Shown here: in pieces, positions 1 through 64,000 of the stretch | How positions within the stretch are numbered: the first letter of the stretch is position 1 | Layout: every line of letters begins with the position of its first letter | NCBI GenBank assembly: GCA_900539865.1 | Contig: UQDS01000003.1 | Location: 10,477 to 74,476, forward strand | DNA: 64,000 bases | Direction: 5' to 3' | From: an uncultured Mollicutes bacterium | GTDB taxonomy: Bacteria; Bacillota_I; Bacilli_A; RFN20; CAG-288 | The notes under the pieces: generated by a model | What the model was told of the DNA's origin: nothing | The model's database searches: none | What the model saw: only the letters and a program-made list of their open reading frames with translations | Made by a program: the position numbers and the translations under genes

Positions 1-196
1 ATGCAACAATTAAACCGTGAGCGTGTTTTTTTACAGACTGTAAGGCAAGATAAGAAGGAGCGACACCAATCATAACCCCTTTGTTTCTTGCAATGCGGAC
101 AAGACCGGCGTTCTTCACATCTTCACAGAAAGCATTCGCTTCTGCGATAGTGTGATTCATCTTCCAGTTGCCCATTAAAAACTTTTTTCTAGACAT
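1..196 (-). CDS. tpiA: Triosephosphate isomerase, N-terminal ~65 codons; the rest runs off the window edge
   Basis: Not in the ORF track because it is truncated. The reverse complement from the ATG at 196-194 reads MSRKKFLMGNWKMNHTIAEANAFCEDVKNAG..., which carries the TIM N-terminal GNWKMN motif. It starts 2 nt after the pgk stop, matching the usual gap-pgk-tpi order. Confidence 0.8.
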   Translation of the reverse strand, partial: MSRKKFLMGNWKMNHTIAEANAFCEDVKNAGLVRIARNKGVMIGVAPSYLALQSVKKHAHGLIVA

Positions 197-198
197 GA

Positions 199-1476
199 TT
201 ATTTATCCTCAATAACATCAATGCCCGGGAGATGGCCATCAAATTGGATGAGTTCTAAGGATGCACCGCCGCCGGTAGAAACATGGCTGAATTTGCTCTT
301 GTAGCCGAACTTTTTCGCTGCAGAGGCAGAATCACCGCCACCGATGACTGTGAAAGAACCATTTTCGGTAGCTTCAGCACAAGCTTCGCAAACACTCTTT
401 GTACCATCTTGGAACTGAGGGTTTTCAAAGACACCCATCGGGCCGTTCCAGAAAACGGTCTTTGCTTTTCTGATTTCTTCCGCATAAAGCTTTTGTGTTT
501 CAGGACCGATATCTAAGCCTTCATAATCGACAGGGAAGTCTTCGTTTCCAACGATGTGAACGTTTTCCACAGGAGCTTCTAAGTTGTCGAAGCTGAAGCC
601 TTTGCCGATATAGTTGTCCACCGGTAAGACAATCTTTCCCGTTTCGAAGCACTTCTTTGCGTATTCAAGCTGATCTTCTTCGCATAAAGAGCAACCAACC
701 TCAACACCATAGATTGCTTTCTTAAAGGTATAGGACATACCGCCACCGATAAGAATCTTATCGCATTTCTTCAATAAGGAATCGATAACTTCAATCTTGG
801 AAGAGACTTTAGCACCACCTAAGATGGCGATATAAGGTCTTTCTTCTTCCTTCGGTTCAACGCAACGACCTAAGCCCTTGATTTCCTTTTCCATAAGGAA
901 GCCGACAGCAGTTTCCTTACCAGCATTCTTCAAAGCTTCCGGAACACCGAAAGTAGAAGCGTGCGCTCTGTGAGCAGAGCCGAAAGCATCCATGACAAAG
1001 GCGTCGACATAAGAAGCCCATTCGCCAGCTAAAGCGGCATCGTTCTTCTCTTCACCCGCTTCATAACGAGTGTTCTGAACTAAGAGAACATCGCCGTCGT
1101 TTAAAGCTTCGATGGCATTCTTAAGTTCTTCGCCGCGGGTAGCCGGGCAGAAGGAAACGTTAACATCATGACCGACCGCTTTAGAAAGATGGGCCTTAAG
1201 CGGTTCGACACAGATAGAAAGATCGTTCTTCTTCATCTGCTTTTCGATGTCTTCCATGGTGGCTTCGCCTTTCTTGAGCTTCTTCCAGGCAACCTTGCCT
1301 AAATGAGACATCAAGACGACCTTGGCACCCTTATTGACCAATTCAGCAATGGTCGGGACGGCACCGACGATACGGTTGTCATCGCTGATTTCAGCGCCTT
1401 TGTGAGGAACGTTGAAGTCAACGCGAACTAAGACTTTCTTTCCGTTAACAGAAAGATCAGTAACTAATTTCTTCAT
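199..1476 (-). CDS. pgk: Phosphoglycerate kinase
   Basis: 425-aa ORF. The N-terminus KKVLVRVDFNVP and the C-terminal STGGGASLE are classic PGK motifs. Sits between gap and tpiA. Confidence 0.97.
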   Translation of the reverse strand: MKKLVTDLSVNGKKVLVRVDFNVPHKGAEISDDNRIVGAVPTIAELVNKGAKVVLMSHLGKVAWKKLKKGEATMEDIEKQMKKNDLSICVEPLKAHLSKAVGHDVNVSFCPATRGEELKNAIEALNDGDVLLVQNTRYEAGEEKNDAALAGEWASYVDAFVMDAFGSAHRAHASTFGVPEALKNAGKETAVGFLMEKEIKGLGRCVEPKEEERPYIAILGGAKVSSKIEVIDSLLKKCDKILIGGGMSYTFKKAIYGVEVGCSLCEEDQLEYAKKCFETGKIVLPVDNYIGKGFSFDNLEAPVENVHIVGNEDFPVDYEGLDIGPETQKLYAEEIRKAKTVFWNGPMGVFENPQFQDGTKSVCEACAEATENGSFTVIGGGDSASAAKKFGYKSKFSHVSTGGGASLELIQFDGHLPGIDVIEDK

Positions 1477-1502
1477 ACTTTTCTCCTTTTGAATTCTTTG
1501 TA

Positions 1503-1534
1503 TAAAAGAAAGCGCCCATATAATTATGGGCGCC
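1503..1534 (-). terminator. Rho-independent hairpin between gap and pgk (internal attenuator or terminator)
   Basis: On the minus strand, GGCGCCCATA-ATTA-TATGGGCGC is followed by TTTCTTTTA. It lies directly downstream of the gap stop. Confidence 0.6.
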
Positions 1535-1580
1535 TTCTATAATTTCGCGTTACGAAATGAGCTGCCCTAATCTGATCAGA

Positions 1581-2657
1581 TTAGTTAAGTTCAGCGAAGT
1601 ACTTGATGGTGCGGACCATCTGAGAAGTGTAAGAGTTCTCGTTGTCATACCAAGAGACAACCTGGACCTGATAGGTGTCATCATCGATCTTGGTGACCAT
1701 GGTCTGAGTGGCATCAAATAAGGAACCATATCTCATACCGATGACATCGGAAGAGACGATGGGTTCTTCGTTGTAACCAAAGGATTCAGAAGCGCTAGCC
1801 TTCATGACAGCGTTGATGGAATCAACGGTGACATCCTTACCCTTGACAACAGCGACAAGGATAGTGGTGGAACCGGTGAAAACAGGAACTCTTTGAGCAG
1901 AACCGATGAGCTTGCCATTGAGTTCAGGGATAACAAGACCGATAGCCTTAGCAGCACCGGTGGAGTTAGGAACGATGTTGGCAGCACCAGCTCTGGCACG
2001 GCGTAAATCGCCCTTTCTGTGCGGACCATCAAGAATCATCTGGTCGCCGGTATAAGCGTGAACAGTGGTCATGATACCAGAGACAACAGGATAGGCATCA
2101 TTTAAAGCCTTGGTCATCGGGGCTAAGCAGTTGGTGGTGCAAGAAGCAGCAGAAATGATCTTGTCTTCAGCAGTGAGGGTCTTTTCGTTGACGGAGTAGA
2201 CAATGGTCTTTAAATCTTTGCCAGCAGGGGCAGAGATGACGACCTTCTTAGCTCCGGCATCGATATGAGCCTGAGATTTTTCTTTAGAGCAATAGAAACC
2301 GGTGCATTCGAGAACAACATCAACACCGATCTTTCCCCAAGGGAGATTCTGAGCCTTAGGTTCAGCATAGATGGTGATTTCCTTGCCATCGACAGTGATG
2401 GAACCAGGAACGACAACAGTCTTTCCGTCTTCACCAAAGACAGGTTCTTTGGAAGTGACGGTGTGGAGTTCCTGACCGATGACACCACAATAACCACGCT
2501 GGGCGGTATCATACTTTAATAAATTGGCTAACATCTTCGGGCTGGTGAGATCGTTGATAGCAACGATTTCATAACCTTCGGCATCAAACATCTGGCGGAA
2601 AGCCAAACGGCCGATACGTCCGAAACCATTAATTGCGACTTTAACTGACATTTTCAA
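1581..2657 (-). CDS. gap: Glyceraldehyde-3-phosphate dehydrogenase
   Basis: 358-aa ORF with the NAD-binding motif INGFGRIGR and the active-site motif [18 protein letters not shown] lies upstream of the ATG. Confidence 0.97.
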
Positions 2658-2930
2658 TATCCTCCTAGATACAACGATATTATATCCCCTTTTTATTCAA
2701 AATATACACATTTTTTGAATTTTTTTCTAATAATAGGGCTTACAAAATACAAAACGCACTTTGTGAGCGCGTTTTGAGGTATGTCAAAGGATAAAACGGG
2801 CGCTTATTGTGCATAATCGTTTTTGTGTTTTCAAATAAAAAGCGGCTATTTTTAAAAGAAATTGCAATTTTTTTAAAAAAATAGAAATAAAAAACGCGCA
2901 AAGTTTTGCACGTTTTTTCTTATGATTTGC

Positions 2931-3899
2931 TCATTTCTCGTTTTCACGCAGTTTACTTGCCTTTTCACGAATAGAAGAAAGGATGTGAACAACCCCGCTT
3001 TTGGTAATAGATATTTCTCCTAATGACGTGATGTATTCCGCAAGTTCGCGATAATTGAATTCTTTCTTTTCCATGCGGGCAAAGATGACTGACTGTGTCT
3101 TTTGATCAAAGACACCAATCGGTTCATGCGCTAAGACCAATTTGATATCTTCAATATCTTTTTCGGCTGTCTTTACTGTCTTATAGAAGTTTGCGGCATC
3201 GCAATTCGCTTGTCTGTTAGCGATGTTGATGTCGTCTTTCATGATACGAGCGTTCTCATATTCAAACATCGCTTCTGTCGCGTTGATATAAGAGAGAAAA
3301 ACAGAAATTTGATCTGATTTTTTCAAGTAGATCACGTGTTTTTCACGGCGCTTAATATACTTAAACGCCATCGTTTTTTCTTCTTTAAAGCCGAGCAATT
3401 TACGTTTTAAAGCAAGGGCGTCACCCTTATCCGTAAATGCCATTTCTAAGAAATAAGATGTTTTAGAACTCGAGGGATTGTTCACTGACCCGTTTGCTAA
3501 AAAGCAACCGATGCAGAAAAATCTCAAATTCTTCTTGTGAAGACACACGCTTGGAACCATGCGTTCAAATCCATCTTTGAAAATTTCAAGATCTTCCATG
3601 ACATCGTAAAGTTTTTTGTCTTCGACATAGACTAAATAAACTAGTCCTCTACCAAAACGAGCGACTTTTTCATAGCGGATAATTGGATTTAAATCATAAA
3701 CTTCTTTCAAACAAGAATAAAGCAATTTCGCCACACTTGCAATTTCTGTATGAAGCATTAAAGCCGGCGTTTTTCCAAGAGAAAAGCTTCCGCCGTTACG
3801 AACAAAACCAGAAAGAATATACTTTTTCTCTTCTGTTTCATAGGTGTTGGTGGCAATTTCGTTTTTCACTTTTTTCGCAAACGCAATTTCTCTCGGCAT
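2931..3899 (-). CDS. whiA: DNA-binding protein WhiA
   Basis: 322-aa ORF. The N-terminal FAKKVKNEI...LSGFVRNGGS pattern and the C-terminal HTH-like region are typical of Gram-positive WhiA (YvcL). The size fits. Confidence 0.8.
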   Translation of the reverse strand: MPREIAFAKKVKNEIATNTYETEEKKYILSGFVRNGGSFSLGKTPALMLHTEIASVAKLLYSCLKEVYDLNPIIRYEKVARFGRGLVYLVYVEDKKLYDVMEDLEIFKDGFERMVPSVCLHKKNLRFFCIGCFLANGSVNNPSSSKTSYFLEMAFTDKGDALALKRKLLGFKEEKTMAFKYIKRREKHVIYLKKSDQISVFLSYINATEAMFEYENARIMKDDINIANRQANCDAANFYKTVKTAEKDIEDIKLVLAHEPIGVFDQKTQSVIFARMEKKEFNYRELAEYITSLGEISITKSGVVHILSSIREKASKLRENEK

Positions 3900-3944
3900 A
3901 CCGTCTCCTATACATTAATAATAATATAAGTCAAAATAGAAAAT

Positions 3945-4868
3945 TTATAATTTTTGATAATCCTCGTGAATAAAGCTCGCTGCCAAAGCGCCATCGCTTG
4001 TCGCTGTGGCGACCTGGCGAAGCAATGTATCTCTACAATCGCCGACAGCATAAAGATTCTTTACTTTCGTTTCCAAATGATCATCTGTCACCAAAATACC
4101 TTTTTCATCCATCGCCTGCGGTATCTTGACAAAAGAAGTGTTCGCCATTTCTCCGACATAAAGGAAAAGACCAGAAATATCTAACGCTTTCTGCTCTCCT
4201 GTCTCTCTGTTTTCAACGACCATTTGTTCTAATGTATCGGTTCCTTTTACTAAGACAGGGACATAGGGAGAAAGAATGGTTGCATTTTCTTTCTTCTTCA
4301 ATTGTTCGACAATACTTTCTTGTGCGCGATATTCATTTCTTCTAGCTACCAAAGTGACATGGGAACAGATGTCAGATAAATATAAGGCTTCTTCAAAAGC
4401 AGAATTTCCCGCTCCGATGACAGCGACGTTTTTATTTTTGAAAAAGTTTCCGTCGCAGATAGCACAACGGGAGATACCTCTCTTTTTAAAAGTATCTTCA
4501 CCTGCAATTGGAAAAGGGCGTTCTCCTAGACCATTGGCAAGGATGACATAGCGATAATCCTTGCTGCCATAGGAGGTAGAAACCTTAAACGAGCCATCCT
4601 CGTTTAAAGAGACTTCCGTCACCTCTTCATAATTGACCTTAATATTAAATTTTGCTAACTGATCTTCTAAAGTCATGCCCAGATCCGGACCTTTGACAGA
4701 AAGAATGCCGGCATAATTTTCAATGCGTTCAGTCTTATTCACCTTGCCGCCGACCAATTCTTTTTCATAGCAAACCGGTTCCATTCCATAACGTTTTAAA
4801 TAGATAGCAGCAGAGACTCCGGCAGGACCTAAGCCAACAATACAAACTTCATTATTGTTCATAAACAA
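3945..4868 (-). CDS. trxB: Thioredoxin-disulfide reductase
   Basis: 307 aa with the FAD motif GLGPAG, the redox-active CAICDG, the NADPH motif GAGNSAFEEA and the C-terminal GDC motif. Confidence 0.9.
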   Translation of the reverse strand: MFMNNNEVCIVGLGPAGVSAAIYLKRYGMEPVCYEKELVGGKVNKTERIENYAGILSVKGPDLGMTLEDQLAKFNIKVNYEEVTEVSLNEDGSFKVSTSYGSKDYRYVILANGLGERPFPIAGEDTFKKRGISRCAICDGNFFKNKNVAVIGAGNSAFEEALYLSDICSHVTLVARRNEYRAQESIVEQLKKKENATILSPYVPVLVKGTDTLEQMVVENRETGEQKALDISGLFLYVGEMANTSFVKIPQAMDEKGILVTDDHLETKVKNLYAVGDCRDTLLRQVATATSDGALAASFIHEDYQKL

Positions 4869-4875
4869 AAGCTCC

Positions 4876-5982
4876 TTATGATTTTTCTTGATGAGATTCT
4901 TCTTGCAATTTTTCTCCTTTGTCCTTAAGTTTTGCCATAAAGTCGTCTTGTTCTTCTACATGCTTTTCTTCTTGATCCAAAGAAGGAACCTCAGTTTCTT
5001 TTTCTTCCACATGCAAAGTAGGCACTTCTAAAACATCGATAAACTGTCTCTTAAACGCTGGAACTTTATCAAATTTTCCTTTGCTGGCAAAATGATAAAG
5101 CACATGATTTAAAGCGATGAGCATTACGCCGATAACGACAAAAGCAATCGCCATATTAAGCGAGCGGTATGCGCCATCCTGACCACCGTCGACGCCCATA
5201 ATAAAGCGCGGATTTCTCAAAGGTTCTAAGGCAGCGCGAATAATACCATATGCAATGAAATATGCAAAAGTGGAATCACCATAGCGATAGCGTTTACCAA
5301 ATACAGCAGGTAAACCATGTGCAATTAAGAAATAAAACGCGATATTGATCACGCCTTCTACCAAAAACAACGGCGAGGCAATAGCACCACTTGGTACGAC
5401 AATACCTGTACTTGCAGCAGTGACTTTAATATCATTCCAAAAATATACGCCCATCGGTAAATCGCCGTTTTGCATATTGTTCGTAATAAAGCTAGGTAAG
5501 AAATTCCAAGCGTCTTGAGAAACAAAGTGTCCAAAGACCTCTTGGTTGAAAAAATTACCCCAACGTCCAATCGCTTGTGCAATTAAAATGGTCGGAACCG
5601 CGTAATCCGCAAAGCGAAGCAAAGATCCACCTTTACGGCGGAAGACACAATACAACACGCCGACAAGAATGCCGCCAATTGCGCCTCCTTGAATCGCTAA
5701 GCCACCGCTTCGGATATCAAAAATATCCCAAAATGGGCGCCCTGCAAATTCATGCTGATAGGTGGCGATGACATACCAAATGCGCGCGCCGACAATTCCC
5801 GCTAAGAAAGCGATTGGAAACACAGTGTCAAAAAAGTGCATGTCGAAACCATCTTTGTGTGCGCGGTAATTAGAAATCAATAAAGCGACCAATGCGCCGC
5901 ACAAAATGATGATGGCATAAAAGCGGATAAATGGGTTACCAAAAGGAAAACCCACAGGATAACCTAAAGCAGCAATATTCAT
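4876..5982 (-). CDS. lgt: Prolipoprotein diacylglyceryl transferase with an acidic ~75-aa C-terminal tail
   Basis: Polytopic membrane protein carrying the Lgt signature GRWGNFFNQE and GGLAIQGGAIGG. At 368 aa it is longer than the ~270-280 aa usual for Lgt. Confidence 0.9.
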   Translation of the reverse strand: MNIAALGYPVGFPFGNPFIRFYAIIILCGALVALLISNYRAHKDGFDMHFFDTVFPIAFLAGIVGARIWYVIATYQHEFAGRPFWDIFDIRSGGLAIQGGAIGGILVGVLYCVFRRKGGSLLRFADYAVPTILIAQAIGRWGNFFNQEVFGHFVSQDAWNFLPSFITNNMQNGDLPMGVYFWNDIKVTAASTGIVVPSGAIASPLFLVEGVINIAFYFLIAHGLPAVFGKRYRYGDSTFAYFIAYGIIRAALEPLRNPRFIMGVDGGQDGAYRSLNMAIAFVVIGVMLIALNHVLYHFASKGKFDKVPAFKRQFIDVLEVPTLHVEEKETEVPSLDQEEKHVEEQDDFMAKLKDKGEKLQEESHQEKS

Positions 5983-5986
5983 AATT

Positions 5987-7030
5987 TTATTCCTTACTAG
6001 GATCCAAGACTAACTCTGGTCCCTTCTTATCGTCTTTGTTTAAATTAATATCCTCTTCCCGAATGGTGGAACGATTCAATCCCGCGACATAAGTCTCCAT
6101 GCGCTTCTTTTCTTCCAAGTGTTTTTCTTGAATTTCTAACAGACGCTTTTGGAATTCATATCCCGTATCATAACCATCGTCTTTCAATTTGTAATTGGTG
6201 ACAGCAGTCTCGATGATCTCTGCCATACTTCTCGCAGCAGAAACCGGCAACTTAAGAACAGGAACAGATTCATTGAGAATTTCCATGTGCTCGGTTTTCA
6301 TTCCGATGCGCTCCAATGGCTGTTCCGAACTAAATTGTACCAAAGAAATAACCAAATCAATCTCTGAACGCTTAGAAAGTGAGTTGACACCAAACATACG
6401 AGAGACATTGATGATACCAATACCGCGAACTTCCATCATTCCATAAATCGTTTCCGGACAAGTTCCGATTAAGGTTCCTCTCACATCAGCGATATCAACG
6501 CGATCATCGGCAATCAGACAATGACCCTTACGAATTAAATCCAAAGAGATTTCTGATTTACCAATACCAGAATCTCCGATGATTAAAACACCGACACCAT
6601 AAATTTCCAAAAGACATGCGTGCATCGCGGTGCGAGGCGCTAAAGCTTCTGATAAATAAATGTACATACTCGAACACAAGTCAGAGGTATCTTGATTTGC
6701 AGAAAAAAGCGGAACGTTTGTTTCCATTGCAGCTTTTAACACTGGATCGGGGATCGGATTGTTGTGACAAACAATGACTGCAGGTGTCTCTTTTGAAAAT
6801 ATCTTGAGGCAATTATGATAAATGAAATTCGGATCAGAATCTTTGATCAAGGCGATTTCTTTATTTCCTAAAAGCATGATGCGATCTTTTTGATAAAACT
6901 GGAACAAGCCCATCAGCTCAAGGCCGGGGCGATCTAATTCCGCAACCAAAACAGGACGATTGAGCGTCTTTAAATCACCGCTGATCACACGGAAACCAAA
7001 GTGGTTTGCCAATTCCAAACTAGTTAACAT
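5987..7030 (-). CDS. hprK: HPr kinase/phosphorylase
   Basis: 347 aa with the P-loop GDSGIGKSE and MEVRGIGIINV. The hprK-lgt adjacency is the conserved Bacillota arrangement. Confidence 0.92.
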   Translation of the reverse strand: MLTSLELANHFGFRVISGDLKTLNRPVLVAELDRPGLELMGLFQFYQKDRIMLLGNKEIALIKDSDPNFIYHNCLKIFSKETPAVIVCHNNPIPDPVLKAAMETNVPLFSANQDTSDLCSSMYIYLSEALAPRTAMHACLLEIYGVGVLIIGDSGIGKSEISLDLIRKGHCLIADDRVDIADVRGTLIGTCPETIYGMMEVRGIGIINVSRMFGVNSLSKRSEIDLVISLVQFSSEQPLERIGMKTEHMEILNESVPVLKLPVSAARSMAEIIETAVTNYKLKDDGYDTGYEFQKRLLEIQEKHLEEKKRMETYVAGLNRSTIREEDINLNKDDKKGPELVLDPSKE

Positions 7031-7274
7031 ACAAAATACCTCGCCTAAGATATAACCTATTATAACAAATAAATAGACTTATTAATGTAGGTGATTTTTT
7101 CTTTTAGAAAATGTTTTTGCCTTATCCGTATTTCTTAGTGCATAGATTTCCGTAACAACGAGTTTCTCATATAAAATCCCACTTCGATTTTCATCGAAAA
7201 AAGATTGAGTTAAACCCTATTAAACTTTCATATTTTCAAAGGAATAAGTGACACAAAATGTGGAATTTTTTTGT

Positions 7275-10115
7275 TCAACAATATTTTTCTTTTTCCAATT
7301 CTCGCTTAAGATAAACTCCCGTATAAGATTCCGGACATTGGACAATTTCATCCGGTGTTCCTGCAAACACCACATTTCCGCCCTTATCTCCGCCTTCCGG
7401 ACCTAAATCAATGATGTAATCACAAGATTTGATGACATCTAAATTATGTTCGATCACAACGACAGTATTTCCCGCATCGACAAGACGGTTTAAGACAGAG
7501 ATCAACTTTTCAATGTCATATGGATGTAAGCCCGTTGTCGGCTCATCTAAAATATATAACGTGCTGCCGTCAGAACTTCTTTGTAATTCGTTAGCAAGCT
7601 TGACACGCTGCGCTTCACCACCAGAAAGAGTGGTGGACGATTGACCTAATTTCATATATCCTAAGCCGACATCCACTAAAGTCTGAAGTTTCTTTCTTAT
7701 ACTTGGTTGACTTTCGAAGAAGGTCAACGCCTCAGAGATACGCATATCTAAAACTTCATAAATATTTTTGCCCTTATAATGCACTGAAAGAACATCGTCA
7801 GTGTATCTCTTGCCATGACAAACATCACATTCTACATAAACATCAGGCAAGAAGTTCATCGAAATGCGTTTTACGCCTTCACCTTGACAAGCTTCACATC
7901 TTCCCCCTTTGACATTGAAAGAAAACATTGACTTTGTCATACCTTTCATCTGCGCGTCTTTTGTCATAGCAAACACTTCGCGTATATCGTCAAAAACTTT
8001 TATGTATGTGGCAGGGTTGCTTCTTGGAGTTCTTCCAATAGGTTCCTGAGATACATTGATGACTTTTGTAATTAGATTTGCATTTTGAATACCGTTGCAA
8101 AGCGTCTTTTCGCTCTTTAAACCAAGTTCTCCGCGAATCGTTTTATACAAAACCTCATCAATCAAAGAAGACTTGCCGCTACCAGAAACACCAGTGACGC
8201 AAGTAAAAACAGAAAGAGGAATAGAAACATCGATATGTTTTAAATTGTGACAATAGGCGTTTTTAATTTTGATTGTCTTACGATAACTGCGGCGTTTTGC
8301 CGGCACAGGAATCATTTTCTTTCCGGAAAGATATTGGCCGGTTAATGACTGATCGTCTTTTAATAGATCGCTTGGTTTGCCGGCAAAGACAACTGTTCCG
8401 CCTTGATCGCCAGCTCCTTTTCCAATATCGACAATATAATCTGCACTCAAAATCGTATCTTCATCATGCTCGACAACAATAAGAGAATTTCCAAGATCGC
8501 GCATTTCCTTTAAGGTGTTGATCAATTTGTCGTTATCACGCTGATGCAAACCGATGCTAGGTTCATCCAAAACATATAAAACACCGGTTAAGCGGCTTCC
8601 GATTTGTGTCGCCAAACGAATGCGTTGGCTTTCGCCACCAGAAAGAGTGGATGCTTCGCGCGCTAAGGTCAAATAATCCAACCCCACATCAATTAAAAAC
8701 TTCAAACGATTCTTAATCTCGGTGATCACAAGCGAGGCGATCTTTAACTGCATTTCTGTTAAAGTGAGATTGTTTAAAAAGGCATAGATGTTCTCTAAAG
8801 ACATCGAGCAGAGCTCGTGGATGTTTAATCCTCCGACACGAACAGATAAAACAGCGTCATTTAAACGAGCACCATGACAAGTAGGGCACTCTACTTCAGA
8901 CATAAAACTGCTGTAATATTCTTTCATCCATTCCGATTTGGTCGAATAGTAAAGACGATCAATACGCGCCTTTAATCCTTCGGTTACATTTTTGACAATT
9001 TGACTACCGCCACTGGATTCATAAACATACCGAACCGGTTCTGGCGGGCCATAAACAAGAATATCTTTTTGGCGTTTGGTCAATTGCGAAAATGGAACTG
9101 TCGCAGATATACCGTATTTTTTCATCACTGCATAGATATCGTTCCACTCTATCGTTTCCTGGTTTTTAGGAAGACATGCGATGGCGCCGTCTTTAATAGA
9201 CAGAGATGGATCCGGAATCATCAAGGCAGGATCTGCTTCAATTCTAACTCCAAGCCCATGACAATCCGGACAACAACCTAATGGGTTGTTAAATGAAAAA
9301 AGTCTCGGTTCTAACGGCGGAATTGTAAAACCACAAATTGGGCATGATTGATGTTCACTGTACAATGTCTCTTTTCCGTTGATGTCGATAGTGACATAAC
9401 CGTTTGCAAAATCCAAGGCAGTACGAAGGGAATTAAACAAGCGATCATCGTTTTCTTTATTCAAAATCAAACGATCGATTGCAAAGGCAATTGTATGCTT
9501 AAAATTCTTATCTAAAACAGGAATTTCTTGATAGCGTGTCAACGGTTTGTCATCGATTTTTGCACGATAAAAACCAGCGTTGAAAAACTTTTCTATCGTT
9601 GCGACATGCGTTCCTTTTTCATTGATGACAACAGGCGCATAAATTGTAACTTTACTTCCTTCTTCTTGTTCTTTCACTGCGTTGAAGATTTGCTGAAGCG
9701 AAGAAGCTTGGATCGGCGTGTGGTGTATCGGACAATAACTTACGCCAATACGAGCATATAAAAGACGCAAATAATCATAAATTTCCGTAACGGTTCCTAC
9801 TGTAGAACGCGGATTATGAGAAGTTGTCTTTTGATCGATAGAAATCGCAGGGGATAACCCATCGATGCTATCCACATCCGGTTTTGAAAAGTCACCCAAA
9901 AACATACGGGCATAAGAAGAAAGCGATTCAACATATCTTCGTTGTCCTTCGGCAAAAATCGTATCGAAAGCAAGTGTTGACTTACCGCTTCCTGAAACGC
10001 CGGTAAAGACAACTAAAGAATCTTTTGGAATCTTAACGTCGATGTTTTTAAGGTTGTTTTCACGGGCTCCCTTGACCACAATATAATCTTTATAATTTGT
10101 CATAGTGTTTTTCAT
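7275..10115 (-). CDS. uvrA: Excinuclease ABC subunit A
   Basis: 946 aa with two ABC modules ([15 protein letters not shown] and [11 protein letters not shown]), LSGGE signatures and zinc-finger CxxC pairs. Confidence 0.97.
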
Positions 10116-10171
10116 TACTTTACTATTTTACTAAAATTAATATTTATTGTCATGAAAAATGGTTGCGTATA

Positions 10172-10206
10172 AAAAGGGATGCGCAACATCTTGCGTCATC
10201 CCTTTA
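10172..10206 (-). terminator. Rho-independent terminator downstream of the phosphofructokinase gene
   Basis: On the minus strand, AAAGGGATG-(ACGCAAGATGTTGCG)-CATCCCTTT is followed by TTAT. Confidence 0.55.
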
Positions 10207-10226
10207 AATCAACAGATAGATTACGT

Positions 10227-11408
10227 CTAGTAAAGAAGACCATCTTCTTTTAATGAATCTACGTTTCCTTCAATCAGCGGTTTCACAAAGTCGAGATAGC
10301 TTTCTAAAATATTATCCCCTTCTTCGTTGATGTAACAAAGAGGCAATGAACTTGCACTTTTACGGCAATCTTTTAAATCTATCTTGCCGTATTTTGCCTG
10401 ATAAGGATTGGAAGAGACACGCTCAATAGTAATCATTTTTCCGCTGTCTTCCAACGATGTATAATAAGCTTCTTTTCCCACTTCATACGCTTCATCAGAA
10501 TCGCATTTGGAAAGCATAAAAGAAGAAGCGCGGTTTAACACAGATAACTCAAGATATCTTGCAGGATATCCTTTTTGAGCAAAGAGAGAACAAAGATAAG
10601 AAGAAACACCACCGACTAAAGTGTTGCCAAAGACATCCTTGCTCTTTCTTGTAGAAGCGATCAACTGGCGATTCTTATCTTTAATTCCTTCCGATACTAC
10701 AATTATACAGTGCCCTTTTTCTTCATAAGTACGAATCGCTTTTTCCATGAAGAGATCCACATCAAAGTCCACTTCAGGGACATAAATATAGTCAGGAGCC
10801 ATATTGCGCAAAGAAGCAAGAATTGCACTTGCAGCCACAAATCCGGCATCTCTTCCCATCGTTTCAAGGATGAAAATTTTACTTTTTTTGTAAGAGTATT
10901 CATCATAGGTTGCTGCAATAAGCGCATTGGCGACAAATTTTGCAGCAGTGCCAAATCCCGGAGTGTGATCACATCCAAACAAATCGTTATCAATCGTTTT
11001 AGGAACGCCGATGACATGGCATTCATAATCGTATTTCTTACAGTACGAATCGATCTTAAAAGCCGTATCCATCGAGTCATTTCCACCGTTACAATAGACA
11101 TAACGAATCTGATATTCTTTTAAAATTTCAATCACTTCTTTTCCGATTGGATCATCTAAATCATCCGGAAGCATCTTGCGAATGGATCCAAAGTGCGCAC
11201 CTGGTTCGTAACGGAGATAGGAAAGGGAAGATTCCACCTTCTCTAACGATTTGTTTAAGAGAGAAGAGATACCATAACGCGAGACATAAAATACATCTTC
11301 TCTTTTTTCTTTTAAGAAGGTTTCATATAAGCCTAAAAAAGATGTGTTGATGACAGCGGTAGGACCGCCAGATTGCAAATAAACGACATTACCTTTGCTC
11401 TGATTCAT
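10227..11408 (-). CDS. pfp: 6-phosphofructokinase with sequence hallmarks of the pyrophosphate-dependent type
   Basis: 393 aa, PFK family (GGPTAVIN, PKTIDNDL, MGRDAG). It has GGNDS where ATP-PFKs have GGDGS, and PKTIDND where they have PGTIDND. Confidence 0.8.
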   Translation of the reverse strand: MNQSKGNVVYLQSGGPTAVINTSFLGLYETFLKEKREDVFYVSRYGISSLLNKSLEKVESSLSYLRYEPGAHFGSIRKMLPDDLDDPIGKEVIEILKEYQIRYVYCNGGNDSMDTAFKIDSYCKKYDYECHVIGVPKTIDNDLFGCDHTPGFGTAAKFVANALIAATYDEYSYKKSKIFILETMGRDAGFVAASAILASLRNMAPDYIYVPEVDFDVDLFMEKAIRTYEEKGHCIIVVSEGIKDKNRQLIASTRKSKDVFGNTLVGGVSSYLCSLFAQKGYPARYLELSVLNRASSFMLSKCDSDEAYEVGKEAYYTSLEDSGKMITIERVSSNPYQAKYGKIDLKDCRKSASSLPLCYINEEGDNILESYLDFVKPLIEGNVDSLKEDGLLY

Positions 11409-11414
11409 ATTACT

Positions 11415-14400
11415 TTACTCCTTTGACTCTGTTTGTTGTTCAGCTTCCCGCTCTAATCTAAGACGCTTTTTATCGTTTCTTTTAACGGCTGCAAAATAGA
11501 TGACAAAGAGGAAATAAATAAACGCGCCGAATAAAGTGATCATACCGCCTAATTTAAAGTAAGGTGTCGCATAAGATACGACATAGTCTACCTCGCCAGG
11601 TTCTGCGATAAAGCCGATAAAACCGCCTTGTGCCTTATAAGTCTGCACTTCTTTGTACTTCGTCTTACCGTCTTCATCTTTCGTGATCTTTTGCACGGTC
11701 CAGCCTTTTTGAAGCGGTATGTTAAGAACGACAAAACGTGCTTCATCATAATTTGTAGAGAAATAAGTTTCGTTTTCGTTGCGTTTCGAAATTTGAATCG
11801 CGTACTTCTTCAACTCATCAATCGCTCTTTGATAATCGCTGTTACGAGTGATATAAACATAAGGTTTGCTCAAATAACACGGATCGTTTTTATTTCCTTC
11901 TTTCACAATGCCTAAAATTTTGGAAACGGGGCGATCAACATAATAGCCATGCGCCGTTTTATATTTGACCGTATCTCCAGAATGTTTGGCAAAGGAAATC
12001 AGATGATCGTTTTCATCAAAGAATCTCCACTCGATTTGATTTCCAGAGAAGATGGAGATATAACTTCCCGTCTCTGGCTTTGTCGGATCAGCATCCGGAC
12101 AGAAAACTGTCTTGTTGCCTTTTCCGTCATAGGGGGTCAATAATATCTTGGAGTTATATAAGACGTTCTTATCAAAAGTATTGCTATCGAAATCAATGAT
12201 TGTATCTGCGGGGCGAATACCGTTTGCGTATTCCCAAGGGTGTTCTTGCTTATACTGCTCTAAACATGAAGTGTCATACGGTTTTTCCGGATCACACTGA
12301 GCATATTCTCCACTGGGACGACTTTCGGTCGCTGGCCAGTTTGCAGCGTAAACTGTCACTTTCATTTTGGCAAGAGAACTTGCAGAAGAAGAGTAAATTT
12401 GAATCGGTTTGGAAGGCTTCGGATGAGAGGTGTCATAAATATAATCAATCGTAGGATCATAAGGGACATAATCTTGGTTGACAGAAGAGATCATATTTTG
12501 GAATTCTTTTGCCTGATCTTTCAATTTCGGTCTATCCTTTAAAATATCTGTCGTGGGATAATTGTCGCCAAAGAAGTTGACTTTACCAGCAGAAAATTTA
12601 TTTTCAAAGACAAATTTATTGAAATCTTCATCATCGAGCATAGCCGAACGAAGTAAAGGATATTCATTGATATCTTCATATAGATTGTAGACAAAAGGAT
12701 CATCGGCTTGTTTATAGTTGAGATTTGTGGCTAACCAAGCAGAATTTATAACAGAGTCGAAAGAGAAGCCAAGATCGATGAAATTCGTGTTGACATATAA
12801 AGATTTTGTGCACTCATCACTTCCTAATAAATCAAGCAGTTCACTGGTGTAATTGACGTCCAACAGCTCTTTTTCTTCTTCCGTAAGATCCAAGATATTC
12901 TTATAACCATAAGGAATATCATAATCGCTTGCCCAGACAGCATAACCATTTGCGTCGTTGCGATAAGGATATGCTCTCGGCGTTGCTAATGTAGGATTGG
13001 TGCCATCGACAAAATTAGGATCGACCCGATTGAGCAAATAATATTTTGTACCTAAGAAAGTTTCTAAGTTCACACGGCGATTATAAATACCCATAGACCA
13101 GTTGCGATATCCATGCGGAATACGCGAACGATCTAAGAAATCTTGCGCACCAAAAGGATAGACAGAATGAAATGCCGCCAAGCCAGAATATCCTTCTCTG
13201 ATAGAAACGTTTGGATTATTTCTTGTTGCAGACGTGTTATAGATACGATAATAGTCCTCGTTGTTTTCTGACTCTTTTAACATTTCTACAATTCTTGTTT
13301 CAATAGGATAATCTTCCATTTTAGAGATGTTGGACAAGCCGTGACCGTAAATGGTAGCATTCGCCATGATGACAATATTCAACGACATCAAGCCTAAGGT
13401 GGTTACACCAAAAGCTTTTCGATGGAAAAGCGGCCTCATCACAAAGTAACAAACCGCTAAGAAAATACTGGAAAAGACAATCAAAAGCATCTTGTCATCC
13501 CAATAGGATCCGCTGAAGCGATTCGGATTTGCTTCCACTTCATAAATAAGGAGATAACAAGCGACTACATATAAGGCGGAAACAACCACCATAGATAGAT
13601 CCATGAAAGAAGTCGGTATTTTTTCTCGTTTCTCTAATGTCAAACAATTCCAAGTGATCATGTATGAGATGGGAATGATGAAAAAGCGAGCATAAGGAAC
13701 GGTAAAAGCAGAGAAGAGATAGAAACCAATCGGTGTCATCGTCAAGGTTCCAATACCGATAAATCCCAAAATATAAGAGATTTTCTTTTCGCGGAACGCA
13801 TCGAAAAGTGAAACAAAAGTCAACAGTAACATCGGCGTAGTTGCATAAAGAGAACCAGCGAGATTATCGTAATAATTCACATTGAGCAAGTTCGAGCTAT
13901 AACAATCGTCAGCCATAAACAAGAAGTTTAAAAGAGGAGTCACTTGATTATGTTGCTGACTTTTTGGGAAAAGGAAGAGCGCATGCAAAAGCTCTCCGAA
14001 AGAATTGCTTCCTAAGAGCGTGTCTAGATAAGAGCTTTCTTCCACTCGAGGCATACCCATAGCGACGTTCATGCCCGGCAAAAGGACAAAGGCTCCTAAG
14101 AAGACCGCGACAATAAACGCCATCATTCCAACGCCTAATGTGGCCATATTCTCACCATAGGTGTGTTGATTCATTCTTTGGAAATAACGGAACATCGCAT
14201 AAAGGAATGCGCCGATCATATAAACAACCATAAAGAAATAACTCGTCATGGCCACCAAGAAGAAGCCCATCATAAAGATGCGCGGATCATTGCGTCTTAA
14301 AATACGTTCAATGCCTAAGAACACCAAGGGCAAAAACGCGACAGAAGAGATGAAGTGGAACCAAAGATAAACCATCGAATAACCAGAAAAGGCAAAAGCC

Positions 14401-14909
14401 AATGCGCCGATTGTTCTATTGCGACTGGAAAGTTTAAACTCGCCAAGATACCAATAGAAGAGCATTCCGGCAACCACCATTTTTGGAACAAAAGATAATC
14501 CCTGTAAAACCAAAAGCCAGGAGCGAGGGAAAATGAGCATCGCTAAAAAGAAGGGGTCAAAAATATAATAAAAAGAGTTTCCCCCAATATTGTCTATTCC
14601 TAAAAATGTTGTTCGGTCCCACTGCGGGAAAACGCCTGTCCTGAAGAAATAGTGCCAGTCGTCATACCCGTTGAACAAAAACGTCATTTCTTGCATGGAG
14701 TAATCTCCGCCAAGAGGTACCGTAAAACCATTGCGCACCCACGTGAAGATGAAACAAAGATTAGCGACAACAAGAAGCCAATAGAAGCACTGCATCGCTC
14801 CCTTAGGATGAAGAAAGGCATCTTTGATTTTTCGTCCAAAGGCAGAAATAGATTGACTGATTTGAGAAACGACATCGCGTGTTTTTTCTTTTATTGCCTG
14901 TGTATCCAT
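11415..14909 (-). CDS. YfhO-family polytopic membrane protein (putative surface-polymer glycosyltransferase) with a large extracytoplasmic domain
   Basis: 1,164 aa. About 13 TM segments fill the first ~520 aa, followed by a ~580-aa soluble region, one C-terminal TM segment and a K/E-rich tail. This topology is typical of YfhO. The family call is by pattern only. Confidence 0.55.
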   Translation of the reverse strand: MDTQAIKEKTRDVVSQISQSISAFGRKIKDAFLHPKGAMQCFYWLLVVANLCFIFTWVRNGFTVPLGGDYSMQEMTFLFNGYDDWHYFFRTGVFPQWDRTTFLGIDNIGGNSFYYIFDPFFLAMLIFPRSWLLVLQGLSFVPKMVVAGMLFYWYLGEFKLSSRNRTIGALAFAFSGYSMVYLWFHFISSVAFLPLVFLGIERILRRNDPRIFMMGFFLVAMTSYFFMVVYMIGAFLYAMFRYFQRMNQHTYGENMATLGVGMMAFIVAVFLGAFVLLPGMNVAMGMPRVEESSYLDTLLGSNSFGELLHALFLFPKSQQHNQVTPLLNFLFMADDCYSSNLLNVNYYDNLAGSLYATTPMLLLTFVSLFDAFREKKISYILGFIGIGTLTMTPIGFYLFSAFTVPYARFFIIPISYMITWNCLTLEKREKIPTSFMDLSMVVVSALYVVACYLLIYEVEANPNRFSGSYWDDKMLLIVFSSIFLAVCYFVMRPLFHRKAFGVTTLGLMSLNIVIMANATIYGHGLSNISKMEDYPIETRIVEMLKESENNEDYYRIYNTSATRNNPNVSIREGYSGLAAFHSVYPFGAQDFLDRSRIPHGYRNWSMGIYNRRVNLETFLGTKYYLLNRVDPNFVDGTNPTLATPRAYPYRNDANGYAVWASDYDIPYGYKNILDLTEEEKELLDVNYTSELLDLLGSDECTKSLYVNTNFIDLGFSFDSVINSAWLATNLNYKQADDPFVYNLYEDINEYPLLRSAMLDDEDFNKFVFENKFSAGKVNFFGDNYPTTDILKDRPKLKDQAKEFQNMISSVNQDYVPYDPTIDYIYDTSHPKPSKPIQIYSSSASSLAKMKVTVYAANWPATESRPSGEYAQCDPEKPYDTSCLEQYKQEHPWEYANGIRPADTIIDFDSNTFDKNVLYNSKILLTPYDGKGNKTVFCPDADPTKPETGSYISIFSGNQIEWRFFDENDHLISFAKHSGDTVKYKTAHGYYVDRPVSKILGIVKEGNKNDPCYLSKPYVYITRNSDYQRAIDELKKYAIQISKRNENETYFSTNYDEARFVVLNIPLQKGWTVQKITKDEDGKTKYKEVQTYKAQGGFIGFIAEPGEVDYVVSYATPYFKLGGMITLFGAFIYFLFVIYFAAVKRNDKKRLRLEREAEQQTESKE

Positions 14910-15016
14910 TTCAATAACCCATATGTATATATATTAAAACATTTATAGACCTGTTTTCTATCATAAAAATATCGCTTTCTATCCTAAAGAAGCAAGTTTG
15001 CTGTTATACTAAGAGC

Positions 15017-16393
15017 ATGCATATACACAAATTGCTCGATTGGACCAAACGCTATCTCTACTCCTTCTTTTATCCGCTCACATTAGCGTTACTCGCTTTT
15101 CTCATCTGGCTTACTCCCGGAAACTGGTCTTATATACCGGCGAGCGTCTTTAGTTTGCTCAGCTTTTTACCCTTGCTTGGAAATAAAGGAAAACCCTATT
15201 TACCAGTGACTCTCTTTTTAATCACTGTTTCTAACCAAGAGTTTAGACTCGATCAAATCCCTGGGACACTCTTACTTACCGGCGTCTGTGCAATCCTTTC
15301 AGGTATGACGTTCATCCTTGTATATAAAAAGAAAATGGTTTTAGGAAAAACATTCCTTTCTGTAACCGCAATTTTTGTTGCTTTCGCATTATCTTATATT
15401 TATAACATGATTCTTAACCGCTCCTATGACTTCAATAGTTTTGCCTATATTATGTTAGCGATGCTCGCTGTTATTGTCTCAGTCTTAATCGCAACAGTCT
15501 TAGGCAGAGAAGAATCTTTAACCTATTTGTCTATGACGATTGCCCTACTTGCAATCATCATCACGCTAGAGAGTTTCACAACGATTCTCTCAACGCAAGG
15601 ATTTGGTTATGCTGGTCCTGATTTTGCACTCGGTTGGACTAAAAATCTCGGTACCCCCTCAACCTTCCTTGTATGTTCTTTGCCTTTTTTCAGCATTTTA
15701 ATCAACAAAAAACAATATCTTTATATTCTCGGTGAACTCTTTGTCCTCTTCGGTATCTTCATTCTCTCTTCCTACAGCGCCATCCTTTGCCTCACCATTT
15801 CCATTTTCCCAATGATTTTCCTCACCTTTAGAAACGAAGGTAAACGCTACCCTTACTTCATTCTTGTCTCCATTTTAATCACCGCTGCCGTCTTATCCAG
15901 CATCATCTCTTACGACCCTGTTTTCAACAAGAATTTCATCAACGCAATCCGCAGCTTAAATTTACACAGCTCTTATCCCGATGGACGTCTTAGCATTTAT
16001 CAAGAAGGCTTTGCTCAATTTATCAACAGCCCGCTCTTCGGTGTCTCTATCGCCGGAAGAGTCAATGAGGGTGTTGCAATCCTAGCAAAGAACACTGTGC
16101 TTTCTAGCATGGTCTTAGGCGGCTTTCTCGGTTTGATTGCCTACGTTGGCTTTTTGATCAATCTCTACGTTGTCATATTCAAAAAGAAATGTAAAGAACA
16201 GCTGCTTTTCTTCCTCTTTGTCATCATGGTTCAAATCATTGGTATTGTCGACAACTCCTTCTTTGAATTACCCGTCTTGCTTCTCTTCTTAACCGCTCTT
16301 TCTACTTATCAGATGTCCAACAGACCACAAGACGCTGTAGTGTATCAAGAGAGTTTCGAATTGAATCATTCTGAATTATTGGATAAAAGATAA
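15017..16393 (+). CDS. O-antigen ligase / Wzy-like polymerase family membrane protein
   Basis: 458 aa with ~11 TM segments. A loop reading GRLSIYQEGFAQFINSPLFGVSIAG resembles the Wzy_C (O-antigen ligase) motif. Divergent from the YfhO-like gene. Confidence 0.55.
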   Translation: MHIHKLLDWTKRYLYSFFYPLTLALLAFLIWLTPGNWSYIPASVFSLLSFLPLLGNKGKPYLPVTLFLITVSNQEFRLDQIPGTLLLTGVCAILSGMTFILVYKKKMVLGKTFLSVTAIFVAFALSYIYNMILNRSYDFNSFAYIMLAMLAVIVSVLIATVLGREESLTYLSMTIALLAIIITLESFTTILSTQGFGYAGPDFALGWTKNLGTPSTFLVCSLPFFSILINKKQYLYILGELFVLFGIFILSSYSAILCLTISIFPMIFLTFRNEGKRYPYFILVSILITAAVLSSIISYDPVFNKNFINAIRSLNLHSSYPDGRLSIYQEGFAQFINSPLFGVSIAGRVNEGVAILAKNTVLSSMVLGGFLGLIAYVGFLINLYVVIFKKKCKEQLLFFLFVIMVQIIGIVDNSFFELPVLLLFLTALSTYQMSNRPQDAVVYQESFELNHSELLDKR

Positions 16394-16436
16394 AAAACGT
16401 GACGAGATATTTCACTCGTCACGTTTTTCTTTTTTT
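16394..16436 (+). terminator. Rho-independent terminator
   Basis: AAAAACGTGACGAG-atatttca-CTCGTCACGTTTTT is followed by CTTTTTTT. Confidence 0.75.
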
Positions 16437-16689
16437 GTAATTCTAAGAGATCGTTTTACTCATGTATACGATCTATATTTTTATAAAAGCCCTTACATCA
16501 AAACAAAAAATAAATTTTTCTTTTAAAGAAACCGCTTTTATACAAAGTTTGTTCTAAAATTGATGTTTACAAATAAAGAACAACTGCTTTATTTATTTCT
16601 AAAAAATCCGATAGTTATCGCATTTTATTAAAATTAATAATTGTAAAAATTTTTTTAAAATTAAAACATAAATTTTTTTGCAAAATTGC

Positions 16690-16718
16690 TTGACATTATC
16701 TTTATAACCTAGTATATT
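16690..16718 (+). promoter_or_regulatory. Sigma-A type promoter
   Basis: TTGACA (16690-16695), a 17-nt spacer, then TATATT (16713-16718). Confidence 0.5.
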
Positions 16719-16724
16719 TATATT

Positions 16725-16826
16725 CGCGTTCAGGGAAAACTTGATACGCCTAAAATTGATAATAAGTTCCAACATAAAAATTCCTTTTGCTCTCTCCGCT
16801 ATGCATCTGCGTAGCGGAGTTTTTTT
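16725..16826 (+). ncRNA. Candidate ~100-nt small RNA or terminated leader upstream of the Nudix gene
   Basis: Bounded by the promoter above and a hairpin, CTCCGCTA-tgcatctgcg-TAGCGGAG plus T7 (16794-16826). No RBS-preceded ORF lies inside. The ORF-track TTG start at 16741 runs through it. Confidence 0.3.
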
Positions 16827-16893
16827 ATGTTCTTTTACAACAGAGATAAAAATTCTAATTATAATATATAAAGAAAATCAAGGAGAAGCACCT

Positions 16894-17307
16894 ATGACAA
16901 AAGAATACAGCTATGGCGCCGTCGTATATAAAAGAGAAAAAGATGTGTTATTCATTTTATTAGAGTATATGAAATTAGGGCACATTTCTCTTCCAAAAGG
17001 TCACATTGAAAAAGGAGAAACGCCAGAAGAATGTGCTCTCCGCGAAATCAAAGAAGAAACTTCTTTAGACGTCAACTTGAACACTGACTTTCAATACACT
17101 ATCACCTATTGTCCTTTTCCTAACGTAAGCAAGGACGTCACTTTTTTTCTAGCCACTCCTAAGACAGATAACCTCACACCCCAATTGGAAGAAGTGAATC
17201 GCGTCAGCTATGTGGAAGCAAGCGAGGCGTTAAAGTTGCTCACACACGAATCTGACAAAGAGGTATTAACCAACGCTTTGCAGTATATCCAATCTCACGA
17301 CCTATAA
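16894..17307 (+). CDS. Nudix hydrolase (Ap4A-hydrolase-like)
   Basis: I place the start at ATG 16894, preceded by the RBS AAGGAGA. Nudix box GHIEKGETPEECALREIKEETSL. 137 aa. Confidence 0.85.
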   Translation: MTKEYSYGAVVYKREKDVLFILLEYMKLGHISLPKGHIEKGETPEECALREIKEETSLDVNLNTDFQYTITYCPFPNVSKDVTFFLATPKTDNLTPQLEEVNRVSYVEASEALKLLTHESDKEVLTNALQYIQSHDL

Positions 17308-17336
17308 ACCGCCGTTCAATCAGCGCGTTATTCCAT

Positions 17337-17366
17337 GCACCTTCATGAATAGAAGGTGCTTTTTTC
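17337..17366 (+). terminator. Rho-independent terminator
   Basis: GCACCTTC-atgaata-GAAGGTGC is followed by TTTTTT. Confidence 0.75.
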
Positions 17367-17469
17367 TTTCTTTTTTTCAACACTCGTACAAGAGTGTTCA
17401 AAAGTCAATTTTATTCATTCTTCTCAAGTGAAAAAGAGACACCCTTCATCCCCTTTTTCACCCCGCCTT

Positions 17470-17478
17470 TGCTATAAT
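17470..17478 (+). promoter_or_regulatory. Extended -10 promoter element for the helicase gene
   Basis: TGCTATAAT lies 30 nt upstream of the ATG at 17508. A GAGG RBS is at 17496-17499. Confidence 0.4.
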
Positions 17479-17507
17479 AAAAACAAGTTACTTTTGAGGC
17501 GGAAAAC

Positions 17508-20500
17508 ATGAATCAATACACATTAAGCAAATGGGCCGATCTTTTATTAGATACCGGAAAAAGAAACAATCTTATCAATTTTAACAGCAACACCGCAAGC
17601 AGCGTAGAAATCATACAACCGAATTTTCAAAGTGTTTTTGATGCCATAAAACATCGTCGAACCTTAGAAATTTATAACCCAAAAAGTATCTTTGATGAAG
17701 ACGACGGCAGTCTGAAGAAAGAAGTGAACATTCCCCGTCAAGAATATATTCGCATCCACGGATTTAAATTAAAAGGAAGACAAGTCTTAATTTATCATCC
17801 TCTTTACAACCCCATTTCTTCCATCAAAGGCTTAAAGAAAAAAGCAGCATCTGTCATTGAAGAAACAGGTATCAACATCCTGTATATGGCGTTTGGCTTT
17901 GTCAATTGGAAAGAGAAAGATAACAGCGAAGACATCATGAGCGCTCCTTTGCTTTTGGTTCCCATTTCCATCAGCAACGAATCTGCTATTTCACCTATTT
18001 GCATCAATGTTATTGAAGATGATATTCTCACTAACCCAACTTTTGTTTATAAACTGCAACAAGAATATGGAATATCTTTGCCGGAATATGAAAATGAAGA
18101 GGACGATGACGTCCTTCATTATTTACATAAATTAGAGGACATTTTCCTTAAGCTCGATTGGCATATTGATTATTCGTGTAAAATTGCGCTTTTCTCCTTT
18201 CAAAAGCTCAATATGCACAACGACTTAAAGGATAACTGCGATATCATCATGGAAAGTCCAAATGTTCGCGCTCTTTCCGGTGAATCCATCTCTCAAGGAA
18301 ATTTAAGTCCAATATCAATTGAAAAATCAACGAATCCGCTGATTGAGTTACACAATGTTGTCGATGCGGATTCAAGTCAGATCGAAGCGATTGAAATGGC
18401 AAAACAAGGAAAGAGTTTTGTCTTACAAGGTCCTCCGGGAACCGGAAAAAGTCAAACGATCACCAACATCATTGCCGAATGTCTTTACGATGGGAAAAAA
18501 GTTTTGTTTGTCTCAGAAAAAATCGCAGCATTGAATGTCGTTTATGACAAATTAAAGAAAGCGAAATTGTCTGAATTTTGTTTGGAATTACATAGTCATA
18601 AAGCAAATAAAAAAGACTTTATTCAACAGCTCTATGACACTCTTCATTTACCAAAATACGAATTAAAAGAAGATGCGTTAAACGAATTGGAAACGCTAAA
18701 AAATGCACAACAACAATTGGATGAATATGACCATCAACTTCATCTGATCCATCCAGAGATGAACGAATCCGTCTACCAAATGCACGAAGAATATAACAAA
18801 TATAGTCATACACCCAACAGCAATTATTTAATACCGGATATTGCCTCTAAAGACAAAGAATATCTTTTAAAAGCCGAAGAGCTGTTAAATCACTATGTCA
18901 GCTTTATCTCAACGCTTGGTTACGACTACCACCAAAGCATATTCTACGGTTTCCAAATTCAAAACACATCACAAAGTTCATTAAGTTCGTTATATCGCGA
19001 CTTTACTCAATCGCGTCTTTACATAGAAAAAATCGATCAAATAAACGATAAAATTCTGCCTGAGTACGGCCTTAAAATCCGCAATCTAGAGACACTCGAT
19101 ACCATTGAATCCCTTATTCTCTTAATAAAAGACAGTCAGTTCATCATCCCTGAAGATTTTGAAATAAACACCTTAAATGACAATATAAATCTCTACCAAA
19201 AATTCAAGGGTACATTAGACTTATACAATGATAGAACACAAAAATTAAATGAGCATTTTAACAAAGGTATATACGAATTAAACGGAAGAGAATTAAAAGA
19301 AAAATTTGAAGATAAATATTCAAATTGGTTTAAGCGTTTCTGCAGTCGCAAGTATAAAAAAGACCGTAAAGAAATTCGAGTGCATCTACTAAATCCCGAT
19401 GAAAAACTTAACTTCAAGTCTCTGAAAAATTATGCCGAAATACTCTTTGATTCCCAAAGCGCAAGAAATCAATTTGACAAACTTGTCGCCAACCCTGCTT
19501 TTACCATCACCGAAGGTTTTCGCGGATTGCAAAGCACATTCGACGACGCTTTAGAAGAGCTTACGAAATTAAAGACACTTCTTTCTTCCTTAGGTTTTGA
19601 AACAAATCTCTCTACACTTACCTATCAACAGTTTGTCACGGAAAAGGGCGAATTTAAAGCAATCGGAGAGGAACTAGAGCAATTACATCTCACTTATGGC
19701 GAATCCTTCCAACGCATTAACGACGCTTTCGACACGAATCTTTTCAACCCGAGAAAACACACGCTAGAGCAGTTGAAATATCATTACCAGCAGATGTCTG
19801 ATCAAATCGAAAAGCTACCAGATTGGTGTCATTTCTTACAAGATTTAACAAGAATGAGAGAGCTCGGTGTCTCTTCTTATTTAGATACATGCTTAAAAGA
19901 AAAAGTTCAAAAAGAACACATTGTATCTATGTATCACAAACAGTTCTACGTCCAATGGATGGAGCATTTGATTCACCTAGATCCCGTCTTGTCATCTTTC
20001 TATCGTCTCCCCCATGACGAAGCGGTAAACGTCTTCCAAAAAGAAGACAAAATAAACTTTGAAATTAACAAATCTAAGATTAAATCCAAGCTCTCTTTCA
20101 CTCGTCCTGATTTGAGTCTCGTCATTCCGGGAAGCCCCACAGCAACCGTCTTAAGAGAGGGAGAAAAAAAGAGAAAGATTAAAAGCATCCGAACACTTCT
20201 TGCAGAAGTTCCGGAGACCATTCAAAACATCAAACCTTGTTTTCTTATGTCCCCCTTAAGTGTCAGCACCTATTTAAGCCCTCATATGAAATTCGATGTC
20301 GTCATCTTTGACGAAGCCTCTCAAATCTTCCCACAAGATGCCATTGGAGCCATTTATAGAGGCAATCAACTCATTGTTGTCGGTGACTCTATGCAAATGC
20401 CTCCAAGTAACTTCTTTAACACGATTCGCGTCAGTGATATCGACGATAAAGATGAAGATGAAAACCTCTCAGATTATGAATCCATTTTAGATATTTGTTC

Positions 20501-22106
20501 TTCTATCTTCCCCCACAAGCAACTCCGATGGCATTATCGAAGCCGCAATGAGCAATTGATTGCCTTTTCCAACAAGAATTATTATCACAACAACCTCATT
20601 TCTTTCCCTTCTTGTCAAAAGGATATTAGAGAAGATGTCGGTGTCGACTACATTTACACCGCAGGTACTTTTGACCGCAAGAGTAAAACAAATCGATTAG
20701 AAGCAGAGAAAGTAGTAGACCTTGTCTTCCAACACATAAAGAAACACCCTGCGCAAAGTCTCGGTGTTGTCGCCTTTAGCATCGCGCAACAAAGCTTGAT
20801 TGATCGTCTCATTCACAAACGTCGCGTTCTTTCTCCCGAGACAGAAAGTTTCTTCCGTTCTGATGTAGCGGAGCCTTTCTTTGTTAAAAATCTCGAAACA
20901 GTGCAAGGCGATGAAAGAGATGTCATCATTTTCTCTACCGCGTATGCCAAAGATAGCTCAGGACATTTTAGTCTCAATTTTGGTCCGTTAAACAAAGAAG
21001 GCGGCGAAAGAAGACTCAACGTTGCTATCACAAGAGCAAAGATCAACATAAAATTAGTAACCTCCATGCACGAGAGCGACATCGATCTCTCCCGCACCGG
21101 ATCACTTGGTATTAAATTGATCAAAGAATATCTTGATTTTGCAGAACACGGACAAAAAGCGCTCAATTTATCCGCATTCGATAAAGAGCAAGAACAACAT
21201 ACCAGCGTCGAAAATGAAATTCGCGATTTCCTCGCTCAAAAAGGTTATAAATCCGACATCAAAGTCGGATATTCTTCCTTTAGAGTAGACATTGCCATTA
21301 AGCATCCTAAAACAGACGATTATTTCTTTGCTATTGAGATGGATGGCCCAAGTTATCATCAGTGCCAAAACACGAGAGATAGAGAACGTCTACGCCAAGA
21401 AGTGTTGGAGAATATGGGTTGGAATTTCTATCGTATCTGGACGCCAGATTGGTTTAGCAACACCGCAGCAGAAAAAGAAAGACTCTTGGAATATTTGACG
21501 AATACCGTAAATAAAACGATTTCTTTTAAAACCACAAATGAATCTAAAATTATTCCAATATTTGAACAAGAAACAAACGTTGGTTTTTTTTTCCCAAGAT
21601 ATAAGATGTCAGATGTAATTGACATGTATAGAAGTCACGATAACGATCCCTACAAAACGATGAAAGCAATCATAGAAGCCGAGGCGCCAATCAACAAAGA
21701 TTGGTTGATAAAGAGAATGCTTCCTCTTTTCCAACGCGACCGCATCAACGATGCCATTCGCGATACTTTCCAGATGTACACCTATCAATTAGAAGAAGAC
21801 AATATCTTCTTAATCGATGATTTCTTCTATTGTGGTGAAACGCCAGAGATATCGATGCTTCGCGTCCCTTTAGGAAGTAACCCTCGCGACTTAAAACACA
21901 TCAGCATTTACGAAATTGCAGGTGCATTAGAAAAGCTGATTCAAGTCAATAAAACAGTCAATAAAGATAGTCTCTTCCACGCGATTGTCGATCTTTTAAA
22001 CATTTCAAGACTCACAGAAAACGTCGAGAATCGCTTAGCAGAAAGTCTCAGTTTGATCCAAGATGAAATCGATATTAACGATAATGTGATTCGTTGGATC
22101 GATTAA
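17508..22106 (+). CDS. Upf1-like SF1 helicase fused to a DUF559/Vsr-like PD-(D/E)xK nuclease; the layout resembles DUF4011 - AAA_11/AAA_12 - REase - DUF3320
   Basis: 1,532 aa. N-terminal WADLLLDTGKRNNLINF (DUF4011-like). Walker A GPPGTGKSQTI (nt ~18429). Motif II VIFDEASQI, then VVGDSMQMPPS, VQGDERDVIIFS and RLNVAITRAK. Nuclease core FRVDIAIK...FAIEMDGPSYH...RDRERLRQEVLENMGWNFYRIW (nt ~21205-21500). Confidence 0.85.
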   Translation: MNQYTLSKWADLLLDTGKRNNLINFNSNTASSVEIIQPNFQSVFDAIKHRRTLEIYNPKSIFDEDDGSLKKEVNIPRQEYIRIHGFKLKGRQVLIYHPLYNPISSIKGLKKKAASVIEETGINILYMAFGFVNWKEKDNSEDIMSAPLLLVPISISNESAISPICINVIEDDILTNPTFVYKLQQEYGISLPEYENEEDDDVLHYLHKLEDIFLKLDWHIDYSCKIALFSFQKLNMHNDLKDNCDIIMESPNVRALSGESISQGNLSPISIEKSTNPLIELHNVVDADSSQIEAIEMAKQGKSFVLQGPPGTGKSQTITNIIAECLYDGKKVLFVSEKIAALNVVYDKLKKAKLSEFCLELHSHKANKKDFIQQLYDTLHLPKYELKEDALNELETLKNAQQQLDEYDHQLHLIHPEMNESVYQMHEEYNKYSHTPNSNYLIPDIASKDKEYLLKAEELLNHYVSFISTLGYDYHQSIFYGFQIQNTSQSSLSSLYRDFTQSRLYIEKIDQINDKILPEYGLKIRNLETLDTIESLILLIKDSQFIIPEDFEINTLNDNINLYQKFKGTLDLYNDRTQKLNEHFNKGIYELNGRELKEKFEDKYSNWFKRFCSRKYKKDRKEIRVHLLNPDEKLNFKSLKNYAEILFDSQSARNQFDKLVANPAFTITEGFRGLQSTFDDALEELTKLKTLLSSLGFETNLSTLTYQQFVTEKGEFKAIGEELEQLHLTYGESFQRINDAFDTNLFNPRKHTLEQLKYHYQQMSDQIEKLPDWCHFLQDLTRMRELGVSSYLDTCLKEKVQKEHIVSMYHKQFYVQWMEHLIHLDPVLSSFYRLPHDEAVNVFQKEDKINFEINKSKIKSKLSFTRPDLSLVIPGSPTATVLREGEKKRKIKSIRTLLAEVPETIQNIKPCFLMSPLSVSTYLSPHMKFDVVIFDEASQIFPQDAIGAIYRGNQLIVVGDSMQMPPSNFFNTIRVSDIDDKDEDENLSDYESILDICSSIFPHKQLRWHYRSRNEQLIAFSNKNYYHNNLISFPSCQKDIREDVGVDYIYTAGTFDRKSKTNRLEAEKVVDLVFQHIKKHPAQSLGVVAFSIAQQSLIDRLIHKRRVLSPETESFFRSDVAEPFFVKNLETVQGDERDVIIFSTAYAKDSSGHFSLNFGPLNKEGGERRLNVAITRAKINIKLVTSMHESDIDLSRTGSLGIKLIKEYLDFAEHGQKALNLSAFDKEQEQHTSVENEIRDFLAQKGYKSDIKVGYSSFRVDIAIKHPKTDDYFFAIEMDGPSYHQCQNTRDRERLRQEVLENMGWNFYRIWTPDWFSNTAAEKERLLEYLTNTVNKTISFKTTNESKIIPIFEQETNVGFFFPRYKMSDVIDMYRSHDNDPYKTMKAIIEAEAPINKDWLIKRMLPLFQRDRINDAIRDTFQMYTYQLEEDNIFLIDDFFYCGETPEISMLRVPLGSNPRDLKHISIYEIAGALEKLIQVNKTVNKDSLFHAIVDLLNISRLTENVENRLAESLSLIQDEIDINDNVIRWID

Positions 22107-22121
22107 ATTTCTCACCTCAAA

Positions 22122-22155
22122 GAAAAAAGGTCATCCCGAAGGATGGCCTTTTTAT
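22122..22155. terminator. Bidirectional terminator shared by the convergent helicase and eno genes
   Basis: AAAAAAGGTCATCC-cgaa-GGATGGCCTTTTT, with an A-run on one side and a T-run on the other. Confidence 0.75.
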
Positions 22156-22169
22156 TTATTAGAGAAGAA

Positions 22170-23483
<1,314 letters not shown>

Positions 23484-24336
23484 TTATTACGTTCATTACA
23501 CATTTTACCAAAAAATACATTTTTTGTTAAGAGATAATCATATGTTCTTTTTATAAAATTATCTTTAAATTAATTCTAATCGACATGACAAAGAATCATT
23601 TTATAAATCGCAAATAAATAATAAAGCAATTATAAAAAAGCTCTGTGATACCGTCTTGTAGATTCATAGAAAAATATTTTAAAAGCAATTTATCAAAAGC
23701 GAATAAAAACACTTGAGCAGCAGATAAAACTTGTATGAAAAATAGACGTCTTAGAAACCGAAAAAACGCCAAAGAGACAAGGTGCATTGAGCCAAAACAT
23801 TTTCAAAAGAAAAAAAAGCATCCCCTAAAACAAGTAAAAAAAGTAATTGGAAGAGAACCCAAACAGAAAAAAGAGATCAAATATACTATTGGTCGTATAT
23901 ACAAGTTTTTTTCAATCTCCATAACTAAAAATAAATGTAAGCCCTATTATTTTGTTACATATTCCGTTTTTTGTAAAAAATACAGATAATTTTGAGACAC
24001 TGAATATTAAGCATTCAACAATATTTGTCTAAAATTTGCTGCATTTTTTTAATTGAACAATATTCATTTTTTGTTTTATTTCCGTTATTTTAGCCATTTT
24101 ATGTTAAAAGCAACTTATAATATTATTAATGTTTTTTTCTTTTAGTTCTGTTTCTGTTTTTAATAGACATTATATATAATATGGTAAAAATGCATTTTTA
24201 AGAAAAACATATTTTTAGATATTATATTTGCAAAAACTTCGACAGTTGTGGTGTTTTAATCACATATGAAATGAAATATATATGTCGATTTTGCAATTTC
24301 CTAAAAGTTTACAAATTAAAATTTTTTTATTACAAT

Positions 24337-24350
24337 TGTAAGCGGTTCAA
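24337..24350 (+). promoter_or_regulatory. Candidate cre / LacI-family operator half-palindrome abutting the malQ start
   Basis: TGTAAGCGGTTCAA compared with the cre consensus TGWAANCGNTNWCA shows 2 mismatches at the 3' end. Confidence 0.3.
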
Positions 24351-24351
24351 A

Positions 24352-25905
24352 ATGAAAAATACTACAGAGAGAAACATGGGGGCTATCCCAAGACTACGGT
24401 TAAGTGGTGTAGCGCTTCCCATATTTGCCCTTCCAAGCAACTATGGCATCGGAACCATTGGAAAATCGGCAAAAAAATTCATCGCTTTTCTATCCGATTC
24501 GGGCTTCTCATATTGGAGTATTCTCCCATTAGGACCAACGTCTTTCTGTGACTCTCCTTTTCAATCTGTCTCAAGCCGTGCCCTTAATCCTTATTTAATA
24601 GATTTAGATGATCTTATTGAAAAAGGTTTATTGAAGAAGAGAGATCTCTCTTCTATCAATTGGGGTGATGATCCACTACATATCGATTATCAGAAGATTT
24701 TCGAAAATAGGATTCCGGTCTTGAAAAAAGCGTATCGCCGCTTTAAAAAAGGTCAAGGGGACTATCAGCGAGGATACACGGTCTTCCTACGTAGCAAAAA
24801 ATTCTCCGACTTTGCCTGCTTCATGGTATTGAAAGAGAAAAACCACGACTGTTCCTGGGTCGACTTCAAAACGCCTTACCAAAATTATTCGCCTTCTGCT
24901 TTCCGTCAATTCAAAAGAACGTATCGCGATGAAATCGAATTCTATGAATGGACCCAATATATATTTTTAAAACAGTGGGGAGATCTAAAAGAATATGCTC
25001 ATTCTAAAAATGTGCATATTATCGGAATCATGCCAATGCATGTGGCATATGATTCTATCGATGTCTACAAACATGCCAAAAACTTCCTTCTTAACAGCAA
25101 AAATCGCATGGATGTAGTCGCAGGTTATCCACCGGATATCTTCTATAAAGAAGGACAGTCTTGGGGTTCCCCGCTTTACCGATTCGATTTCTTAAAAAAG
25201 AACGATTATCGTCTTTTCAAAGATCGTCTTAACTTCAATTATTCTCTCTATGATATTGTCGTTTTAGATCACTTCAGAGGATATTTGGAAAACTATGCTA
25301 TTCCCTACGGAAGCAAGAATGGTTTAAAAGGTGAGTGGAGCAAGACAGAAGGAAAGAGAGTTGTCGATTTGTTTGTCAGTGACAAATCAAGAGTGATTGC
25401 TGAAACAGTCGATTGGTCCAATCAAGAATTGACCCAAACGCTCGAGGAACTACAAATCAAAGATATGTGTGTCGCTGAATTCGGCTTCCCACGAGAAAGT
25501 TCCAACTTCAACCGTCCGATCAACTATAGCTTCTCTTGTGTCTCTTATTCCACCACGCATGACTGTATGCCGTTAAAAGGATATTTCGAAGAAATGAGTC
25601 CCGAATCTTTAAATCAAGCTCTTATGCAGATCAACACCTGCTGCAAACACTTCGGTGTAAAAGAGGTCACAAGTAAAGATCCAAAAGAGATCACTTCTGC
25701 TATCCTTGAACTAAATCTCGCTTCGCTTAGCGCTATCTCCATCCAATCTATGACCGATATTCTTTATCAAGGTAAGGAAGGCCGTATCAACACACCGGGC
25801 TTTACCGGACCAAACTGGAGATATCGCATCTCAGAAAACGACTTTTCTCCCACCTTGGCAAAACAGCTACGAGAGCTCAATAGAAAATACGGTAGATGCG
25901 ATTAA
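24352..25905 (+). CDS. malQ: 4-alpha-glucanotransferase (amylomaltase, GH77)
   Basis: N-terminal GVALPIFALPSNYGIGTIG and LDHFRGY are GH77 hallmarks. The start is uncertain. ATG 24352 has no clear RBS. ATG 24376 (MGAIPRL) is an alternative. The ORF-track start at 24271 is unlikely. Confidence 0.88.
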   Translation: MKNTTERNMGAIPRLRLSGVALPIFALPSNYGIGTIGKSAKKFIAFLSDSGFSYWSILPLGPTSFCDSPFQSVSSRALNPYLIDLDDLIEKGLLKKRDLSSINWGDDPLHIDYQKIFENRIPVLKKAYRRFKKGQGDYQRGYTVFLRSKKFSDFACFMVLKEKNHDCSWVDFKTPYQNYSPSAFRQFKRTYRDEIEFYEWTQYIFLKQWGDLKEYAHSKNVHIIGIMPMHVAYDSIDVYKHAKNFLLNSKNRMDVVAGYPPDIFYKEGQSWGSPLYRFDFLKKNDYRLFKDRLNFNYSLYDIVVLDHFRGYLENYAIPYGSKNGLKGEWSKTEGKRVVDLFVSDKSRVIAETVDWSNQELTQTLEELQIKDMCVAEFGFPRESSNFNRPINYSFSCVSYSTTHDCMPLKGYFEEMSPESLNQALMQINTCCKHFGVKEVTSKDPKEITSAILELNLASLSAISIQSMTDILYQGKEGRINTPGFTGPNWRYRISENDFSPTLAKQLRELNRKYGRCD

Positions 25906-25997
25906 ATTTGATTCTTTATAAGACTATTAAACCGTAAAGTCTTATTGGAATATACGTTGTTTGTAAAATCTTTTATTAAAAAAGGGGGTAATTATCC

Positions 25998-27272
25998 ATG
26001 AAAAAAAGATTTGCAGTTTCGATGCTCGCTTTAGCATCATTAGCCTTAGTCGCTTGCGGCGGCGGTGAATCCACCGATAAACCGACTGAAAAGCCGACTG
26101 AACCTGTCGGAACCAAAGACACTATCGTTATCGGTTCTCCGACAACCAACCACGCTTTTGTTCAGAAGCAGGTTAACGATTTCTTAAAGGCCGAAGGTCT
26201 TGACGCCAAATATGAAGTCAAGATGTATGACCTCAACGAAACCGAAGTCAACAACATCACCGACTGGTCCGCTCCGACTGCTCCGGACATCTATTCTTTC
26301 CCGTCCGATGTTCTCGGCAAACTCAAGGGTAATGGTGCCGTTTCTGTCGTTCCGGATGCTTTCGTTGATGAAATGAAGGCCAACTTCAATGAAACCGCTG
26401 TTGGTGCTGCTACCATCGGTCAGGATGTCTATGGCTATCCTTTCTCTGGTGATAACGGCTACTTCCTCTATTACAACAAGGATATTGTTGCTGAAAATCA
26501 GACTGACACTGTCGACAATATCGTCGCCGCTTGCGCTGCTCAGGGCACCAAGTTCGCTTACGCTCTTGATACTGACTCCACCTTCTTCTCCATCGGTACT
26601 TTCATGTCCTTTGGTTCTAGATACGAAGTCAAGCTCAACAAGGACGGAACTTTCGCTTCTGCTTCTTCCACTTTCGCTGATGCCACTGGTATCAAAGCCG
26701 CTGAAGGTGTCTACAACCTCCTTCACAACGAAAATATCATCACCACTCATAAGGGTGGCCGTGATGTCGCTCCGACCAAAGCCAACAAGATCGGTGCTAT
26801 CGTTGAAGGTTCTTGGAAGTATGATGCTTACAAGAAAGAATTAGGCGATAAGTTAGGCCTTTGCAAACTCCCGACCATCACTGTCGGTGAAGAAACAAAG
26901 AACCTTTCTTCCTTCTTAGGTTACAAGATTTATGGCGTCAACGATAAGAAGTCTGCTGAAAACTCTGAAAGACTCATCGCTCTCCATAAGGTCGCTAACT
27001 TCTTAGCCTCCGAAAAGACTCAGGAAGCCAGATTCGATGAACTCACTGTCATCCCGACCAACAAGAAGGTTGCTGCCAGCGAAAAAGTCAAATCCTCCGA
27101 CCTCGCTCAGGCTCTCTTCACCCAGTCTGAATTCTCTGTTGCTCAGACCATCACTCCGAACCAGATTTGGACAGCTGCTGCCACTGCTGTTGATTCCTTA
27201 AAGACCAGCAATGACTTCGCTGCCATCATGAAGACCTTTGATGAAACCATCAAAGCTTCCACTGGTTTCTAA
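25998..27272 (+). CDS. Maltodextrin/sugar ABC transporter substrate-binding lipoprotein
   Basis: 424 aa with the lipobox LALVAC-GGG, a family-1 SBP-like sequence and strong codon bias. RBS GGGGG. First gene of the ABC cluster. Confidence 0.85.
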   Translation: MKKRFAVSMLALASLALVACGGGESTDKPTEKPTEPVGTKDTIVIGSPTTNHAFVQKQVNDFLKAEGLDAKYEVKMYDLNETEVNNITDWSAPTAPDIYSFPSDVLGKLKGNGAVSVVPDAFVDEMKANFNETAVGAATIGQDVYGYPFSGDNGYFLYYNKDIVAENQTDTVDNIVAACAAQGTKFAYALDTDSTFFSIGTFMSFGSRYEVKLNKDGTFASASSTFADATGIKAAEGVYNLLHNENIITTHKGGRDVAPTKANKIGAIVEGSWKYDAYKKELGDKLGLCKLPTITVGEETKNLSSFLGYKIYGVNDKKSAENSERLIALHKVANFLASEKTQEARFDELTVIPTNKKVAASEKVKSSDLAQALFTQSEFSVAQTITPNQIWTAAATAVDSLKTSNDFAAIMKTFDETIKASTGF

Positions 27273-27290
27273 GCCTATCTCAATCAATAA

Positions 27291-27328
27291 TATTAGGAGA
27301 GCGTATTCGCTCTCCTAATATTTATTTT
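27291..27328 (+). terminator. Intra-operon hairpin after the binding-protein gene
   Basis: TATTAGGAGAGCG-tatt-CGCTCTCCTAATA is followed by TTTATTTT. This is the classic arrangement giving excess SBP transcript. Confidence 0.6.
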
Positions 27329-27427
27329 GTGCTAAAAAAGAAACTTAAATTTTTTATAAAAATTGTTTATATATATTTTTATCAAATTTAAGCGATTATT
27401 CCGCTATTAAAATAAGGAGGAGAAACT

Positions 27428-29014
27428 ATGGCTGACAATAAAAATCTCGTTTTAGAAAGCCAGCTAGAATATCTTTCGTTAAGCAAACCCAAAAAGATTC
27501 TCTATCGATTCACTCATTTTTTTACAAACATTCCCAAAAAGATTAGTCGTAGTGTACAATCAGTTCCTTCTAAAGCAAGAAAAAGCTCTCGTGGCATCGC
27601 GGGTATTTTCCGCAATATCTACAGAGCTGCTGTAGACGGCGATTGGAAAACACGTTTATCTTTCGCTGTCATGGGTTTTGGTCAGGTGACAAGACATCAA
27701 ATGATTCGCGGTGTACTCAATTTCCTCTTTGAAATTGTCTACATCTTATTCATGATTACTGTCGGTGGTCCCGCATTGAGCCAGATGCATAATTTAGGTA
27801 GCATCGCATACGGAAGTTATACCGAAATCAATGATATTTTAAATATTATTGTTCCTGTCTTTTACGATAACTCGTTTACAATTTTACTTTATTCTCTCTT
27901 TGCCATTGCAATGACACTTTTGCTTGCCGTTTTATGGTACGGACAAATTAAAGATAGTAAATTGTTACAAGATAACGAAGAAATCGGTCATTACGAGTCT
28001 GACAAAAACACACTGAAAGGTGTATTAGATAAGGATTACGCAAAGACACTTTTATTCATTCCGATCGGAACACTTGTGATATTCACTGTTCTTCCGATGG
28101 TCATGATGGTCCTTATCGCATTTACGAACTACGACTATATGCATAACGCCACAACCGCAAAAGATACCCTTTTCGATTGGGTCGGTATGTATAACTTCGC
28201 CACTATCTTCACCAAAATTTCCAGCGAATCGAACAATATTGTATTAACAGTATTCCTTCAGGTTTTGCTTTGGACATTGATATGGGCTTTCTGTGCTACT
28301 TTTTCCAATTACTTCTTAGGTATGATTGTCGCTATGATCATCAATACCAAGGGTATTAAGTTAAAGAAACTTTGGAGAACTGTTCTCATCACCACAATTG
28401 CTGTTCCTAACTTCATTTCATTGCTGTTGATTTCGAGCATGTTAGCCGATAACGGTTTGGTTAACTCCTTACTACAATCTTGGGGATGGACAGAAACAAC
28501 GATTAAGTTCCTCACTGACCCTGTCATCGCCAAAATCACCATTATCTTAGTCAATACATGGTGCGGTATTCCTTACTCCATGTTAGTCTGCACAGGCTTA
28601 TTGATGAATATTCCTGAAGACTTATATGAATCTGCAAAAATCGACGGTGCCTCTCCGACAAAGATGTATATGAAGATCACTTTGCCTTACATGCTCTTTG
28701 TCACTGGTCCGTATCTCATTTCACAATTTGTTGGCAACATCAACAACTTCAACGTCATTTACTTCTTATCTGGCGGTGGTCCTTCCTTCGCCTCAGCCTT
28801 TATCGGACAACAGTTACCTTCACTCATCACCTCTTCTGGTGTCGGTCAAACAGACTTGTTAATCACTTGGATTTACAAACTGAGTACAAACAACTCCTTT
28901 GACTATGGTGTCGCTTCTGTTCTTGGCTTGTTGATCTTTGCCCTTGTCGCTTTCTTCTCTCTTATCTTCTATAACAGAAGTTCTGCCGTTCAGGATGAGG
29001 AGGCCTTCCAATAA
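27428..29014 (+). CDS. Sugar ABC transporter permease (MalF-like)
   Basis: 528 aa, polytopic, with the EAA loop ESAKIDGASPTKMYMKITLP. RBS AGGAGGAG. Confidence 0.85.
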   Translation: MADNKNLVLESQLEYLSLSKPKKILYRFTHFFTNIPKKISRSVQSVPSKARKSSRGIAGIFRNIYRAAVDGDWKTRLSFAVMGFGQVTRHQMIRGVLNFLFEIVYILFMITVGGPALSQMHNLGSIAYGSYTEINDILNIIVPVFYDNSFTILLYSLFAIAMTLLLAVLWYGQIKDSKLLQDNEEIGHYESDKNTLKGVLDKDYAKTLLFIPIGTLVIFTVLPMVMMVLIAFTNYDYMHNATTAKDTLFDWVGMYNFATIFTKISSESNNIVLTVFLQVLLWTLIWAFCATFSNYFLGMIVAMIINTKGIKLKKLWRTVLITTIAVPNFISLLLISSMLADNGLVNSLLQSWGWTETTIKFLTDPVIAKITIILVNTWCGIPYSMLVCTGLLMNIPEDLYESAKIDGASPTKMYMKITLPYMLFVTGPYLISQFVGNINNFNVIYFLSGGGPSFASAFIGQQLPSLITSSGVGQTDLLITWIYKLSTNNSFDYGVASVLGLLIFALVAFFSLIFYNRSSAVQDEEAFQ

Positions 29015-29922
29015 TGAACAACGAAAAGAAACTCAATTATCGTTCACATAAAAGAGCAATTCTCACCAAAAACATCATCATTTATACCGTCCTCATTCTC
29101 CTTAGTGTTTTCTGGCTTATTCCCTTTGTTTATTTGTTAGGTCAATCCTTCTCTAGCTCTTATGCGCCTCGTTTCTTCTTCCCTCTCATCAACCCTTCCG
29201 AAGATTTGCTCGCGCAAGGTTATCCTTACTTTACCTTTGATAACTATGTCAAACTCTTTACCGATGATATTTATCATTTCGGCATTTGGTATAAAAACAC
29301 CTTGATTATTACCTCGGTTACTTGTGTTATTGAAACCGTCTTAGTTCTCGGTACTTCTTATGCCTTCTCTCGTCTCCGTTTCAAACTCCGTAAGCCTTTG
29401 ATGAAACTCATCCTTGTCTTGAGTATGTTCCCTGGCTTCTTAAGCATGATCATCATCTATTCCATTCTCAAGCTCATCGGCCTTAACGGTAACATCTATT
29501 CTTTGATTCTTATCTACATCGGCGGTTCCGCCATGCAGTATTACATCGCCAAAGGTTTCTTCGACACAATCCCTCGTTCCCTTGATGAAGCAGCCATGAT
29601 TGATGGTGCCAACAAAAACACCATCTTCTTCCGCGTCATCATGCCTCTTTCTAAGCCGATTGTTGTCTACACTGCCTTAATCACATTCACCGGTCCTTGG
29701 GGCGACTTCATGCTTCCGAACTTCTTGGCCGGTGGCACCGATGAGGCGAGAACTGTTGCGGTCGGTCTTTGGAGAATTGTCAACGACTTGACCAACCGTG
29801 CTGTCTACTTCCCCTTCTTCTGCGCTGGCGCAGTATTTGTCTCTGTCCCGATTATGATTCTCTTCTTCTGGTTACAAAGATACTATGTAGAAGGTATCAC
29901 CGGCGGCGCTGTCAAGGGTTAA
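29014..29922 (+). CDS. Sugar ABC transporter permease (MalG-like)
   Basis: 302 aa with the EAA loop EAAMIDGANKNTIFFRVIMPLSKP. Its start overlaps the upstream stop (ATAATG). Confidence 0.88.
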   Translation: MNNEKKLNYRSHKRAILTKNIIIYTVLILLSVFWLIPFVYLLGQSFSSSYAPRFFFPLINPSEDLLAQGYPYFTFDNYVKLFTDDIYHFGIWYKNTLIITSVTCVIETVLVLGTSYAFSRLRFKLRKPLMKLILVLSMFPGFLSMIIIYSILKLIGLNGNIYSLILIYIGGSAMQYYIAKGFFDTIPRSLDEAAMIDGANKNTIFFRVIMPLSKPIVVYTALITFTGPWGDFMLPNFLAGGTDEARTVAVGLWRIVNDLTNRAVYFPFFCAGAVFVSVPIMILFFWLQRYYVEGITGGAVKG

Positions 29923-29927
29923 ACAAG

Positions 29928-31610
29928 ATGAAAGCGTACAAATTACTTTTGTTGCTTCCGCTCTTGTTGGCTTCTTGTGGGACAACAGATACTTCCGGAT
30001 CCATCTCTGATTCTTCCGGAAGCAATGATACCCCCACCGCTCCAGAAACCTCTACACTTCCCGAAAATGCTTTTGTCAACGAAAAGGTCGAGTACAAAAT
30101 CAGCGATGACAACTATCGTAACTTCTATGAAATATTTGTCTCTTCCTTTGCAGATAGCAACGGAGATGGCATCGGTGATCTTAACGGAATCACCACGAAG
30201 CTCGATTATCTTCACGACTTAGGCTACACCGGAATTTGGCTGACTCCGATCTTTGATTCCCCTACTTATCACAAATATGATGCGAAAGATTATTTCAAAA
30301 TCGATCCGACCTTCGGAACGATGGATGATCTTAAAAATCTCGTTTCCAAAGCTCACAGCTTAGACATCAAAGTCATCTTAGATGGCGTGTTCAATCACTC
30401 CTCGAATACCAATCGTTGGTTTGAAAAAGCGTTGCTTGCTCACTCCAAAAAATTAGAGGGAAAACCGCTCGACGAAGAAGAAAAGAACTTCGAAAACCTC
30501 TATCGTTTCTTCGATACTCAGCAAGAAGCAGACGCTTCTTATTGCAGATACTCTCGCGCTGGTGGTAACGATTTCTTCTATGAATGTAATTTTGACAATG
30601 GTATGCCGGAATTCAACTTTGATTCCGAATACACTTATACATTAATTGAAAGCATCATCGACTTCTACATGTCTCCTGAAATCGATATCGATGGTTTCCG
30701 TCTAGATGCTGTGAAGTATTTCAAGCTGAACAACGTGGAAGAAAATGTCAAAATCTTATCTCGAATCAACAAAATGGTGAAAGATAATGATCCAAATGGC
30801 TATGTCATTGGCGAATGCTATGACAGTTCTCCCGTCATCAAGAATTACTATAAGAGTGATGTCGATTCTTATTTCTGGTTTCCGGCCACTTATGACAGCG
30901 GTATGTTCCGTACTGCTATGACCGATTATAACGGCGGAAATAAAGGTTATTACTATCGTGGTCTTGTCGAGATGGAAAACGCAAGCGGAGATCATATCCC
31001 TGCTCCTTTCTTAGATAATCACGACATGTCTCGTCTTTCCATGACAAACGACCCTTATGAAGTGACAAAGTTCCGTCTTGGCATGCTTGCCACCTTAAAA
31101 GGAACTACATTCCATTACTATGGTGATGAAATCGGTATGTCTTCTATCGTCGGTCATGGTGATGCAAACTATAGAACCCATTATTATTGGGATGATGAAA
31201 CTCACGAAATGGAAACAAATGATGCACCCGGAGCTTCTCCGCAAGTGCAAAATCATCCGGGCGCAAAACAACAGCTCGCAGATGAGAATTCGATATTGAA
31301 TTACACAAAGAAAGTCAATCACTTACGTCTTGCTTATCCTTTCATCGCACGCGGTGAAACTGTCTTGCCAGATGAAAGCGATGATAACCTCAACAATAAG
31401 GCTAGCCAAGGATTGATGATTGTGAAAAAGAAATATCAGCAAAAAAATTATAAGATTGTCTTAAATTTCGCTGCGAAAAAAGAACACACCTACGATGTTG
31501 GAAACTACACTCCCAAAGCTGTCGTAACGCTCAGAAACGATCAATATGCAATCTACAAAGATTCTCTTCTGACTTTACCGGCATACTCTATCGCCGTCTT
31601 AGAAGAATGA
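29928..31610 (+). CDS. GH13 alpha-amylase/neopullulanase-like lipoprotein
   Basis: I place the start at ATG 29928 (MKAYKLLLLLPLLLASC, lipobox). GH13 regions are VILDGVFNHSS, GFRLDAVKY, IGECY and FLDNHDMSR. A Ser/Thr-rich linker follows the lipobox Cys. Confidence 0.88.
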   Translation: MKAYKLLLLLPLLLASCGTTDTSGSISDSSGSNDTPTAPETSTLPENAFVNEKVEYKISDDNYRNFYEIFVSSFADSNGDGIGDLNGITTKLDYLHDLGYTGIWLTPIFDSPTYHKYDAKDYFKIDPTFGTMDDLKNLVSKAHSLDIKVILDGVFNHSSNTNRWFEKALLAHSKKLEGKPLDEEEKNFENLYRFFDTQQEADASYCRYSRAGGNDFFYECNFDNGMPEFNFDSEYTYTLIESIIDFYMSPEIDIDGFRLDAVKYFKLNNVEENVKILSRINKMVKDNDPNGYVIGECYDSSPVIKNYYKSDVDSYFWFPATYDSGMFRTAMTDYNGGNKGYYYRGLVEMENASGDHIPAPFLDNHDMSRLSMTNDPYEVTKFRLGMLATLKGTTFHYYGDEIGMSSIVGHGDANYRTHYYWDDETHEMETNDAPGASPQVQNHPGAKQQLADENSILNYTKKVNHLRLAYPFIARGETVLPDESDDNLNNKASQGLMIVKKKYQQKNYKIVLNFAAKKEHTYDVGNYTPKAVVTLRNDQYAIYKDSLLTLPAYSIAVLEE

Positions 31611-31628
31611 CAAAGGAGATTAATCAAA

Positions 31629-34184
31629 ATGGCTAATCTAAAACTTGAACATATTTACAAAGTCTACCCTAATGGAACAAAAGCCGTCAATGACTTTTCA
31701 TTAGATATCAAAAACGGTGAATTTATCGTCTTCGTCGGTCCTTCCGGCTGCGGTAAGTCCACAACATTACGTATGATTGCCGGTTTGGAAGAAATCACCG
31801 CCGGCGAACTCTATATCGATTCGACTATTGTCAATGATATGGAACCTAAGGATAGAGATATCGCAATGGTTTTCCAAAACTATGCGCTTTATCCGCACAT
31901 GACCGTTTATGAAAACATGGCATTCGGTCTCCGTTTACGCCATGTTCCTAACGATGTCATCCAAGAAAAAGTTCTCTGGGCCGCTGATATTTTAGACATC
32001 CGTGATTATCTCGACAGAAAGCCGAGAAATATGTCCGGTGGTCAAAGACAGCGTGTCTCTTTAGGTAGAGCGATTTTACGTGACCCTAAGGTCATGCTTT
32101 TAGACGAACCTCTCTCTAACCTCGACGCCAAATTGAGAGCGTCCATGAGAACGGAGATCGCCAAGCTTCACCAAAAGCTTAAAACTACTTTCATTTATGT
32201 CACTCACGACCAGACCGAAGCTATGACTTTGGGTGATCGTGTCGTCGTTATGAAAGCTGGTAGAATTCAGCAGGTCGACACTCCTAAGAACCTTTATAAC
32301 TTCCCTGGCAATAAATTCGTCGCCGGCTTTATCGGCACTCCTCAGATGAACTTCTTCGACTGCTCTTTAAAGAGAGATGGCGAAAAAGTCACCATCCACA
32401 TCGATATCAACAACACCGATATTGTCATCGATTACAATTACCTCATCAAGGTTTTACCTCAATTCTTAGATGGTAACCATCCGCTTACTTTAGGTGTCCG
32501 TTGCGAACACGTTCTCCTCGCGGACGAGAATGAAGCGAATACTATTCCTGTTAAGATTTCGCACTTCGAAGAACTCGGTTCTGAATGTCTCATCTACGGA
32601 AATATCACAAATGATGAAAAGGTCTCTTCTTCAGAAGGTCAGATCATCATCCGTGTGAAAGATGTCGACAATCTCTCAGTCGATCAGACCATCTTTGTCA
32701 AACTCGATTTGAATCACATCTATTTCTTCGATAAAGAAACTGAAAAGACCATCACTCCAAGAGTCCCTGAATATAACTCTTTAAACGCTTTTGTCAAAGA
32801 CAACAAGATCAACGTACTTGGACATGACTTTGTTCTTCCGAACGTTCTCCATGTTGCTGATGTCGATGGTTGCGAATTACACGTTCCTGTCAACGCCTTT
32901 ACCTTAGGTGTCGAAGATGGCATCGAAGCAAAAGTCATTGAAATTGAAGAAATCAATGATACAAAGCTCATTCACCTCTTTGCTCACAACCGCGTTTTCT
33001 TCCTTCAGGAAAAGGCAGATGTCTCTGTCGGAGACGTGGTCAAAGTCGGTTTAGACTTCACTCGTTTAACCCTCGTTGATCAAAACAAAGAAGTGATCTT
33101 CTCCCCGATTACTGAAAGAGATTGCTTTGACAGCACCTTCCTCAACTATGAAACTGTTATGGCAAGTAACCCTAACCCAGAGTTTGAAGCTTACAAGCAA
33201 GCGAAGATTGAAGAAGCTTCCAAAACAGCGGATGCTTTAATCGCAGCGGAACAAGCTCGTTTTGATGCTGAAATTGAAAACTTATCCACTGTTGATGTAA
33301 AAGCAGAATTCGAGAAGAAAGCCGCTGAATTCGAAGCTTTAGATAAAGAAGCAATCGAAAAGATTTACGCTTTGAGAGAACAAACTGCAGCAGAAAAGAA
33401 AGAACTCTCTGAAAACTTCAAGAAGGCAAAGAAAGAAGAAAAAGAGAAAAACGACGCTCTCTTTGCTGAAAAGAAGAGAAAAGAAATCGAAGATTTCAAA
33501 CGTTTCAAAGAGAACAACAAAGACAAAGTTGCTCTCAAGAGACGTACCGATGAATATCATATTTTCAAAGATAACTTTGCCACAGAAAAAGAGAATACAT
33601 TAAATCTCATCGTCAACGGCATGACAATGGAATATGAATCCAAGAGTTCTGCTCTCACCGCCGCTTGCAGAAGATCTGTTGATCTTCTCAAGAAAGAAAT
33701 GCAGGAAAGAAGAAAGACATTAAAGCATCTCCAGAATCCCAAAGCATTCCTTGAAAAGGAACACGTCAAGAAAGTAAAAGAATTGTTACTCAAGAAGAAA
33801 GAAGCAGTTAAATTTGCCAGTTTCATCTTCTTCTTTAAGTTACCCGGTTCTTATTATCCTTTGGCTGCCGAACTCATTGCAAACAAGCTCATCCAAGGTT
33901 TAGGAACTCGTGTCTTTACCAAGAACTTCTACATCGAAATGCCTCATGATGGATATGAAATTGTCGAGGAAGACAACAATTGCTTCCACGCGGTTGTCGA
34001 AGAAAATCTCGATTATGGAAACATCTACTTCATCCGTCTTTCTTACACCGGCGTCAATGGTGAGAAGTTATACTTCTATCTCAAGAACGATAAACCGTTT
34101 GAAATCGGAACAAAACTTAATCTTAAGTTTGATATTACAAAGTCTCAAATCACAGAAACTGATATGAATATCAGACTTTATTAA
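31629..34184 (+). CDS. msmK: MsmK/MalK-type sugar ABC ATPase with a ~470-aa C-terminal extension
   Basis: Walker A GPSGCGKST, signature MSGGQRQRV and Walker B LLDEPLSNLD. A normal TOBE-like regulatory region ends near aa 380. After that come a second TOBE-like segment, a ~200-aa K/E-rich predicted coiled coil and a third TOBE-like C-terminus. Total 851 aa. Confidence 0.85.
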   Translation: MANLKLEHIYKVYPNGTKAVNDFSLDIKNGEFIVFVGPSGCGKSTTLRMIAGLEEITAGELYIDSTIVNDMEPKDRDIAMVFQNYALYPHMTVYENMAFGLRLRHVPNDVIQEKVLWAADILDIRDYLDRKPRNMSGGQRQRVSLGRAILRDPKVMLLDEPLSNLDAKLRASMRTEIAKLHQKLKTTFIYVTHDQTEAMTLGDRVVVMKAGRIQQVDTPKNLYNFPGNKFVAGFIGTPQMNFFDCSLKRDGEKVTIHIDINNTDIVIDYNYLIKVLPQFLDGNHPLTLGVRCEHVLLADENEANTIPVKISHFEELGSECLIYGNITNDEKVSSSEGQIIIRVKDVDNLSVDQTIFVKLDLNHIYFFDKETEKTITPRVPEYNSLNAFVKDNKINVLGHDFVLPNVLHVADVDGCELHVPVNAFTLGVEDGIEAKVIEIEEINDTKLIHLFAHNRVFFLQEKADVSVGDVVKVGLDFTRLTLVDQNKEVIFSPITERDCFDSTFLNYETVMASNPNPEFEAYKQAKIEEASKTADALIAAEQARFDAEIENLSTVDVKAEFEKKAAEFEALDKEAIEKIYALREQTAAEKKELSENFKKAKKEEKEKNDALFAEKKRKEIEDFKRFKENNKDKVALKRRTDEYHIFKDNFATEKENTLNLIVNGMTMEYESKSSALTAACRRSVDLLKKEMQERRKTLKHLQNPKAFLEKEHVKKVKELLLKKKEAVKFASFIFFFKLPGSYYPLAAELIANKLIQGLGTRVFTKNFYIEMPHDGYEIVEEDNNCFHAVVEENLDYGNIYFIRLSYTGVNGEKLYFYLKNDKPFEIGTKLNLKFDITKSQITETDMNIRLY

Positions 34185-34195
34185 GGAGGTAACCT

Positions 34196-34870
34196 ATGAA
34201 AAAACGTCTTTCATTATGGTTATTCCCCTTTGTACTATTGGCTTCTTGCTCCTCTTATGATCCCACCATTTTCATCAACGGGGTAAAAGAAGTTGTTTCC
34301 ACATTTGAAACTCCGACTGAAACCACCTACACCGTTGTCCCCAAAGGCCACGTCGTCAAATTCAACGAGTTCTACAATTGGGAAGATAACTCCTTTGATG
34401 TTCCCTCTGGAGAAGTTAAAAAAGAAGTCGACGAGAATGGTAATGAAGTCACAACCGAAATCGATCTCGGTGAATCCTATGCTTCCAGTCTCCCTATTCG
34501 ACTCAACTTGCAAAACTTCTATCCCGAAGATGATACAAAGGAAACGCCAACAGAATATGCCTATGGTATCTTCAGCTATGTCTTAGGATATAATGCGGAT
34601 CACATCCACTTCATGGATTACAAGACTGAAGATGGAAACCTTGTGTTATTCATTAAAAATGTTTCTAAACCATTATCTATGAATAACGTCATTGTTCCTA
34701 ACGGCCCCTCTAAACCAAAGCCGGTCAAAGTATATGCTCGTTTCAATATCACTGCGACCTACAACAGCAAAGGTCTTCTCATTCAAGAAGATATCAAGAC
34801 TGTCAACTACAAAACCGATCCCGCCGAGAGAACTGTCGATTATGTAGTCGATTACACTTATCATGCATAA
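34196..34870 (+). CDS. Lipoprotein of unknown function
   Basis: 224 aa with signal peptide and lipobox VLLASC-SS. RBS AAGGAGG. Lies 11 nt after msmK. Confidence 0.6.
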   Translation: MKKRLSLWLFPFVLLASCSSYDPTIFINGVKEVVSTFETPTETTYTVVPKGHVVKFNEFYNWEDNSFDVPSGEVKKEVDENGNEVTTEIDLGESYASSLPIRLNLQNFYPEDDTKETPTEYAYGIFSYVLGYNADHIHFMDYKTEDGNLVLFIKNVSKPLSMNNVIVPNGPSKPKPVKVYARFNITATYNSKGLLIQEDIKTVNYKTDPAERTVDYVVDYTYHA

Positions 34871-35630
34871 ATACAAATCACTTCTTTTACTACTCCCTAT
34901 TCTTTTTTCAGCATCTTGCAGCAAAATCCAAGTCCCAGATAACATCTCTCAGTTCCTGTTCCCCATCAAATTCGAAGAAACAGAAAGAACAACCAAAGAG
35001 ATCAAAGTCAACAACAAGACAATTATCTATGGAAAAGATAACAAAGAAACTGGAAAGGCCGAATATACTATTCTTGCCTCTCGCGGTCAACAAGAAGACT
35101 ATCAGTATACAAAAATTGAAAACTTTTCCGGAAATCAATGTGTCTATGACCAATCCTCTTCTCTATATCTTGCAAAAAAAGAGAGCACACTCACCTATGA
35201 TGCAACAAAACAATGCTATATCTTGACCATCCTTTCCACTGGATTTGTTGATGAAGAACAAAAGAAAGAAGAAACCAAAAGCACTCAAATCAATTACACG
35301 GAAGTTGATTTCCGCGAGCAGATTGATATGAAGCTTTTCTACTCTACTGAAGTTGAAGAGTATAAATTAGGCGGATTATACTATGCGGATTTCTTCAGAC
35401 GAAACCTCAACGCAGTAAAGTACTTTTCCATCCAAGAAGATCAATTCGTTTATAGTGTCATTAATAAACCTTATAAACAAGGTTCTCAAAAGGCGCTCAT
35501 TTCCGAAACGATTAAAATGAATCATTCCGGATTACTTGACTCGCTTTATGTAAAAGTCGTCAACCAAGACACTGGCGACTACAGCATCGGCGAGATGAAC
35601 GCACTCTATAACGAAAATATCCATTCATAA
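34863..35630 (+). CDS. Lipoprotein of unknown function
   Basis: 255 aa with the lipobox LFSASC-SK. Overlaps the previous gene by 8 nt. Confidence 0.6.
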   Translation: MHKYKSLLLLLPILFSASCSKIQVPDNISQFLFPIKFEETERTTKEIKVNNKTIIYGKDNKETGKAEYTILASRGQQEDYQYTKIENFSGNQCVYDQSSSLYLAKKESTLTYDATKQCYILTILSTGFVDEEQKKEETKSTQINYTEVDFREQIDMKLFYSTEVEEYKLGGLYYADFFRRNLNAVKYFSIQEDQFVYSVINKPYKQGSQKALISETIKMNHSGLLDSLYVKVVNQDTGDYSIGEMNALYNENIHS

Positions 35631-35636
35631 TTTAAT

Positions 35637-35687
35637 AGAGGTGTTTGATTTCGTTCCCCCTGACGAAATCAAAACACCTCTTTTTTC
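35637..35687 (+). terminator. Strong rho-independent terminator ending the maltodextrin locus
   Basis: An 18-19-bp stem, AGAGGTGTTTGATTTCGT-tccccctg-ACGAAATCAAAACACCTCT, is followed by TTTTTT. Confidence 0.85.
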
Positions 35688-35812
35688 TATTGTTGATGAT
35701 AATTGATTCGCTTGCTATAATACAAATAACATTACATAACAATCACCGGAAAATGAGAACCTCCTTATTCGTGTATAAACAAAATAAGATACATATATAC
35801 CGGAGGTTTTTT

Positions 35813-36649
35813 ATGAATTACTTTGATAAAAATCAGCGATTCTTAGACTTTATCGATATGATCAACCGCTGTTTTATTGCACTCAGCAATTTGATATACG
35901 CTTATCCAGAAGAAGAAATTTCTACAGTTTCTTCCTTGTCTCTTTGTGATATTGTCGGCCCTTTTCATTATCTATGCAGCGAAGCTTTAGATATTGTAGA
36001 TTATGGAAAAGAAAATAAAATATCGACTCAGGATCTGCTTTCTCTTTATCAGATATTATGTCATCTTTATGATTATTTCTTACCCACACTATTCTTTTTC
36101 ATCGACGAAAGTAAGTTTAAAAATGAGGAAAAACTGTTGAAAACTTATAGACAAATTTTAATAAATTTAGAAGATGGAAATAAGATAAATTATGTTTTCT
36201 ATGAAAAGAATAGAGAATTTATCAACGAATTTTTAAAAGAAATATTTCCTTATGACTTCCTTCTAAGTCGCCATTTGAATTTCTTGTTTCATCTTGATCA
36301 AATCAAAGAAAAACTAGAATTTCATCATCAAAGCATTGCAGAAAACTCTCTCTCTTTTGATCTCGTTGTCCGTTATCTTATCGATGATTTTTCTAACTCA
36401 TTCATCGCTTTCTTATGCACTCTCCCTTTATTAAACCCTCCCCTTTTTCAAAAAAAGGAAGAGCAGTCCTTAAAATTTTTTTACGACAATAAAGAAGGGA
36501 CACAAGATCACTATCTTTCCTATGTTACGATTATCCTAGAAACCATGCAAAAATATTACCCGACTATGTATTGTGATTATATTTACTGTTATCCAAAAGA
36601 AATAAAAGAATTCCTTCCTTCTCTAAAACAAAGTAAAAGGCTGTTATAA
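35813..36649 (+). CDS. Hypothetical cytoplasmic helical protein
   Basis: I place the start at ATG 35813, with the RBS GGAGG 7 nt upstream. 278 aa. No recognisable motif. Confidence 0.5.
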   Translation: MNYFDKNQRFLDFIDMINRCFIALSNLIYAYPEEEISTVSSLSLCDIVGPFHYLCSEALDIVDYGKENKISTQDLLSLYQILCHLYDYFLPTLFFFIDESKFKNEEKLLKTYRQILINLEDGNKINYVFYEKNREFINEFLKEIFPYDFLLSRHLNFLFHLDQIKEKLEFHHQSIAENSLSFDLVVRYLIDDFSNSFIAFLCTLPLLNPPLFQKKEEQSLKFFYDNKEGTQDHYLSYVTIILETMQKYYPTMYCDYIYCYPKEIKEFLPSLKQSKRLL

Positions 36650-36668
36650 ATTTAACAGCCTTTCTTTT
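36636..36668. terminator. Bidirectional terminator between the hypothetical gene and uvrB
   Basis: AAAGGCTGTTA-taaatt-TAACAGCCTTT, flanked by A/T runs. Confidence 0.65.
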
Positions 36669-38646
36669 ATAGTTTTGCTTTTAACTCTAAAATTTGATCA
36701 CGTAAACTCGCCGCCGTTTCAAAATCCAAACTTTTGGCAGCTTTATTCATCTCCGTAGTTAAAGACTTAATCAACATCTCCATTTGCTTTCGAGTGAGCT
36801 TAGCATCTGGATTATCTTTGCGTTTCTTATCGTCGATCATCTTGATTGGTTCTTGAATTGCTTTCATGATCGTCTTTGGAACGATACCGTGTTCTTTATT
36901 ATAATTCTCTTGAATCTGACGTCGACGTTTTGTTTCTCGAATAGTGATTTCCATCGCATCTGATATGCGGTCACAATACATGATGACTTTACCATTTGCA
37001 TTTCTGGCTGCGCGTCCTGCAATCTGTGTTAAAGATCGCGCACTTCTTAAAAATCCTTCGCGATCCGCATCTAAGATAGCAACGAGAGAGACTTCCGGAA
37101 TATCAAGACCTTCTCTCAGCAAATTGATGCCGACTAAAACATCGTAAATACCTTTGCGCAATTTATAGATGATTTCAGAGCGCTGAAGTGTCAGTATTTC
37201 ATGTTGTAAATAAGCAACCTTCACATCGTGACTCTTAAAGAAGTCGGTTAAGTTTTCAGCGTCTTTCACTGTCAACGTAATCACCATCACTCTTTCATTT
37301 CGTTTCACTCTCTGCTTGATTTCTTCTAAGACATCATAAACAGGGTTGTTGCTGTTATATCGCACCTCAATAATCGGATCCAATAATCCAGTCGGTCGAA
37401 TGATTTGTTCCACAACTTGATGATTTACTTGGTTCAACTCATAATCACCTGGAGTTGCAGAAGTGCAGATGACATGGTTGATTTTCTTTTCGAATTCTTC
37501 AAATCGCAATGGTCTATTATCCAAAGCAGAAGGAAGACGAAAACCATATTCTACCAAGGTCTCTTTACGAGAACGATCTCCTGAATACATACCGCCGATT
37601 TGAGGAATGGTGACATGGCTTTCATCAATAAACAAAAGGAAATCCTCAGGAAGGTAATCGAATAATGTGTATGGTGTCTCTCCCTCTTTTCTGCCGTCAA
37701 AATGACGTGCATAGTTTTCAATTCCGGCACACATACCAAACTCTTTTAAAGCATCGATATCATGTTCCGTACGCATTTTAAGACGTTCGCTTTCCAAGTA
37801 TTTTCCTTGGCTGTCATAATAAGCGAGACGCTCCACCATTTCTTGATGAATCGTCTTTAACGCTTTTTGAATACGAGCAGTACCCGAGGCGTGTTCATGC
37901 GCAGGGAAAAAGGGAAAATAATCTACCGTATGTAAAACTTCACCTGTGGTCGGTTTGACCATATCAATTTCAGAAATCTCATCAAAATCAGAATAAATTC
38001 GAATGAAATATTCATCGCCGTTAGGCGGATAGATATCCATGACATCACCGCGAATACGAAAACAACCCGGCCCTAGATCGATGTCATTTCTCTTATATTG
38101 AGCAGTGATCAATTTGCTGCTGATCAGCTTGATATCAAATGGTTCTCCCACATGAATTGTGAAAGCCAAATCACGATATTCGTCCGGATCAGAAAGACCA
38201 TATATCGAAGCGACAGAACAAACGACAATCGTATCTCTTCTCTCTAATAGAGAGTTGACCGCACTTGCTCTCATCATTTCAATTTCTTCATTCATCACCA
38301 CCTGTTTATCAATGTATGTATCTGTTTTGGGTAGATAAGCTTCTGGTTGATAAAAATCAAAATTAGAGATGAAATATTCAACTCTATTATGTGGAAACAA
38401 TTCTTTAAACTCTCCGTAAAGTTGAGCAGCTAATGTCTTGTTGTGAACCAAGACCATCGTCGTGCGTTGCGCCTGTTGAATAATATTGGCCATCGTAAAA
38501 GTTTTACCGGTACCTGTCGCACCTTGTAAAACCTGCCATCGCTTGTTCTCTTTGATTCCTTGAACTAATTGTGCAATCGCTTGTGGCTGGTCTCCCGTCG
38601 GAGTATTGTTGGAAACCAGTTCAAAGGGATGTGTATTATCACTCAT
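36667..38646 (-). CDS. uvrB: Excinuclease ABC subunit B
   Basis: 659 aa with GATGTGKTFTMAN, DESHVTIPQ, helicase motifs and a C-terminal UVR domain (FETAASLRDQILELK). Confidence 0.97.
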   Translation of the reverse strand: MSDNTHPFELVSNNTPTGDQPQAIAQLVQGIKENKRWQVLQGATGTGKTFTMANIIQQAQRTTMVLVHNKTLAAQLYGEFKELFPHNRVEYFISNFDFYQPEAYLPKTDTYIDKQVVMNEEIEMMRASAVNSLLERRDTIVVCSVASIYGLSDPDEYRDLAFTIHVGEPFDIKLISSKLITAQYKRNDIDLGPGCFRIRGDVMDIYPPNGDEYFIRIYSDFDEISEIDMVKPTTGEVLHTVDYFPFFPAHEHASGTARIQKALKTIHQEMVERLAYYDSQGKYLESERLKMRTEHDIDALKEFGMCAGIENYARHFDGRKEGETPYTLFDYLPEDFLLFIDESHVTIPQIGGMYSGDRSRKETLVEYGFRLPSALDNRPLRFEEFEKKINHVICTSATPGDYELNQVNHQVVEQIIRPTGLLDPIIEVRYNSNNPVYDVLEEIKQRVKRNERVMVITLTVKDAENLTDFFKSHDVKVAYLQHEILTLQRSEIIYKLRKGIYDVLVGINLLREGLDIPEVSLVAILDADREGFLRSARSLTQIAGRAARNANGKVIMYCDRISDAMEITIRETKRRRQIQENYNKEHGIVPKTIMKAIQEPIKMIDDKKRKDNPDAKLTRKQMEMLIKSLTTEMNKAAKSLDFETAASLRDQILELKAKL

Positions 38647-40160
38647 AACAAAGCCCCTATGACCTCTTGAGTCAACGCCTCTTCATACTTCAAATAAGTG
38701 TCGTAACACTCTTTGATAAATAGATCGTTAAGCGTCTTGCTAAAGTATCCTTTTTTATCAAAAGCTTCTTCATAACGCACGTCATCATATAAAACAGCAC
38801 TGTTTTTTCCATATTCTTTCACGGCATCCACAAAGTGAAAATCCTTAGCATAATCTGTAGGATAAACATCCGGATGAATATCATTAAGCGCCTTTAAGAA
38901 TGTCCTTTGTCCGTATTCAGATATGCCTAGCGATTCTGTGTAATCATAGATGGTGTTTAAATAAGTGTATTCCTTAGAAAATTTCACATCAGGAACAATG
39001 CCTTTTTTATGAATGCAAACAATGTCATCGGAATCTTCGTTTTCGCCCGGAATGTTCTCGTTTGCTCTTTCCGGTCCATAAACATAAGCATATGTATAAC
39101 GGACGACAGAACCATCATCAAACGTTTTAAACGCTTGCGCAATGCCTTTGCCATAGCTTTGTAATCCGTAGATTTTAGCGTTTGTTCCTGCACGCATCGC
39201 TAAAGCAAACGTCTCCGCTGCACTGGCGGTATGATCATCGATGATCAAAGAGTAATCCGGAAATTGAAACATCGGGTTTTTCTTTTGATAACATTCCGAA
39301 ATCACTTTACCGTCTTTATTTACCATTTTGTCAATCAACGTACCTTTTTTCACAAAGAGTTTTGCAATTTCTTCCGCTTGATTGACATAACCTCCGCCAT
39401 TTTGTCTTAAATCAATCACCAAATGACGAACGTTCTTATCTTTGTAAGCATTTAACGTTCCCACCAAAGCGCTATAAGGATCGCCTAAAAAAGTGTTCAA
39501 TTTAATCATTAATGTTTCATCATTTTCCGGTGTCGGTGTCTTAACGACCCTCAGAAGTCTTTGGGAAAAGATGCCTTTGACTAACGATAATTGATAGACC
39601 TCATCTTTTCCTCTTTTCACCGTGAAAAGATAGCGGACATCTCCGCGGTCTTTCCGGATATACTCTAAGCATTCTTGTTGTGTATGAAGGGTAAAATCAT
39701 AATAAGGTTCTGATCCAATTTGTACACCGTAAAATACATCATTTATCGCAAGCAATTTGGTTGTATTCTCAAAAAATTTATTAGATGCAGGAGAGTTTGG
39801 ATGAATTTCAGATATAAGAAAACCTCCGTTGTAATAACGCATGGTAACTCCAAAGCCAGAGCTATCTGTGCTTAAGCCTTGTTCATCCATATCATCTGTA
39901 TAAAAAGTAAAAGGATCACCTTTTTCATCGCTGAACGAAGAAATCATCCCTTTCATCGCATACGATCCAAAATAATCTTGTTCATCGCCAAAAAGCCACT
40001 CATCTTTAATGAGTCTATAACCGTCGATAAGCTTTTGTTCGTCGTAGGAAAGGCGCACTTTGCCTATGTTAGAAACTGCAAAAGCGGTTGCGGTAATTGA
40101 GGTTGTAATCACTCCAACCAAAGCGGCAATCCAAATGGTTTTCTTTTTGTTTTTGTCCAT
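38643..40160 (-). CDS. S41-family C-terminal processing peptidase, membrane anchored
   Basis: 505 aa with an N-terminal TM segment, LVIDLRQNGGGYV, catalytic-Ser region TASAAETFA and SYGKG. Its stop overlaps the uvrB start (ATGA). Confidence 0.82.
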   Translation of the reverse strand: MDKNKKKTIWIAALVGVITTSITATAFAVSNIGKVRLSYDEQKLIDGYRLIKDEWLFGDEQDYFGSYAMKGMISSFSDEKGDPFTFYTDDMDEQGLSTDSSGFGVTMRYYNGGFLISEIHPNSPASNKFFENTTKLLAINDVFYGVQIGSEPYYDFTLHTQQECLEYIRKDRGDVRYLFTVKRGKDEVYQLSLVKGIFSQRLLRVVKTPTPENDETLMIKLNTFLGDPYSALVGTLNAYKDKNVRHLVIDLRQNGGGYVNQAEEIAKLFVKKGTLIDKMVNKDGKVISECYQKKNPMFQFPDYSLIIDDHTASAAETFALAMRAGTNAKIYGLQSYGKGIAQAFKTFDDGSVVRYTYAYVYGPERANENIPGENEDSDDIVCIHKKGIVPDVKFSKEYTYLNTIYDYTESLGISEYGQRTFLKALNDIHPDVYPTDYAKDFHFVDAVKEYGKNSAVLYDDVRYEEAFDKKGYFSKTLNDLFIKECYDTYLKYEEALTQEVIGALL

Positions 40161-40201
40161 ACGCCCTCCCTAAATACTTCTTCTTTTTATTTTACCATGT
40201 T

Positions 40202-41443
40202 TCAGTTTTGAACTTGATATTGTTGCTTTTCCGCCTCTGTTAAACGGGAATCTCTTTTCTTCAATTTAGCGCTCACTGCTTCATGCAAAACAATCATCAC
40301 TACAACAAAACCCAATGCAACATAAGGAAGAGAAATAAAACGAGCTTCATCAAATCGACAAATGACACCAAAGAGCGGGGAAACAATCAAATTCCCGCAA
40401 TAGGCAAACGCCATTTCCATGCCCATCGCCTTTTGTGACATCGCTTTAGAAAAACGATACGGGGTTAAACGGATAATTGCAGGATAAATTGGAGCGCATC
40501 CAATGCCAGTAAGAATCATACCCGCAATGGCAAGATACAGATTTAAATTTAATCCCATTAAGATGGTGCCAATGACAATCAGTCCTTCACCAATACGAAT
40601 CAAATTCATTTCTTTTACTTTCAAAGAGATGAAACCTGAGATAAATCTTCCTATGGTGATGCCTAAATAAAACATCGATGTTAAATTTGCGGCAGTAGCG
40701 CTGTCTACCTGATAAGTGTGATAAAAGTAATTGCCGCTCCAAAAACCGGTCATAGTTTCCATACCGCAATAACAAAAGAAACCGAAGACAGCCAGATAGA
40801 AAACCGAATTTGAGAACAAAGACTTTCGTTCAAACGAAGTTTTCACTTCTTCCTCTCGCTCAAACTCTTGCGAATTTGTCTTTACTTTGTTCCATAAAGG
40901 CAAACACAAAAACGTCAGTACGGCGATTGCAATCTGAATGATACAGACAGTAAGAACACCTTTTTCCCACCCGGTCGAATTTTGATTTGGATTGATAAAT
41001 CCACCGACAATAAATGGAGAAATCGATGCACCTACTCCCCAAAAACAATGGAGCCAATTCATATGGATCGCTTTGTAATGTAAAGCGACATAATTGTTTA
41101 AACAAGCGTCGATACAACCGGCGCCTAACCCTAACGGCAACGCTGCCAAATAAAATAACCAGATGGAATCCATCTGCACAAAAGAGTATAAGCCTAATCC
41201 GAGTGCGGTCAGTAAGATCGAAATAAGAATCAGCCACCTTGTTTGAAATTTTTCAACCAGTTTATCTGAGAAAAAAGAGGAAACGATTGTACAAGATGTG
41301 ATTACCATACCGATATATCCCGCGTGATCAACTGAGATCTTAAGATTCTCTGCAATCGCCGGGAACGAACTTCCTAAAATGGAGTCTGGCAAGCCTAAAG
41401 AAATAAATATTAAATAGATTAACAACAATAATAATATACTCAT
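40202..41443 (-). CDS. MFS transporter
   Basis: 413 aa with ~12 TM segments arranged 6+6 around a charged central loop. Confidence 0.8.
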   Translation of the reverse strand: MSILLLLLIYLIFISLGLPDSILGSSFPAIAENLKISVDHAGYIGMVITSCTIVSSFFSDKLVEKFQTRWLILISILLTALGLGLYSFVQMDSIWLFYLAALPLGLGAGCIDACLNNYVALHYKAIHMNWLHCFWGVGASISPFIVGGFINPNQNSTGWEKGVLTVCIIQIAIAVLTFLCLPLWNKVKTNSQEFEREEEVKTSFERKSLFSNSVFYLAVFGFFCYCGMETMTGFWSGNYFYHTYQVDSATAANLTSMFYLGITIGRFISGFISLKVKEMNLIRIGEGLIVIGTILMGLNLNLYLAIAGMILTGIGCAPIYPAIIRLTPYRFSKAMSQKAMGMEMAFAYCGNLIVSPLFGVICRFDEARFISLPYVALGFVVVMIVLHEAVSAKLKKRDSRLTEAEKQQYQVQN

Positions 41444-41525
41444 ACGTTGATAAACCTCGACATTTCCACATTTATGTATTCTATAATATTTTTATAAACT
41501 ATAGAATAAATCCAAGGAGTATTTC

Positions 41526-41822
41526 ATGTATTACATTTATCTCAAACATCAAAGTGATAGTCTCAATCCCGATAAAATTGTCGTTCTCTATGAAGGTAAT
41601 TATTATGAACGTCAAAAGCGTACTGACTGGTCTCGCATGGATGAGCGAGATAGAACAACATTAGAAAACGGTAGCGACGAACACTATTTTTCTGTAGAAC
41701 AAGAACAATTTGATGCTATTATCAAACGATGGGGAGGTAGCCGATATGGCTATCGAAACCAAGAAATTGATGGTGAGTTAGATAACGAAGGATATGGAGA
41801 TAGCTATGATGAACTTGACTGA
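41526..41822 (+). CDS. Hypothetical small acidic protein
   Basis: 98-aa ORF with RBS AAGGAG. No recognisable motif. Confidence 0.4.
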   Translation: MYYIYLKHQSDSLNPDKIVVLYEGNYYERQKRTDWSRMDERDRTTLENGSDEHYFSVEQEQFDAIIKRWGGSRYGYRNQEIDGELDNEGYGDSYDELD

Positions 41823-42456
41823 AGAAAATATCATTTCTTGTGCTAAAACATATGTGCACAAACTTCTCAGCGAAGAATGTTCCGGACATGATGATTTACA
41901 TGTCTTACGAGTTTTTTATAACGCTAAGATACTGCAAGAAAAAGAAGGTGGAAACTTATTCATCATCGCTTTGGCTTCCTTACTTCATGATGTAGATGAT
42001 TACAAACTGTTTCCTGAAAATAAAAATTATGAAAACGCAAGAAATTTCCTAAATGAAAATCGCGTTCCCCTAGAGATACAAGAACAAGTCATTAAAATCA
42101 TTTCGCAAGTCTCTTTCAAAGGAAATGACAGTGTCACTCCCGACACCTTAGAAGGGCAAATCGTGCAAGATGCTGACCGATTAGATGCTCTTGGTGCCAT
42201 CGGCATTGCTCGTTGCTTTGCGTATGGGGGAAGCAAGCAAAGAAAAATTTACGATCCAGAAGAGCAAATCACAAGTGACTTAAATGAATTGGAATATCGT
42301 AATCAACAGACGTCTTCTATCGCTCATTTTTATAAAAAGCTTCTTTTGCTTAAAGATTTAATGAATACCAAAACAGGAAAAGATATGGCGAATAAACGAC
42401 ATCAATTCCTCGTTGATTTTTTAGATGAATTTTATGATGAAATCTTAGAAAAATGA
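41794..42456 (+). CDS. HD-domain phosphohydrolase (YedJ-like)
   Basis: H...HD motif (GHDDLHVLRV, LLHDVDD) and DADRLDALGAIG. The start may be ATG 41806, with GGAG 7 nt upstream, rather than 41794. Confidence 0.8.
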   Translation: MEIAMMNLTEENIISCAKTYVHKLLSEECSGHDDLHVLRVFYNAKILQEKEGGNLFIIALASLLHDVDDYKLFPENKNYENARNFLNENRVPLEIQEQVIKIISQVSFKGNDSVTPDTLEGQIVQDADRLDALGAIGIARCFAYGGSKQRKIYDPEEQITSDLNELEYRNQQTSSIAHFYKKLLLLKDLMNTKTGKDMANKRHQFLVDFLDEFYDEILEK

Positions 42457-42494
42457 TTTAAAATGTACACTATTTGTTTTAAAATGATAAAGAT

Positions 42495-42956
42495 ATGAGA
42501 GAAAAGATATTAGTCTCCGCCTGTTTGACAGGCGAGAACTGTCGTTATGACGGCAAAAATAATCGCAATGATTCTGTCATGAAACTTGCAAAATACTACG
42601 ACCTTATTCCGATTTGTCCTGAGGTGAACGGCGGCATGAAAACACCGCGCGCTCCTTCTGAAATCAAAGGGGATAAAGTGGTCAGTATCACAGGCAAGGA
42701 TGTGACACAATTTTATAATGATGGTGCTTATTGGGCCTGCTCTATCGCCCGTATTTATCATATTAAACTTGCTGTTTTGAAAGAAAAAAGCCCCAGTTGT
42801 GGATGCAAACTGATTCACAATGGTCTTTTTGATGGAAAGGTGATTCCTGGAAAAGGTATCACCGTTAGAAAATTAGAGCAGATGGGTGTTAAAGTCATCG
42901 ACGAAGATGATGTCATAGATCTTTTAAAACAATTGGAGGAAAAGGAACATGATTAA
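42495..42956 (+). CDS. DUF523-family protein (TudS-like Fe-S desulfurase family)
   Basis: 153 aa. The N-terminal ILVSACLTGENCRYDGK and the SPSCG motif are typical of DUF523. Confidence 0.65.
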   Translation: MREKILVSACLTGENCRYDGKNNRNDSVMKLAKYYDLIPICPEVNGGMKTPRAPSEIKGDKVVSITGKDVTQFYNDGAYWACSIARIYHIKLAVLKEKSPSCGCKLIHNGLFDGKVIPGKGITVRKLEQMGVKVIDEDDVIDLLKQLEEKEHD

Positions 42957-44130
42957 AGATATAGAATTTAGCCGCAAGACAAAGAACGACCCCACCCTTA
43001 TCGAACATCTTACTGAACTCATGACAGACAAAGGTAAGACACACAACAATTTAGTCGGGACCAGTAAAAAGAAAATTAAAAACGCCCTTATCGGTGCACT
43101 TGTCTTACTCGGAATTTGTCTTCTTACCGGTATTATCGTATCCATCGTGATGAAAAACTTTATTCCCTTTATCATTCTTCTCATCGTTGGTATCGTCATT
43201 GCATCACTCATCTACTTTACCAATGCGAATAGTGTTAAGCGCAAATACCTTACCACGCTTACCCCTTCTGTCGTAGAAGCTTTATATGGTCCAAACGCGG
43301 AATATTATCAAACCGGCGGTTTTTCAAGAGATTACTTAACTGAAGCTCAATTATTCCCTGTATGTCAATTAAAGCAAGAAGACCATATCATCGGTCACTT
43401 CCAAGGTGTTCCCTTTGCAATCGCCGATGTCACTTCTTATCACATAGAGACAAGAAGAGATGGCGACCGCACTTATACAGAGACAGTCTATGACTTTGTC
43501 GGTTCTGTTTTATCCGTCAAAATGAACAAACCCGCGAAATACCCCTTAAGATTAATCTCGGAAGCTGTCTTCAGTTTAGGTTCTTTCTCTAAATCTGATG
43601 AAACCATTAACTTTGAATCGTCTGAATTCAATAAGTTATTCAATTGTTACTGCCAAGATAGACAAGAGGCTTTTTACTTGATGACTCCTCAATTACAATT
43701 GGCTCTTATCACCATTGCCAAAGGCATTCCTGGAAACATGTCATTGCGTTTCTATGACCAAGAGCTCATCATCGCCTTTAGAGGTAACAGCACAAACTTC
43801 AACAAGATTAAACTCAACAACAAAGATCTCAACTATAACATCAATGCGATTCTTGACGCGATCTTATTGCCCGCTTATATCATCGACACAATGAATCTCG
43901 ATCATAAATTCTTCATCACGCAAGAAGATGTAAATAAATTCAATCATCATATAAATGATACTGACATTGATGATGACGAATATGATGATGACGAATATGA
44001 TGATGACGATGATTTATCAGAACAAGAAAAAGAAAGTGTAAGAGAAGCTTTACGCAAGGAAGGAATCGATGTTCCTGAATTCAGCAAAGACACTTTTGAC
44101 ATCGCTGATGACAACATACAAGAAAAATAA
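42949..44130 (+). CDS. Membrane protein, DUF3137-like, with a poly-acidic C-terminal tail
   Basis: 393 aa with two TM helices (aa ~45-95), then a soluble domain containing FESSEFNKLFNCYCQDRQEAFYLMTPQLQ, which resembles DUF3137. The tail reads DDDEYDDDEYDDDDD. Confidence 0.45.
   Translation: MIKDIEFSRKTKNDPTLIEHLTELMTDKGKTHNNLVGTSKKKIKNALIGALVLLGICLLTGIIVSIVMKNFIPFIILLIVGIVIASLIYFTNANSVKRKYLTTLTPSVVEALYGPNAEYYQTGGFSRDYLTEAQLFPVCQLKQEDHIIGHFQGVPFAIADVTSYHIETRRDGDRTYTETVYDFVGSVLSVKMNKPAKYPLRLISEAVFSLGSFSKSDETINFESSEFNKLFNCYCQDRQEAFYLMTPQLQLALITIAKGIPGNMSLRFYDQELIIAFRGNSTNFNKIKLNNKDLNYNINAILDAILLPAYIIDTMNLDHKFFITQEDVNKFNHHINDTDIDDDEYDDDEYDDDDDLSEQEKESVREALRKEGIDVPEFSKDTFDIADDNIQEK
43969..44013 (+). 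repeat. 15-bp in-frame tandem repeat, about 3 copies
   Basis: GATGATGACGAATAT occurs twice, followed by GATGATGACGATGAT. Together they encode DDDEY DDDEY DDDDD. Confidence 0.85.
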
Positions 44131-44133
44131 ACT

Positions 44134-45123
44134 ATGAAAACTTTTCAAATCGCTGGAATCGAAATACCAAACCGTTATGTATTAGCACCTCTTGCCGGAT
44201 TTACCGATTACAGCATGCGCAAACTCTCCTATGAACACGGAGCTGGATTATGTTACACCGAAATGGAATCCTGTGAAGCTCTTGTCTACCAATCCAAAAT
44301 AACAATCAAAGATTTAGAAGATACGTTGCTCGACAAAAAACACCATCCAAATCAACGCTTAGCGTTACAGATTTTCGGTGGCAAAAAAGATATCATTCTT
44401 CAATCGATACCTCTCGTTGAAAAATACGCAACTTACGATTTTCTCGATTTCAATTGTGGTTGTCCTGTCCCTAAAGTAATACGGCAACAAGCGGGAAGTT
44501 ATTGGCTCAATCGCCAAGATGAACTTTTAGATTTGATGAAAGAATTGGTAAAGATTTCTACTAAACCTGTCATCATTAAAATAAGAATTGGATTTTCACA
44601 AATCACAGATATTGTTCCTCTTTGTAAGAAATTAGAAGAAGCCGGTGTAGCTGCTATCGCCGTTCACGGTAGAACAAGAAAAGAAATGTTCTCTTCTCCT
44701 GTTCATTATGATGTCATTAGAGATATCAAAAAGAATGTCAATATTCCCATCATCGCAAACGGAGAAATCACGCCTGAAAATTTATTGCAAGTAGAAAAAG
44801 AAACCGGTGCGGATGCGTTTATGATTGGACAAGGTGCGATTGGAAACCCCACCATTTTCTCCTCTCTCATCGCCGTCGAAGAAGGAAAAGAAGTGAACAA
44901 ACCATCCATAGAAGAGCAGATTTTCTATTTGAAAGAACACCTCAACACTATTTTCACCATCAAAGACGAACACACGGCTGCCAGCATCATGAGAGCGATA
45001 TCTATCCGCTACTTCAAAGGCTTTGCAGACATCAAAAAATATAAAACACGTCTCGTTCAATGCAATACGCAAAATGAGTACTTAAATATCCTAAATGAGA
45101 TGTTGAATGACCAAATTCATTAA
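44134..45123 (+). CDS. dus: tRNA-dihydrouridine synthase
   Basis: 329 aa with LAPLAGFTD, DFNCGCPVPKV and AVHGRT, the Dus TIM-barrel motifs. Confidence 0.92.
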   Translation: MKTFQIAGIEIPNRYVLAPLAGFTDYSMRKLSYEHGAGLCYTEMESCEALVYQSKITIKDLEDTLLDKKHHPNQRLALQIFGGKKDIILQSIPLVEKYATYDFLDFNCGCPVPKVIRQQAGSYWLNRQDELLDLMKELVKISTKPVIIKIRIGFSQITDIVPLCKKLEEAGVAAIAVHGRTRKEMFSSPVHYDVIRDIKKNVNIPIIANGEITPENLLQVEKETGADAFMIGQGAIGNPTIFSSLIAVEEGKEVNKPSIEEQIFYLKEHLNTIFTIKDEHTAASIMRAISIRYFKGFADIKKYKTRLVQCNTQNEYLNILNEMLNDQIH

Positions 45124-45150
45124 AAACACCCTGAAAATTCTACTCATTCA

Positions 45151-45170
45151 ATCAAAATACGCATTTTGAT
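45151..45170 (+). promoter_or_regulatory. Perfect inverted repeat upstream of fruR (candidate operator)
   Basis: ATCAAAAT-acgc-ATTTTGAT lies 66 nt upstream of the fruR ATG. The stem is AT-only, so it is a poor terminator. Confidence 0.3.
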
Positions 45171-45235
45171 GATTGTTTTATATGAAAAAATAAGCGAAAA
45201 AGAGTACAATAATATTGTCTATGGGAAGGTAATAT

Positions 45236-46021
45236 ATGAGTACAAAAACAAGAGACAGTGAAATTTTAAAACTGTTGGATGAAAGTCCAAGTCAATTCGT
45301 TTCTGTTGAATCTTTAGCTGAATATTTTAAAACCAGCGAGTCTACAATTCGCCGCGACTTGCAGCGCATGGCAAATCAACACCAGCTTATGCGTGTTCAC
45401 GGCGGTGCAGCCAGCCTTCATTTCTCTGGCAACTTTAAATTTGACCGTTTGGATAAAGAATATTTAGAACGTGAAAGAACGGAACCGGAAATCAAGAAGC
45501 TCATTGCCAAAAAAGCAGCTTCCTTTGTCAAGGATGGCTCTTGTGTCTATTTAGATGCTTCTACAACAGTCGCCGCAATGATTCCTTATCTCCCGAATTT
45601 CAAAAATGTCTATTATGTGACAAACTCTCCTCTTCTCGCACAAAAGCTTACGGAAAAAGGAGCGACATGTTATGTCACTGGTGGAGAATTAAAACTCACC
45701 ACCAATGCCTTCATCGGTTCTTATGCCTTAGAGTTTTTAAAGCGTTTCAACTTTGATGTTGGCTTCTTTGGTACAAACGGCATTCACCCTCAAGCTAAAT
45801 TCACCACTCCAGATCCCCAAGAATGTGCCATTAAAAGCGCAGCAATTAACAAATGCTTTGCCTCTTATATTCTCGCTGACCATACCAAGTTCAACAGAAT
45901 TTCCACCGTGACTTTCTCAGACTTTTCTCGTCCGACCATCATCACCGAAAAGATTGACGAGAAATATAAGTCGCTTGTAAAGATGATTGAAGTCGATGTT
46001 CCGAAAAATTTTGAAGAATAA
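45236..46021 (+). CDS. fruR: DeoR-family transcriptional repressor of the fructose operon
   Basis: 261 aa with the N-terminal HTH ESTIRRDLQRMANQHQLMRVHGGA and a DeoR C-terminal sugar-phosphate sensor domain. Precedes fruK. Confidence 0.85.
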   Translation: MSTKTRDSEILKLLDESPSQFVSVESLAEYFKTSESTIRRDLQRMANQHQLMRVHGGAASLHFSGNFKFDRLDKEYLERERTEPEIKKLIAKKAASFVKDGSCVYLDASTTVAAMIPYLPNFKNVYYVTNSPLLAQKLTEKGATCYVTGGELKLTTNAFIGSYALEFLKRFNFDVGFFGTNGIHPQAKFTTPDPQECAIKSAAINKCFASYILADHTKFNRISTVTFSDFSRPTIITEKIDEKYKSLVKMIEVDVPKNFEE

Positions 46022-46037
46022 CAAAGGAGAAAAGAAA

Positions 46038-46967
46038 ATGATTTATTCTTTAACAATTGCCCCTGCAATGGACTATACCCTCGATTTAGGTGAAAAAGAT
46101 CTTAAAGTCGGTGCTACAAACCGCATGGAAGCCAAAGGATATTCCTTAGGCGGTAAAGGTATCACCGTTGCTAGAATGCTCAACAACCTTAAAGTCAAAA
46201 ACATTCCGATCGTTGCTCTTGGCGGTTCTACCGGCAAACAGATGAGAGAGATCATCGATCACGATTATGAAAAAGCGATTTATCTTCCGGTCATCGGTAA
46301 CTCTCGTCTCAATGTTATGATCACTGGACCGCATCAGGACACCCGCTTCAACGCCGAAGCTCCGAAAGTTACGGAAAAAGGTTTAGAAAAAATGTTCAAC
46401 TTCTTCCAGAAACATTTGAAGAAAGATGATATTGTCATCCTCTCGGGTTCCTTAGGTCAAGAAGATAGCAATCTCTATGCGACATTGATCAAAGATTATA
46501 TCCGTCCTGCTGGTGCTATCGCTATCTTAGATACTACCGGAAAATCCTTAATCAGCGCTCTTCCTTATAAACCCTTTATGATCAAACCGAATGATGAAGA
46601 ATTGGCTGACCTTTTAGGAAAACCGATGGATACACCCGAAGCGATTTTAGAAGGTGGTGAAGAACTCAAGAAAATGGGCCCGGAAACCGTCTTAGTCACA
46701 ATGGGTAGAAAAGGTGCTTATTACTTTGCAGAAGATGGTCATGTCTATCACTGCTCTAACGCACAAGGCACACAAGTTTCTGCTGTCGGTGCCGGTGACT
46801 CCTCCATTTCCGGTTTCATCAAAGGTTTAGAAGAAGGTGTCTCCATTGAAAAGAGACTTCAGTATTCAATGGCTGCCGGCGGCGCTACCGCCTTTAGCGA
46901 ACACTTAGGTTCCTATAAACTTTGGAAGTCATTATTGCCTCAAATTAAAGTCACTTTAGTGAAATAA
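46038..46967 (+). CDS. fruK: 1-phosphofructokinase (PfkB family)
   Basis: I place the start at ATG 46038, with RBS AAGGAGA. GGKGITVA and GAGDSSISGF are PfkB signatures. 309 aa. Confidence 0.85.
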   Translation: MIYSLTIAPAMDYTLDLGEKDLKVGATNRMEAKGYSLGGKGITVARMLNNLKVKNIPIVALGGSTGKQMREIIDHDYEKAIYLPVIGNSRLNVMITGPHQDTRFNAEAPKVTEKGLEKMFNFFQKHLKKDDIVILSGSLGQEDSNLYATLIKDYIRPAGAIAILDTTGKSLISALPYKPFMIKPNDEELADLLGKPMDTPEAILEGGEELKKMGPETVLVTMGRKGAYYFAEDGHVYHCSNAQGTQVSAVGAGDSSISGFIKGLEEGVSIEKRLQYSMAAGGATAFSEHLGSYKLWKSLLPQIKVTLVK

Positions 46968-46970
46968 AAA

Positions 46971-47037
46971 CAACCGCATTGAGGTGTACCCTAACTCCTG
47001 GACAATATAGGAGGGGGACACCTCAGAGCGGTTTTTT
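46971..47037 (+). terminator. Long compound hairpin terminator after fruK
   Basis: AACCGCATTGAGGTGT...ACACCTCAGAGCGGTT is followed by TTTTATTTT. It contains an inner CTCCT/AGGAG stem. Confidence 0.6.
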
Positions 47038-47052
47038 ATTTTAGATATGATT

Positions 47053-47504
47053 TCACCATTTCTTCCTGTTACAATGCCATTTTTTTGCCCCAACTCTGAG
47101 AACACTAAAAATTTGAGCTAGTGACAGCACAACACCTGAACTAATTGCTGTGCTTATAGCAGTTTGTGTTAGAGAAGAAACAAATGTTGAGCCGAATGCA
47201 CCCGCAGTAAAAGAAGTTACTAACTCCGGACCATAAATCTAACCACATGTCTTGAACAGAAGAATCTATATTTATCGCCGGGTTATCTCCACAGTACATG
47301 TAGAGATTTAATCCATTAATTTGAGACTTGGCTTCATCAAGAATAGATAACTCATCCGGAGAGATGAATCTACTCGTTGTAGGAGAGTAGAATCTAGAGC
47401 ATGGAGATAGTACCACCCTGTCTCTTCGGAGATGATATGAATATCCACAGGAAGATAATCTTTGTTTTGTGGAAGAAGAGAGTGTCGTACTTCCCGTTTG
47501 CTAT
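47053..47504 (-). pseudogene. Frameshifted orphan RHS/YD-repeat C-terminal tip (core end plus degenerate toxin tip)
   Basis: Minus-strand frame a reads ...PVDIHIISEETGWYYLHA and then needs a frameshift at ~47395-47400. Frame b (ORF 47141-47416) reads RFYSPTTSRFISPDE...GLNLYMYCGDNPAINID, the canonical RHS core-end motifs. A further frameshift gives a 61-aa G/A/S-rich hydrophobic tail ending at 47053. Double TAG stops at 47505-47510 cut off any upstream core. Confidence 0.6.
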
Positions 47505-47849
47505 TGAAAATACTCTACTAAAGAAGACTTTTAAAAAAATTTGAAATACCTATCGATATTTAATTCGTCTACTTTAGAAGGATCAAGTCATCTAGGTGTC
47601 AATATTCTTTTATATTTTTGTTGCTTAAAACAACAAGCGTCAGTATTTTTCATTCTTAATCTAGTTACGTATTAGATTTTTTATATTATTAAGATGATGT
47701 GTATGGGATTTTTTAGAATTAAAACAAAATAAACCGCTTATGATGTAAGTTGTATCCTGTATCATCAATGATTTATACTATTACACACATCATTATTATT
47801 TTTTTTTGATTGTTTTTCATGTAACAATCTTAAATGTTTTCATAAAGTT

Positions 47850-48800
47850 TTATTTCTTTTTTTCGGGTTTAAACATTTTTAAAAAATCTTTACATGAAAT
47901 ATAAGAGAATTCTTTTTCCTTGTCTTTTAAATTGAGATGATCTTTTGTTTTTTTATCTAAAACAACAACAAAATCCGCAGAATAAGGATCGCCGCAAGGA
48001 ATTCCTCCCATCTTCATAAATTCTTTTTTCCAGGAGAGTGCATCCTGCATATAAATCCCTAGAATACGATAACTGAAGAAGAACTTTTTATTCCAAAAAG
48101 CTGCGTTATAATGCTCTAAATTACTGGCATAATTCAGCATATAAAATTCTTTAATCAATTTTTGATTCGTCTTTTTCTTTTCCTTTTGTTGCTGCTTTTC
48201 TTTTAAGATACGCAAAAAATGATCTGTGTCATCTTGGCAATCTTTAAATTCTTCCAACATGGTTTTCACATCCATTTTTTTCTCTTCTAAAATCCCTTTT
48301 AACACTTCCATAGACATCAAGGAATCATCATCTGATCGATGATAAACAAAAGAGGGAACATGAAAATATTCCACTAGATGATCTAAACCGGAAGCGTTTT
48401 TTCTCTGGTAGATTTCTTGTTCGAATTTTTGAATGTCAAAAAAAGAGAAACGGATGATAGGAAGGCCATAACGGTTGCAAGTATAAGTGATGTAATTGAC
48501 ATCTTGATGAACCGCAAAACCAAAACAAATATTATTTTCATCTTCCAAGAGCCTTTTTATCTCATCATAATAATGAGGAAAAATAAACGCTCTTTTAAAT
48601 TTAAATAAAGGATAAGCTAATTTGATTCCTTTTCCTGTCTTTGCATTTCCTAAAAGGAATTTAGCGTTAGGGTCGATTAAGATATCCTTCTTTTTCAACA
48701 CCTGAAAATTTTCATCGGTCTTTACAAAGCCGAAGGAACACATCTTACCTTCACCATTGAGGCAATTTGCACACTCAACATCAAAGAAAACATAATTCAT
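47850..48800 (-). CDS. DEDDh 3'-5' exonuclease (DnaQ-like) with a BRCT-like C-terminal domain
   Basis: 316 aa. ExoI FFDVECAN, ExoII GFAVHQDVNYI, ExoIII HRSDDDSLMSMEV. The C-terminus reads GGIP...ADFVVVLDKKTK...ISCKDFLKMF, which looks BRCT-like. Confidence 0.7.
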   Translation of the reverse strand: MNYVFFDVECANCLNGEGKMCSFGFVKTDENFQVLKKKDILIDPNAKFLLGNAKTGKGIKLAYPLFKFKRAFIFPHYYDEIKRLLEDENNICFGFAVHQDVNYITYTCNRYGLPIIRFSFFDIQKFEQEIYQRKNASGLDHLVEYFHVPSFVYHRSDDDSLMSMEVLKGILEEKKMDVKTMLEEFKDCQDDTDHFLRILKEKQQQKEKKKTNQKLIKEFYMLNYASNLEHYNAAFWNKKFFFSYRILGIYMQDALSWKKEFMKMGGIPCGDPYSADFVVVLDKKTKDHLNLKDKEKEFSYISCKDFLKMFKPEKKK

Positions 48801-48882
48801 ACATCTTTATTGTACCTAGTATCTATTTCATTTCAAGCAAAGATTTATTGTCACAGCAATATTTATCCGCTAAAATGTATTC

Positions 48883-49542
48883 ATGTATAAAAAAGATTTA
48901 TTTCAAGGTATTAAAGCCTGCATTTTTGATTTAGACGGAACCCTAGTGGACTCTTTAAGAATTTGGAAAGATATCGACATTAGATTCTTTCAAGAACATC
49001 AGCGTGAAGTACCTCCTGATTATGATAAAAGAATAGCTCACATGAACTTCATGGAAATGGCCGTTTTCACCAAAGAAGAATACGGTTTTCAAGAAACACC
49101 CGAAGAAATTGCTAAGATATGGACAGATTGGTCAGAAGAAGCCTATCAAAAGACAATCAAAGCAAAACCGGGTGCAAAGGAGTTGCTCTCTTATATTAAA
49201 GAACTTCCTCTCCCCATTTCTTTAGCCACGACAAATAAGAGAGAGCTTTATGAACCATGCTTAAAAAACAATCAAATGTGGCAATATTTTGATTATTCAA
49301 TGAACGTCAACGAAATTAACAGTAAAAAGAGTGAACCAAAAATCTATTTGCTTTTGGCTGAAAAAATGAATGTAAAACCAGAAGAATGTCTTGTGTTTGA
49401 AGATATCTATACCGCTGTAAAAACCGCTCATGATGCCGGCTTTAAAGTCGCGGCCGTTTTCGATGAAGGAAATTTAGATGATATGGATAAAATTAAAGAA
49501 TCATCTGATTTTTTCATTCAATCATATAGTGATTTAAAATAA
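48883..49542 (+). CDS. HAD-IA family hydrolase (beta-phosphoglucomutase/phosphatase-like)
   Basis: 219 aa with motif I IFDLDGTLVDS, motif II ATTN and motif IV FEDIYTAV. Confidence 0.85.
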   Translation: MYKKDLFQGIKACIFDLDGTLVDSLRIWKDIDIRFFQEHQREVPPDYDKRIAHMNFMEMAVFTKEEYGFQETPEEIAKIWTDWSEEAYQKTIKAKPGAKELLSYIKELPLPISLATTNKRELYEPCLKNNQMWQYFDYSMNVNEINSKKSEPKIYLLLAEKMNVKPEECLVFEDIYTAVKTAHDAGFKVAAVFDEGNLDDMDKIKESSDFFIQSYSDLK

Positions 49543-49739
49543 ACGAATAATAAAAAGAATCAACTTTAAAAAATGATAACAAAGTGTTGTAGCTAGAATG
49601 CATTCTAACTCTCTTCTCAACAGATCATTGGAAAAGTTTTTCTTTTTTTAATGAAAATGATATTCGAACTTCTTTTTCTCGTGTTTTTTACACAGTTGTA
49701 GAACAACAAATATATTTCTTTTAACAAACCGAATTATCA

Positions 49740-49768
49740 TTGTTATTACTATAGTAATTAAATATAAT
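49740..49768 (+). promoter_or_regulatory. Sigma-A promoter driving the riboswitch and ATPase
   Basis: TTGTTA (49740-49745), a 17-nt spacer, then TATAAT (49763-49768). The aptamer begins ~10 nt downstream. Confidence 0.55.
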
Positions 49769-49778
49769 AGTTGAGTAA

Positions 49779-49883
49779 TTAATTGCGGGAGTAATTGATA
49801 AACCAACATTCGTCAGCACGCAACCTGAATAGGTTGACCGGATGTTGTCCGTTATCCTTTGATACGGCAATGAGACCAATTAA
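49779..49883 (+). promoter_or_regulatory. yybP-ykoY (Mn2+) riboswitch aptamer
   Basis: P1 pairs UUAAUUG (49779-85) with CAAUUAA (49877-83). The conserved CGGGAGUA and GCAAUGAGACC flank a four-way junction. P2 pairs CAACAUUC with GGAUGUUG. P3 pairs CAACC with GGUUG and includes GUUGAC. P4 pairs CCGUUAUC with GAUACGG. The layout matches the L. lactis/B. subtilis yybP-ykoY motif as I recall it. Confidence 0.7.
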
Positions 49884-49900
49884 TCTGAAAGGATAATTGC

Positions 49901-52759
49901 ATGAAAGAAAGCAATGAAACACCGAAGTTAACGCAAGAACCTTTTTCCGCTCACTCTAAAAGCGTAAAAGAGGTCAGCGAACACTTCAACACAGATCCTG
50001 AGAAAGGTTTGACCTCGGAAGAAGCAAGCAAGCGTCTTGCTGACTACGGTCCAAACAAACTCCAGGAAGGAAAGAAGACCCCTTTCATCATCAAGTTCTT
50101 AAAACAATTCGTAGAACCGATGGTCATCGTTCTTCTGATTGCCGCAGCGATCTCTCTTTCTATCTTCGTCGTCAAAGGTGTGACAAACCTCAGCAATGGT
50201 TTAGGATTTACCGCCGATGAAAACACTGAATACATCGACGCTATTGTCATTCTTGCCATTGTCATCATCAACGCCTTAATCGGCGCCATCCAAGAACAGA
50301 AGGCAGAACAATCGTTAGAGGCGCTAAAGAAGCTCTCTACTCCTATGTGCACTGTCAAAAGAGACGACAAGCTCTTCACCATCAAAAGTGAAGAATTGGT
50401 CCCTGGCGACATTGTTGTCTTAGAAGAAGGCAGCATCATCCCTGCTGACTTACGTCTCACTGTCACTGTCGACATGAAGAGCGATGAATCTTCTCTCACT
50501 GGTGAATCTGTCCCTGTGGAAAAGACAGGTAATGTCATCTTAGAAGAAGATACTGTCACAGCAGAAAAAGAAAACATCGCATTCTCCTCCTGTCCGATTT
50601 CTTACGGAAGAGGTGAAGGTATTGTTGTCGGAACCGGTATGAATACCGAAGTCGGTAAGATTGCATCTATGCTTACCGAAGAAAATGACGATGAAACTCC
50701 TCTTCAGAAAAAGTTGGCTGTTTTATCAAAACAATTAGGACTTATTTGTCTCTTTGTTGTCATTGCCACATTCTTAGTTGGCACCATTTGGAACATCATT
50801 CACTGCTTCCAGATGGAAGGCGGATTTAGTTGGACGGAATTCGGATGGCAAACGCTCGATATGTTTGAAGAATCGATTGCCTTGGCTGTCGCTGCTATTC
50901 CGGAAGGATTATCTGCTATTGTCACCATCGCTTTAGCGCTCGGTGTCAACAAGATGGTCAAAGTCAACACAATTGTTAGAAAACTCCCTTCTGTCGAAAC
51001 TTTAGGTAGTGTCACTGTAGTCTGCTCTGATAAGACTGGTACCCTCACCCAAAACAGAATGACTGTCAAAAAGGTCTATGTCAACGGCAAAACCGATGAC
51101 GTTGAAAACTTCAGTCTCGAAACTCCCGAAGTCAACCTTTTAGTTAAAGGTATGATGCTTTGCTCTAACGCATCTATCTCCGGCGACCGCTATGGTGACC
51201 CGACAGAAATCGCTTTATTAGATCACGCTCGTCTCTATCACATCGAAAAAGAAGAGACAGAAAAAACAGAACAACCTCGTATCGATGAGCTTCCCTTTGA
51301 CTCTGTTAGAAAGATGATGTCTGTTGAAAACAAAATCGGTGACAGACGTATCATCTACACCAAAGGTGCTCTCGACTCTATCTTAAAGCACACCGAATAC
51401 ATTCAAATCGACGGCGCGGTTCGTCCGATTACCCAAGAAGATATCGATGCCATCAACGCCGCTTCTAAAGAGATGGCTTCTCAAGCATTCCGTGTCTTAG
51501 CCTTTGCCTATCGTTATCATGAAGATAATGAAAGAATGAGCGAAGAACACCTTGTTTATGTCGGCATGGTCGGTATGATCGACCCGGAAAGAAAAGAAGC
51601 AGGTCCGGCAGTCAGCAAATTCAAAGAAGCTGGCATCCGCACAGTCATGATCACCGGCGACCACAAAGATACCGCCTTTGCTATCGCTAGCAATTTAGGA
51701 ATTGCTGACGATATTTCTCAGTGTTGCTCTGGCGATGAGTTGAACGCACTGACAGAAGAAGAACTCCAAGAAAGAGTTGCTCATACTAATGTCTTTGCTC
51801 GTGTCTCTCCTGAAAATAAAGTTCAAATCGTCAAAGCCTTAAAAGCCAACGGAAACATCGTTTCTATGACTGGTGATGGTGTCAATGACGCACCTTCTCT
51901 CCGCGCTGCCGATATCGGTATTGCTATGGGTATCACCGGCACCGATGTTGCCAAATCCGCAGCAGATATGGTTCTTACCGATGATAACTTCGCCTCTATT
52001 GAAAAAGCAGTAGAAGAAGGTCGTGGTATCTTCTCCAACGTTAAAAAAGCGATTTTCTATCTCTTATCCAGTAACTTCGGCGAAGTCATTGTCATGTTCT
52101 TAACCATCATCTTAGGTTTCCCAACTCCTCTTGCTACCTTACAAATCCTTTGGATCAACTTGATTACTGACTCTCTTCCGGCCATCACCTTAAGTATGGA
52201 TGCAAAAGAAAAAGATATCATGCATCGTAAACCGCGCGATCCGAAAGACGGCGTCTTCTCACACGGTGGTTTCGCCTTCACCTTCGGTTATGGTGTCTTG
52301 ATCTTCATTGTCACCTTCATCGCTTATCTCATCCCTGGCATTTTAGCCTTTACAGGATCTACATTGCCCTTTGCTCCCCAAGTTGATGTCGCCTTTGAAC
52401 AAAGCTATACCGGATTCATCGAATGTCTCAACAACGCTGAAGTTTATCGCGAATCCCAGACTTGGGCATTCACAGTCTTAGGCATGTCGCAAATCTTCCA
52501 CATGATCGGTATGACCGATATCAAGAGAAGCTTTATCCATGTCTTCAAAGACGGAAACTGGATGTTAGCTGTCTCCTTTGTCTTAGGCTTTGCTCTCCAA
52601 ATTGCCGTTACGGAAGTTCCGTTCTTGACACAAGCTTTCTCCACCACCGCCCTTTCTTGGCAAGAGTGGTTCATCTTAGCTGCGATGGCTTCTGCTCCGT
52701 TGATCGCCCACGAAATCATGGCACCGATCTTCCGCAAGAAGAACGCACAGATCATCTAA
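49901..52759 (+). CDS. P2-type cation-transporting ATPase (Ca2+/Mn2+ efflux, PMCA/SERCA-like)
   Basis: 952 aa with TGES, the phosphorylation site CSDKTGTLTQN, MITGDH, the hinge TGDGVNDAPSL and 10 predicted TM segments. Confidence 0.93.
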   Translation: MKESNETPKLTQEPFSAHSKSVKEVSEHFNTDPEKGLTSEEASKRLADYGPNKLQEGKKTPFIIKFLKQFVEPMVIVLLIAAAISLSIFVVKGVTNLSNGLGFTADENTEYIDAIVILAIVIINALIGAIQEQKAEQSLEALKKLSTPMCTVKRDDKLFTIKSEELVPGDIVVLEEGSIIPADLRLTVTVDMKSDESSLTGESVPVEKTGNVILEEDTVTAEKENIAFSSCPISYGRGEGIVVGTGMNTEVGKIASMLTEENDDETPLQKKLAVLSKQLGLICLFVVIATFLVGTIWNIIHCFQMEGGFSWTEFGWQTLDMFEESIALAVAAIPEGLSAIVTIALALGVNKMVKVNTIVRKLPSVETLGSVTVVCSDKTGTLTQNRMTVKKVYVNGKTDDVENFSLETPEVNLLVKGMMLCSNASISGDRYGDPTEIALLDHARLYHIEKEETEKTEQPRIDELPFDSVRKMMSVENKIGDRRIIYTKGALDSILKHTEYIQIDGAVRPITQEDIDAINAASKEMASQAFRVLAFAYRYHEDNERMSEEHLVYVGMVGMIDPERKEAGPAVSKFKEAGIRTVMITGDHKDTAFAIASNLGIADDISQCCSGDELNALTEEELQERVAHTNVFARVSPENKVQIVKALKANGNIVSMTGDGVNDAPSLRAADIGIAMGITGTDVAKSAADMVLTDDNFASIEKAVEEGRGIFSNVKKAIFYLLSSNFGEVIVMFLTIILGFPTPLATLQILWINLITDSLPAITLSMDAKEKDIMHRKPRDPKDGVFSHGGFAFTFGYGVLIFIVTFIAYLIPGILAFTGSTLPFAPQVDVAFEQSYTGFIECLNNAEVYRESQTWAFTVLGMSQIFHMIGMTDIKRSFIHVFKDGNWMLAVSFVLGFALQIAVTEVPFLTQAFSTTALSWQEWFILAAMASAPLIAHEIMAPIFRKKNAQII

Positions 52760-52760
52760 C

Positions 52761-52819
52761 AAAAAACAGCCCTTGGAATTCTCTGCTGTCAAAGGCAGAT
52801 TATTCCGGGCTGCTTTTTT
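52761..52819. terminator. Bidirectional terminator between the ATPase gene and the giant-paralog operon
   Basis: AAAAAACAGCCCTTGGAA...TTCCGGGCTGCTTTTTT, with an inner CTGC/GCAG stem. Confidence 0.6.
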
Positions 52820-55800
52820 ATTGCTTGATTAAAATCTTTTTTGCTTTGACTTCTACAAGCTTTTGCAAAACGAAGAAAAAGAAACGAAGTATATATGAAA
52901 GCAGATCTTGAGCTTTATCAAAGTCAGCTTCTTTCTCTAAATGTAAACGATCCATCAGCACGCTGTAATACTTTGTCAACTCAGCGATGCTTTTCTTTTG
53001 ACGATAGGCAAAGTTCAAAGAGTGATAAATGATTTTAGAATCTTCTTGATACATCAAAAGCAACAGCTTTTTTGCGCGATAAATCAACTCTGTTTCTTCT
53101 GTACAGATTTTGATTTGTTCACTGTAAGAATGCACTAAAAACTCATACATGACTTCATCGGGAAGAAGATAGTGCTTTGTATCTCCGCTCAGTTCTTCCG
53201 CAAGCTTTACATCGATATCATCCAATTCTTCAAAAAGTTCTCTTTTATCTTTCTCCTGCTCTATCGTCGCTCCTTCTAACGCCGGATAAACATAGGATGT
53301 AGGTGCAAGATAAAGACCTTCCTTTACCAGAAGATTTCTCACTTGCATACTATCATAAATCGCATTGAATTGCGGTTGATATAAGCGCGAGAAGCGACCG
53401 GCGTAGGGTAAGCTTTCCTCCGGATATTCTTCGTCGATAAAAGTAAAGTGCTTTTCTAGGTCTTTCTTTGTCAATCTGCGCTTTCTCTTTTTCATCACCG
53501 AGAATAACTCTTTGTAAAAACAATAGGGAATTCCCGTGCTGACAAGGCGTGATACAACGTCTTCTAACGAAGGTGATTCCTGTTGAATTCTATCATTAAA
53601 ACAAGAATTAATAACAAACAACAAAGCTTCCTTGTCACGATTTAAAAACGAAAATTCTTTTCCATCTTTGCTATAAGCATTAAAAATTCTGCCTGGCATA
53701 ACATAGATTTTTCCAAACTTATCAAAGAAATGAACATAATAATCAAGATATGATTTCGGATCTTCTTTCACACCGGTTATATATTCTTCAAAGATGGTTT
53801 GATAGTAAAATATCAAAGCATATACCAATTTATCCTGTGTCGAGGTGGCTTCCTGAAAACTTGCTTTATTCATCAGGAAATCACTTGTTCGTTCTATGTT
53901 GTCTATTGTGAGATTTTCCTGTTCTTGGTTTGGTAAGATCTCTTTTAAAAATGCAATTTCATTTATTGGATTAAGCAAAGAGCTCACCCGTTTTGGAAGC
54001 GCAGTTTTATTTACAAAAAAGTTCAATCCGCTCGGGGGTTGCAAGAAAAAGATTCCCTGCGCTAAGCCTGGATAAACATATTGAGATAACACTTTAAAGT
54101 ACGGATCGTTTTTAAGAAAGAGCTGATGATCTTTACGCTCAAAGATAGAAATACCTTTTTCAAAGAAAACATCGCTTTTAGAAACACAATCAGGCAATCC
54201 AAAGAATTCTGTTAAAGTTCCATTGTGTTTCGACATTTGGAATTCGTTTCCGTAGAATACAAATGTCATTGGAAACTGACCATCTTTAAAAAGGCGTTGC
54301 GAATAGATTTCTTTCAATGCTCCTATTCTATCTTCATCTTGACTGTCCATATAGAAGAAATCTTTGTTTTTGTAAACGACAAAGTTTCTTCCTAAGTTTA
54401 CAAGAGGGAAATTTAAATAAGGGTCATAAAAAGAATCCATGCGGAAAGAAGTCATTTTTTGGTTGAATTTTATCCCTTCGTTGTAAAGATATTTCCCGCT
54501 TTCTTGATCAAACATTTGCATAGTGATGATATAAAACAACATCGCAAAATCAGAAAATTCTAAATCTTCACTTTCAGGGCATTGATAAAAAGCTTCTTTG
54601 ATTGTATAGCCATCTTTCATCAACGAAAAGAGACGCTCAAAAAGAGGTATGATATTATTTTCATCTTGCTTTGAGATTTTCTCTACTACTTGAATGATGG
54701 CAGCATGATCCGATTGTCCTTGTAAAAGATAGGTGATAAAGTCCGTTAAGGAGGACTGAATTCTCTTTGCGTTTCCTCTAGTTAAATCAAGGAAGCTTTG
54801 CTTCTTACCAGTATAAACAAAGAAAAAATCTGTGTTGAAACGATTCCCTAAACAAAAAGAGTAGTTATAAAATAAACCGTTTGTATTTTTTAAATAACGA
54901 GCGATATTGCCTTCTTTTAATCCTTCCGAACTTGTGAGACCATCTCTCGAGATACATGGTAAAACAATACCACAATCACGATAGCTTCCTTCTTCGCTTT
55001 CAAAAGGAAGCAAAGACAACATCTGCGATGCATTGCCACGCATAAAATCGAATTTTTTCAAATACTCATAAGCAGGATAAGGAAGACCCATCATTTTTAA
55101 AAATACATGTGGCATGTAAGCAAATTCTAAATGGCGATCAAAATACTTTTTCACCGTGTCAAAAGCTAACATCATCTTCTTTTTATCCCCTTCTAAAAGG
55201 ACATAAGATTCTGGGTAATAATCGCAAACAACCTGATCTTCCTCTTTGCGGAAGTGATGATAATCAATGCCAAACATATCAAAAGACAAACCGTAATACA
55301 CGTAACCAAAATAAGCACCTGGTGTTTTTAAGTCATGATCTAAAATATCAATAGATAACAAAGATTCAAACTGATATTCTTTGTAGAAAAATTCGTTGAT
55401 CAATTTTCTTGCTATGGATAAAAAGTAGCGTCTCATGCAAAGTCTGAATTCTTTTTCGGGCAGATCTTTTGCGATAGAATCCAGTGGTTCAAATGCGATA
55501 CGAACTTGTTCTTCTAAAGATAAGCTCTCCATTCTACCAAAAGTTCTTTTAAAAGCAACTCTATTAAAAATATATGGATTTGTACAAAAGTCCATAAAGA
55601 GCTTTACTGAATTTTCTTTGTTTTTTAACAAATAAGGTAATAGTTTTTCAACATCGATACGAACCGGATAATAATTAAAATTATCCGCTTCTGGGTTGAG
55701 AACTCTCTCTAAATTTTGTAAGAAGAACCCTTTAGAAATAAGATAGTTTATGCACCCGATCAACGCATATCTATCGCTATATAGAATTTTAGGATTGTTG

Positions 55801-56204
55801 TCCTCTTTATCTAAGAATCCATAACCGCGATTTAAGCCTTCTTCAAAGTGAATGCGCGATAGAATCTCCGCGGGCGGGATAGAAAATACATCCTTGCTCG
55901 TTTTACTTGTTCTTGTTAAAAGAGAAGAAGGCAAACCTAACACTTGTGATAAAACCTCTTGTACTGCTTCTGTTGTCTTCATCGTCTGGTTGTTGTTTGT
56001 GAAAATAGGATAATATTCTTTGCTGAAAAATTTCTCGTAAAAACGGATACGCTCCACCAGCGATTCTTTGTCTTCTATCGCCATATGAAATACGCCGACA
56101 TCATCTAAATAAGCATCGTAAAAAGCGCCAGAGAATTCTTTTTTATATTTTGTGTCGTGGCTAAAGGAAATATCTGTTGTGAATAATTGTGCTGTAAATT
56201 CCAT
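52818..56204 (-). CDS. Giant orphan protein B (1,128 aa), paralog of the upstream gene; four ~270-aa repeats; function unknown
   Basis: Uninterrupted 3.4-kb ORF starting 4 nt after the upstream stop. Homologous to protein A along its length. Recurring GLP-centred motif at aa 90, 373, 669 and 891. No signal peptide, TM segment or known catalytic motif. Confidence 0.7.
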   Translation of the reverse strand: MEFTAQLFTTDISFSHDTKYKKEFSGAFYDAYLDDVGVFHMAIEDKESLVERIRFYEKFFSKEYYPIFTNNNQTMKTTEAVQEVLSQVLGLPSSLLTRTSKTSKDVFSIPPAEILSRIHFEEGLNRGYGFLDKEDNNPKILYSDRYALIGCINYLISKGFFLQNLERVLNPEADNFNYYPVRIDVEKLLPYLLKNKENSVKLFMDFCTNPYIFNRVAFKRTFGRMESLSLEEQVRIAFEPLDSIAKDLPEKEFRLCMRRYFLSIARKLINEFFYKEYQFESLLSIDILDHDLKTPGAYFGYVYYGLSFDMFGIDYHHFRKEEDQVVCDYYPESYVLLEGDKKKMMLAFDTVKKYFDRHLEFAYMPHVFLKMMGLPYPAYEYLKKFDFMRGNASQMLSLLPFESEEGSYRDCGIVLPCISRDGLTSSEGLKEGNIARYLKNTNGLFYNYSFCLGNRFNTDFFFVYTGKKQSFLDLTRGNAKRIQSSLTDFITYLLQGQSDHAAIIQVVEKISKQDENNIIPLFERLFSLMKDGYTIKEAFYQCPESEDLEFSDFAMLFYIITMQMFDQESGKYLYNEGIKFNQKMTSFRMDSFYDPYLNFPLVNLGRNFVVYKNKDFFYMDSQDEDRIGALKEIYSQRLFKDGQFPMTFVFYGNEFQMSKHNGTLTEFFGLPDCVSKSDVFFEKGISIFERKDHQLFLKNDPYFKVLSQYVYPGLAQGIFFLQPPSGLNFFVNKTALPKRVSSLLNPINEIAFLKEILPNQEQENLTIDNIERTSDFLMNKASFQEATSTQDKLVYALIFYYQTIFEEYITGVKEDPKSYLDYYVHFFDKFGKIYVMPGRIFNAYSKDGKEFSFLNRDKEALLFVINSCFNDRIQQESPSLEDVVSRLVSTGIPYCFYKELFSVMKKRKRRLTKKDLEKHFTFIDEEYPEESLPYAGRFSRLYQPQFNAIYDSMQVRNLLVKEGLYLAPTSYVYPALEGATIEQEKDKRELFEELDDIDVKLAEELSGDTKHYLLPDEVMYEFLVHSYSEQIKICTEETELIYRAKKLLLLMYQEDSKIIYHSLNFAYRQKKSIAELTKYYSVLMDRLHLEKEADFDKAQDLLSYILRFFFFVLQKLVEVKAKKILIKQ

Positions 56205-56208
56205 CGTA

Positions 56209-59200
56209 TTATTTCCCCACTTTCATTTCCAAATCTAAATAAGCGTCAATGATGTCCTCTTCAAGAAGACGTAAGAAACAGACAATCACTTGTAATACTT
56301 CATCTAAAATACCAGGACGTATTCTCTTTGCCTCCTTAAATGTTGTTAAGACAAGTTCTCTTGCGCTCTTAGAATTGTATACATTATCATTCGCTTTAAA
56401 AAAGATATCAGGATCTTGCAAATAGCTGTCCATCAGAAGGGCGTTTGCTCTCGCGAGGGCTTCTGTATTAAAGTCTGTGTGTTCTTTTAAGAAAGAAAAG
56501 TTTTCATCCATCAGCAATTTAGAGGGACGAAAAGCGTGTAACAAGGCATCTGGCATTTTTTGAGCTTGCGAGAAATAAATGAATGCGAGGTTGTTATCGA
56601 AAGGTCGCAGATTTAAATCAAAACGATATTCTTTATTCAAATAAAATGTTCGTATATCAAAAGGAGAAATAAAGAATATACCGTCTTTGATCATGCGTTC
56701 TTTGACAAAGCGAAGCTCTGCCTTATTTTCTTCTTTATACGGATAACATTTGCGGAACATCTCTTCATAAGCACAGTGATTAATATTTGTGCAATTGCGA
56801 CAAATTTCTTCTTTAAAAGAAAGTTTCGACATGAAATCTTTGATATTATTTGTAGAAAAATCGAAATCTTTCAAACGATAAATCACCGGATAAGGTAGAC
56901 CGATGGTCGTCAACAAAAAAGCTGTCCTAACTTCGCTAGGAAGAACTTCGTTGTTTGAGCTATTCAAACACTCTTCTAAACTCATTTCAATCGCATCGCG
57001 ATCACATTCGCAAAAATAATATTCTCCTTGAACTGGATCTCTTGTATACGCATTGAATACGTTTCCTAAAAGAATATACGGATAAGGAAGACGCACATTA
57101 TAATCCATATTCAAAGAGAATTCATGGAAACTAGAAGAAACAATATTTTCAGATACATACAACGAATAAGCGACTTCCAACAATTTATAAACGTACAAAA
57201 GACAATTGAAAATTCGCTCATGCTCAAAGACAAGCGGATATAATTCCTTTGTGCAAGAAAACATCATTTTTCGAATGATTTTTATATCCAATTCCAAAAA
57301 GGAACATAAATCATCGATATAATCTTGAACATCTGCATTATCTTGCAAAGCGGATAAGACAAGACAGGCCAACATGTTCTTATCCACAATCAAATAAGGT
57401 TTAAGAATGTCATCCATGTGTTCTATGTCTACGTCAATAAGAGAATAATATGTCCCTTTTTTTAGTTTTTGACCGACATCGTCAATTGTTTTTTTCAAAG
57501 AAATTGTCTGATTGACAAACATTCCGTGGAGACAGGCGTTGGCTCGAATATAGGTCAAGTAAACGTTATAATCTTCTCCTTCGTTAAAATCCAACACATC
57601 ATGATTGCTCGGCTTGCTTCCCAAACAAGCATGACAAATATGGTCTTCAAAAGAAAGCTGAGGCATGATTTCCTCTGTTGGATCGATGTTGTTTGTTACA
57701 TCCCATGGCAAACCAAGTTCACGGAGTATGAATTGATTTTTACTTTCAATATTCCTATTTTTCTCTATCTCATCATATTTTTTACCCAAAAATTCAATCT
57801 TCTTTTCAATCGCTTTTCTTTCGCTCATACAAAGATGAGGTTTTCCAAAATAAGACTTGCGGAAAGAGTAACACAACAAGCCCTTTGTCACATACGGATA
57901 AGGAAGATTCGGTTCATAAGAATTATCCTTTTTAGGAACAACATCTAAAATTGCCATCGAAGCGATATTCTTTGTTTGGTTGATTTCTTTTCTGCTTTCT
58001 ACCTTCGCGATGAAGAAGGGATACACCAGCAAATAAGAAAAGAAATCTAATAAAGATTCAGAAAGAGAAAGCACTAAATCCAAGCGAGACAAAAGAATTT
58101 CAACGACATCCTTAAGGGAACGATATTTAAACAGGGAATAAAAATAGGAGCACGCTCTATTTTGACTTGCTTGATCAATCAAAGAAAGCCGACATTCTAA
58201 ATCCGGTTCATAGACAAGATGACGATAGAGAAGATAAGAAGGGAGAATATCTTCTACCAAGGAACACTCTTCTTCAAAAAGATGTTTCAACCATTTGCTT
58301 CTTTCACGAGGGAAAATATTGATATAAACTTCCTTCTTTTGGTTCTCTTCAAAAAAAGCTTGCAGCGGATAACATAAGAAGCCTTGATTTAAAAGATATC
58401 GTTCGAACAACACGAAGTGATTTTCTTCCTCCGAAGGCGCATAACTATAAAACAAATCAAATCTTTTACAAGAGATGTAGGTGAAATCTTTATCAATTTT
58501 TTTACTAAAAGGAAGTCTTTTTAAAATGTCATCTAAGGTGAAATCGACAAGATCTTTCACATAAGAAAAGCCTTCATAAGGAAGACACATTCTCGCATAA
58601 ATGTTAAGAATATCATGGTTTCCATATGTTTCGATCAATTGTGACAATGATTCACGAATGCGTTTTTTATCACTGTAAGAGAAGACAAAATGTTCTTTAT
58701 CTTGCGAATACATCTCCCCATGGAAAGAAGAAATAGAATAGATAGAAAGATCTGAATAAATTTTATTTGGTGTTAAATATGATGTTTTGGTCGTTAATTT
58801 ATTCAACTTTTCCAAACAATATTGGTCATATAATGTATTGATGATCGAGGCGATATACTGGCGTAAAAGATATGCGTATTTTTTCTCAAACACCGGATCA
58901 CCATTAATTTGATTCAATTCCGGATCAAAGTATCCGTTGATAAAGTAAGAAACTCTTCTTGCCAAAGAGAAGCAATCGAAATCCTTCATCAATTTGACCA
59001 TCTTCTCATCATATGTTCTGCACAAAAAATCGATGGTAAGTCTCTGACTACCGCTCTCTAGATATAACTTTTTTAAATCATCCGAAAAGCGCGCTTCGTC
59101 AAAAAAGATCGGAATGGTGTTATTCTCTTCTTCCACAAAAGGTTTCGTCTCATCATAAAGGAAGTAAACACCTCTAGATAAGCAGTATAATCTAAAGTCG

Positions 59201-59607
59201 TCCGCATACCATTTACATCCGTAAAAATTCGCATATTGCATATAACAATCTTTTTTCAATGTAGAAAGGTCGCTTCTAAAATTCAACTGCGAAAGAATAT
59301 CATAGTGTAAGTCTAATTGATCAAACAAAAGAGGGGGAAGCCCCAAAATTTGTTTGAGTACTTCTCTCTCTGATGTCGGTTTATTCGTAAAATATTTTCC
59401 GTCATAAACGGGATAATTTCTTTGCGGTTTGATCTGATTTTCGTAAAAAGAAAGGCTTGCTTTGATGGAGTCAAAATCTTCAATAGAGAGAAAGATATTA
59501 TCTTCGTTGTCTACGAAAGCAACATGAAAGAGGCCAAAAAGCGCCTTCTTATAGACAAGAGAGTAACTGATCATCAATTCGCTCTGTTGAAAAAAACGAT
59601 ATCCCAT
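56209..59607 (-). CDS. Giant orphan protein A (1,132 aa); four ~270-aa repeats; function unknown
   Basis: Uninterrupted 3.4-kb ORF with RBS AGAGGAA 8 nt upstream. GLP-centred motif at aa 89, 341, 632 and 903. CxxC pairs occur only in repeats 3 and 4 (ICHAC aa 657-661, ICRNC aa 935-939). Confidence 0.7.
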   Translation of the reverse strand: MGYRFFQQSELMISYSLVYKKALFGLFHVAFVDNEDNIFLSIEDFDSIKASLSFYENQIKPQRNYPVYDGKYFTNKPTSEREVLKQILGLPPLLFDQLDLHYDILSQLNFRSDLSTLKKDCYMQYANFYGCKWYADDFRLYCLSRGVYFLYDETKPFVEEENNTIPIFFDEARFSDDLKKLYLESGSQRLTIDFLCRTYDEKMVKLMKDFDCFSLARRVSYFINGYFDPELNQINGDPVFEKKYAYLLRQYIASIINTLYDQYCLEKLNKLTTKTSYLTPNKIYSDLSIYSISSFHGEMYSQDKEHFVFSYSDKKRIRESLSQLIETYGNHDILNIYARMCLPYEGFSYVKDLVDFTLDDILKRLPFSKKIDKDFTYISCKRFDLFYSYAPSEEENHFVLFERYLLNQGFLCYPLQAFFEENQKKEVYINIFPRERSKWLKHLFEEECSLVEDILPSYLLYRHLVYEPDLECRLSLIDQASQNRACSYFYSLFKYRSLKDVVEILLSRLDLVLSLSESLLDFFSYLLVYPFFIAKVESRKEINQTKNIASMAILDVVPKKDNSYEPNLPYPYVTKGLLCYSFRKSYFGKPHLCMSERKAIEKKIEFLGKKYDEIEKNRNIESKNQFILRELGLPWDVTNNIDPTEEIMPQLSFEDHICHACLGSKPSNHDVLDFNEGEDYNVYLTYIRANACLHGMFVNQTISLKKTIDDVGQKLKKGTYYSLIDVDIEHMDDILKPYLIVDKNMLACLVLSALQDNADVQDYIDDLCSFLELDIKIIRKMMFSCTKELYPLVFEHERIFNCLLYVYKLLEVAYSLYVSENIVSSSFHEFSLNMDYNVRLPYPYILLGNVFNAYTRDPVQGEYYFCECDRDAIEMSLEECLNSSNNEVLPSEVRTAFLLTTIGLPYPVIYRLKDFDFSTNNIKDFMSKLSFKEEICRNCTNINHCAYEEMFRKCYPYKEENKAELRFVKERMIKDGIFFISPFDIRTFYLNKEYRFDLNLRPFDNNLAFIYFSQAQKMPDALLHAFRPSKLLMDENFSFLKEHTDFNTEALARANALLMDSYLQDPDIFFKANDNVYNSKSARELVLTTFKEAKRIRPGILDEVLQVIVCFLRLLEEDIIDAYLDLEMKVGK

Positions 59608-59623
59608 ATACTATTCCTCTACT

Positions 59624-61225
59624 TTACTCAAACATGATCGTGCAACTATCGGACTTAATATCTCCTATCGTAAAGTCAAACAATGGTTTAGAACCATCAT
59701 CAAATTTGAAGTTTTGATAAACATCTGAGAAACGATCACCTTTTTTAAACAGCGACTGATTATTTGCATAGCCGGTTAAGCCGCCTTGTATCTTACTTCC
59801 GGTTGCCGGAAGAAGAGATACCAAACGGCCGCGGTAATACTGCATACCGCGATCTTTGATTGTTTGATCGATAGAGTACGAATAAGTATTGCTGTAAAGA
59901 GGCATGAAAATAGAATTATAATCGTTCTGGCTGGCAAGAGGGATTTTATCATAGGCGCAACCATCCCAAGCGACTTGCGTATTGGAAACGGCTTTTAACT
60001 TACCTACTCTCGCATTGACGTGATATACCAAAACACCCGTATCTGTATAAGTGTTCAAAGACATTCCCGGGAAAGTAGAGTCTTTTTGATTGAGTCCTGT
60101 TGGTGTGTAATATTCTAAAAGAAGATATTCATCATAGGGGGTGTAGTTATAATCCATTCCCGATGTATTAACACTCGACGCAATAGGAATCAAGAAAGAT
60201 TCTCCGGCTTTTTGTGCTTTCAAGGTCAAAACCGGACCATTTAAATCTAAATATTCTTTTGAGACTAATGTCGGTGTGTTCCAACCCAAAAGGTATTTTG
60301 AAAAAGCACAATGATCTCCGATATTGAAGTCCATCATATCGACACCACCCATCGGGGTATCAAAATTATTGCTGTTGTTGTAATCGTAAGAATAGTAATC
60401 ATCTAAACCAAGAAGATGACCTGTCTCATGAATAAACGTATGCGCATCGGCAACATTTTCAGAACCACCGAAAGAGCTATAATCGAGTTCTCTTAAAAAG
60501 TCGACGCTTGCCCAAGCATAATTGCAAACTTTATAACCGTTGAAAGACGCGTTGGAATGAGCCCATGTAGTATAAGCCCAAAACGCATCGGAATGAGCGT
60601 TAGAAGAAGGGGAATAAACCATCCAAACAGCATCAAGATATCCGTCCTTGTCGGTATCGTAAGAAGATAAATCAACGCTGGTTTGATCTGCTAAAGTCTT
60701 CATCGCACCTTCTAAAATAAGGTCGGTATATGTTATTCCATTGCTAGCATATTTGTCATAATTTCTTTGAAGTTCTGCCGTTGTCTGATTCAAAGCAATC
60801 ACAGGTGCAACTTCGCCAGTAATATTCAATTTACCGCCGCTCGATTTTTTATAAAAAGAAGAGACGGATTCCCATCCTGTTTGTTCGCTTTCTCCAAAAA
60901 ATCCGTTTTGGATCAACCGCAATTCCTTTTGTGAGAAAACATCGTCTTTTGTCTGAATCGGAACAACCAAAATCTTACGATCACCTGTCGAAGGTAAATA
61001 ACGATAATCTAATTGGGCACCCATGTTCTTCACATTGAGGTTTTCTTTGGCGTCCTTATTTGTGTAGGTCGGGGTTTTATAGTATCCCTCTACCACAGGC
61101 CCGGTATAATTTCCTTCCGTGTTCGAACTTGTATGAGAGATATCCAGATAGAAGCAGGAAGTTGTTAACGGAAGAATAGAAAAAAGGGCTAACAACATTG
61201 CTATTTTTTTTGTTTTTTGATACAT
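59624..61225 (-). CDS. M6-like (immune inhibitor A-type) zinc metalloprotease lipoprotein
   Basis: 533 aa with signal peptide and lipobox LPLTTSC. The N-terminal KILVVPIQTKDD and the zinc site FIHETGHLLGLDDYY resemble the M6-family metalloprotease domain. RBS GGAG. Confidence 0.7.
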   Translation of the reverse strand: MYQKTKKIAMLLALFSILPLTTSCFYLDISHTSSNTEGNYTGPVVEGYYKTPTYTNKDAKENLNVKNMGAQLDYRYLPSTGDRKILVVPIQTKDDVFSQKELRLIQNGFFGESEQTGWESVSSFYKKSSGGKLNITGEVAPVIALNQTTAELQRNYDKYASNGITYTDLILEGAMKTLADQTSVDLSSYDTDKDGYLDAVWMVYSPSSNAHSDAFWAYTTWAHSNASFNGYKVCNYAWASVDFLRELDYSSFGGSENVADAHTFIHETGHLLGLDDYYSYDYNNSNNFDTPMGGVDMMDFNIGDHCAFSKYLLGWNTPTLVSKEYLDLNGPVLTLKAQKAGESFLIPIASSVNTSGMDYNYTPYDEYLLLEYYTPTGLNQKDSTFPGMSLNTYTDTGVLVYHVNARVGKLKAVSNTQVAWDGCAYDKIPLASQNDYNSIFMPLYSNTYSYSIDQTIKDRGMQYYRGRLVSLLPATGSKIQGGLTGYANNQSLFKKGDRFSDVYQNFKFDDGSKPLFDFTIGDIKSDSCTIMFE

Positions 61226-61227
61226 AA

Positions 61228-61572
61228 TTAATCTCCGTAATCAGATCCTCGCGATTCCGGTTGAATCAATACTTTTGCTTGATCTGCCACATCCATAGCA
61301 GTTAAGAAAATCGCGTCCTCTGCATCGACGAGAGGATTGTCTTCTTGACCGACAAAAACAACCTTGCGATTGCGTTTTACAATTTCGTCCATCGTATCTA
61401 AAAGAGTCTGATAAGACTCTGGTCTTTGCATGCGATAACCTTGTAAATAAGTATAGAATTGAGGCTCGATATAAAAAATAGATCCGTCTTCATTTTGATA
61501 ACAAGTCGCAAAACGATTGCGAAGATCAATCAATATTTGTCTATCTGCCCATTCGGTGTATTTATGTTCCAT
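61228..61572 (-). CDS. Hypothetical 114-aa cytoplasmic protein, first gene of the operon
   Basis: The ORF ends 2 nt before the lipoprotein ATG. No recognisable motif. Confidence 0.5.
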   Translation of the reverse strand: MEHKYTEWADRQILIDLRNRFATCYQNEDGSIFYIEPQFYTYLQGYRMQRPESYQTLLDTMDEIVKRNRKVVFVGQEDNPLVDAEDAIFLTAMDVADQAKVLIQPESRGSDYGD

Positions 61573-61598
61573 AGTAAAATCTCTTTTCTGTCGTTAAT

Positions 61599-61607
61599 AT
61601 TATAACA
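61599..61607 (-). promoter_or_regulatory. Extended -10 promoter element for the 114aa-M6-giant operon
   Basis: The minus strand reads TGTTATAAT, ~27 nt upstream of the ATG at 61572. Confidence 0.4.
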
Positions 61608-61656
61608 TGTTCATGAATTATTTTGTTTTGTACAATATTTAGCTTTATAAAGAGAT

Positions 61657-61685
61657 AATTAAAATTGCCTCTAAAAGAGGCAATA
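61657..61685 (-). terminator. Rho-independent terminator ending the sirtuin unit
   Basis: On the minus strand, TTGCCTCT-ttt-AGAGGCAA is followed by TTTTAATT. Confidence 0.65.
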
Positions 61686-61689
61686 AACT

Positions 61690-62034
61690 TTAATTTTGTC
61701 CAGCGACATAACAAGCTAACAAAGACAACGCTTCCGAAAGATAACGATAATCATTCTTCAAAGATTCCATTTTCACTTGATCAACACACGCTAGTGCAAT
61801 ATCAGAACAATCCCTAAAATATTTTCTCATTTTGGGATTTAACACTTCCGTATTTTCACACTCTGTTAAAGCTTTTTTTAAGCAATCCATCTTAGACTCA
61901 TAAGAAAAGTCCTCCGTAAAAGGTTTCTTTCCTTTCTGTTTGCGCTTCATCAACTTTATCGTCATTGCAATCAAAGGAGCTGCACTTGAAATAATATCGA
62001 AATCATCCGTCGTTTTTTTCTTCCAGGAAAACAT
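61690..62034 (-). CDS. Hypothetical 114-aa protein
   Basis: The ORF starts 3 nt after the upstream stop. Predicted helical and Cys-containing. No recognisable motif. Confidence 0.45.
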   Translation of the reverse strand: MFSWKKKTTDDFDIISSAAPLIAMTIKLMKRKQKGKKPFTEDFSYESKMDCLKKALTECENTEVLNPKMRKYFRDCSDIALACVDQVKMESLKNDYRYLSEALSLLACYVAGQN

Positions 62035-62037
62035 ACC

Positions 62038-62499
62038 CTACTCCTTTCTTTCGCAAAGCGAAATATCATGCATCACACGTTTATAAGAAGAAGGACAGTC
62101 CTCTCTCTCTAAAAGAACACTGCTCGACTCTAATAATGTTTTGATCAGAAAAGAAAAATTCAATTCTACCAAACAATACAAATTCATTTTATTGCTAACT
62201 TTTAAGACGGAGAGAATCAGCGCCAGATGTTCAAAAAAACTCTCATATTTTTCTAAGATAGCTACCGCCCCTTCATAATCGATGTAATCATCTGTGTGCG
62301 TGGTGATATAAAAAAGTTTTGCATCTTCTTTAGACAAATCTGCAACTTCTTCTTTTAATAAAGAAATTTCTTTGTCTAAATTCACTGTGTTTTTCAATAT
62401 AATATTTAATAAATTATTTAACGAAATCAAACATGCACTACCGCAAAAATAAGGAGAATCCTCTGCGATGAGCTCTGTTAATGAAAGACTTTTTTTCAT
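62038..62499 (-). CDS. Hypothetical 153-aa protein
   Basis: Its ATG overlaps the sirtuin stop (ATGA at 62496-62499). Predicted helical. No recognisable motif. Confidence 0.45.
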   Translation of the reverse strand: MKKSLSLTELIAEDSPYFCGSACLISLNNLLNIILKNTVNLDKEISLLKEEVADLSKEDAKLFYITTHTDDYIDYEGAVAILEKYESFFEHLALILSVLKVSNKMNLYCLVELNFSFLIKTLLESSSVLLEREDCPSSYKRVMHDISLCERKE

Positions 62500-63245
62500 A
62501 TGTGTAACCTCTGAAATAATTCGCCAACCTTTTGATGAATAACAATTTTAGCATGTTGATCTGCACCGCTTGGCTCTTTGTTGATCAACACCATATTATC
62601 ACCTTGAAAATAATTGATAAAACCACAGGCTGGATAAACAACAAGTGATGTCCCCGCTACAATCAGCAAATCCGCATTGCTGATTTTCATAATAGCATCC
62701 GTAATTACATTTTCATCCAACGCCTCTTCGTATAAGACAACATCTGGTTTAATAACACCGCCACAAAGAGGACATCTGGGGATGATTCCTGGACTGTCTA
62801 AAACAAATTGTGCACTGTACTGTTCGTGACAATCCATACAGTGATTTCGATGAATTGATCCGTGCAATTCTATCACTTTTTTACTCCCTGCCAATTGGTG
62901 AAGTCCGTCGATATTTTGTGTGATGACAGCATCTAATTTTCCTGCTTTTTCCAATTTGGCCAAATATTGATGTGCAGCGTTTGGCTTCTTATCTAATAAA
63001 AGCATCTTATCCTTGTAAAACCGAAAAAACTCTTCCGGATACAAGCGAAAGAACGAATGAGAAAGAATGACTTCTGGATCGTATTGATAGTGCTGATGAT
63101 AAAGCCCATCCTTGCTGCGAAAATCGGGTATGCCAGATTCAGTAGATACTCCTGCGCCACCAAAAAAGACAATCCGGTTGTTTTTGTCGATGAGCTCTTG
63201 CAACATATTGGCATCATTTTGAATCTCACTCATTCTCATTCCCAT
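62496..63245 (-). CDS. cobB: NAD-dependent protein deacylase (canonical sirtuin)
   Basis: 249 aa with GAGVSTESGIPDFRS, TQNIDGLH, the catalytic ELHGS and the Zn ribbon CMDC...CPLCGG. Confidence 0.9.
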   Translation of the reverse strand: MGMRMSEIQNDANMLQELIDKNNRIVFFGGAGVSTESGIPDFRSKDGLYHQHYQYDPEVILSHSFFRLYPEEFFRFYKDKMLLLDKKPNAAHQYLAKLEKAGKLDAVITQNIDGLHQLAGSKKVIELHGSIHRNHCMDCHEQYSAQFVLDSPGIIPRCPLCGGVIKPDVVLYEEALDENVITDAIMKISNADLLIVAGTSLVVYPACGFINYFQGDNMVLINKEPSGADQHAKIVIHQKVGELFQRLHI

Positions 63246-63333
63246 CCTTTTTATATTATATAACTTTCATAAAAAAAGAGATGAACTCTTGTCTTATATG
63301 AGAGAATTCATCTCTTACTAAATCGATAAAAAA

Positions 63334-63765
63334 TTAAATCAAATTTGCCCAATTCGCTATCAACAAGGAAGAAAACACCACGCTGAAGGAAAAACCAATA
63401 ACACCGATAATAAACGCAGCTTTTGCCAATTTACTATCTTTTAAAATCTTTCTTGATCCATTGATTGCACCAAATCCAAATATGACTCCGATAAAAGCAG
63501 TCATAAAGACGAGAGAAAGAATTGCAAAGACAAAAGAAAGAACAGCGGAAGATTTTGTCGATGGATTTATGGTTGTTTTGGTGTCTTTTGGTTCAAACAC
63601 CGCTTCTTCTACATGTTTATATCTAGGCGAGTACGTTGGCATCCCTTTTGCTAAATCGTAATCTTTATTTTTATTCATCGTGTTATTATCTGAGAATTTT
63701 TCACCGCAATAAGGGCAAAAAACATCATCATCTCTCAATTCGCTACCGCACTTTCTGCAATACAT
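63334..63765 (-). CDS. Zinc-ribbon membrane protein (DUF4190-like C-terminus)
   Basis: 143 aa. The N-terminal YCRKCGSEL...FCPYCGEKF zinc ribbon is followed by two TM helices. Confidence 0.6.
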   Translation of the reverse strand: MYCRKCGSELRDDDVFCPYCGEKFSDNNTMNKNKDYDLAKGMPTYSPRYKHVEEAVFEPKDTKTTINPSTKSSAVLSFVFAILSLVFMTAFIGVIFGFGAINGSRKILKDSKLAKAAFIIGVIGFSFSVVFSSLLIANWANLI

Positions 63766-63883
63766 GACATTCTCCTTTAAAAGCGATTTTTCGCCTTACT
63801 TCATTATGTTATTATTTTGTTCTAAAAATGTCAAAGTAATGTTTTTCACCGCTTTTTTATGATAAAAATTCAATGTATAAAAC

Positions 63884-63916
63884 AAAAAAAGAGACCTGCA
63901 AACGCAGGTCTCTTTT
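63884..63916. terminator. Bidirectional rho-independent terminator
   Basis: AAAAAAA-GAGACCTGC-aaac-GCAGGTCTC-TTTT. Confidence 0.75.
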
Positions 63917-63932
63917 GAATGAATAAGAGAGA

Positions 63933-64000
63933 TTACTTATCAAGTCCGCCATAACGGAGGATATCGTGATATCTTCTTTCGGCGTACTTTCTGTTCTTCT
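63933..64000 (-). CDS. 3' end (last 21 codons) of an unidentified gene running in from the window edge
   Basis: The minus-strand frame reads ...KNRKYAERRYHDILRYGGLDK* with stop TAA at 63935-63933, directly followed by the terminator. The product is not identifiable from 21 aa. Confidence 0.3.
   Translation of the reverse strand, partial: KNRKYAERRYHDILRYGGLDK

Follow-up and report, generated by a model that had tools for sequence, protein, structure and literature searches.

A four-gene operon of RFN20-type Bacilli encoding two giant paralogs related to a phage-type module

Layout of the operon and its first two genes

Four ORFs follow one another on the minus strand of the window (the whole stretch of DNA analysed, 64,000 nt), encoding a 114-aa protein (s114), a 533-aa M6-type lipoprotein and two giant proteins, giant A (gA) and giant B (gB). 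A preliminary description of this DNA had reported a tightly packed unit here, and the coordinates of the ORFs, as well as the gaps between them (2, 16 and 4 nt from s114 to gB), were confirmed in the sequence, where they form one tight gene cassette with the following features.

61664-61684, minus strand: intrinsic terminator of the upstream sir2 / 153-aa / 114-aa unit (9-bp stem and T-run)
61599-61607, minus strand: extended -10 element TGTTATAAT, a putative promoter read directly in the sequence as a consensus match only
61228-61572, minus strand: s114 gene (114-aa ORF)
59624-61225, minus strand: M6-type zinc metalloprotease lipoprotein gene (533-aa ORF)
61154-61168, minus strand: lipobox LTTSC (Cys24) of the 533-aa protein, motif read in the sequence
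60416-60430, minus strand: HETGH zinc site (aa 266-270 of the 533-aa protein), motif read in the sequence
56209-59607, minus strand: gA gene (1,132-aa ORF)
52818-56204, minus strand: gB gene (1,128-aa ORF)
52755-52825, bidirectional: intrinsic terminator 3' of gB (fold -30.4 kcal/mol, z = -5.74, A-run 5', U-run 3')
49901-52759, plus strand: convergent P-type ATPase gene, the downstream neighbour of the operon

The -10 element and both terminators, which had also been reported beforehand, are all present. The element stands 27 nt before the s114 start codon (ATG), downstream of the terminator at 61664-61684. That terminator delimits the operon on its upstream side here, but not in every genome: in relatives L124 and L125 the upstream genes abut s114 with zero gap. 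At the other end, the terminator at 52755-52825 is common to the operon and the convergent ATPase gene. A GAGG ribosome-binding site stands 5' of the gA ORF, and at the base composition of this DNA the chance of 1,130 codons without a stop is ∼6e-35.

The s114 protein is acidic (pI 4.5) and cytoplasmic, and its relatives (72 protein clusters, 61-99 % identity) are all hypothetical proteins. Conservation reaches at least 90 % at 60 of its 114 columns, and the disordered C-terminal tail, SRGSDYGD, is invariant, being identical even in a homolog of 36 % identity. The AF2 model (pLDDT 89.7, with the tail at low confidence) gave no significant match to the PDB by fold, nor did the sequence, and searches of Pfam, NCBIfam, PADLOC and PHROGs with s114 returned no match. 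The LysW/ArgW amino-group carriers, which carry an EDWGE tail (PMC10433800), are likewise small and acidic, with the same acidic-aromatic-Gly-acidic order at the terminus (SDYGD in s114). However, s114 shares neither sequence nor fold with them and has no zinc ribbon of the LysW type, and the cassette shows no LysX-type ligase or pathway genes; on this comparison the likeness is one of resemblance only. Distant s114 homologs occur without giants (L126, L127, L161 and L162), and s114 is thus not necessarily a subunit dedicated to them. At L162 a convergent gene resembles a RimK-type ATP-grasp ligase, a by-eye reading of a single case.

The claim that the second gene specifies an M6-type lipoprotein with an HETGH site was borne out by a Pfam Peptidase_M6 match (PF05547, 24.5 bits against a cut-off of 22), the lipobox and the conservation of both motifs. 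At least 90 % of 30 M6 orthologs retain Cys24 and HETGHxxGLDDYY, with HETGH and the lipobox Cys invariant. These traits, together with predicted export, are those of peptidase family M6 (immune inhibitor A, InhA type). The protein is nevertheless divergent: its match to TIGR03296 (E = 1e-24) falls below that model's cut-off, and nothing was found among PDB sequences at E ≤ 1. It further differs from InhA in having a lipobox anchor instead of being freely secreted, and in being encoded in an operon with cytoplasmic proteins.

Modules of the giant proteins and their phage-type relatives

The homology of the two giants, noted previously, was upheld by BLASTP (E = 6e-10; both peptide pairs cited in the preliminary description fall within the alignment) and by hhalign profile-profile comparison, in which 1,026 columns align colinearly (E = 1e-48) and additional matches in shifted register reach probabilities of 74-98 %. 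When the quarters of gA were aligned with each other, five of the six pairs scored 74-99 % (module 2 against module 3, 20 %), so that the repeat nature suggested earlier resolves into a four-fold tandem module. By these comparisons gA and gB are ancient, colinear paralogs, each of four tandem alpha/beta modules of ∼280 aa, laid out as follows.

58753-59607, minus strand: gA module 1 (aa 1-285), hhalign against module 3 96.6 %, zinc ligands lost
57928-58752, minus strand: gA module 2 (aa 286-560), hhalign against module 4 95.5 %, zinc ligands lost
57118-57927, minus strand: gA module 3 (aa 561-830), LPYPYV motif, zinc-type site, hhalign match to phage-type family A3
57604-57837, minus strand: zinc-type site of gA module 3, from Cys conservation (C593, C595 [Ser in this genome], C658, H659, C661)
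56209-57117, minus strand: gA module 4 (aa 831-1132), complete CxC...CxxC, hhalign match to phage-type family A3
56773-57018, minus strand: zinc-type site of gA module 4 (C866, C868, C936, C939), verified in the sequence
∼55335-56204, 54435-55334, 53730-54434 and 52818-53729, minus strand: gB modules 1-4, colinear with gA

Putative zinc ligands are retained only by gA modules 3 and 4, having been lost from six of the eight giant modules; the four Cys of module 4 are kept in 87-100 % of orthologs. Module 1 is the portion of gA best conserved with gB. Modules 1 and 2 of gA retain the invariant polar residues E153, T154, R189, D193, D211, K274, K381 and R382, which could represent an unrecognised active site.

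A profile search with gA recovered numerous proteins, some 200-670 aa long, whose match falls at about positions 565-700 of gA. The phage-type family A3 aligned with gA module 3 at 99.7 % (E = 6e-27, ∼160 columns) and with module 4 at 98.3 %, and a reciprocal HMM of the phage-type module gave two matches per gA protein (i-E of 1e-21 to 1e-24 on module 3 and 1e-9 to 1e-11 on module 4). The single-module relatives match phrog_19778 with E-values down to 1e-134, and include phiCT19406A gp29 (AJA42719.1) and WP_216111822.1 of a Clostridium algidicarnis prophage. Their N-terminal 160-170 residues (LPYPxV...LCSC...LCHxCN...YGWYI) are homologous to gA modules 3 and 4 and show the same CxC...CxxC ligand pattern; as judged by these profiles, the giant module is thus homologous to the N-terminal CxC...CHxC putative zinc domain of phage and prophage proteins. 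The relatives differ in having a single module, as against four per giant and eight over both, and in a C-terminal PD-(D/E)xK / DUF2726-like nuclease-type domain (ELD...EYQGxQH) that is missing from the giants. This C-terminal domain recurs in PHROGs that carry homing, HNH or intron-encoded nuclease annotations and gives a weak match to DUF2726; an HMM built from it matched zero giants. Moreover, the relatives are phage-borne, their gene lying directly upstream of terminase genes in the C. algidicarnis prophage and in Clostridium tetani phage phiCT19406A, whereas the giants are chromosomal.

Terminase-associated phage endonucleases are HNH proteins beside terminase genes. The single-module relatives resemble them in position, immediately 5' of the gene for the small terminase subunit, and in their nuclease-type domain; however, the nuclease fold of the relatives is PD-(D/E)xK-like and not HNH, and the giants are entirely without such a domain. 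Phage and prophage nuclease-like proteins are the only detectable relatives of the module, which is otherwise found fused to TerB_N or CpXC, or to a weak HRDC match below the Pfam cut-off. At L113 the gene of a two-module protein precedes, by 4 nt, one that by eye resembles a P-loop helicase with a PD-(D/E)xK motif.

The giants had been described as having no recognisable domains, which holds at the single-sequence level (no match for either in Pfam, NCBIfam, PADLOC, PHROGs or PDB sequences) but not by profile, where the four-fold module akin to the phage N-terminal zinc domain emerges. The absence of a transmembrane segment was corroborated, as no 19-residue window reached transmembrane level (maximum Kyte-Doolittle mean 1.57). 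The AF2 model of gA (pLDDT 88.2, pTM 0.75) had no Foldseek match in the PDB or BFVD at E ≤ 0.001, and its overall fold, as modelled, appears novel. Both giants are acidic (pI about 5.2-5.5) and none of their modules has a positive net charge, which makes DNA binding less likely.

Distribution and selection across related genomes

The order s114, M6, gA, gB is unchanged in about 60 related loci, including those with differing flanks (the cassette is intact at L001, L002, L024, L117 and L124). It is kept in nearly all 31 loci found through gA, and likewise where gA and gB have diverged furthest; in loci found independently via s114, M6, gA and gB follow every homolog of at least 62 % identity for which there is enough downstream DNA. 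Among loci found through gA, the gA-to-gB junction measures only about -4 to +10 nt, consistent with translational coupling. As the upstream sir2 and downstream ATPase genes are also syntenic in most loci, part of this conservation may reflect low genome rearrangement and not a functional link. Such a comparison of neighbourhoods had been proposed in the preliminary description, with loss of linkage in relatives counting against a unit; given that the four-gene linkage is conserved, the unit is left standing. The weakest part of that description is the coupling of a surface M6 protease to the giants, since at L030 s114 is joined directly to the giants with the M6 gene absent between them, and distant s114 homologs occur without giants.

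The giant orthologs are intact and constant in length at about 1,100-1,170 aa (gA, 31 clusters, 1,116-1,142 aa). Across eight ortholog pairs, dN/dS was 0.014-0.06 for s114, 0.04-0.06 for the M6 gene, 0.04-0.12 for gA and 0.10-0.17 for gB, the fastest-evolving gene of the block; by this measure strong purifying selection acts on all four genes (0.014-0.17), as had been surmised for the giants, for which intact orthologs and ratios of 0.04-0.17 agree. The better conserved paralog is gA, with 119 columns conserved at ≥ 90 %; gB has only 33, mostly structural residues (Gly, Pro, aromatic), with no conserved Cys column.

No gA relatives were found in viral contigs, no mobile-element genes were seen flanking the cassette, and GC content is unremarkable; on this genomic evidence the locus is a fixed chromosomal site, vertically inherited, and not a mobile defence island. 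Record titles of the cassette loci name uncultured Bacilli, two of them Ca. Enterosoma, which is placed in RFN20, family CAG-288 (PMC8035907), a family predicted to be without peptidoglycan (PMC10868615; PMC8035907). The operon marks one clade, that of uncultured small-genome gut and rumen Bacilli related to Ca. Enterosoma (order RFN20).

Interpretation of the cassette

The account we favour, tentatively and at slightly less than an even chance, is that of a cytoplasmic binding platform that lacks a nuclease, descends from a phage-type module and is co-expressed with a surface protease at a fixed chromosomal site. The giants would be non-catalytic, with gA as conserved core and gB as its degenerate, fast-evolving partner in a probable hetero-complex displaying eight pseudo-repeats. 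Their likeliest ligand would be nucleic acid or a nucleic-acid-handling protein, as the module accompanies a DNA-cutting domain in phages. The co-expressed s114 may dock via its tail; the M6 lipoprotein would work separately at the cell surface, with the transcript alone in common.

The phage provenance of the module's relatives and their position next to terminase would also suit a conflict system, in which the nuclease-less array of an endonuclease or packaging module serves as host sensor or decoy against terminase, nuclease or DNA ends, thereby blocking infection. The conflict-type fusions and neighbours (TerB_N, CpXC, sub-threshold HRDC and the by-eye helicase at L113) and the rate of gB point the same way, yet this reading has a low probability: PADLOC gives zero matches, the site is fixed and syntenic, the cassette occurs in every giant-bearing relative examined instead of being patchy, dN/dS of about 0.1-0.17 carries no sign of an arms race, and there is no intracellular effector domain in the cassette, mobile-element gene beside it or copy in viral contigs. 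A conflict module had been among the functions first suggested, and the distribution lends it no positive support; the alternative suggestion, a lineage-specific scaffold, fits better. As an internal, cytoskeleton-like lattice of giants in possibly wall-less cells, a clade-specific scaffold would agree with the restriction to RFN20-type Bacilli, the predicted lack of peptidoglycan in CAG-288 (which includes Ca. Enterosoma), the large pseudo-repetitive paralogs, the mostly structural conservation of gB and a pTM of 0.75, suggesting a defined arrangement among gA modules. It is quite improbable in our estimation, as neither a coiled-coil, a known filament-forming fold nor a Foldseek match to cytoskeletal proteins was found, and the conserved putative zinc sites and polar residues of gA suggest specific binding, not bulk structure.

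It is also conceivable, although unlikely, that the genes have no functional connection and are simply co-transcribed in a compact genome, M6 serving nutrition or host interaction, s114 a general role and the giants a role of their own. The four-gene order in about 60 loci, differing flanks included, and junctions that overlap or span few nt tell against this, notwithstanding the predicted extracellular location of the M6 product alone, the M6-less L030, the solitary s114 homologs of more distant lineages, the sir2 unit abutting s114 in L124/L125 (and hence shifting operon boundaries) and the synteny of neighbouring genes. Least probable are novel enzymes, with gA (possibly with gB) acting on a substrate held by the s114 tail in the manner of LysW/ArgW. 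The invariant polar residues of gA modules 1 and 2, the invariant, terminal and disordered tail, the documented EDWGE precedent (PMC10433800) and the ligase-like gene at L162 are compatible with such chemistry, but Pfam, NCBIfam and Foldseek yielded neither a catalytic motif nor a fold match, the tail motif differs from EDWGE, s114 is missing the LysW zinc ribbon, and no ATP-grasp gene is among the surrounding genes for which Pfam labels had been precomputed.

No described system like this cassette was found in the libraries searched here, as had been anticipated. What is new, from profile comparison, is the four-module build of each giant and its homology to the phage module; in this clade of Bacilli, four-copy arrays are made of a module whose only other detected occurrences are in nuclease-like phage proteins that are themselves uncharacterised.

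Gene content, surroundings and conservation of the cassette

The preliminary description had placed four minus-strand ORFs in a single operon (the cassette), and all four were recovered with identical coordinates. The cassette, its candidate signals and its surroundings comprise the following features.

61228–61572 (−), s114, acidic small protein of 114 aa
59624–61225 (−), M6, lipoprotein of 533 aa
56209–59607 (−), gA, giant of 1,132 aa
52818–56204 (−), gB, giant of 1,128 aa, paralog of gA
61599–61607, extended −10 element, TGTTATAAT
61664–61684, hairpin plus T-run, upstream of the −10 element
52755–52825, hairpin 3′ of the last cassette gene
61690–63245 (−), Sir2-type deacetylase gene (sir2) and two unknowns (153 and 114 aa), synteny with the cassette kept in most relatives
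17508–22106 (+), 1,532-aa protein with DUF4011, AAA_11/AAA_12 helicase and REase_MTES_1575 (PD-(D/E)xK) nuclease domains
7275–10115 (−), 36667–38646 (−) and 24271–35630 (+), stretches of ordinary chromosome

The cassette genes are separated by gaps of 2, 16 and 4 nt, an RBS (GAGG) lies 5′ of the first giant, and GC content is ordinary relative to the window. At the local base composition, the probability of 1,130 codons without a stop arising by chance is ∼6 × 10−35. The hairpin at 52755–52825 (−30.4 kcal/mol, z = −5.7) lies between an A-run and a U-run, and is predicted to be a bidirectional terminator common to the cassette and the convergent P-type ATPase gene. A terminator scan of 52400–63500 returned 17 hairpin-plus-T sites vs 7.0 ± 2.6 in shuffled sequence; apart from that at 61664–61684, terminator-like hairpins were weak, with stems of 5–9 bp, and several of the weak sites fall within the coding sequence of the giants, on the coding strand. 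An Rfam scan of 52–64 kb yielded no RNA family match.

Orthologs of gA fell into 31 clusters (1,116–1,142 aa), all from metagenomes or metagenome-assembled genomes (MAGs), and those of gB into 17 clusters that are more divergent. With each GTDB species represented by a single genome, a scan identified 29 loci, all in uncultured Bacilli from gut, rumen or digester, two of which are named Ca. Enterosoma, a taxon assigned to GTDB order RFN20, family CAG-288 (PMC8035907). Members of this family are predicted to have no peptidoglycan (PMC10868615). Linkage of the four genes was conserved in relatives, where local BLAST recovered the order s114, M6, gA, gB in nearly all 31 loci, with junctions that overlap or span a few nucleotides. 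Every giant-bearing relative examined carries the cassette, which lies between sir2 and the P-type ATPase gene in most loci; it is also intact in loci with differing flanks (L001, L002, L024, L117 and L124) and in those relatives in which gA or gB diverges most. In L124 and L125, no gap separates the sir2 unit from s114. An independent scan started from s114 found 35 metagenome loci, and M6, gA and gB were then present in every case where the s114 homolog had at least 62 % identity and sufficient downstream DNA. At one rumen MAG locus (L030, 7117–10875), s114 is followed after 3 nt by gA with no M6 between them, and no M6 gene was found elsewhere on the 16.8-kb contig. By the identities at these loci (table below), conservation within the block is highest for s114 and lowest for gB.

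Identity to the window across the 31 loci, and dN/dS from eight ortholog pairs in which synonymous sites are not saturated
Gene; identity; dN/dS
sir2 (upstream neighbour); 60–75 %; –
s114; 63–84 % (49 % in L030); 0.014–0.06
M6; 44–54 %; 0.04–0.06
gA; 28–40 %; 0.04–0.12
gB; 24–38 %; 0.10–0.17
P-type ATPase (downstream neighbour); 64–74 %; –

The purifying selection previously proposed from the open reading frames was borne out by dN/dS, which marks all four cassette genes as functional. Selection on gB is relaxed relative to gA, but overall gB is not under positive selection. Comparisons of gA with gB, and of this genome with its closest relative, were saturated at synonymous sites and were replaced by the eight closer pairs.

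Elsewhere the window is ordinary chromosome and encodes UvrA and UvrB, a cluster for the uptake and degradation of malto-oligosaccharides, a YfhO-type membrane protein and an S41 peptidase, surroundings that fit a core-genome setting of the cassette. In roughly one-third of relatives, one ORF of ∼235–270 aa replaces the two unknown genes of the sir2 unit. Helicase-nucleases of the DUF4011/AAA_11/REase_MTES_1575 kind are frequent in conflict contexts; no link of the one at 17508–22106 to the cassette was evident.

Families and folds of the four products

The M6 protein carries the zinc motif HExxH followed by GxxD(E)Y (HETGHLLGLDDYY, aa 266–278), positions that are at least 90 % conserved among 30 orthologs. 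It scores 24.5 bits against Pfam PF05547 (Peptidase_M6), just over the cut-off of 22, and 88 bits (E = 1 × 10−24) against TIGR03296, under the cut-off of 110.8; the predicted product is a divergent, new member of a known peptidase family. Its N-terminus has a hydrophobic segment and then a lipobox (LTTSC) with an invariant Cys24, and export from the cell is predicted on these features.

For s114, no match was found in Pfam, NCBIfam, PADLOC or PHROGs, nor did its profile return anything significant among PDB sequences. The AlphaFold2 model (pLDDT 89.7, pTM 0.82) had no Foldseek match in the PDB at E ≤ 0.001. The s114 clusters (n = 72) span 61–99 % identity. The last eight codons (window 61228–61251) specify the tail SRGSDYGD, which is disordered in the model and unchanged even in a homolog with 36 % overall identity. 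Distant homologs (61, 43 and 36 % identity) occur without M6 or the giants, and the stand-alone homologs are located as follows.

L161, 809–1150
L162, 380–718
L126, 359–709

Beside one stand-alone homolog, a convergent gene resembles, as read by eye, a RimK-type ATP-grasp ligase. The LysW/ArgW carrier proteins end in EDWGE, to which the SDYGD of s114 bears a resemblance only, and they possess an N-terminal zinc ribbon, whereas s114 has a single cysteine; no gene of the ATP-grasp class, to which the LysX/ArgX ligases belong, was found in cassette neighbourhoods with Pfam labels. Judged by tail, zinc ribbon and neighbouring ligase, s114 would fall outside the LysW/ArgW carriers.

The homology of the two giants, asserted in the preliminary description, is supported by BLASTP (E = 6 × 10−10), with both peptide pairs cited there lying within the alignment, and the stated lack of membrane-like segments in gA and gB likewise stands. 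As single sequences, neither giant matched Pfam, NCBIfam, PADLOC or PHROGs. A Pfam scan over 31 gA orthologs gave scattered chance matches only (e.g. DUF7309 in 2 of 31), and the gA profile returned nothing significant against PDB sequences. Matches to thioredoxin CxxC and DnaA domain I, encountered in PDB profile searches of gA, the phage-type family described below and s114, had E-values of at least 0.04 and were discarded.

Comparison of quarters of the gA alignment with hhalign linked quarters 3 and 4 at 99 % probability, 1 and 3 at 96.6 %, and 2 and 4 at 95.5 %. The gB and gA profiles aligned colinearly over 1,026 columns (E = 1 × 10−48), with extra alignments at 74–98 % probability in which the register is shifted by whole modules. 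Together, these self-matches and module-offset alignments indicate that each giant consists of four tandem modules of ∼280 aa; the four-module gene was duplicated before the clade radiated. In the AlphaFold2 model of gA (pLDDT 88.2, pTM 0.75), each module runs from a four-stranded beta meander through helices with a conserved (L)GLP turn and a small beta element to a helical bundle. At least 90 % conservation is reached in 119 columns of gA vs 33 of gB, and gB has no conserved cysteine. A Foldseek search of the gA model against PDB and BFVD found nothing at E ≤ 0.001; a confident model lacking neighbours in both suggests a new fold. Within the libraries searched, the giants and s114 lie outside every described family, system and solved fold, their sole relative being an uncharacterized PHROG.

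The zinc module and its phage relatives

Two zinc-type sites are present in gA.

Module 3 (aa 561–830): C593, C595, C658, H659 and C661, arranged CxC...CxxC, kept across orthologs
Module 4 (aa 831–1132): C866, C868, C936 and C939, arranged CxC...CxxC, kept

The CxC...CHxC ligands are kept in gA module 4 and mostly so in module 3, and have been lost from gA modules 1 and 2 and from all four gB modules. Codon 595 of gA (window 57823–57825), which specifies the second cysteine of the CxC pair in 77 % of gA orthologs, encodes serine here; the module 3 site may be weakened in this genome, or His659 may be used.

An HMM search with the gA profile across 1.84 billion representative proteins gave 249 matches. 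Besides gA and gB orthologs, these included many proteins of ∼200–670 aa matching profile positions ∼565–700, where module 3 begins; the C-terminal motif ELD(I/V)(Y/F)I...(I/F)EYQGxQH is present in about half of these proteins. In an alignment of 27 such proteins, C35, C37, C100, H101 and C103 are invariant, as are the C-terminal E, D, EYQG and QH. The single-module relatives correspond to PHROG 19778 (phrog_19778), which has no assigned function and combines an N-terminal zinc module with a C-terminal domain. The latter also has matches among PHROGs with HNH, homing or intron-encoded nuclease annotations and, weakly, to Pfam DUF2726, which belongs to the PD-(D/E)xK superfamily (PMC3424549).

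Against this phage-type family, hhalign aligned gA module 3 at 99.7 % probability (E = 6 × 10−27, ∼160 columns) and module 4 at 98.3 %. Reciprocally, the N-terminal HMM of the family matched every gA ortholog twice, with i-E-values of 1 × 10−21 to 1 × 10−24 and 1 × 10−9 to 1 × 10−11. By these profile comparisons, the giants contain homologs of the N-terminal zinc module of phrog_19778-type proteins. Unlike those proteins, they do not carry a PD-(D/E)xK (DUF2726-like) C-terminal domain: the HMM for that domain found nothing below 1 × 10−3 in gA, gB, s114 or M6 orthologs, from all of which the ELD...EYQGxQH motif was also absent by regular expression. We considered s114 as a split-off nuclease domain and rejected this; its best Foldseek matches, the restriction-endonuclease-fold proteins EndoMS, EcoO109I and Bax1, had E-values of at least 0.15 and TM-scores below 0.3, and hhalign detected no match of s114 to the phage-type family or to gA.

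Whereas the giants occupy a syntenic chromosomal site, phrog_19778-type proteins reside in phages and prophages. In a Clostridium algidicarnis prophage, the gene for one family member immediately precedes that for the small terminase subunit, the same order is annotated in C. tetani phage phiCT19406A, and a longer version occurs in Staphylococcus SPbeta-like phages. Viral contigs contain hundreds of copies of the nuclease domain and ∼6 copies with full-length or near-full-length matches. Neither a giant nor any gA relative was found in IMG/VR contigs. A tblastn search of gA modules 3–4 against phage records gave no match, and the phage link is thus visible at the profile level only.

The module is also fused to TerB_N, to CpXC and, weakly (under the Pfam cut-off), to HRDC. 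At one locus of an organism with 27 % GC (L113, 1952–4966), the gene for a 580-aa protein with two zinc-intact modules ends 4 nt before a gene whose product has GGPGTGKS and DEAH motifs and, N-terminally, D...ELK; by eye, this product looks like a P-loop helicase with a PD-(D/E)xK motif (nuclease-helicase). At another (L122, 889–5257), a co-directional cluster encodes a 60-aa unknown, a 258-aa unknown, a 658-aa protein (HEILH and a vWA-like DxSGS, by eye) and, following the latter, a 484-aa protein in which one module is zinc-intact and the other degenerate; the cluster has an XRE-type HTH gene divergently upstream. The notion of a conserved association of metalloprotease and module at L122 was dropped, as hhalign detected no relation of the 658-aa protein to M6, and the 258-aa protein had no statistical support as a module. 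A 645-aa two-module protein (P0220), encoded beside a convergent P-type ATPase gene on a 4-kb contig, was considered as an intermediate form and is probably a truncated gB ortholog.

Possible roles of the cassette

The operon formed by the cassette is specific to its clade, sits at a fixed place in the chromosome and is inherited vertically; its products are a surface M6 lipoprotein, the highly conserved, small and acidic s114, and two cytoplasmic paralogs with eight modules in total. The repeat unit of these paralogs is shared with a zinc domain that is associated with a nuclease in phages, and the nuclease part is missing from the giants. We infer that the giants would serve as non-catalytic binding platforms, probably as a gA–gB hetero-complex, with module ancestry pointing to nucleic acid, or to proteins that handle it, as the ligand; the predicted protease would act outside the cell, apart from the cytoplasmic products. 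Against binding platforms stand the acidic character of the giants, which have no positive patch by whole-module charge, the invariant polar residues of gA, which could form an active site, and the occurrence of s114 in genomes without giants. The charge analysis was uninformative as a test of DNA binding.

Phage ancestry of the module also keeps alive the reading of the cassette as an anti-phage defence system, which is otherwise weakened by its fixed syntenic site, by dN/dS near 0.1 and by the lack of a PADLOC match or an intracellular effector domain. None of s114, M6, gA and gB has a PADLOC-DB v2 match at E ≤ 1, and the giant-bearing relatives examined all carry the cassette, at the same position in most loci, rather than with the patchy distribution, variable location or defence-island context of defence systems. 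A broader scenario, which we put forward as a tentative and rather improbable one, is that an ancestor of the RFN20-type Bacilli captured a phage-derived zinc module that was multiplied to four and then duplicated, giving rise to an eight-module cytoplasmic gA–gB machine that works with the tail-bearing s114 in a clade-essential handling of DNA or phage components. If true, the machine would represent a kind of cellular system not described before, and its fold would have no counterpart in the PDB.

The cassette giants neatly illustrate how a phage-type domain has become a large cellular protein, and define a new domain family with single modules in phages and four-module arrays in hosts. This phage link provides a first experimental handle, with nucleic-acid or packaging-machinery partners as the first candidate ligands, and the gA model, having no PDB or BFVD neighbours, marks a structure worth solving. 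RFN20-type Bacilli are common, uncultured inhabitants of human, chicken and ruminant guts, the biology of which is read from genomes only; in these organisms, nearly 7 kb of conserved, selected and unlabelled coding sequence marks a process that is particular to the clade and escapes current annotation.

What the first reader, a model, noticed from the sequence alone, without database searches (positions are those of the whole stretch)
52818..59607. Each giant protein is a four-fold internal repeat with a conserved '...D/E-x-x-x-I-x-x-S-L... h-h-x-x-h-G-L-P ... L-x-F' module
Four modules align by eye in protein A. Module 1: FLSIEDFDSIKASLSFYE...EREVLKQILGLPPLLFDQLDLHYDILSQLNF (GLP at aa 89-91, nt 59335-59343). 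Module 2: FVFSYSDKKRIRESLSQLIE...ILNIYARMCLPYEGFSYVKDLVDFTLDDILKRLPF (aa 341-343). Module 3: LPYPYVTKGLLCYSF...HLCMSERKAIEKKIEFL...NQFILRELGLPWDVTNNIDPTEEIMPQLSF (aa 632-634, nt 57706-57714). Module 4: LPYPYILLGNVFNAY...YFCECDRDAIEMSLEECL...TAFLLTTIGLPYPVIYRLKDFDFSTNNIKDFMSKLSF (aa 903-905, nt 56893-56901). Protein B carries the same motif at aa 90-92, 373-375 (MMGLPYPAYEYLKKFDF), 669-671 and 891-893 (GIP). The spacing is ~250-295 aa in both proteins and in the same register. This implies the quadruplication predates the gene duplication. The helix E-x-x-L-x-x-x-LG-LP-x-x-Y-x-x-L-K-x-F loosely resembles the N-terminal signature of SMI1/KNR4 (SUKH) immunity domains, for example ...[21 protein letters not shown]. 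If that holds, these would be giant poly-immunity-like proteins. That reading is speculative. CxxC pairs occur only in A repeats 3 and 4 and are not conserved in B.
Basis: partly seen in the sequence, partly recalled or inferred. Interest (0 to 1): 0.7.

Follow-up and report, generated by a model that had tools for sequence, protein, structure and literature searches.

The report
Paired giant proteins with fourfold repeats

Summary
Profile self-comparison of protein A (56209..59607, minus strand) gives in-register off-diagonals at one-, two- and three-module offsets: E 5.8e-18, 6e-12 and 1.7e-3. Reversed-profile controls give E >= 0.23. Protein B (52818..56204) is collinear with A (E 1.7e-43), so the quadruplication predates the A/B split.

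The CxC...C(H)xxC zinc ligands survive only in A modules 3 and 4.

The SUKH reading fails. No Pfam SUKH match appears in any of 33 proteins, and a confident AlphaFold model (pLDDT 88.6, pTM 0.78) has no Foldseek neighbour in PDB or BFVD.

The module's N-half is homologous (E 1.5e-21) to the N-terminal zinc domain of a widespread, unnamed ~340-aa family (PHROG 19778). That family's C-terminal half is a Vsr/I-Bth0305I-like nuclease and it sits in prophage lysogeny modules. The giants lack the nuclease.

They are acidic, cytoplasmic and vertically inherited in Ca. Enterosoma-like Bacilli. They are co-transcribed with a very conserved 114-aa protein and an M6-type lipoprotein protease.

Best guess, by inference only: a non-nucleolytic A/B binding scaffold.

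The parts
56209..59607 (-). Gene A, 1132 aa. Giant cytoplasmic protein of four tandem modules.
   Evidence: ORF and translation. 31 full-length homologues. AF2 pLDDT 88.6, pTM 0.78. pI 5.19, no TM segment or signal peptide.
52818..56204 (-). Gene B, 1128 aa. Paralogue of A with the same four-module plan and no conserved Cys/His.
   Evidence: A-family vs B-family hhalign is collinear, E 1.7e-43. It starts 4 nt after the stop of A, with a GGGGA ribosome-binding site.
58753..59607 (-). A module 1 (aa 1-285, approximate). The best-conserved module; carries GxFFLYDETKPF. GLP at aa 89-91 (nt 59335-59343).
   Evidence: mean column identity 0.57.
57928..58752 (-). A module 2 (aa 286-560, approximate). 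CLP at aa 341-343. No zinc ligands.
57103..57927 (-). A module 3 (aa 561-835, approximate). LPYPYV start, GLP at aa 632-634 (nt 57706-57714). Closest module to the prophage nuclease family's N-domain.
   Evidence: hhalign short family 6-164 vs A 559-725, E 1.5e-21..
57625..57831 (-). Zinc-ligand set of A module 3: C593, position 595 (Ser in this protein, Cys in 21 of 31 homologues), C658, H659, C661.
   Evidence: Column counts. Positions checked. Zinc binding itself is inferred, not measured.
56212..57102 (-). A module 4 (aa 836-1132, approximate). LPYPYI start, GLP at aa 903-905 (nt 56893-56901).
   Evidence: hhalign short family 14-112 vs A 839-950, E 3e-12..
56776..57012 (-). Zinc-ligand set of A module 4: C866, C868, C936, C939, H944.
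   Evidence: 31/31, 29/31, 29/31, 24/31 and 29/31 conserved. Positions checked.
55251..56204 (-). B module 1 (aa 1-318, approximate). GLP at aa 90-92.
   Evidence: A1-B1 profile E 6.2e-26..
54420..55250 (-). B module 2 (aa 319-595, approximate). MMGLPYPAYEYLKKFDF, GLP at aa 373-375.
   Evidence: A4-B2 E 4.4e-9 and A2-B2 E 1.3e-6. BLASTP A 898-1020 vs B 368-473, E 4e-6.
53721..54419 (-). B module 3 (aa 596-828, approximate). GLP at aa 669-671.
   Evidence: A1-B3 E 9.6e-10 and A3-B3 E 1.5e-8.
52821..53720 (-). B module 4 (aa 829-1128, approximate). GIP at aa 891-893.
   Evidence: A4-B4 E 1.8e-14. BLASTP A 844-906 vs B 834-894, E 2e-6.
59624..61225 (-). Upstream operon gene, 533 aa. Lipoprotein (signal ending LTTSC) with an M6-type metalloprotease domain (HETGH).
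   Evidence: TIGR03296 E 9.7e-25, 88 bits, below the 110.8 cut-off. Pfam Peptidase_M6 E 1.9e-5. Sequence. Present next to A in nearly all loci, absent in L034.
61228..61572 (-). First operon gene, g114, 114 aa. Acidic, very conserved small protein ending in an invariant SDYGD.
   Evidence: 62-84% identity across loci (48% in L034). No family or PDB hit. Also occurs without A/B elsewhere.
61599..61684 (-). Operon start. Terminator-like hairpin of the preceding gene (61684..61664), then an extended -10 promoter-like TGTTATAAT (61607..61599).
   Evidence: These are consensus matches only.
52760..52818 (.). Strong hairpin flanked by A- and T-runs between B and the convergent P-type ATPase gene. 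Likely bidirectional terminator and operon end.
   Evidence: RNA fold dG -30 kcal/mol. ATPase identified by Pfam.

Best explanation
Shown:
- A and B are paralogous, cytoplasmic, acidic ~130-kDa proteins.
- Each is made of four tandem copies of one ~280-aa module.
- Every module has an N-terminal alpha/beta domain followed by a helical half. The N-domain consists of four short strands; a helix starting with D/E-K-x-x-I/L; helices around G-L-P; a short strand at L-x-F; a knuckle; and a helix ending in G-hydrophobic.
- This N-domain is homologous to the N-terminal CxC...CHxC domain of a widespread, unnamed ~340-aa family (PHROG 19778). That family's C-terminal half is a Vsr/I-Bth0305I-type PD-(D/E)xK nuclease, and it lies in prophage lysogeny modules and defence neighbourhoods.
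- The giants have no nuclease domain. They keep the Cys/His ligands only in modules 3 and 4 of A.
- Two-module, nuclease-free relatives exist, and modules 1 and 3, and 2 and 4, resemble each other. This fits growth from 1 to 2 to 4 modules before the A/B duplication.

Inferred:
- The giants are not enzymes of the nuclease type.
- They are a binding scaffold, most likely an A-B hetero-complex. The two genes are always adjacent, 4 nt apart, and share the same domain plan.
- This scaffold would present eight diverged copies of what was once the target-recognition or regulatory domain of a nuclease. Two structural zinc sites remain in A, and module 1 is the most constrained surface.
- The complex is a vertically inherited, lineage-specific cell component of Ca. 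Enterosoma-like gut Bacilli. It is expressed from one operon with g114 and a surface M6 metalloprotease.
- The ligand, whether protein or nucleic acid, is not known.
For: Repeat and paralogy: (reversed controls).

Same secondary-structure order in the four modules and in the short family.

Homology to the short family:
- hmmsearch of 1.84 billion representatives finds about 60 proteins of roughly 120-670 aa (most 300-500 aa) matching A positions ~565-700.
- hhalign gives E 1.5e-21 for module 3, 3e-12 for module 4 and 0.011 for module 1.

Nuclease identity of the short family's C-terminal domain:
- Foldseek hits 1vsr and 3r3p_B at probability 1.00.
- PHROG endonuclease families match.
- DUF2726 matches weakly in 9 of 31 members.
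- One relative is named a PDDEXK/DUF559 nuclease.

No counterpart of the nuclease domain in A or B.

Prophage or defence context of the short family.

Two-module relatives P0080 and P0148.

Zinc ligand conservation.

Cytoplasmic and acidic.

Genomic setting:
- Syntenic, vertically inherited cassette in 29 GTDB species and about 30 metagenome loci.
- Absent from viral contigs.
- Operon signals.

Compact fixed fold: pTM 0.78.
Against: - No binding or complex formation was tested. A-B pairing is inferred from gene order only.
- Module 1 carries invariant polar motifs (A: YDETKPF; B: QNLER), which could be an active site. A non-nuclease enzymatic activity is therefore not excluded.
- The acidic charge (net -35 and -24) argues against non-specific nucleic-acid binding, which removes the simplest ligand guess.
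- Co-transcription with an extracellular lipoprotein protease is not explained by a cytoplasmic scaffold.
- The operon partners are separable. L034 has g114-A-B without the protease, L071 has g114 plus protease without A/B, and L086 has g114 alone. They therefore say little about A/B function.
- Fast divergence (A 30-39%, B 23-37% identity against CobB 60-75%) would also fit a conflict role.
Confidence: 0.45

Rival explanations
1. Conflict-system reading. A/B are a nuclease-free array of the recognition domain of prophage Vsr-like nucleases. They would act as a decoy, sensor or dominant-negative 'immunity' against such nucleases or against phage. This is a functional cousin of the first reader's poly-immunity idea, built from a different domain.
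For: - The only relatives of the module are fused to nucleases in prophage lysogeny modules or lie beside OLD/HerA-NurA genes.
- Other fusion partners are TerB_N, CpXC and ankyrin domains.
- The two-module relative P0080 lies 4 nt upstream of a Walker-A/DEAH ATPase with an N-terminal D..ExK motif.
- A and B diverge much faster than their neighbours.
Against: - The cassette sits at one syntenic chromosomal site and appears vertically inherited across a whole lineage. It is not patchy or island-borne.
- There are no PADLOC hits.
- It is not found on viral contigs.
- It has no toxin or nuclease partner in the operon.
Confidence: 0.15
2. Nucleic-acid-binding reading. The module is a domesticated DNA (or RNA) recognition domain, as in N-terminal binding domain plus C-terminal Vsr-like homing endonucleases. 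A/B would be a multivalent DNA/RNA organiser.
For: - Architecture analogy with I-Bth0305I, which has an N-terminal DNA-binding region and a C-terminal Vsr-like nuclease (PMC3239194; Foldseek 3r3p_B).
- A zinc-knuckle-like CHxC and an aromatic-rich conserved motif in the short family.
- A weak HRDC fusion in P0132.
Against: - A and B and all eight modules are acidic, pI 5.0-6.1.
- The short family's N-domain is neutral.
- Zinc ligands are lost in 6 of 8 modules.
- There is no match to any known DNA-binding fold.
Confidence: 0.15
3. Enzyme reading. A/B are large enzymes acting in one pathway with the operon partners, for example modifying or processing g114 or an envelope component that the M6 lipoprotein then handles. 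The active site would be in module 1.
For: - Module 1 is the most conserved module in both families, with invariant polar motifs.
- The four-gene operon is tight, with a very conserved small protein ending in an invariant SDYGD.
Against: - No catalytic family, nucleotide-binding motif or enzyme fold was detected by Pfam, NCBIfam, PDB sequence search or Foldseek.
- g114 and the protease occur without A/B, and A/B occur without the protease.
- The operon contains no transporter.
Confidence: 0.12
4. First reader's reading. The modules are SUKH/SMI1-KNR4 immunity domains, and A/B are poly-immunity proteins of a polymorphic toxin system.
For: Only a short motif resemblance, h-h-x-x-LGLP-x-x-Y-x-x-L, noted by eye.
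Against: - No SUKH or SMI1_KNR4 Pfam hit in 33 proteins at E <= 1.
- No structural neighbour in the PDB.
- The motif lies in the middle of a beta-plus-zinc domain, not at an N-terminal helix.
- No toxin genes nearby.
Confidence: 0.03

Closest known systems
PHROG 19778. An unnamed ~340-aa family annotated 'hypothetical protein', for example Clostridium algidicarnis WP_216111822.1 and proteins of Haloplanus rubicundus and Brevibacillus.
   Same: Its N-terminal ~160 aa (LPYPYV ... CxC-K-x-A-I ... FP ... F-K-D-x-I-C-H-x-C ... YGWYI..YE.GI) is homologous to the N-half of the giants' modules. hhalign gives E 1.5e-21 and 3e-12, with the same secondary-structure order.
   Different: - It has a single module followed by a Vsr-like PD-(D/E)xK nuclease domain, which the giants lack.
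- Its zinc ligands are invariant.
- It is prophage- or island-borne and patchy across bacteria and archaea.
- The giants do not match the PHROG model.
- Its own function is unknown.
Vsr endonuclease and EDxHD homing endonucleases (I-Bth0305I, PDB 3r3p; Vsr, PDB 1vsr)
   Same: They share the plan of an N-terminal binding domain plus a C-terminal Vsr-like nuclease with the giants' single-module relatives (PMC3239194).
   Different: A and B contain no Vsr-like domain. I-Bth0305I uses NUMOD/HTH motifs in its N-terminal region, not this zinc domain.
SUKH / SMI1-KNR4 immunity domains
   Same: A short LGLP-containing helix motif looks alike by eye.
   Different: There is no profile match and no fold match. 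The topology around the motif differs, and there is no toxin context.
Two-module nuclease-free relatives (P0080, 580 aa; P0148, 645 aa)
   Same: They have the same module (N-domain plus helical half) in tandem, without a nuclease. P0080 keeps both zinc sites, and P0148 has none, like B.
   Different: They have half the number of modules, lie in different neighbourhoods (L089, L090) and come from unknown organisms. They are uncharacterised.
M6 (InhA-type) metalloproteases, for the neighbouring gene only
   Same: The 533-aa operon partner has HETGH and matches the TIGR03296 M6 domain (E 9.7e-25).
   Different: The score is below the curated cut-off. It is a lipoprotein, and there is no evidence that it acts on A/B.

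Membership tests
SUKH / SMI1-KNR4 immunity superfamily | Significant match to a SUKH-clan profile (SMI1_KNR4, SUKH-3/4/5/6) | tested here: not met
   Pfam hmmscan of A, B and all 31 A-family members at E <= 1 gives no such family.
SUKH / SMI1-KNR4 immunity superfamily | SUKH alpha+beta fold similar to solved SUKH structures | tested here: not met
   Foldseek of the pLDDT 88.6 model against 350,542 PDB chains gives a best E of 2.5 and no SUKH entry. Only the whole-protein model was searched, not a single module.
SUKH / SMI1-KNR4 immunity superfamily | Genomic linkage to polymorphic toxin or secretion genes | tested here: not met
   Neighbours are g114, an M6 lipoprotein, CobB, a P-type ATPase and a HAD hydrolase. 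The same holds in homologous loci.
PHROG 19778-type zinc-domain nucleases | N-terminal CxC...CHxC domain | tested here: met
   Homologous in A modules 3 and 4 with ligands mostly kept. Modules 1 and 2 of A and all modules of B keep the fold motif but not the ligands.
PHROG 19778-type zinc-domain nucleases | C-terminal Vsr-like PD-(D/E)xK nuclease domain (D...E-Y-Q-G-x-Q-H) | tested here: not met
   hhalign finds no counterpart in A or B, best E 0.6. The module C-halves are helical.
PHROG 19778-type zinc-domain nucleases | Match to the PHROG model | tested here: not met
   A and B have 0 PHROG families at E <= 0.01, while P0227, P0266 and P0262 hit phrog_19778 at 1e-59 to 1e-73.
Internal tandem-repeat protein (four-module) | Statistically significant self-similarity at a constant period | tested here: met
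   Off-diagonals at ~270, ~550 and ~825 aa, E 5.8e-18, 6e-12 and 1.7e-3, against reversed controls of E >= 0.23.
Known anti-phage defence systems (PADLOC-DB 2.0) | Match to a defence protein model | tested here: not met
   A, B, the protease and g114 have no PADLOC hit at E <= 0.1. The short family has none that is meaningful.
Zinc-binding protein | Bound zinc coordinated by the conserved Cys/His | not testable with these tools
   Only ligand conservation is shown. Metal content needs experiment.

The most novel reading that the evidence does not exclude
A/B are a new kind of chromosomal anti-nuclease or anti-phage device. Eight diverged, nuclease-free copies of the recognition domain of a prophage nuclease family (PHROG 19778) would act as a decoy or dominant-negative trap for those nucleases or for their targets. 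That would make them a poly-immunity protein in function, though built from a previously undescribed zinc-domain fold rather than SUKH.
Probability: 0.12. Interest if true: 0.8.

Novelty: categorically new. Interest (0 to 1): 0.58.

Why it matters
This finding defines three things that have no name in Pfam, NCBIfam, PADLOC or the PDB.

1. A ~160-aa CxC...CHxC domain present in hundreds of bacterial, archaeal and prophage proteins. It is usually coupled to a Vsr-like nuclease.
2. A ~280-aa module built on that domain.
3. A pair of giant paralogues made of four such modules each. They are conserved across an uncultured, reduced-genome gut Bacilli lineage (Ca. Enterosoma and relatives).

The AlphaFold models are confident yet have no structural neighbour, so the fold is a candidate new fold.

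The family also gives a clear example of a mobile-element domain being multiplied, stripped of its catalytic partner and fixed as a core cellular protein.

If the giants turn out to counter the related nucleases, or to organise nucleic acid, they would be a new mechanism. If they are only a scaffold, they are still among the largest conserved unknowns in these genomes.

Tried and rejected
- SUKH/SMI1 membership. Rejected: no profile or fold match.
- A degenerate nuclease domain in the module C-halves. Rejected: hhalign E 0.6, and the region is all-helical.
- Secreted or membrane proteins. Rejected: no signal peptide and no hydrophobic window.
- Phage-encoded giants. Rejected: no relative in IMG/VR, and the chromosomal context is syntenic.
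- Sir2 as a defence partner. Rejected: it is the housekeeping CobB deacylase (NF001752, 335 bits) and is missing next to the cassette in L003, L028 and L057.
- g114 as an obligatory subunit. Weakened: it occurs without A/B.
- The protease as an obligatory partner. Weakened: it is absent in L034, and present without A/B in L071.
- A third tandem paralogue suggested by equal contig lengths. Checked and not found.
- PDB sequence searches with the A family, the short family, g114 and the protease. Nothing meaningful.
- Foldseek of the A model against BFVD. Nothing, best E 0.86.
- Literature searches for RF39/Enterosoma giant proteins and for DUF559 or Vsr-like prophage defence. Nothing on these families.

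Full report
What is there

The region holds two adjacent minus-strand genes. A runs 56209..59607 and encodes 1132 aa. B runs 52818..56204 and encodes 1128 aa. They close a four-gene transcription unit:
- A terminator-like hairpin of the preceding gene lies at 61684..61664.
- An extended -10 element (TGTTATAAT) lies at 61607..61599.
- g114 follows at 61228..61572.
- A 533-aa gene follows at 59624..61225.
- A and then B follow, with gaps of 2, 16 and 4 nt between the genes and Shine-Dalgarno-like sequences before each.
- A dG -30 kcal/mol hairpin at 52818..52760 separates B from a convergent P-type ATPase gene.

The 533-aa protein has a lipoprotein signal (LTTSC) and an M6-type metalloprotease domain with HETGH. 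TIGR03296 gives E 9.7e-25, below the curated cut-off. The Sir2 gene further upstream is the ordinary CobB deacylase. The rest of the window is ordinary chromosome, with UvrA, UvrB, maltodextrin genes and ABC transporters.

Check of the observation

Neither A nor B matches any Pfam, NCBIfam, PADLOC or PHROG family.

A has 31 and B has 17 full-length homologues of 1090-1167 aa in the 5.8-billion-protein collection, all unnamed.

The A-family profile compared with itself gives three in-register off-diagonals:
- 303-1029 on 34-757, E 5.8e-18, 648 columns
- 591-1116 on 39-527, E 6e-12
- 859-935 on 34-114, E 1.7e-3
Reversed-profile controls reach only E 0.23.

A-family against B-family is collinear over 1029 columns (E 1.7e-43). 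It also shows off-diagonals at one, two and three module offsets.

Cutting both alignments into four modules and comparing all 28 pairs links all eight modules. The positional orthologues are all significant:
- A1-B1 6e-26
- A4-B4 2e-14
- A3-B3 1.5e-8
- A2-B2 1.3e-6

So the four-fold structure is real and older than the A/B duplication. With single sequences only part of this is provable. A3-A4 has z 11.9, A4-B2 z 10.5, A2-A4 z 6.5 and A1-B3 z 4.6. A1-A2 and A2-A3 are at background.

Cross-similarities of modules 1 with 3 and 2 with 4 point to growth by two successive duplications:
- A1-A3 7e-10
- A1-B3 1e-9
- A2-A4 1.4e-8
- A4-B2 4e-9
The existence of two-module relatives points the same way (see below).

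Structure

AlphaFold2 with the 31-sequence alignment gives a confident model, with mean pLDDT 88.6 and pTM 0.78.

The same order of elements recurs four times: four short strands, a 15-20-residue helix starting at the D/E-K-x-x-I motif, helices around GLP, a short strand at L-x-F, a short knuckle helix, a helix ending in G-hydrophobic, and then a helical region.

Foldseek finds no neighbour in the PDB (best E 2.5) or in BFVD (best E 0.86). The PDB sequence search is also empty.

Zinc ligands are conserved in the A family at these positions:
- Module 3: C593, C595 (Ser in this window's protein), C658, H659, C661
- Module 4: C866, C868, C936, C939, H944

A and B are acidic (pI 5.19 and 5.45). 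They have no hydrophobic segment and no signal peptide.

Relatives of the module

A full HMMER scan of 1.84 billion representatives with the A profile finds 250 proteins at E <= 1e-3. Apart from the A and B families there are about 60 proteins of roughly 120-670 aa, most of them 300-500 aa. These match only A positions ~565-700, the N-half of module 3.

An alignment of these proteins has an invariant C-x-C ... C-H-x-C. Downstream it has an invariant D ... E-Y-Q-G-x-Q-H.

Profile-profile comparison aligns their first ~160 residues as follows:
- With A module 3, E 1.5e-21
- With A module 4, E 3e-12
- Weakly with A module 1, E 0.011
The C-terminal domain has no counterpart in A or B.

An AlphaFold model of one member, P0227, has pLDDT 94.5 and the same N-domain element order. 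Its C-terminal domain matches Vsr (1vsr) and the catalytic domain of the homing endonuclease I-Bth0305I (3r3p_B), both at Foldseek probability 1.00. The N-domain has no PDB match.

The family is PHROG 19778 (unknown function), and its C-terminal part also hits PHROGs annotated as homing or HNH endonucleases. DUF2726 matches weakly in 9 of 31 members. One relative is named a PDDEXK/DUF559 nuclease.

Members occur in Clostridium, Brevibacillus, Bacillus, candidate phyla radiation (CPR) bacteria, Desulfobacterota and haloarchaea.

Two bacterial members lie inside prophage lysogeny modules, with the repressor and the ImmA-type (Peptidase_M78) gene to one or both sides and an integrase or recombinase downstream. 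A haloarchaeal member lies near an OLD-family ATPase and HerA/NurA.

The domain is also found fused to TerB_N, CpXC, ankyrin repeats and, weakly, HRDC. None of these proteins is a known PADLOC defence protein.

Two nuclease-free two-module proteins exist:
- P0080 (580 aa) keeps both zinc sites. It is followed 4 nt downstream by a Walker-A/DEAH ATPase with a D..ExK motif.
- P0148 (645 aa) has no cysteines.

Genomic and phyletic setting

The cassette g114 / protease / A / B is found in 29 GTDB species genomes and about 30 metagenome contigs. All come from uncultured gut, rumen or fermenter Bacilli, including Ca. Enterosoma and MAGs labelled Bacilli, Bacillales or Erysipelotrichaceae. Two records titled Bacteroidales are probably mis-binned.

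In most genomes the cassette lies at the same chromosomal site, with CobB upstream and HAD, RNase T, PfkB, DeoR and Dus downstream. In a few it has moved as a block (L003). No relative occurs in IMG/VR viral contigs.

Identity to the window's proteins across loci:
- g114: 62-84%
- CobB: 60-75%
- Protease: 42-54%
- A: 28-40% (full-length matches)
- B: 23-37%

The partners are separable:
- L034 has g114-A-B without the protease.
- L071 has g114 plus the protease without A/B.
- L086 and L078 have g114 alone.
Only the A-then-B pair is constant.

How it most likely works

Shown:
- The giants are repeat proteins built from a domain that elsewhere accompanies a Vsr-like nuclease.
- They lack that nuclease.
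- They keep zinc ligands in only two of eight modules.
- They are cytoplasmic and acidic.
- They fold, in prediction, into a fixed compact body.
- They are inherited vertically.

Inferred: they act as a non-nucleolytic binding scaffold, probably an A-B hetero-complex. The zinc sites would be structural and module 1 the most constrained surface. I give this reading 0.45.

Rival readings:
- A conflict role as a decoy or trap for the related nucleases, or a sensor (0.15). The company the domain keeps and the fast divergence favour it. The stable syntenic inheritance and the lack of any effector argue against it.
- Multivalent nucleic-acid binding, by analogy with the N-terminal binding domains of Vsr-like homing endonucleases (PMC3239194) (0.15). 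The acidic charge argues against it.
- An enzyme working with g114 and the protease (0.12). The invariant YDETKPF motif in module 1 favours it. The absence of any catalytic signature and the separability of the partners argue against it.
- SUKH poly-immunity (0.03). It was tested and not met.

Comparison with what is known, and novelty

The closest catalogued entity is PHROG 19778, which is itself of unknown function and shares only the N-domain. Vsr and EDxHD nucleases relate only to a domain the giants do not have. No described family, defence system or solved structure accommodates A, B or their module. I therefore rate the family and its domain as new rather than a variant of a known kind. 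The caveat is that "new" here refers to family and fold, because the function is not established.

Limits

- No coordinates of the models were available, so packing and surfaces were not analysed.
- Only whole-protein Foldseek searches were possible, and no AFDB library was on hand.
- Complex formation, metal content and ligand are untested.

Noticed in passing
window 61228..61572 (-); L071, L078, L086: The 114-aa protein g114 is the most conserved gene of the operon, at 62-84% identity where A is 30-39%. It has an invariant C-terminal SDYGD and no family or PDB hit. More distant copies (44-51%) occur in other gut contigs without A/B: with the M6 protease only, or after Sir2 and a 159-aa gene.
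   Followed up: partly
window 59624..61225 (-): The operon partner is a lipoprotein (LTTSC lipobox) with an M6/InhA-type metalloprotease domain (HETGH). It is puzzling that a surface protease is co-transcribed with two cytoplasmic giants. It is absent from the cassette in L034.
   Followed up: partly
window 61599..61684 and 52760..52818: Operon boundaries. A terminator-like hairpin plus an extended -10 (TGTTATAAT) lie upstream of g114. A dG -30 kcal/mol bidirectional hairpin lies between B and the convergent P-type ATPase gene.
   Followed up: yes
L036 6001-7038; L037 6001-7005; L038 6001-7164: Single-module relatives (PHROG 19778: zinc domain plus Vsr-like nuclease) sit in prophage lysogeny modules near HTH repressor and ImmA (Peptidase_M78) genes, with an integrase or recombinase downstream. 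In Haloplanus the relative is near an OLD-TOPRIM ATPase and HerA/NurA. This is an uncharacterised candidate homing or defence nuclease family.
   Followed up: partly
L089 1952-3694 and 3698-4966; L090 444-2381: Two-module, nuclease-free relatives are possible intermediates between the single-module and four-module forms. P0080 (580 aa, both zinc sites kept) is followed 4 nt downstream by a Walker-A/DEAH ATPase with an N-terminal D..ExK motif. P0148 (645 aa, no Cys) lies next to a convergent P-type ATPase gene, as B does in the window.
   Followed up: partly
model of P0227: Foldseek aligns the whole short-family model (~310 columns, E 0.03-0.9, poor rmsd) with lineage-specific mitoribosomal proteins of Tetrahymena (6z1p_AS) and Toxoplasma (9g6k_L9, 9i05_Xg). 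The match is probably through the Vsr-like (RAP/FASTK-type) part.
   Followed up: no
window 17508..22106 (+): A 1532-aa protein with DUF4011, AAA_11/AAA_12 (Upf1-like helicase) and a REase_MTES_1575 nuclease domain. The architecture is that of a defence-type helicase-nuclease.
   Followed up: no
window 61690..62034 (-) and 62038..62499 (-): Two small unannotated genes lie between CobB and the operon: g114b (basic, 25-42% identity across loci) and g153 (seen in few loci). In some genomes a single 230-270-aa gene occupies this slot.
   Followed up: no
L018, L020: GTDB records titled Alistipes onderdonkii and Bacteroides uniformis carry the Bacilli-type cassette with the same neighbours. These are most likely mis-binned contigs.
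   Followed up: no
A aa 60-78, B aa 60-80, B aa ~640-660: Modules A1, B1 and B3 share an extra beta-hairpin insertion (Y-P-V-Y-D-G..F type) between the first helix and the GLP helix. A3 lacks it. This fits modules 1 and 3 being duplicates.
   Followed up: partly
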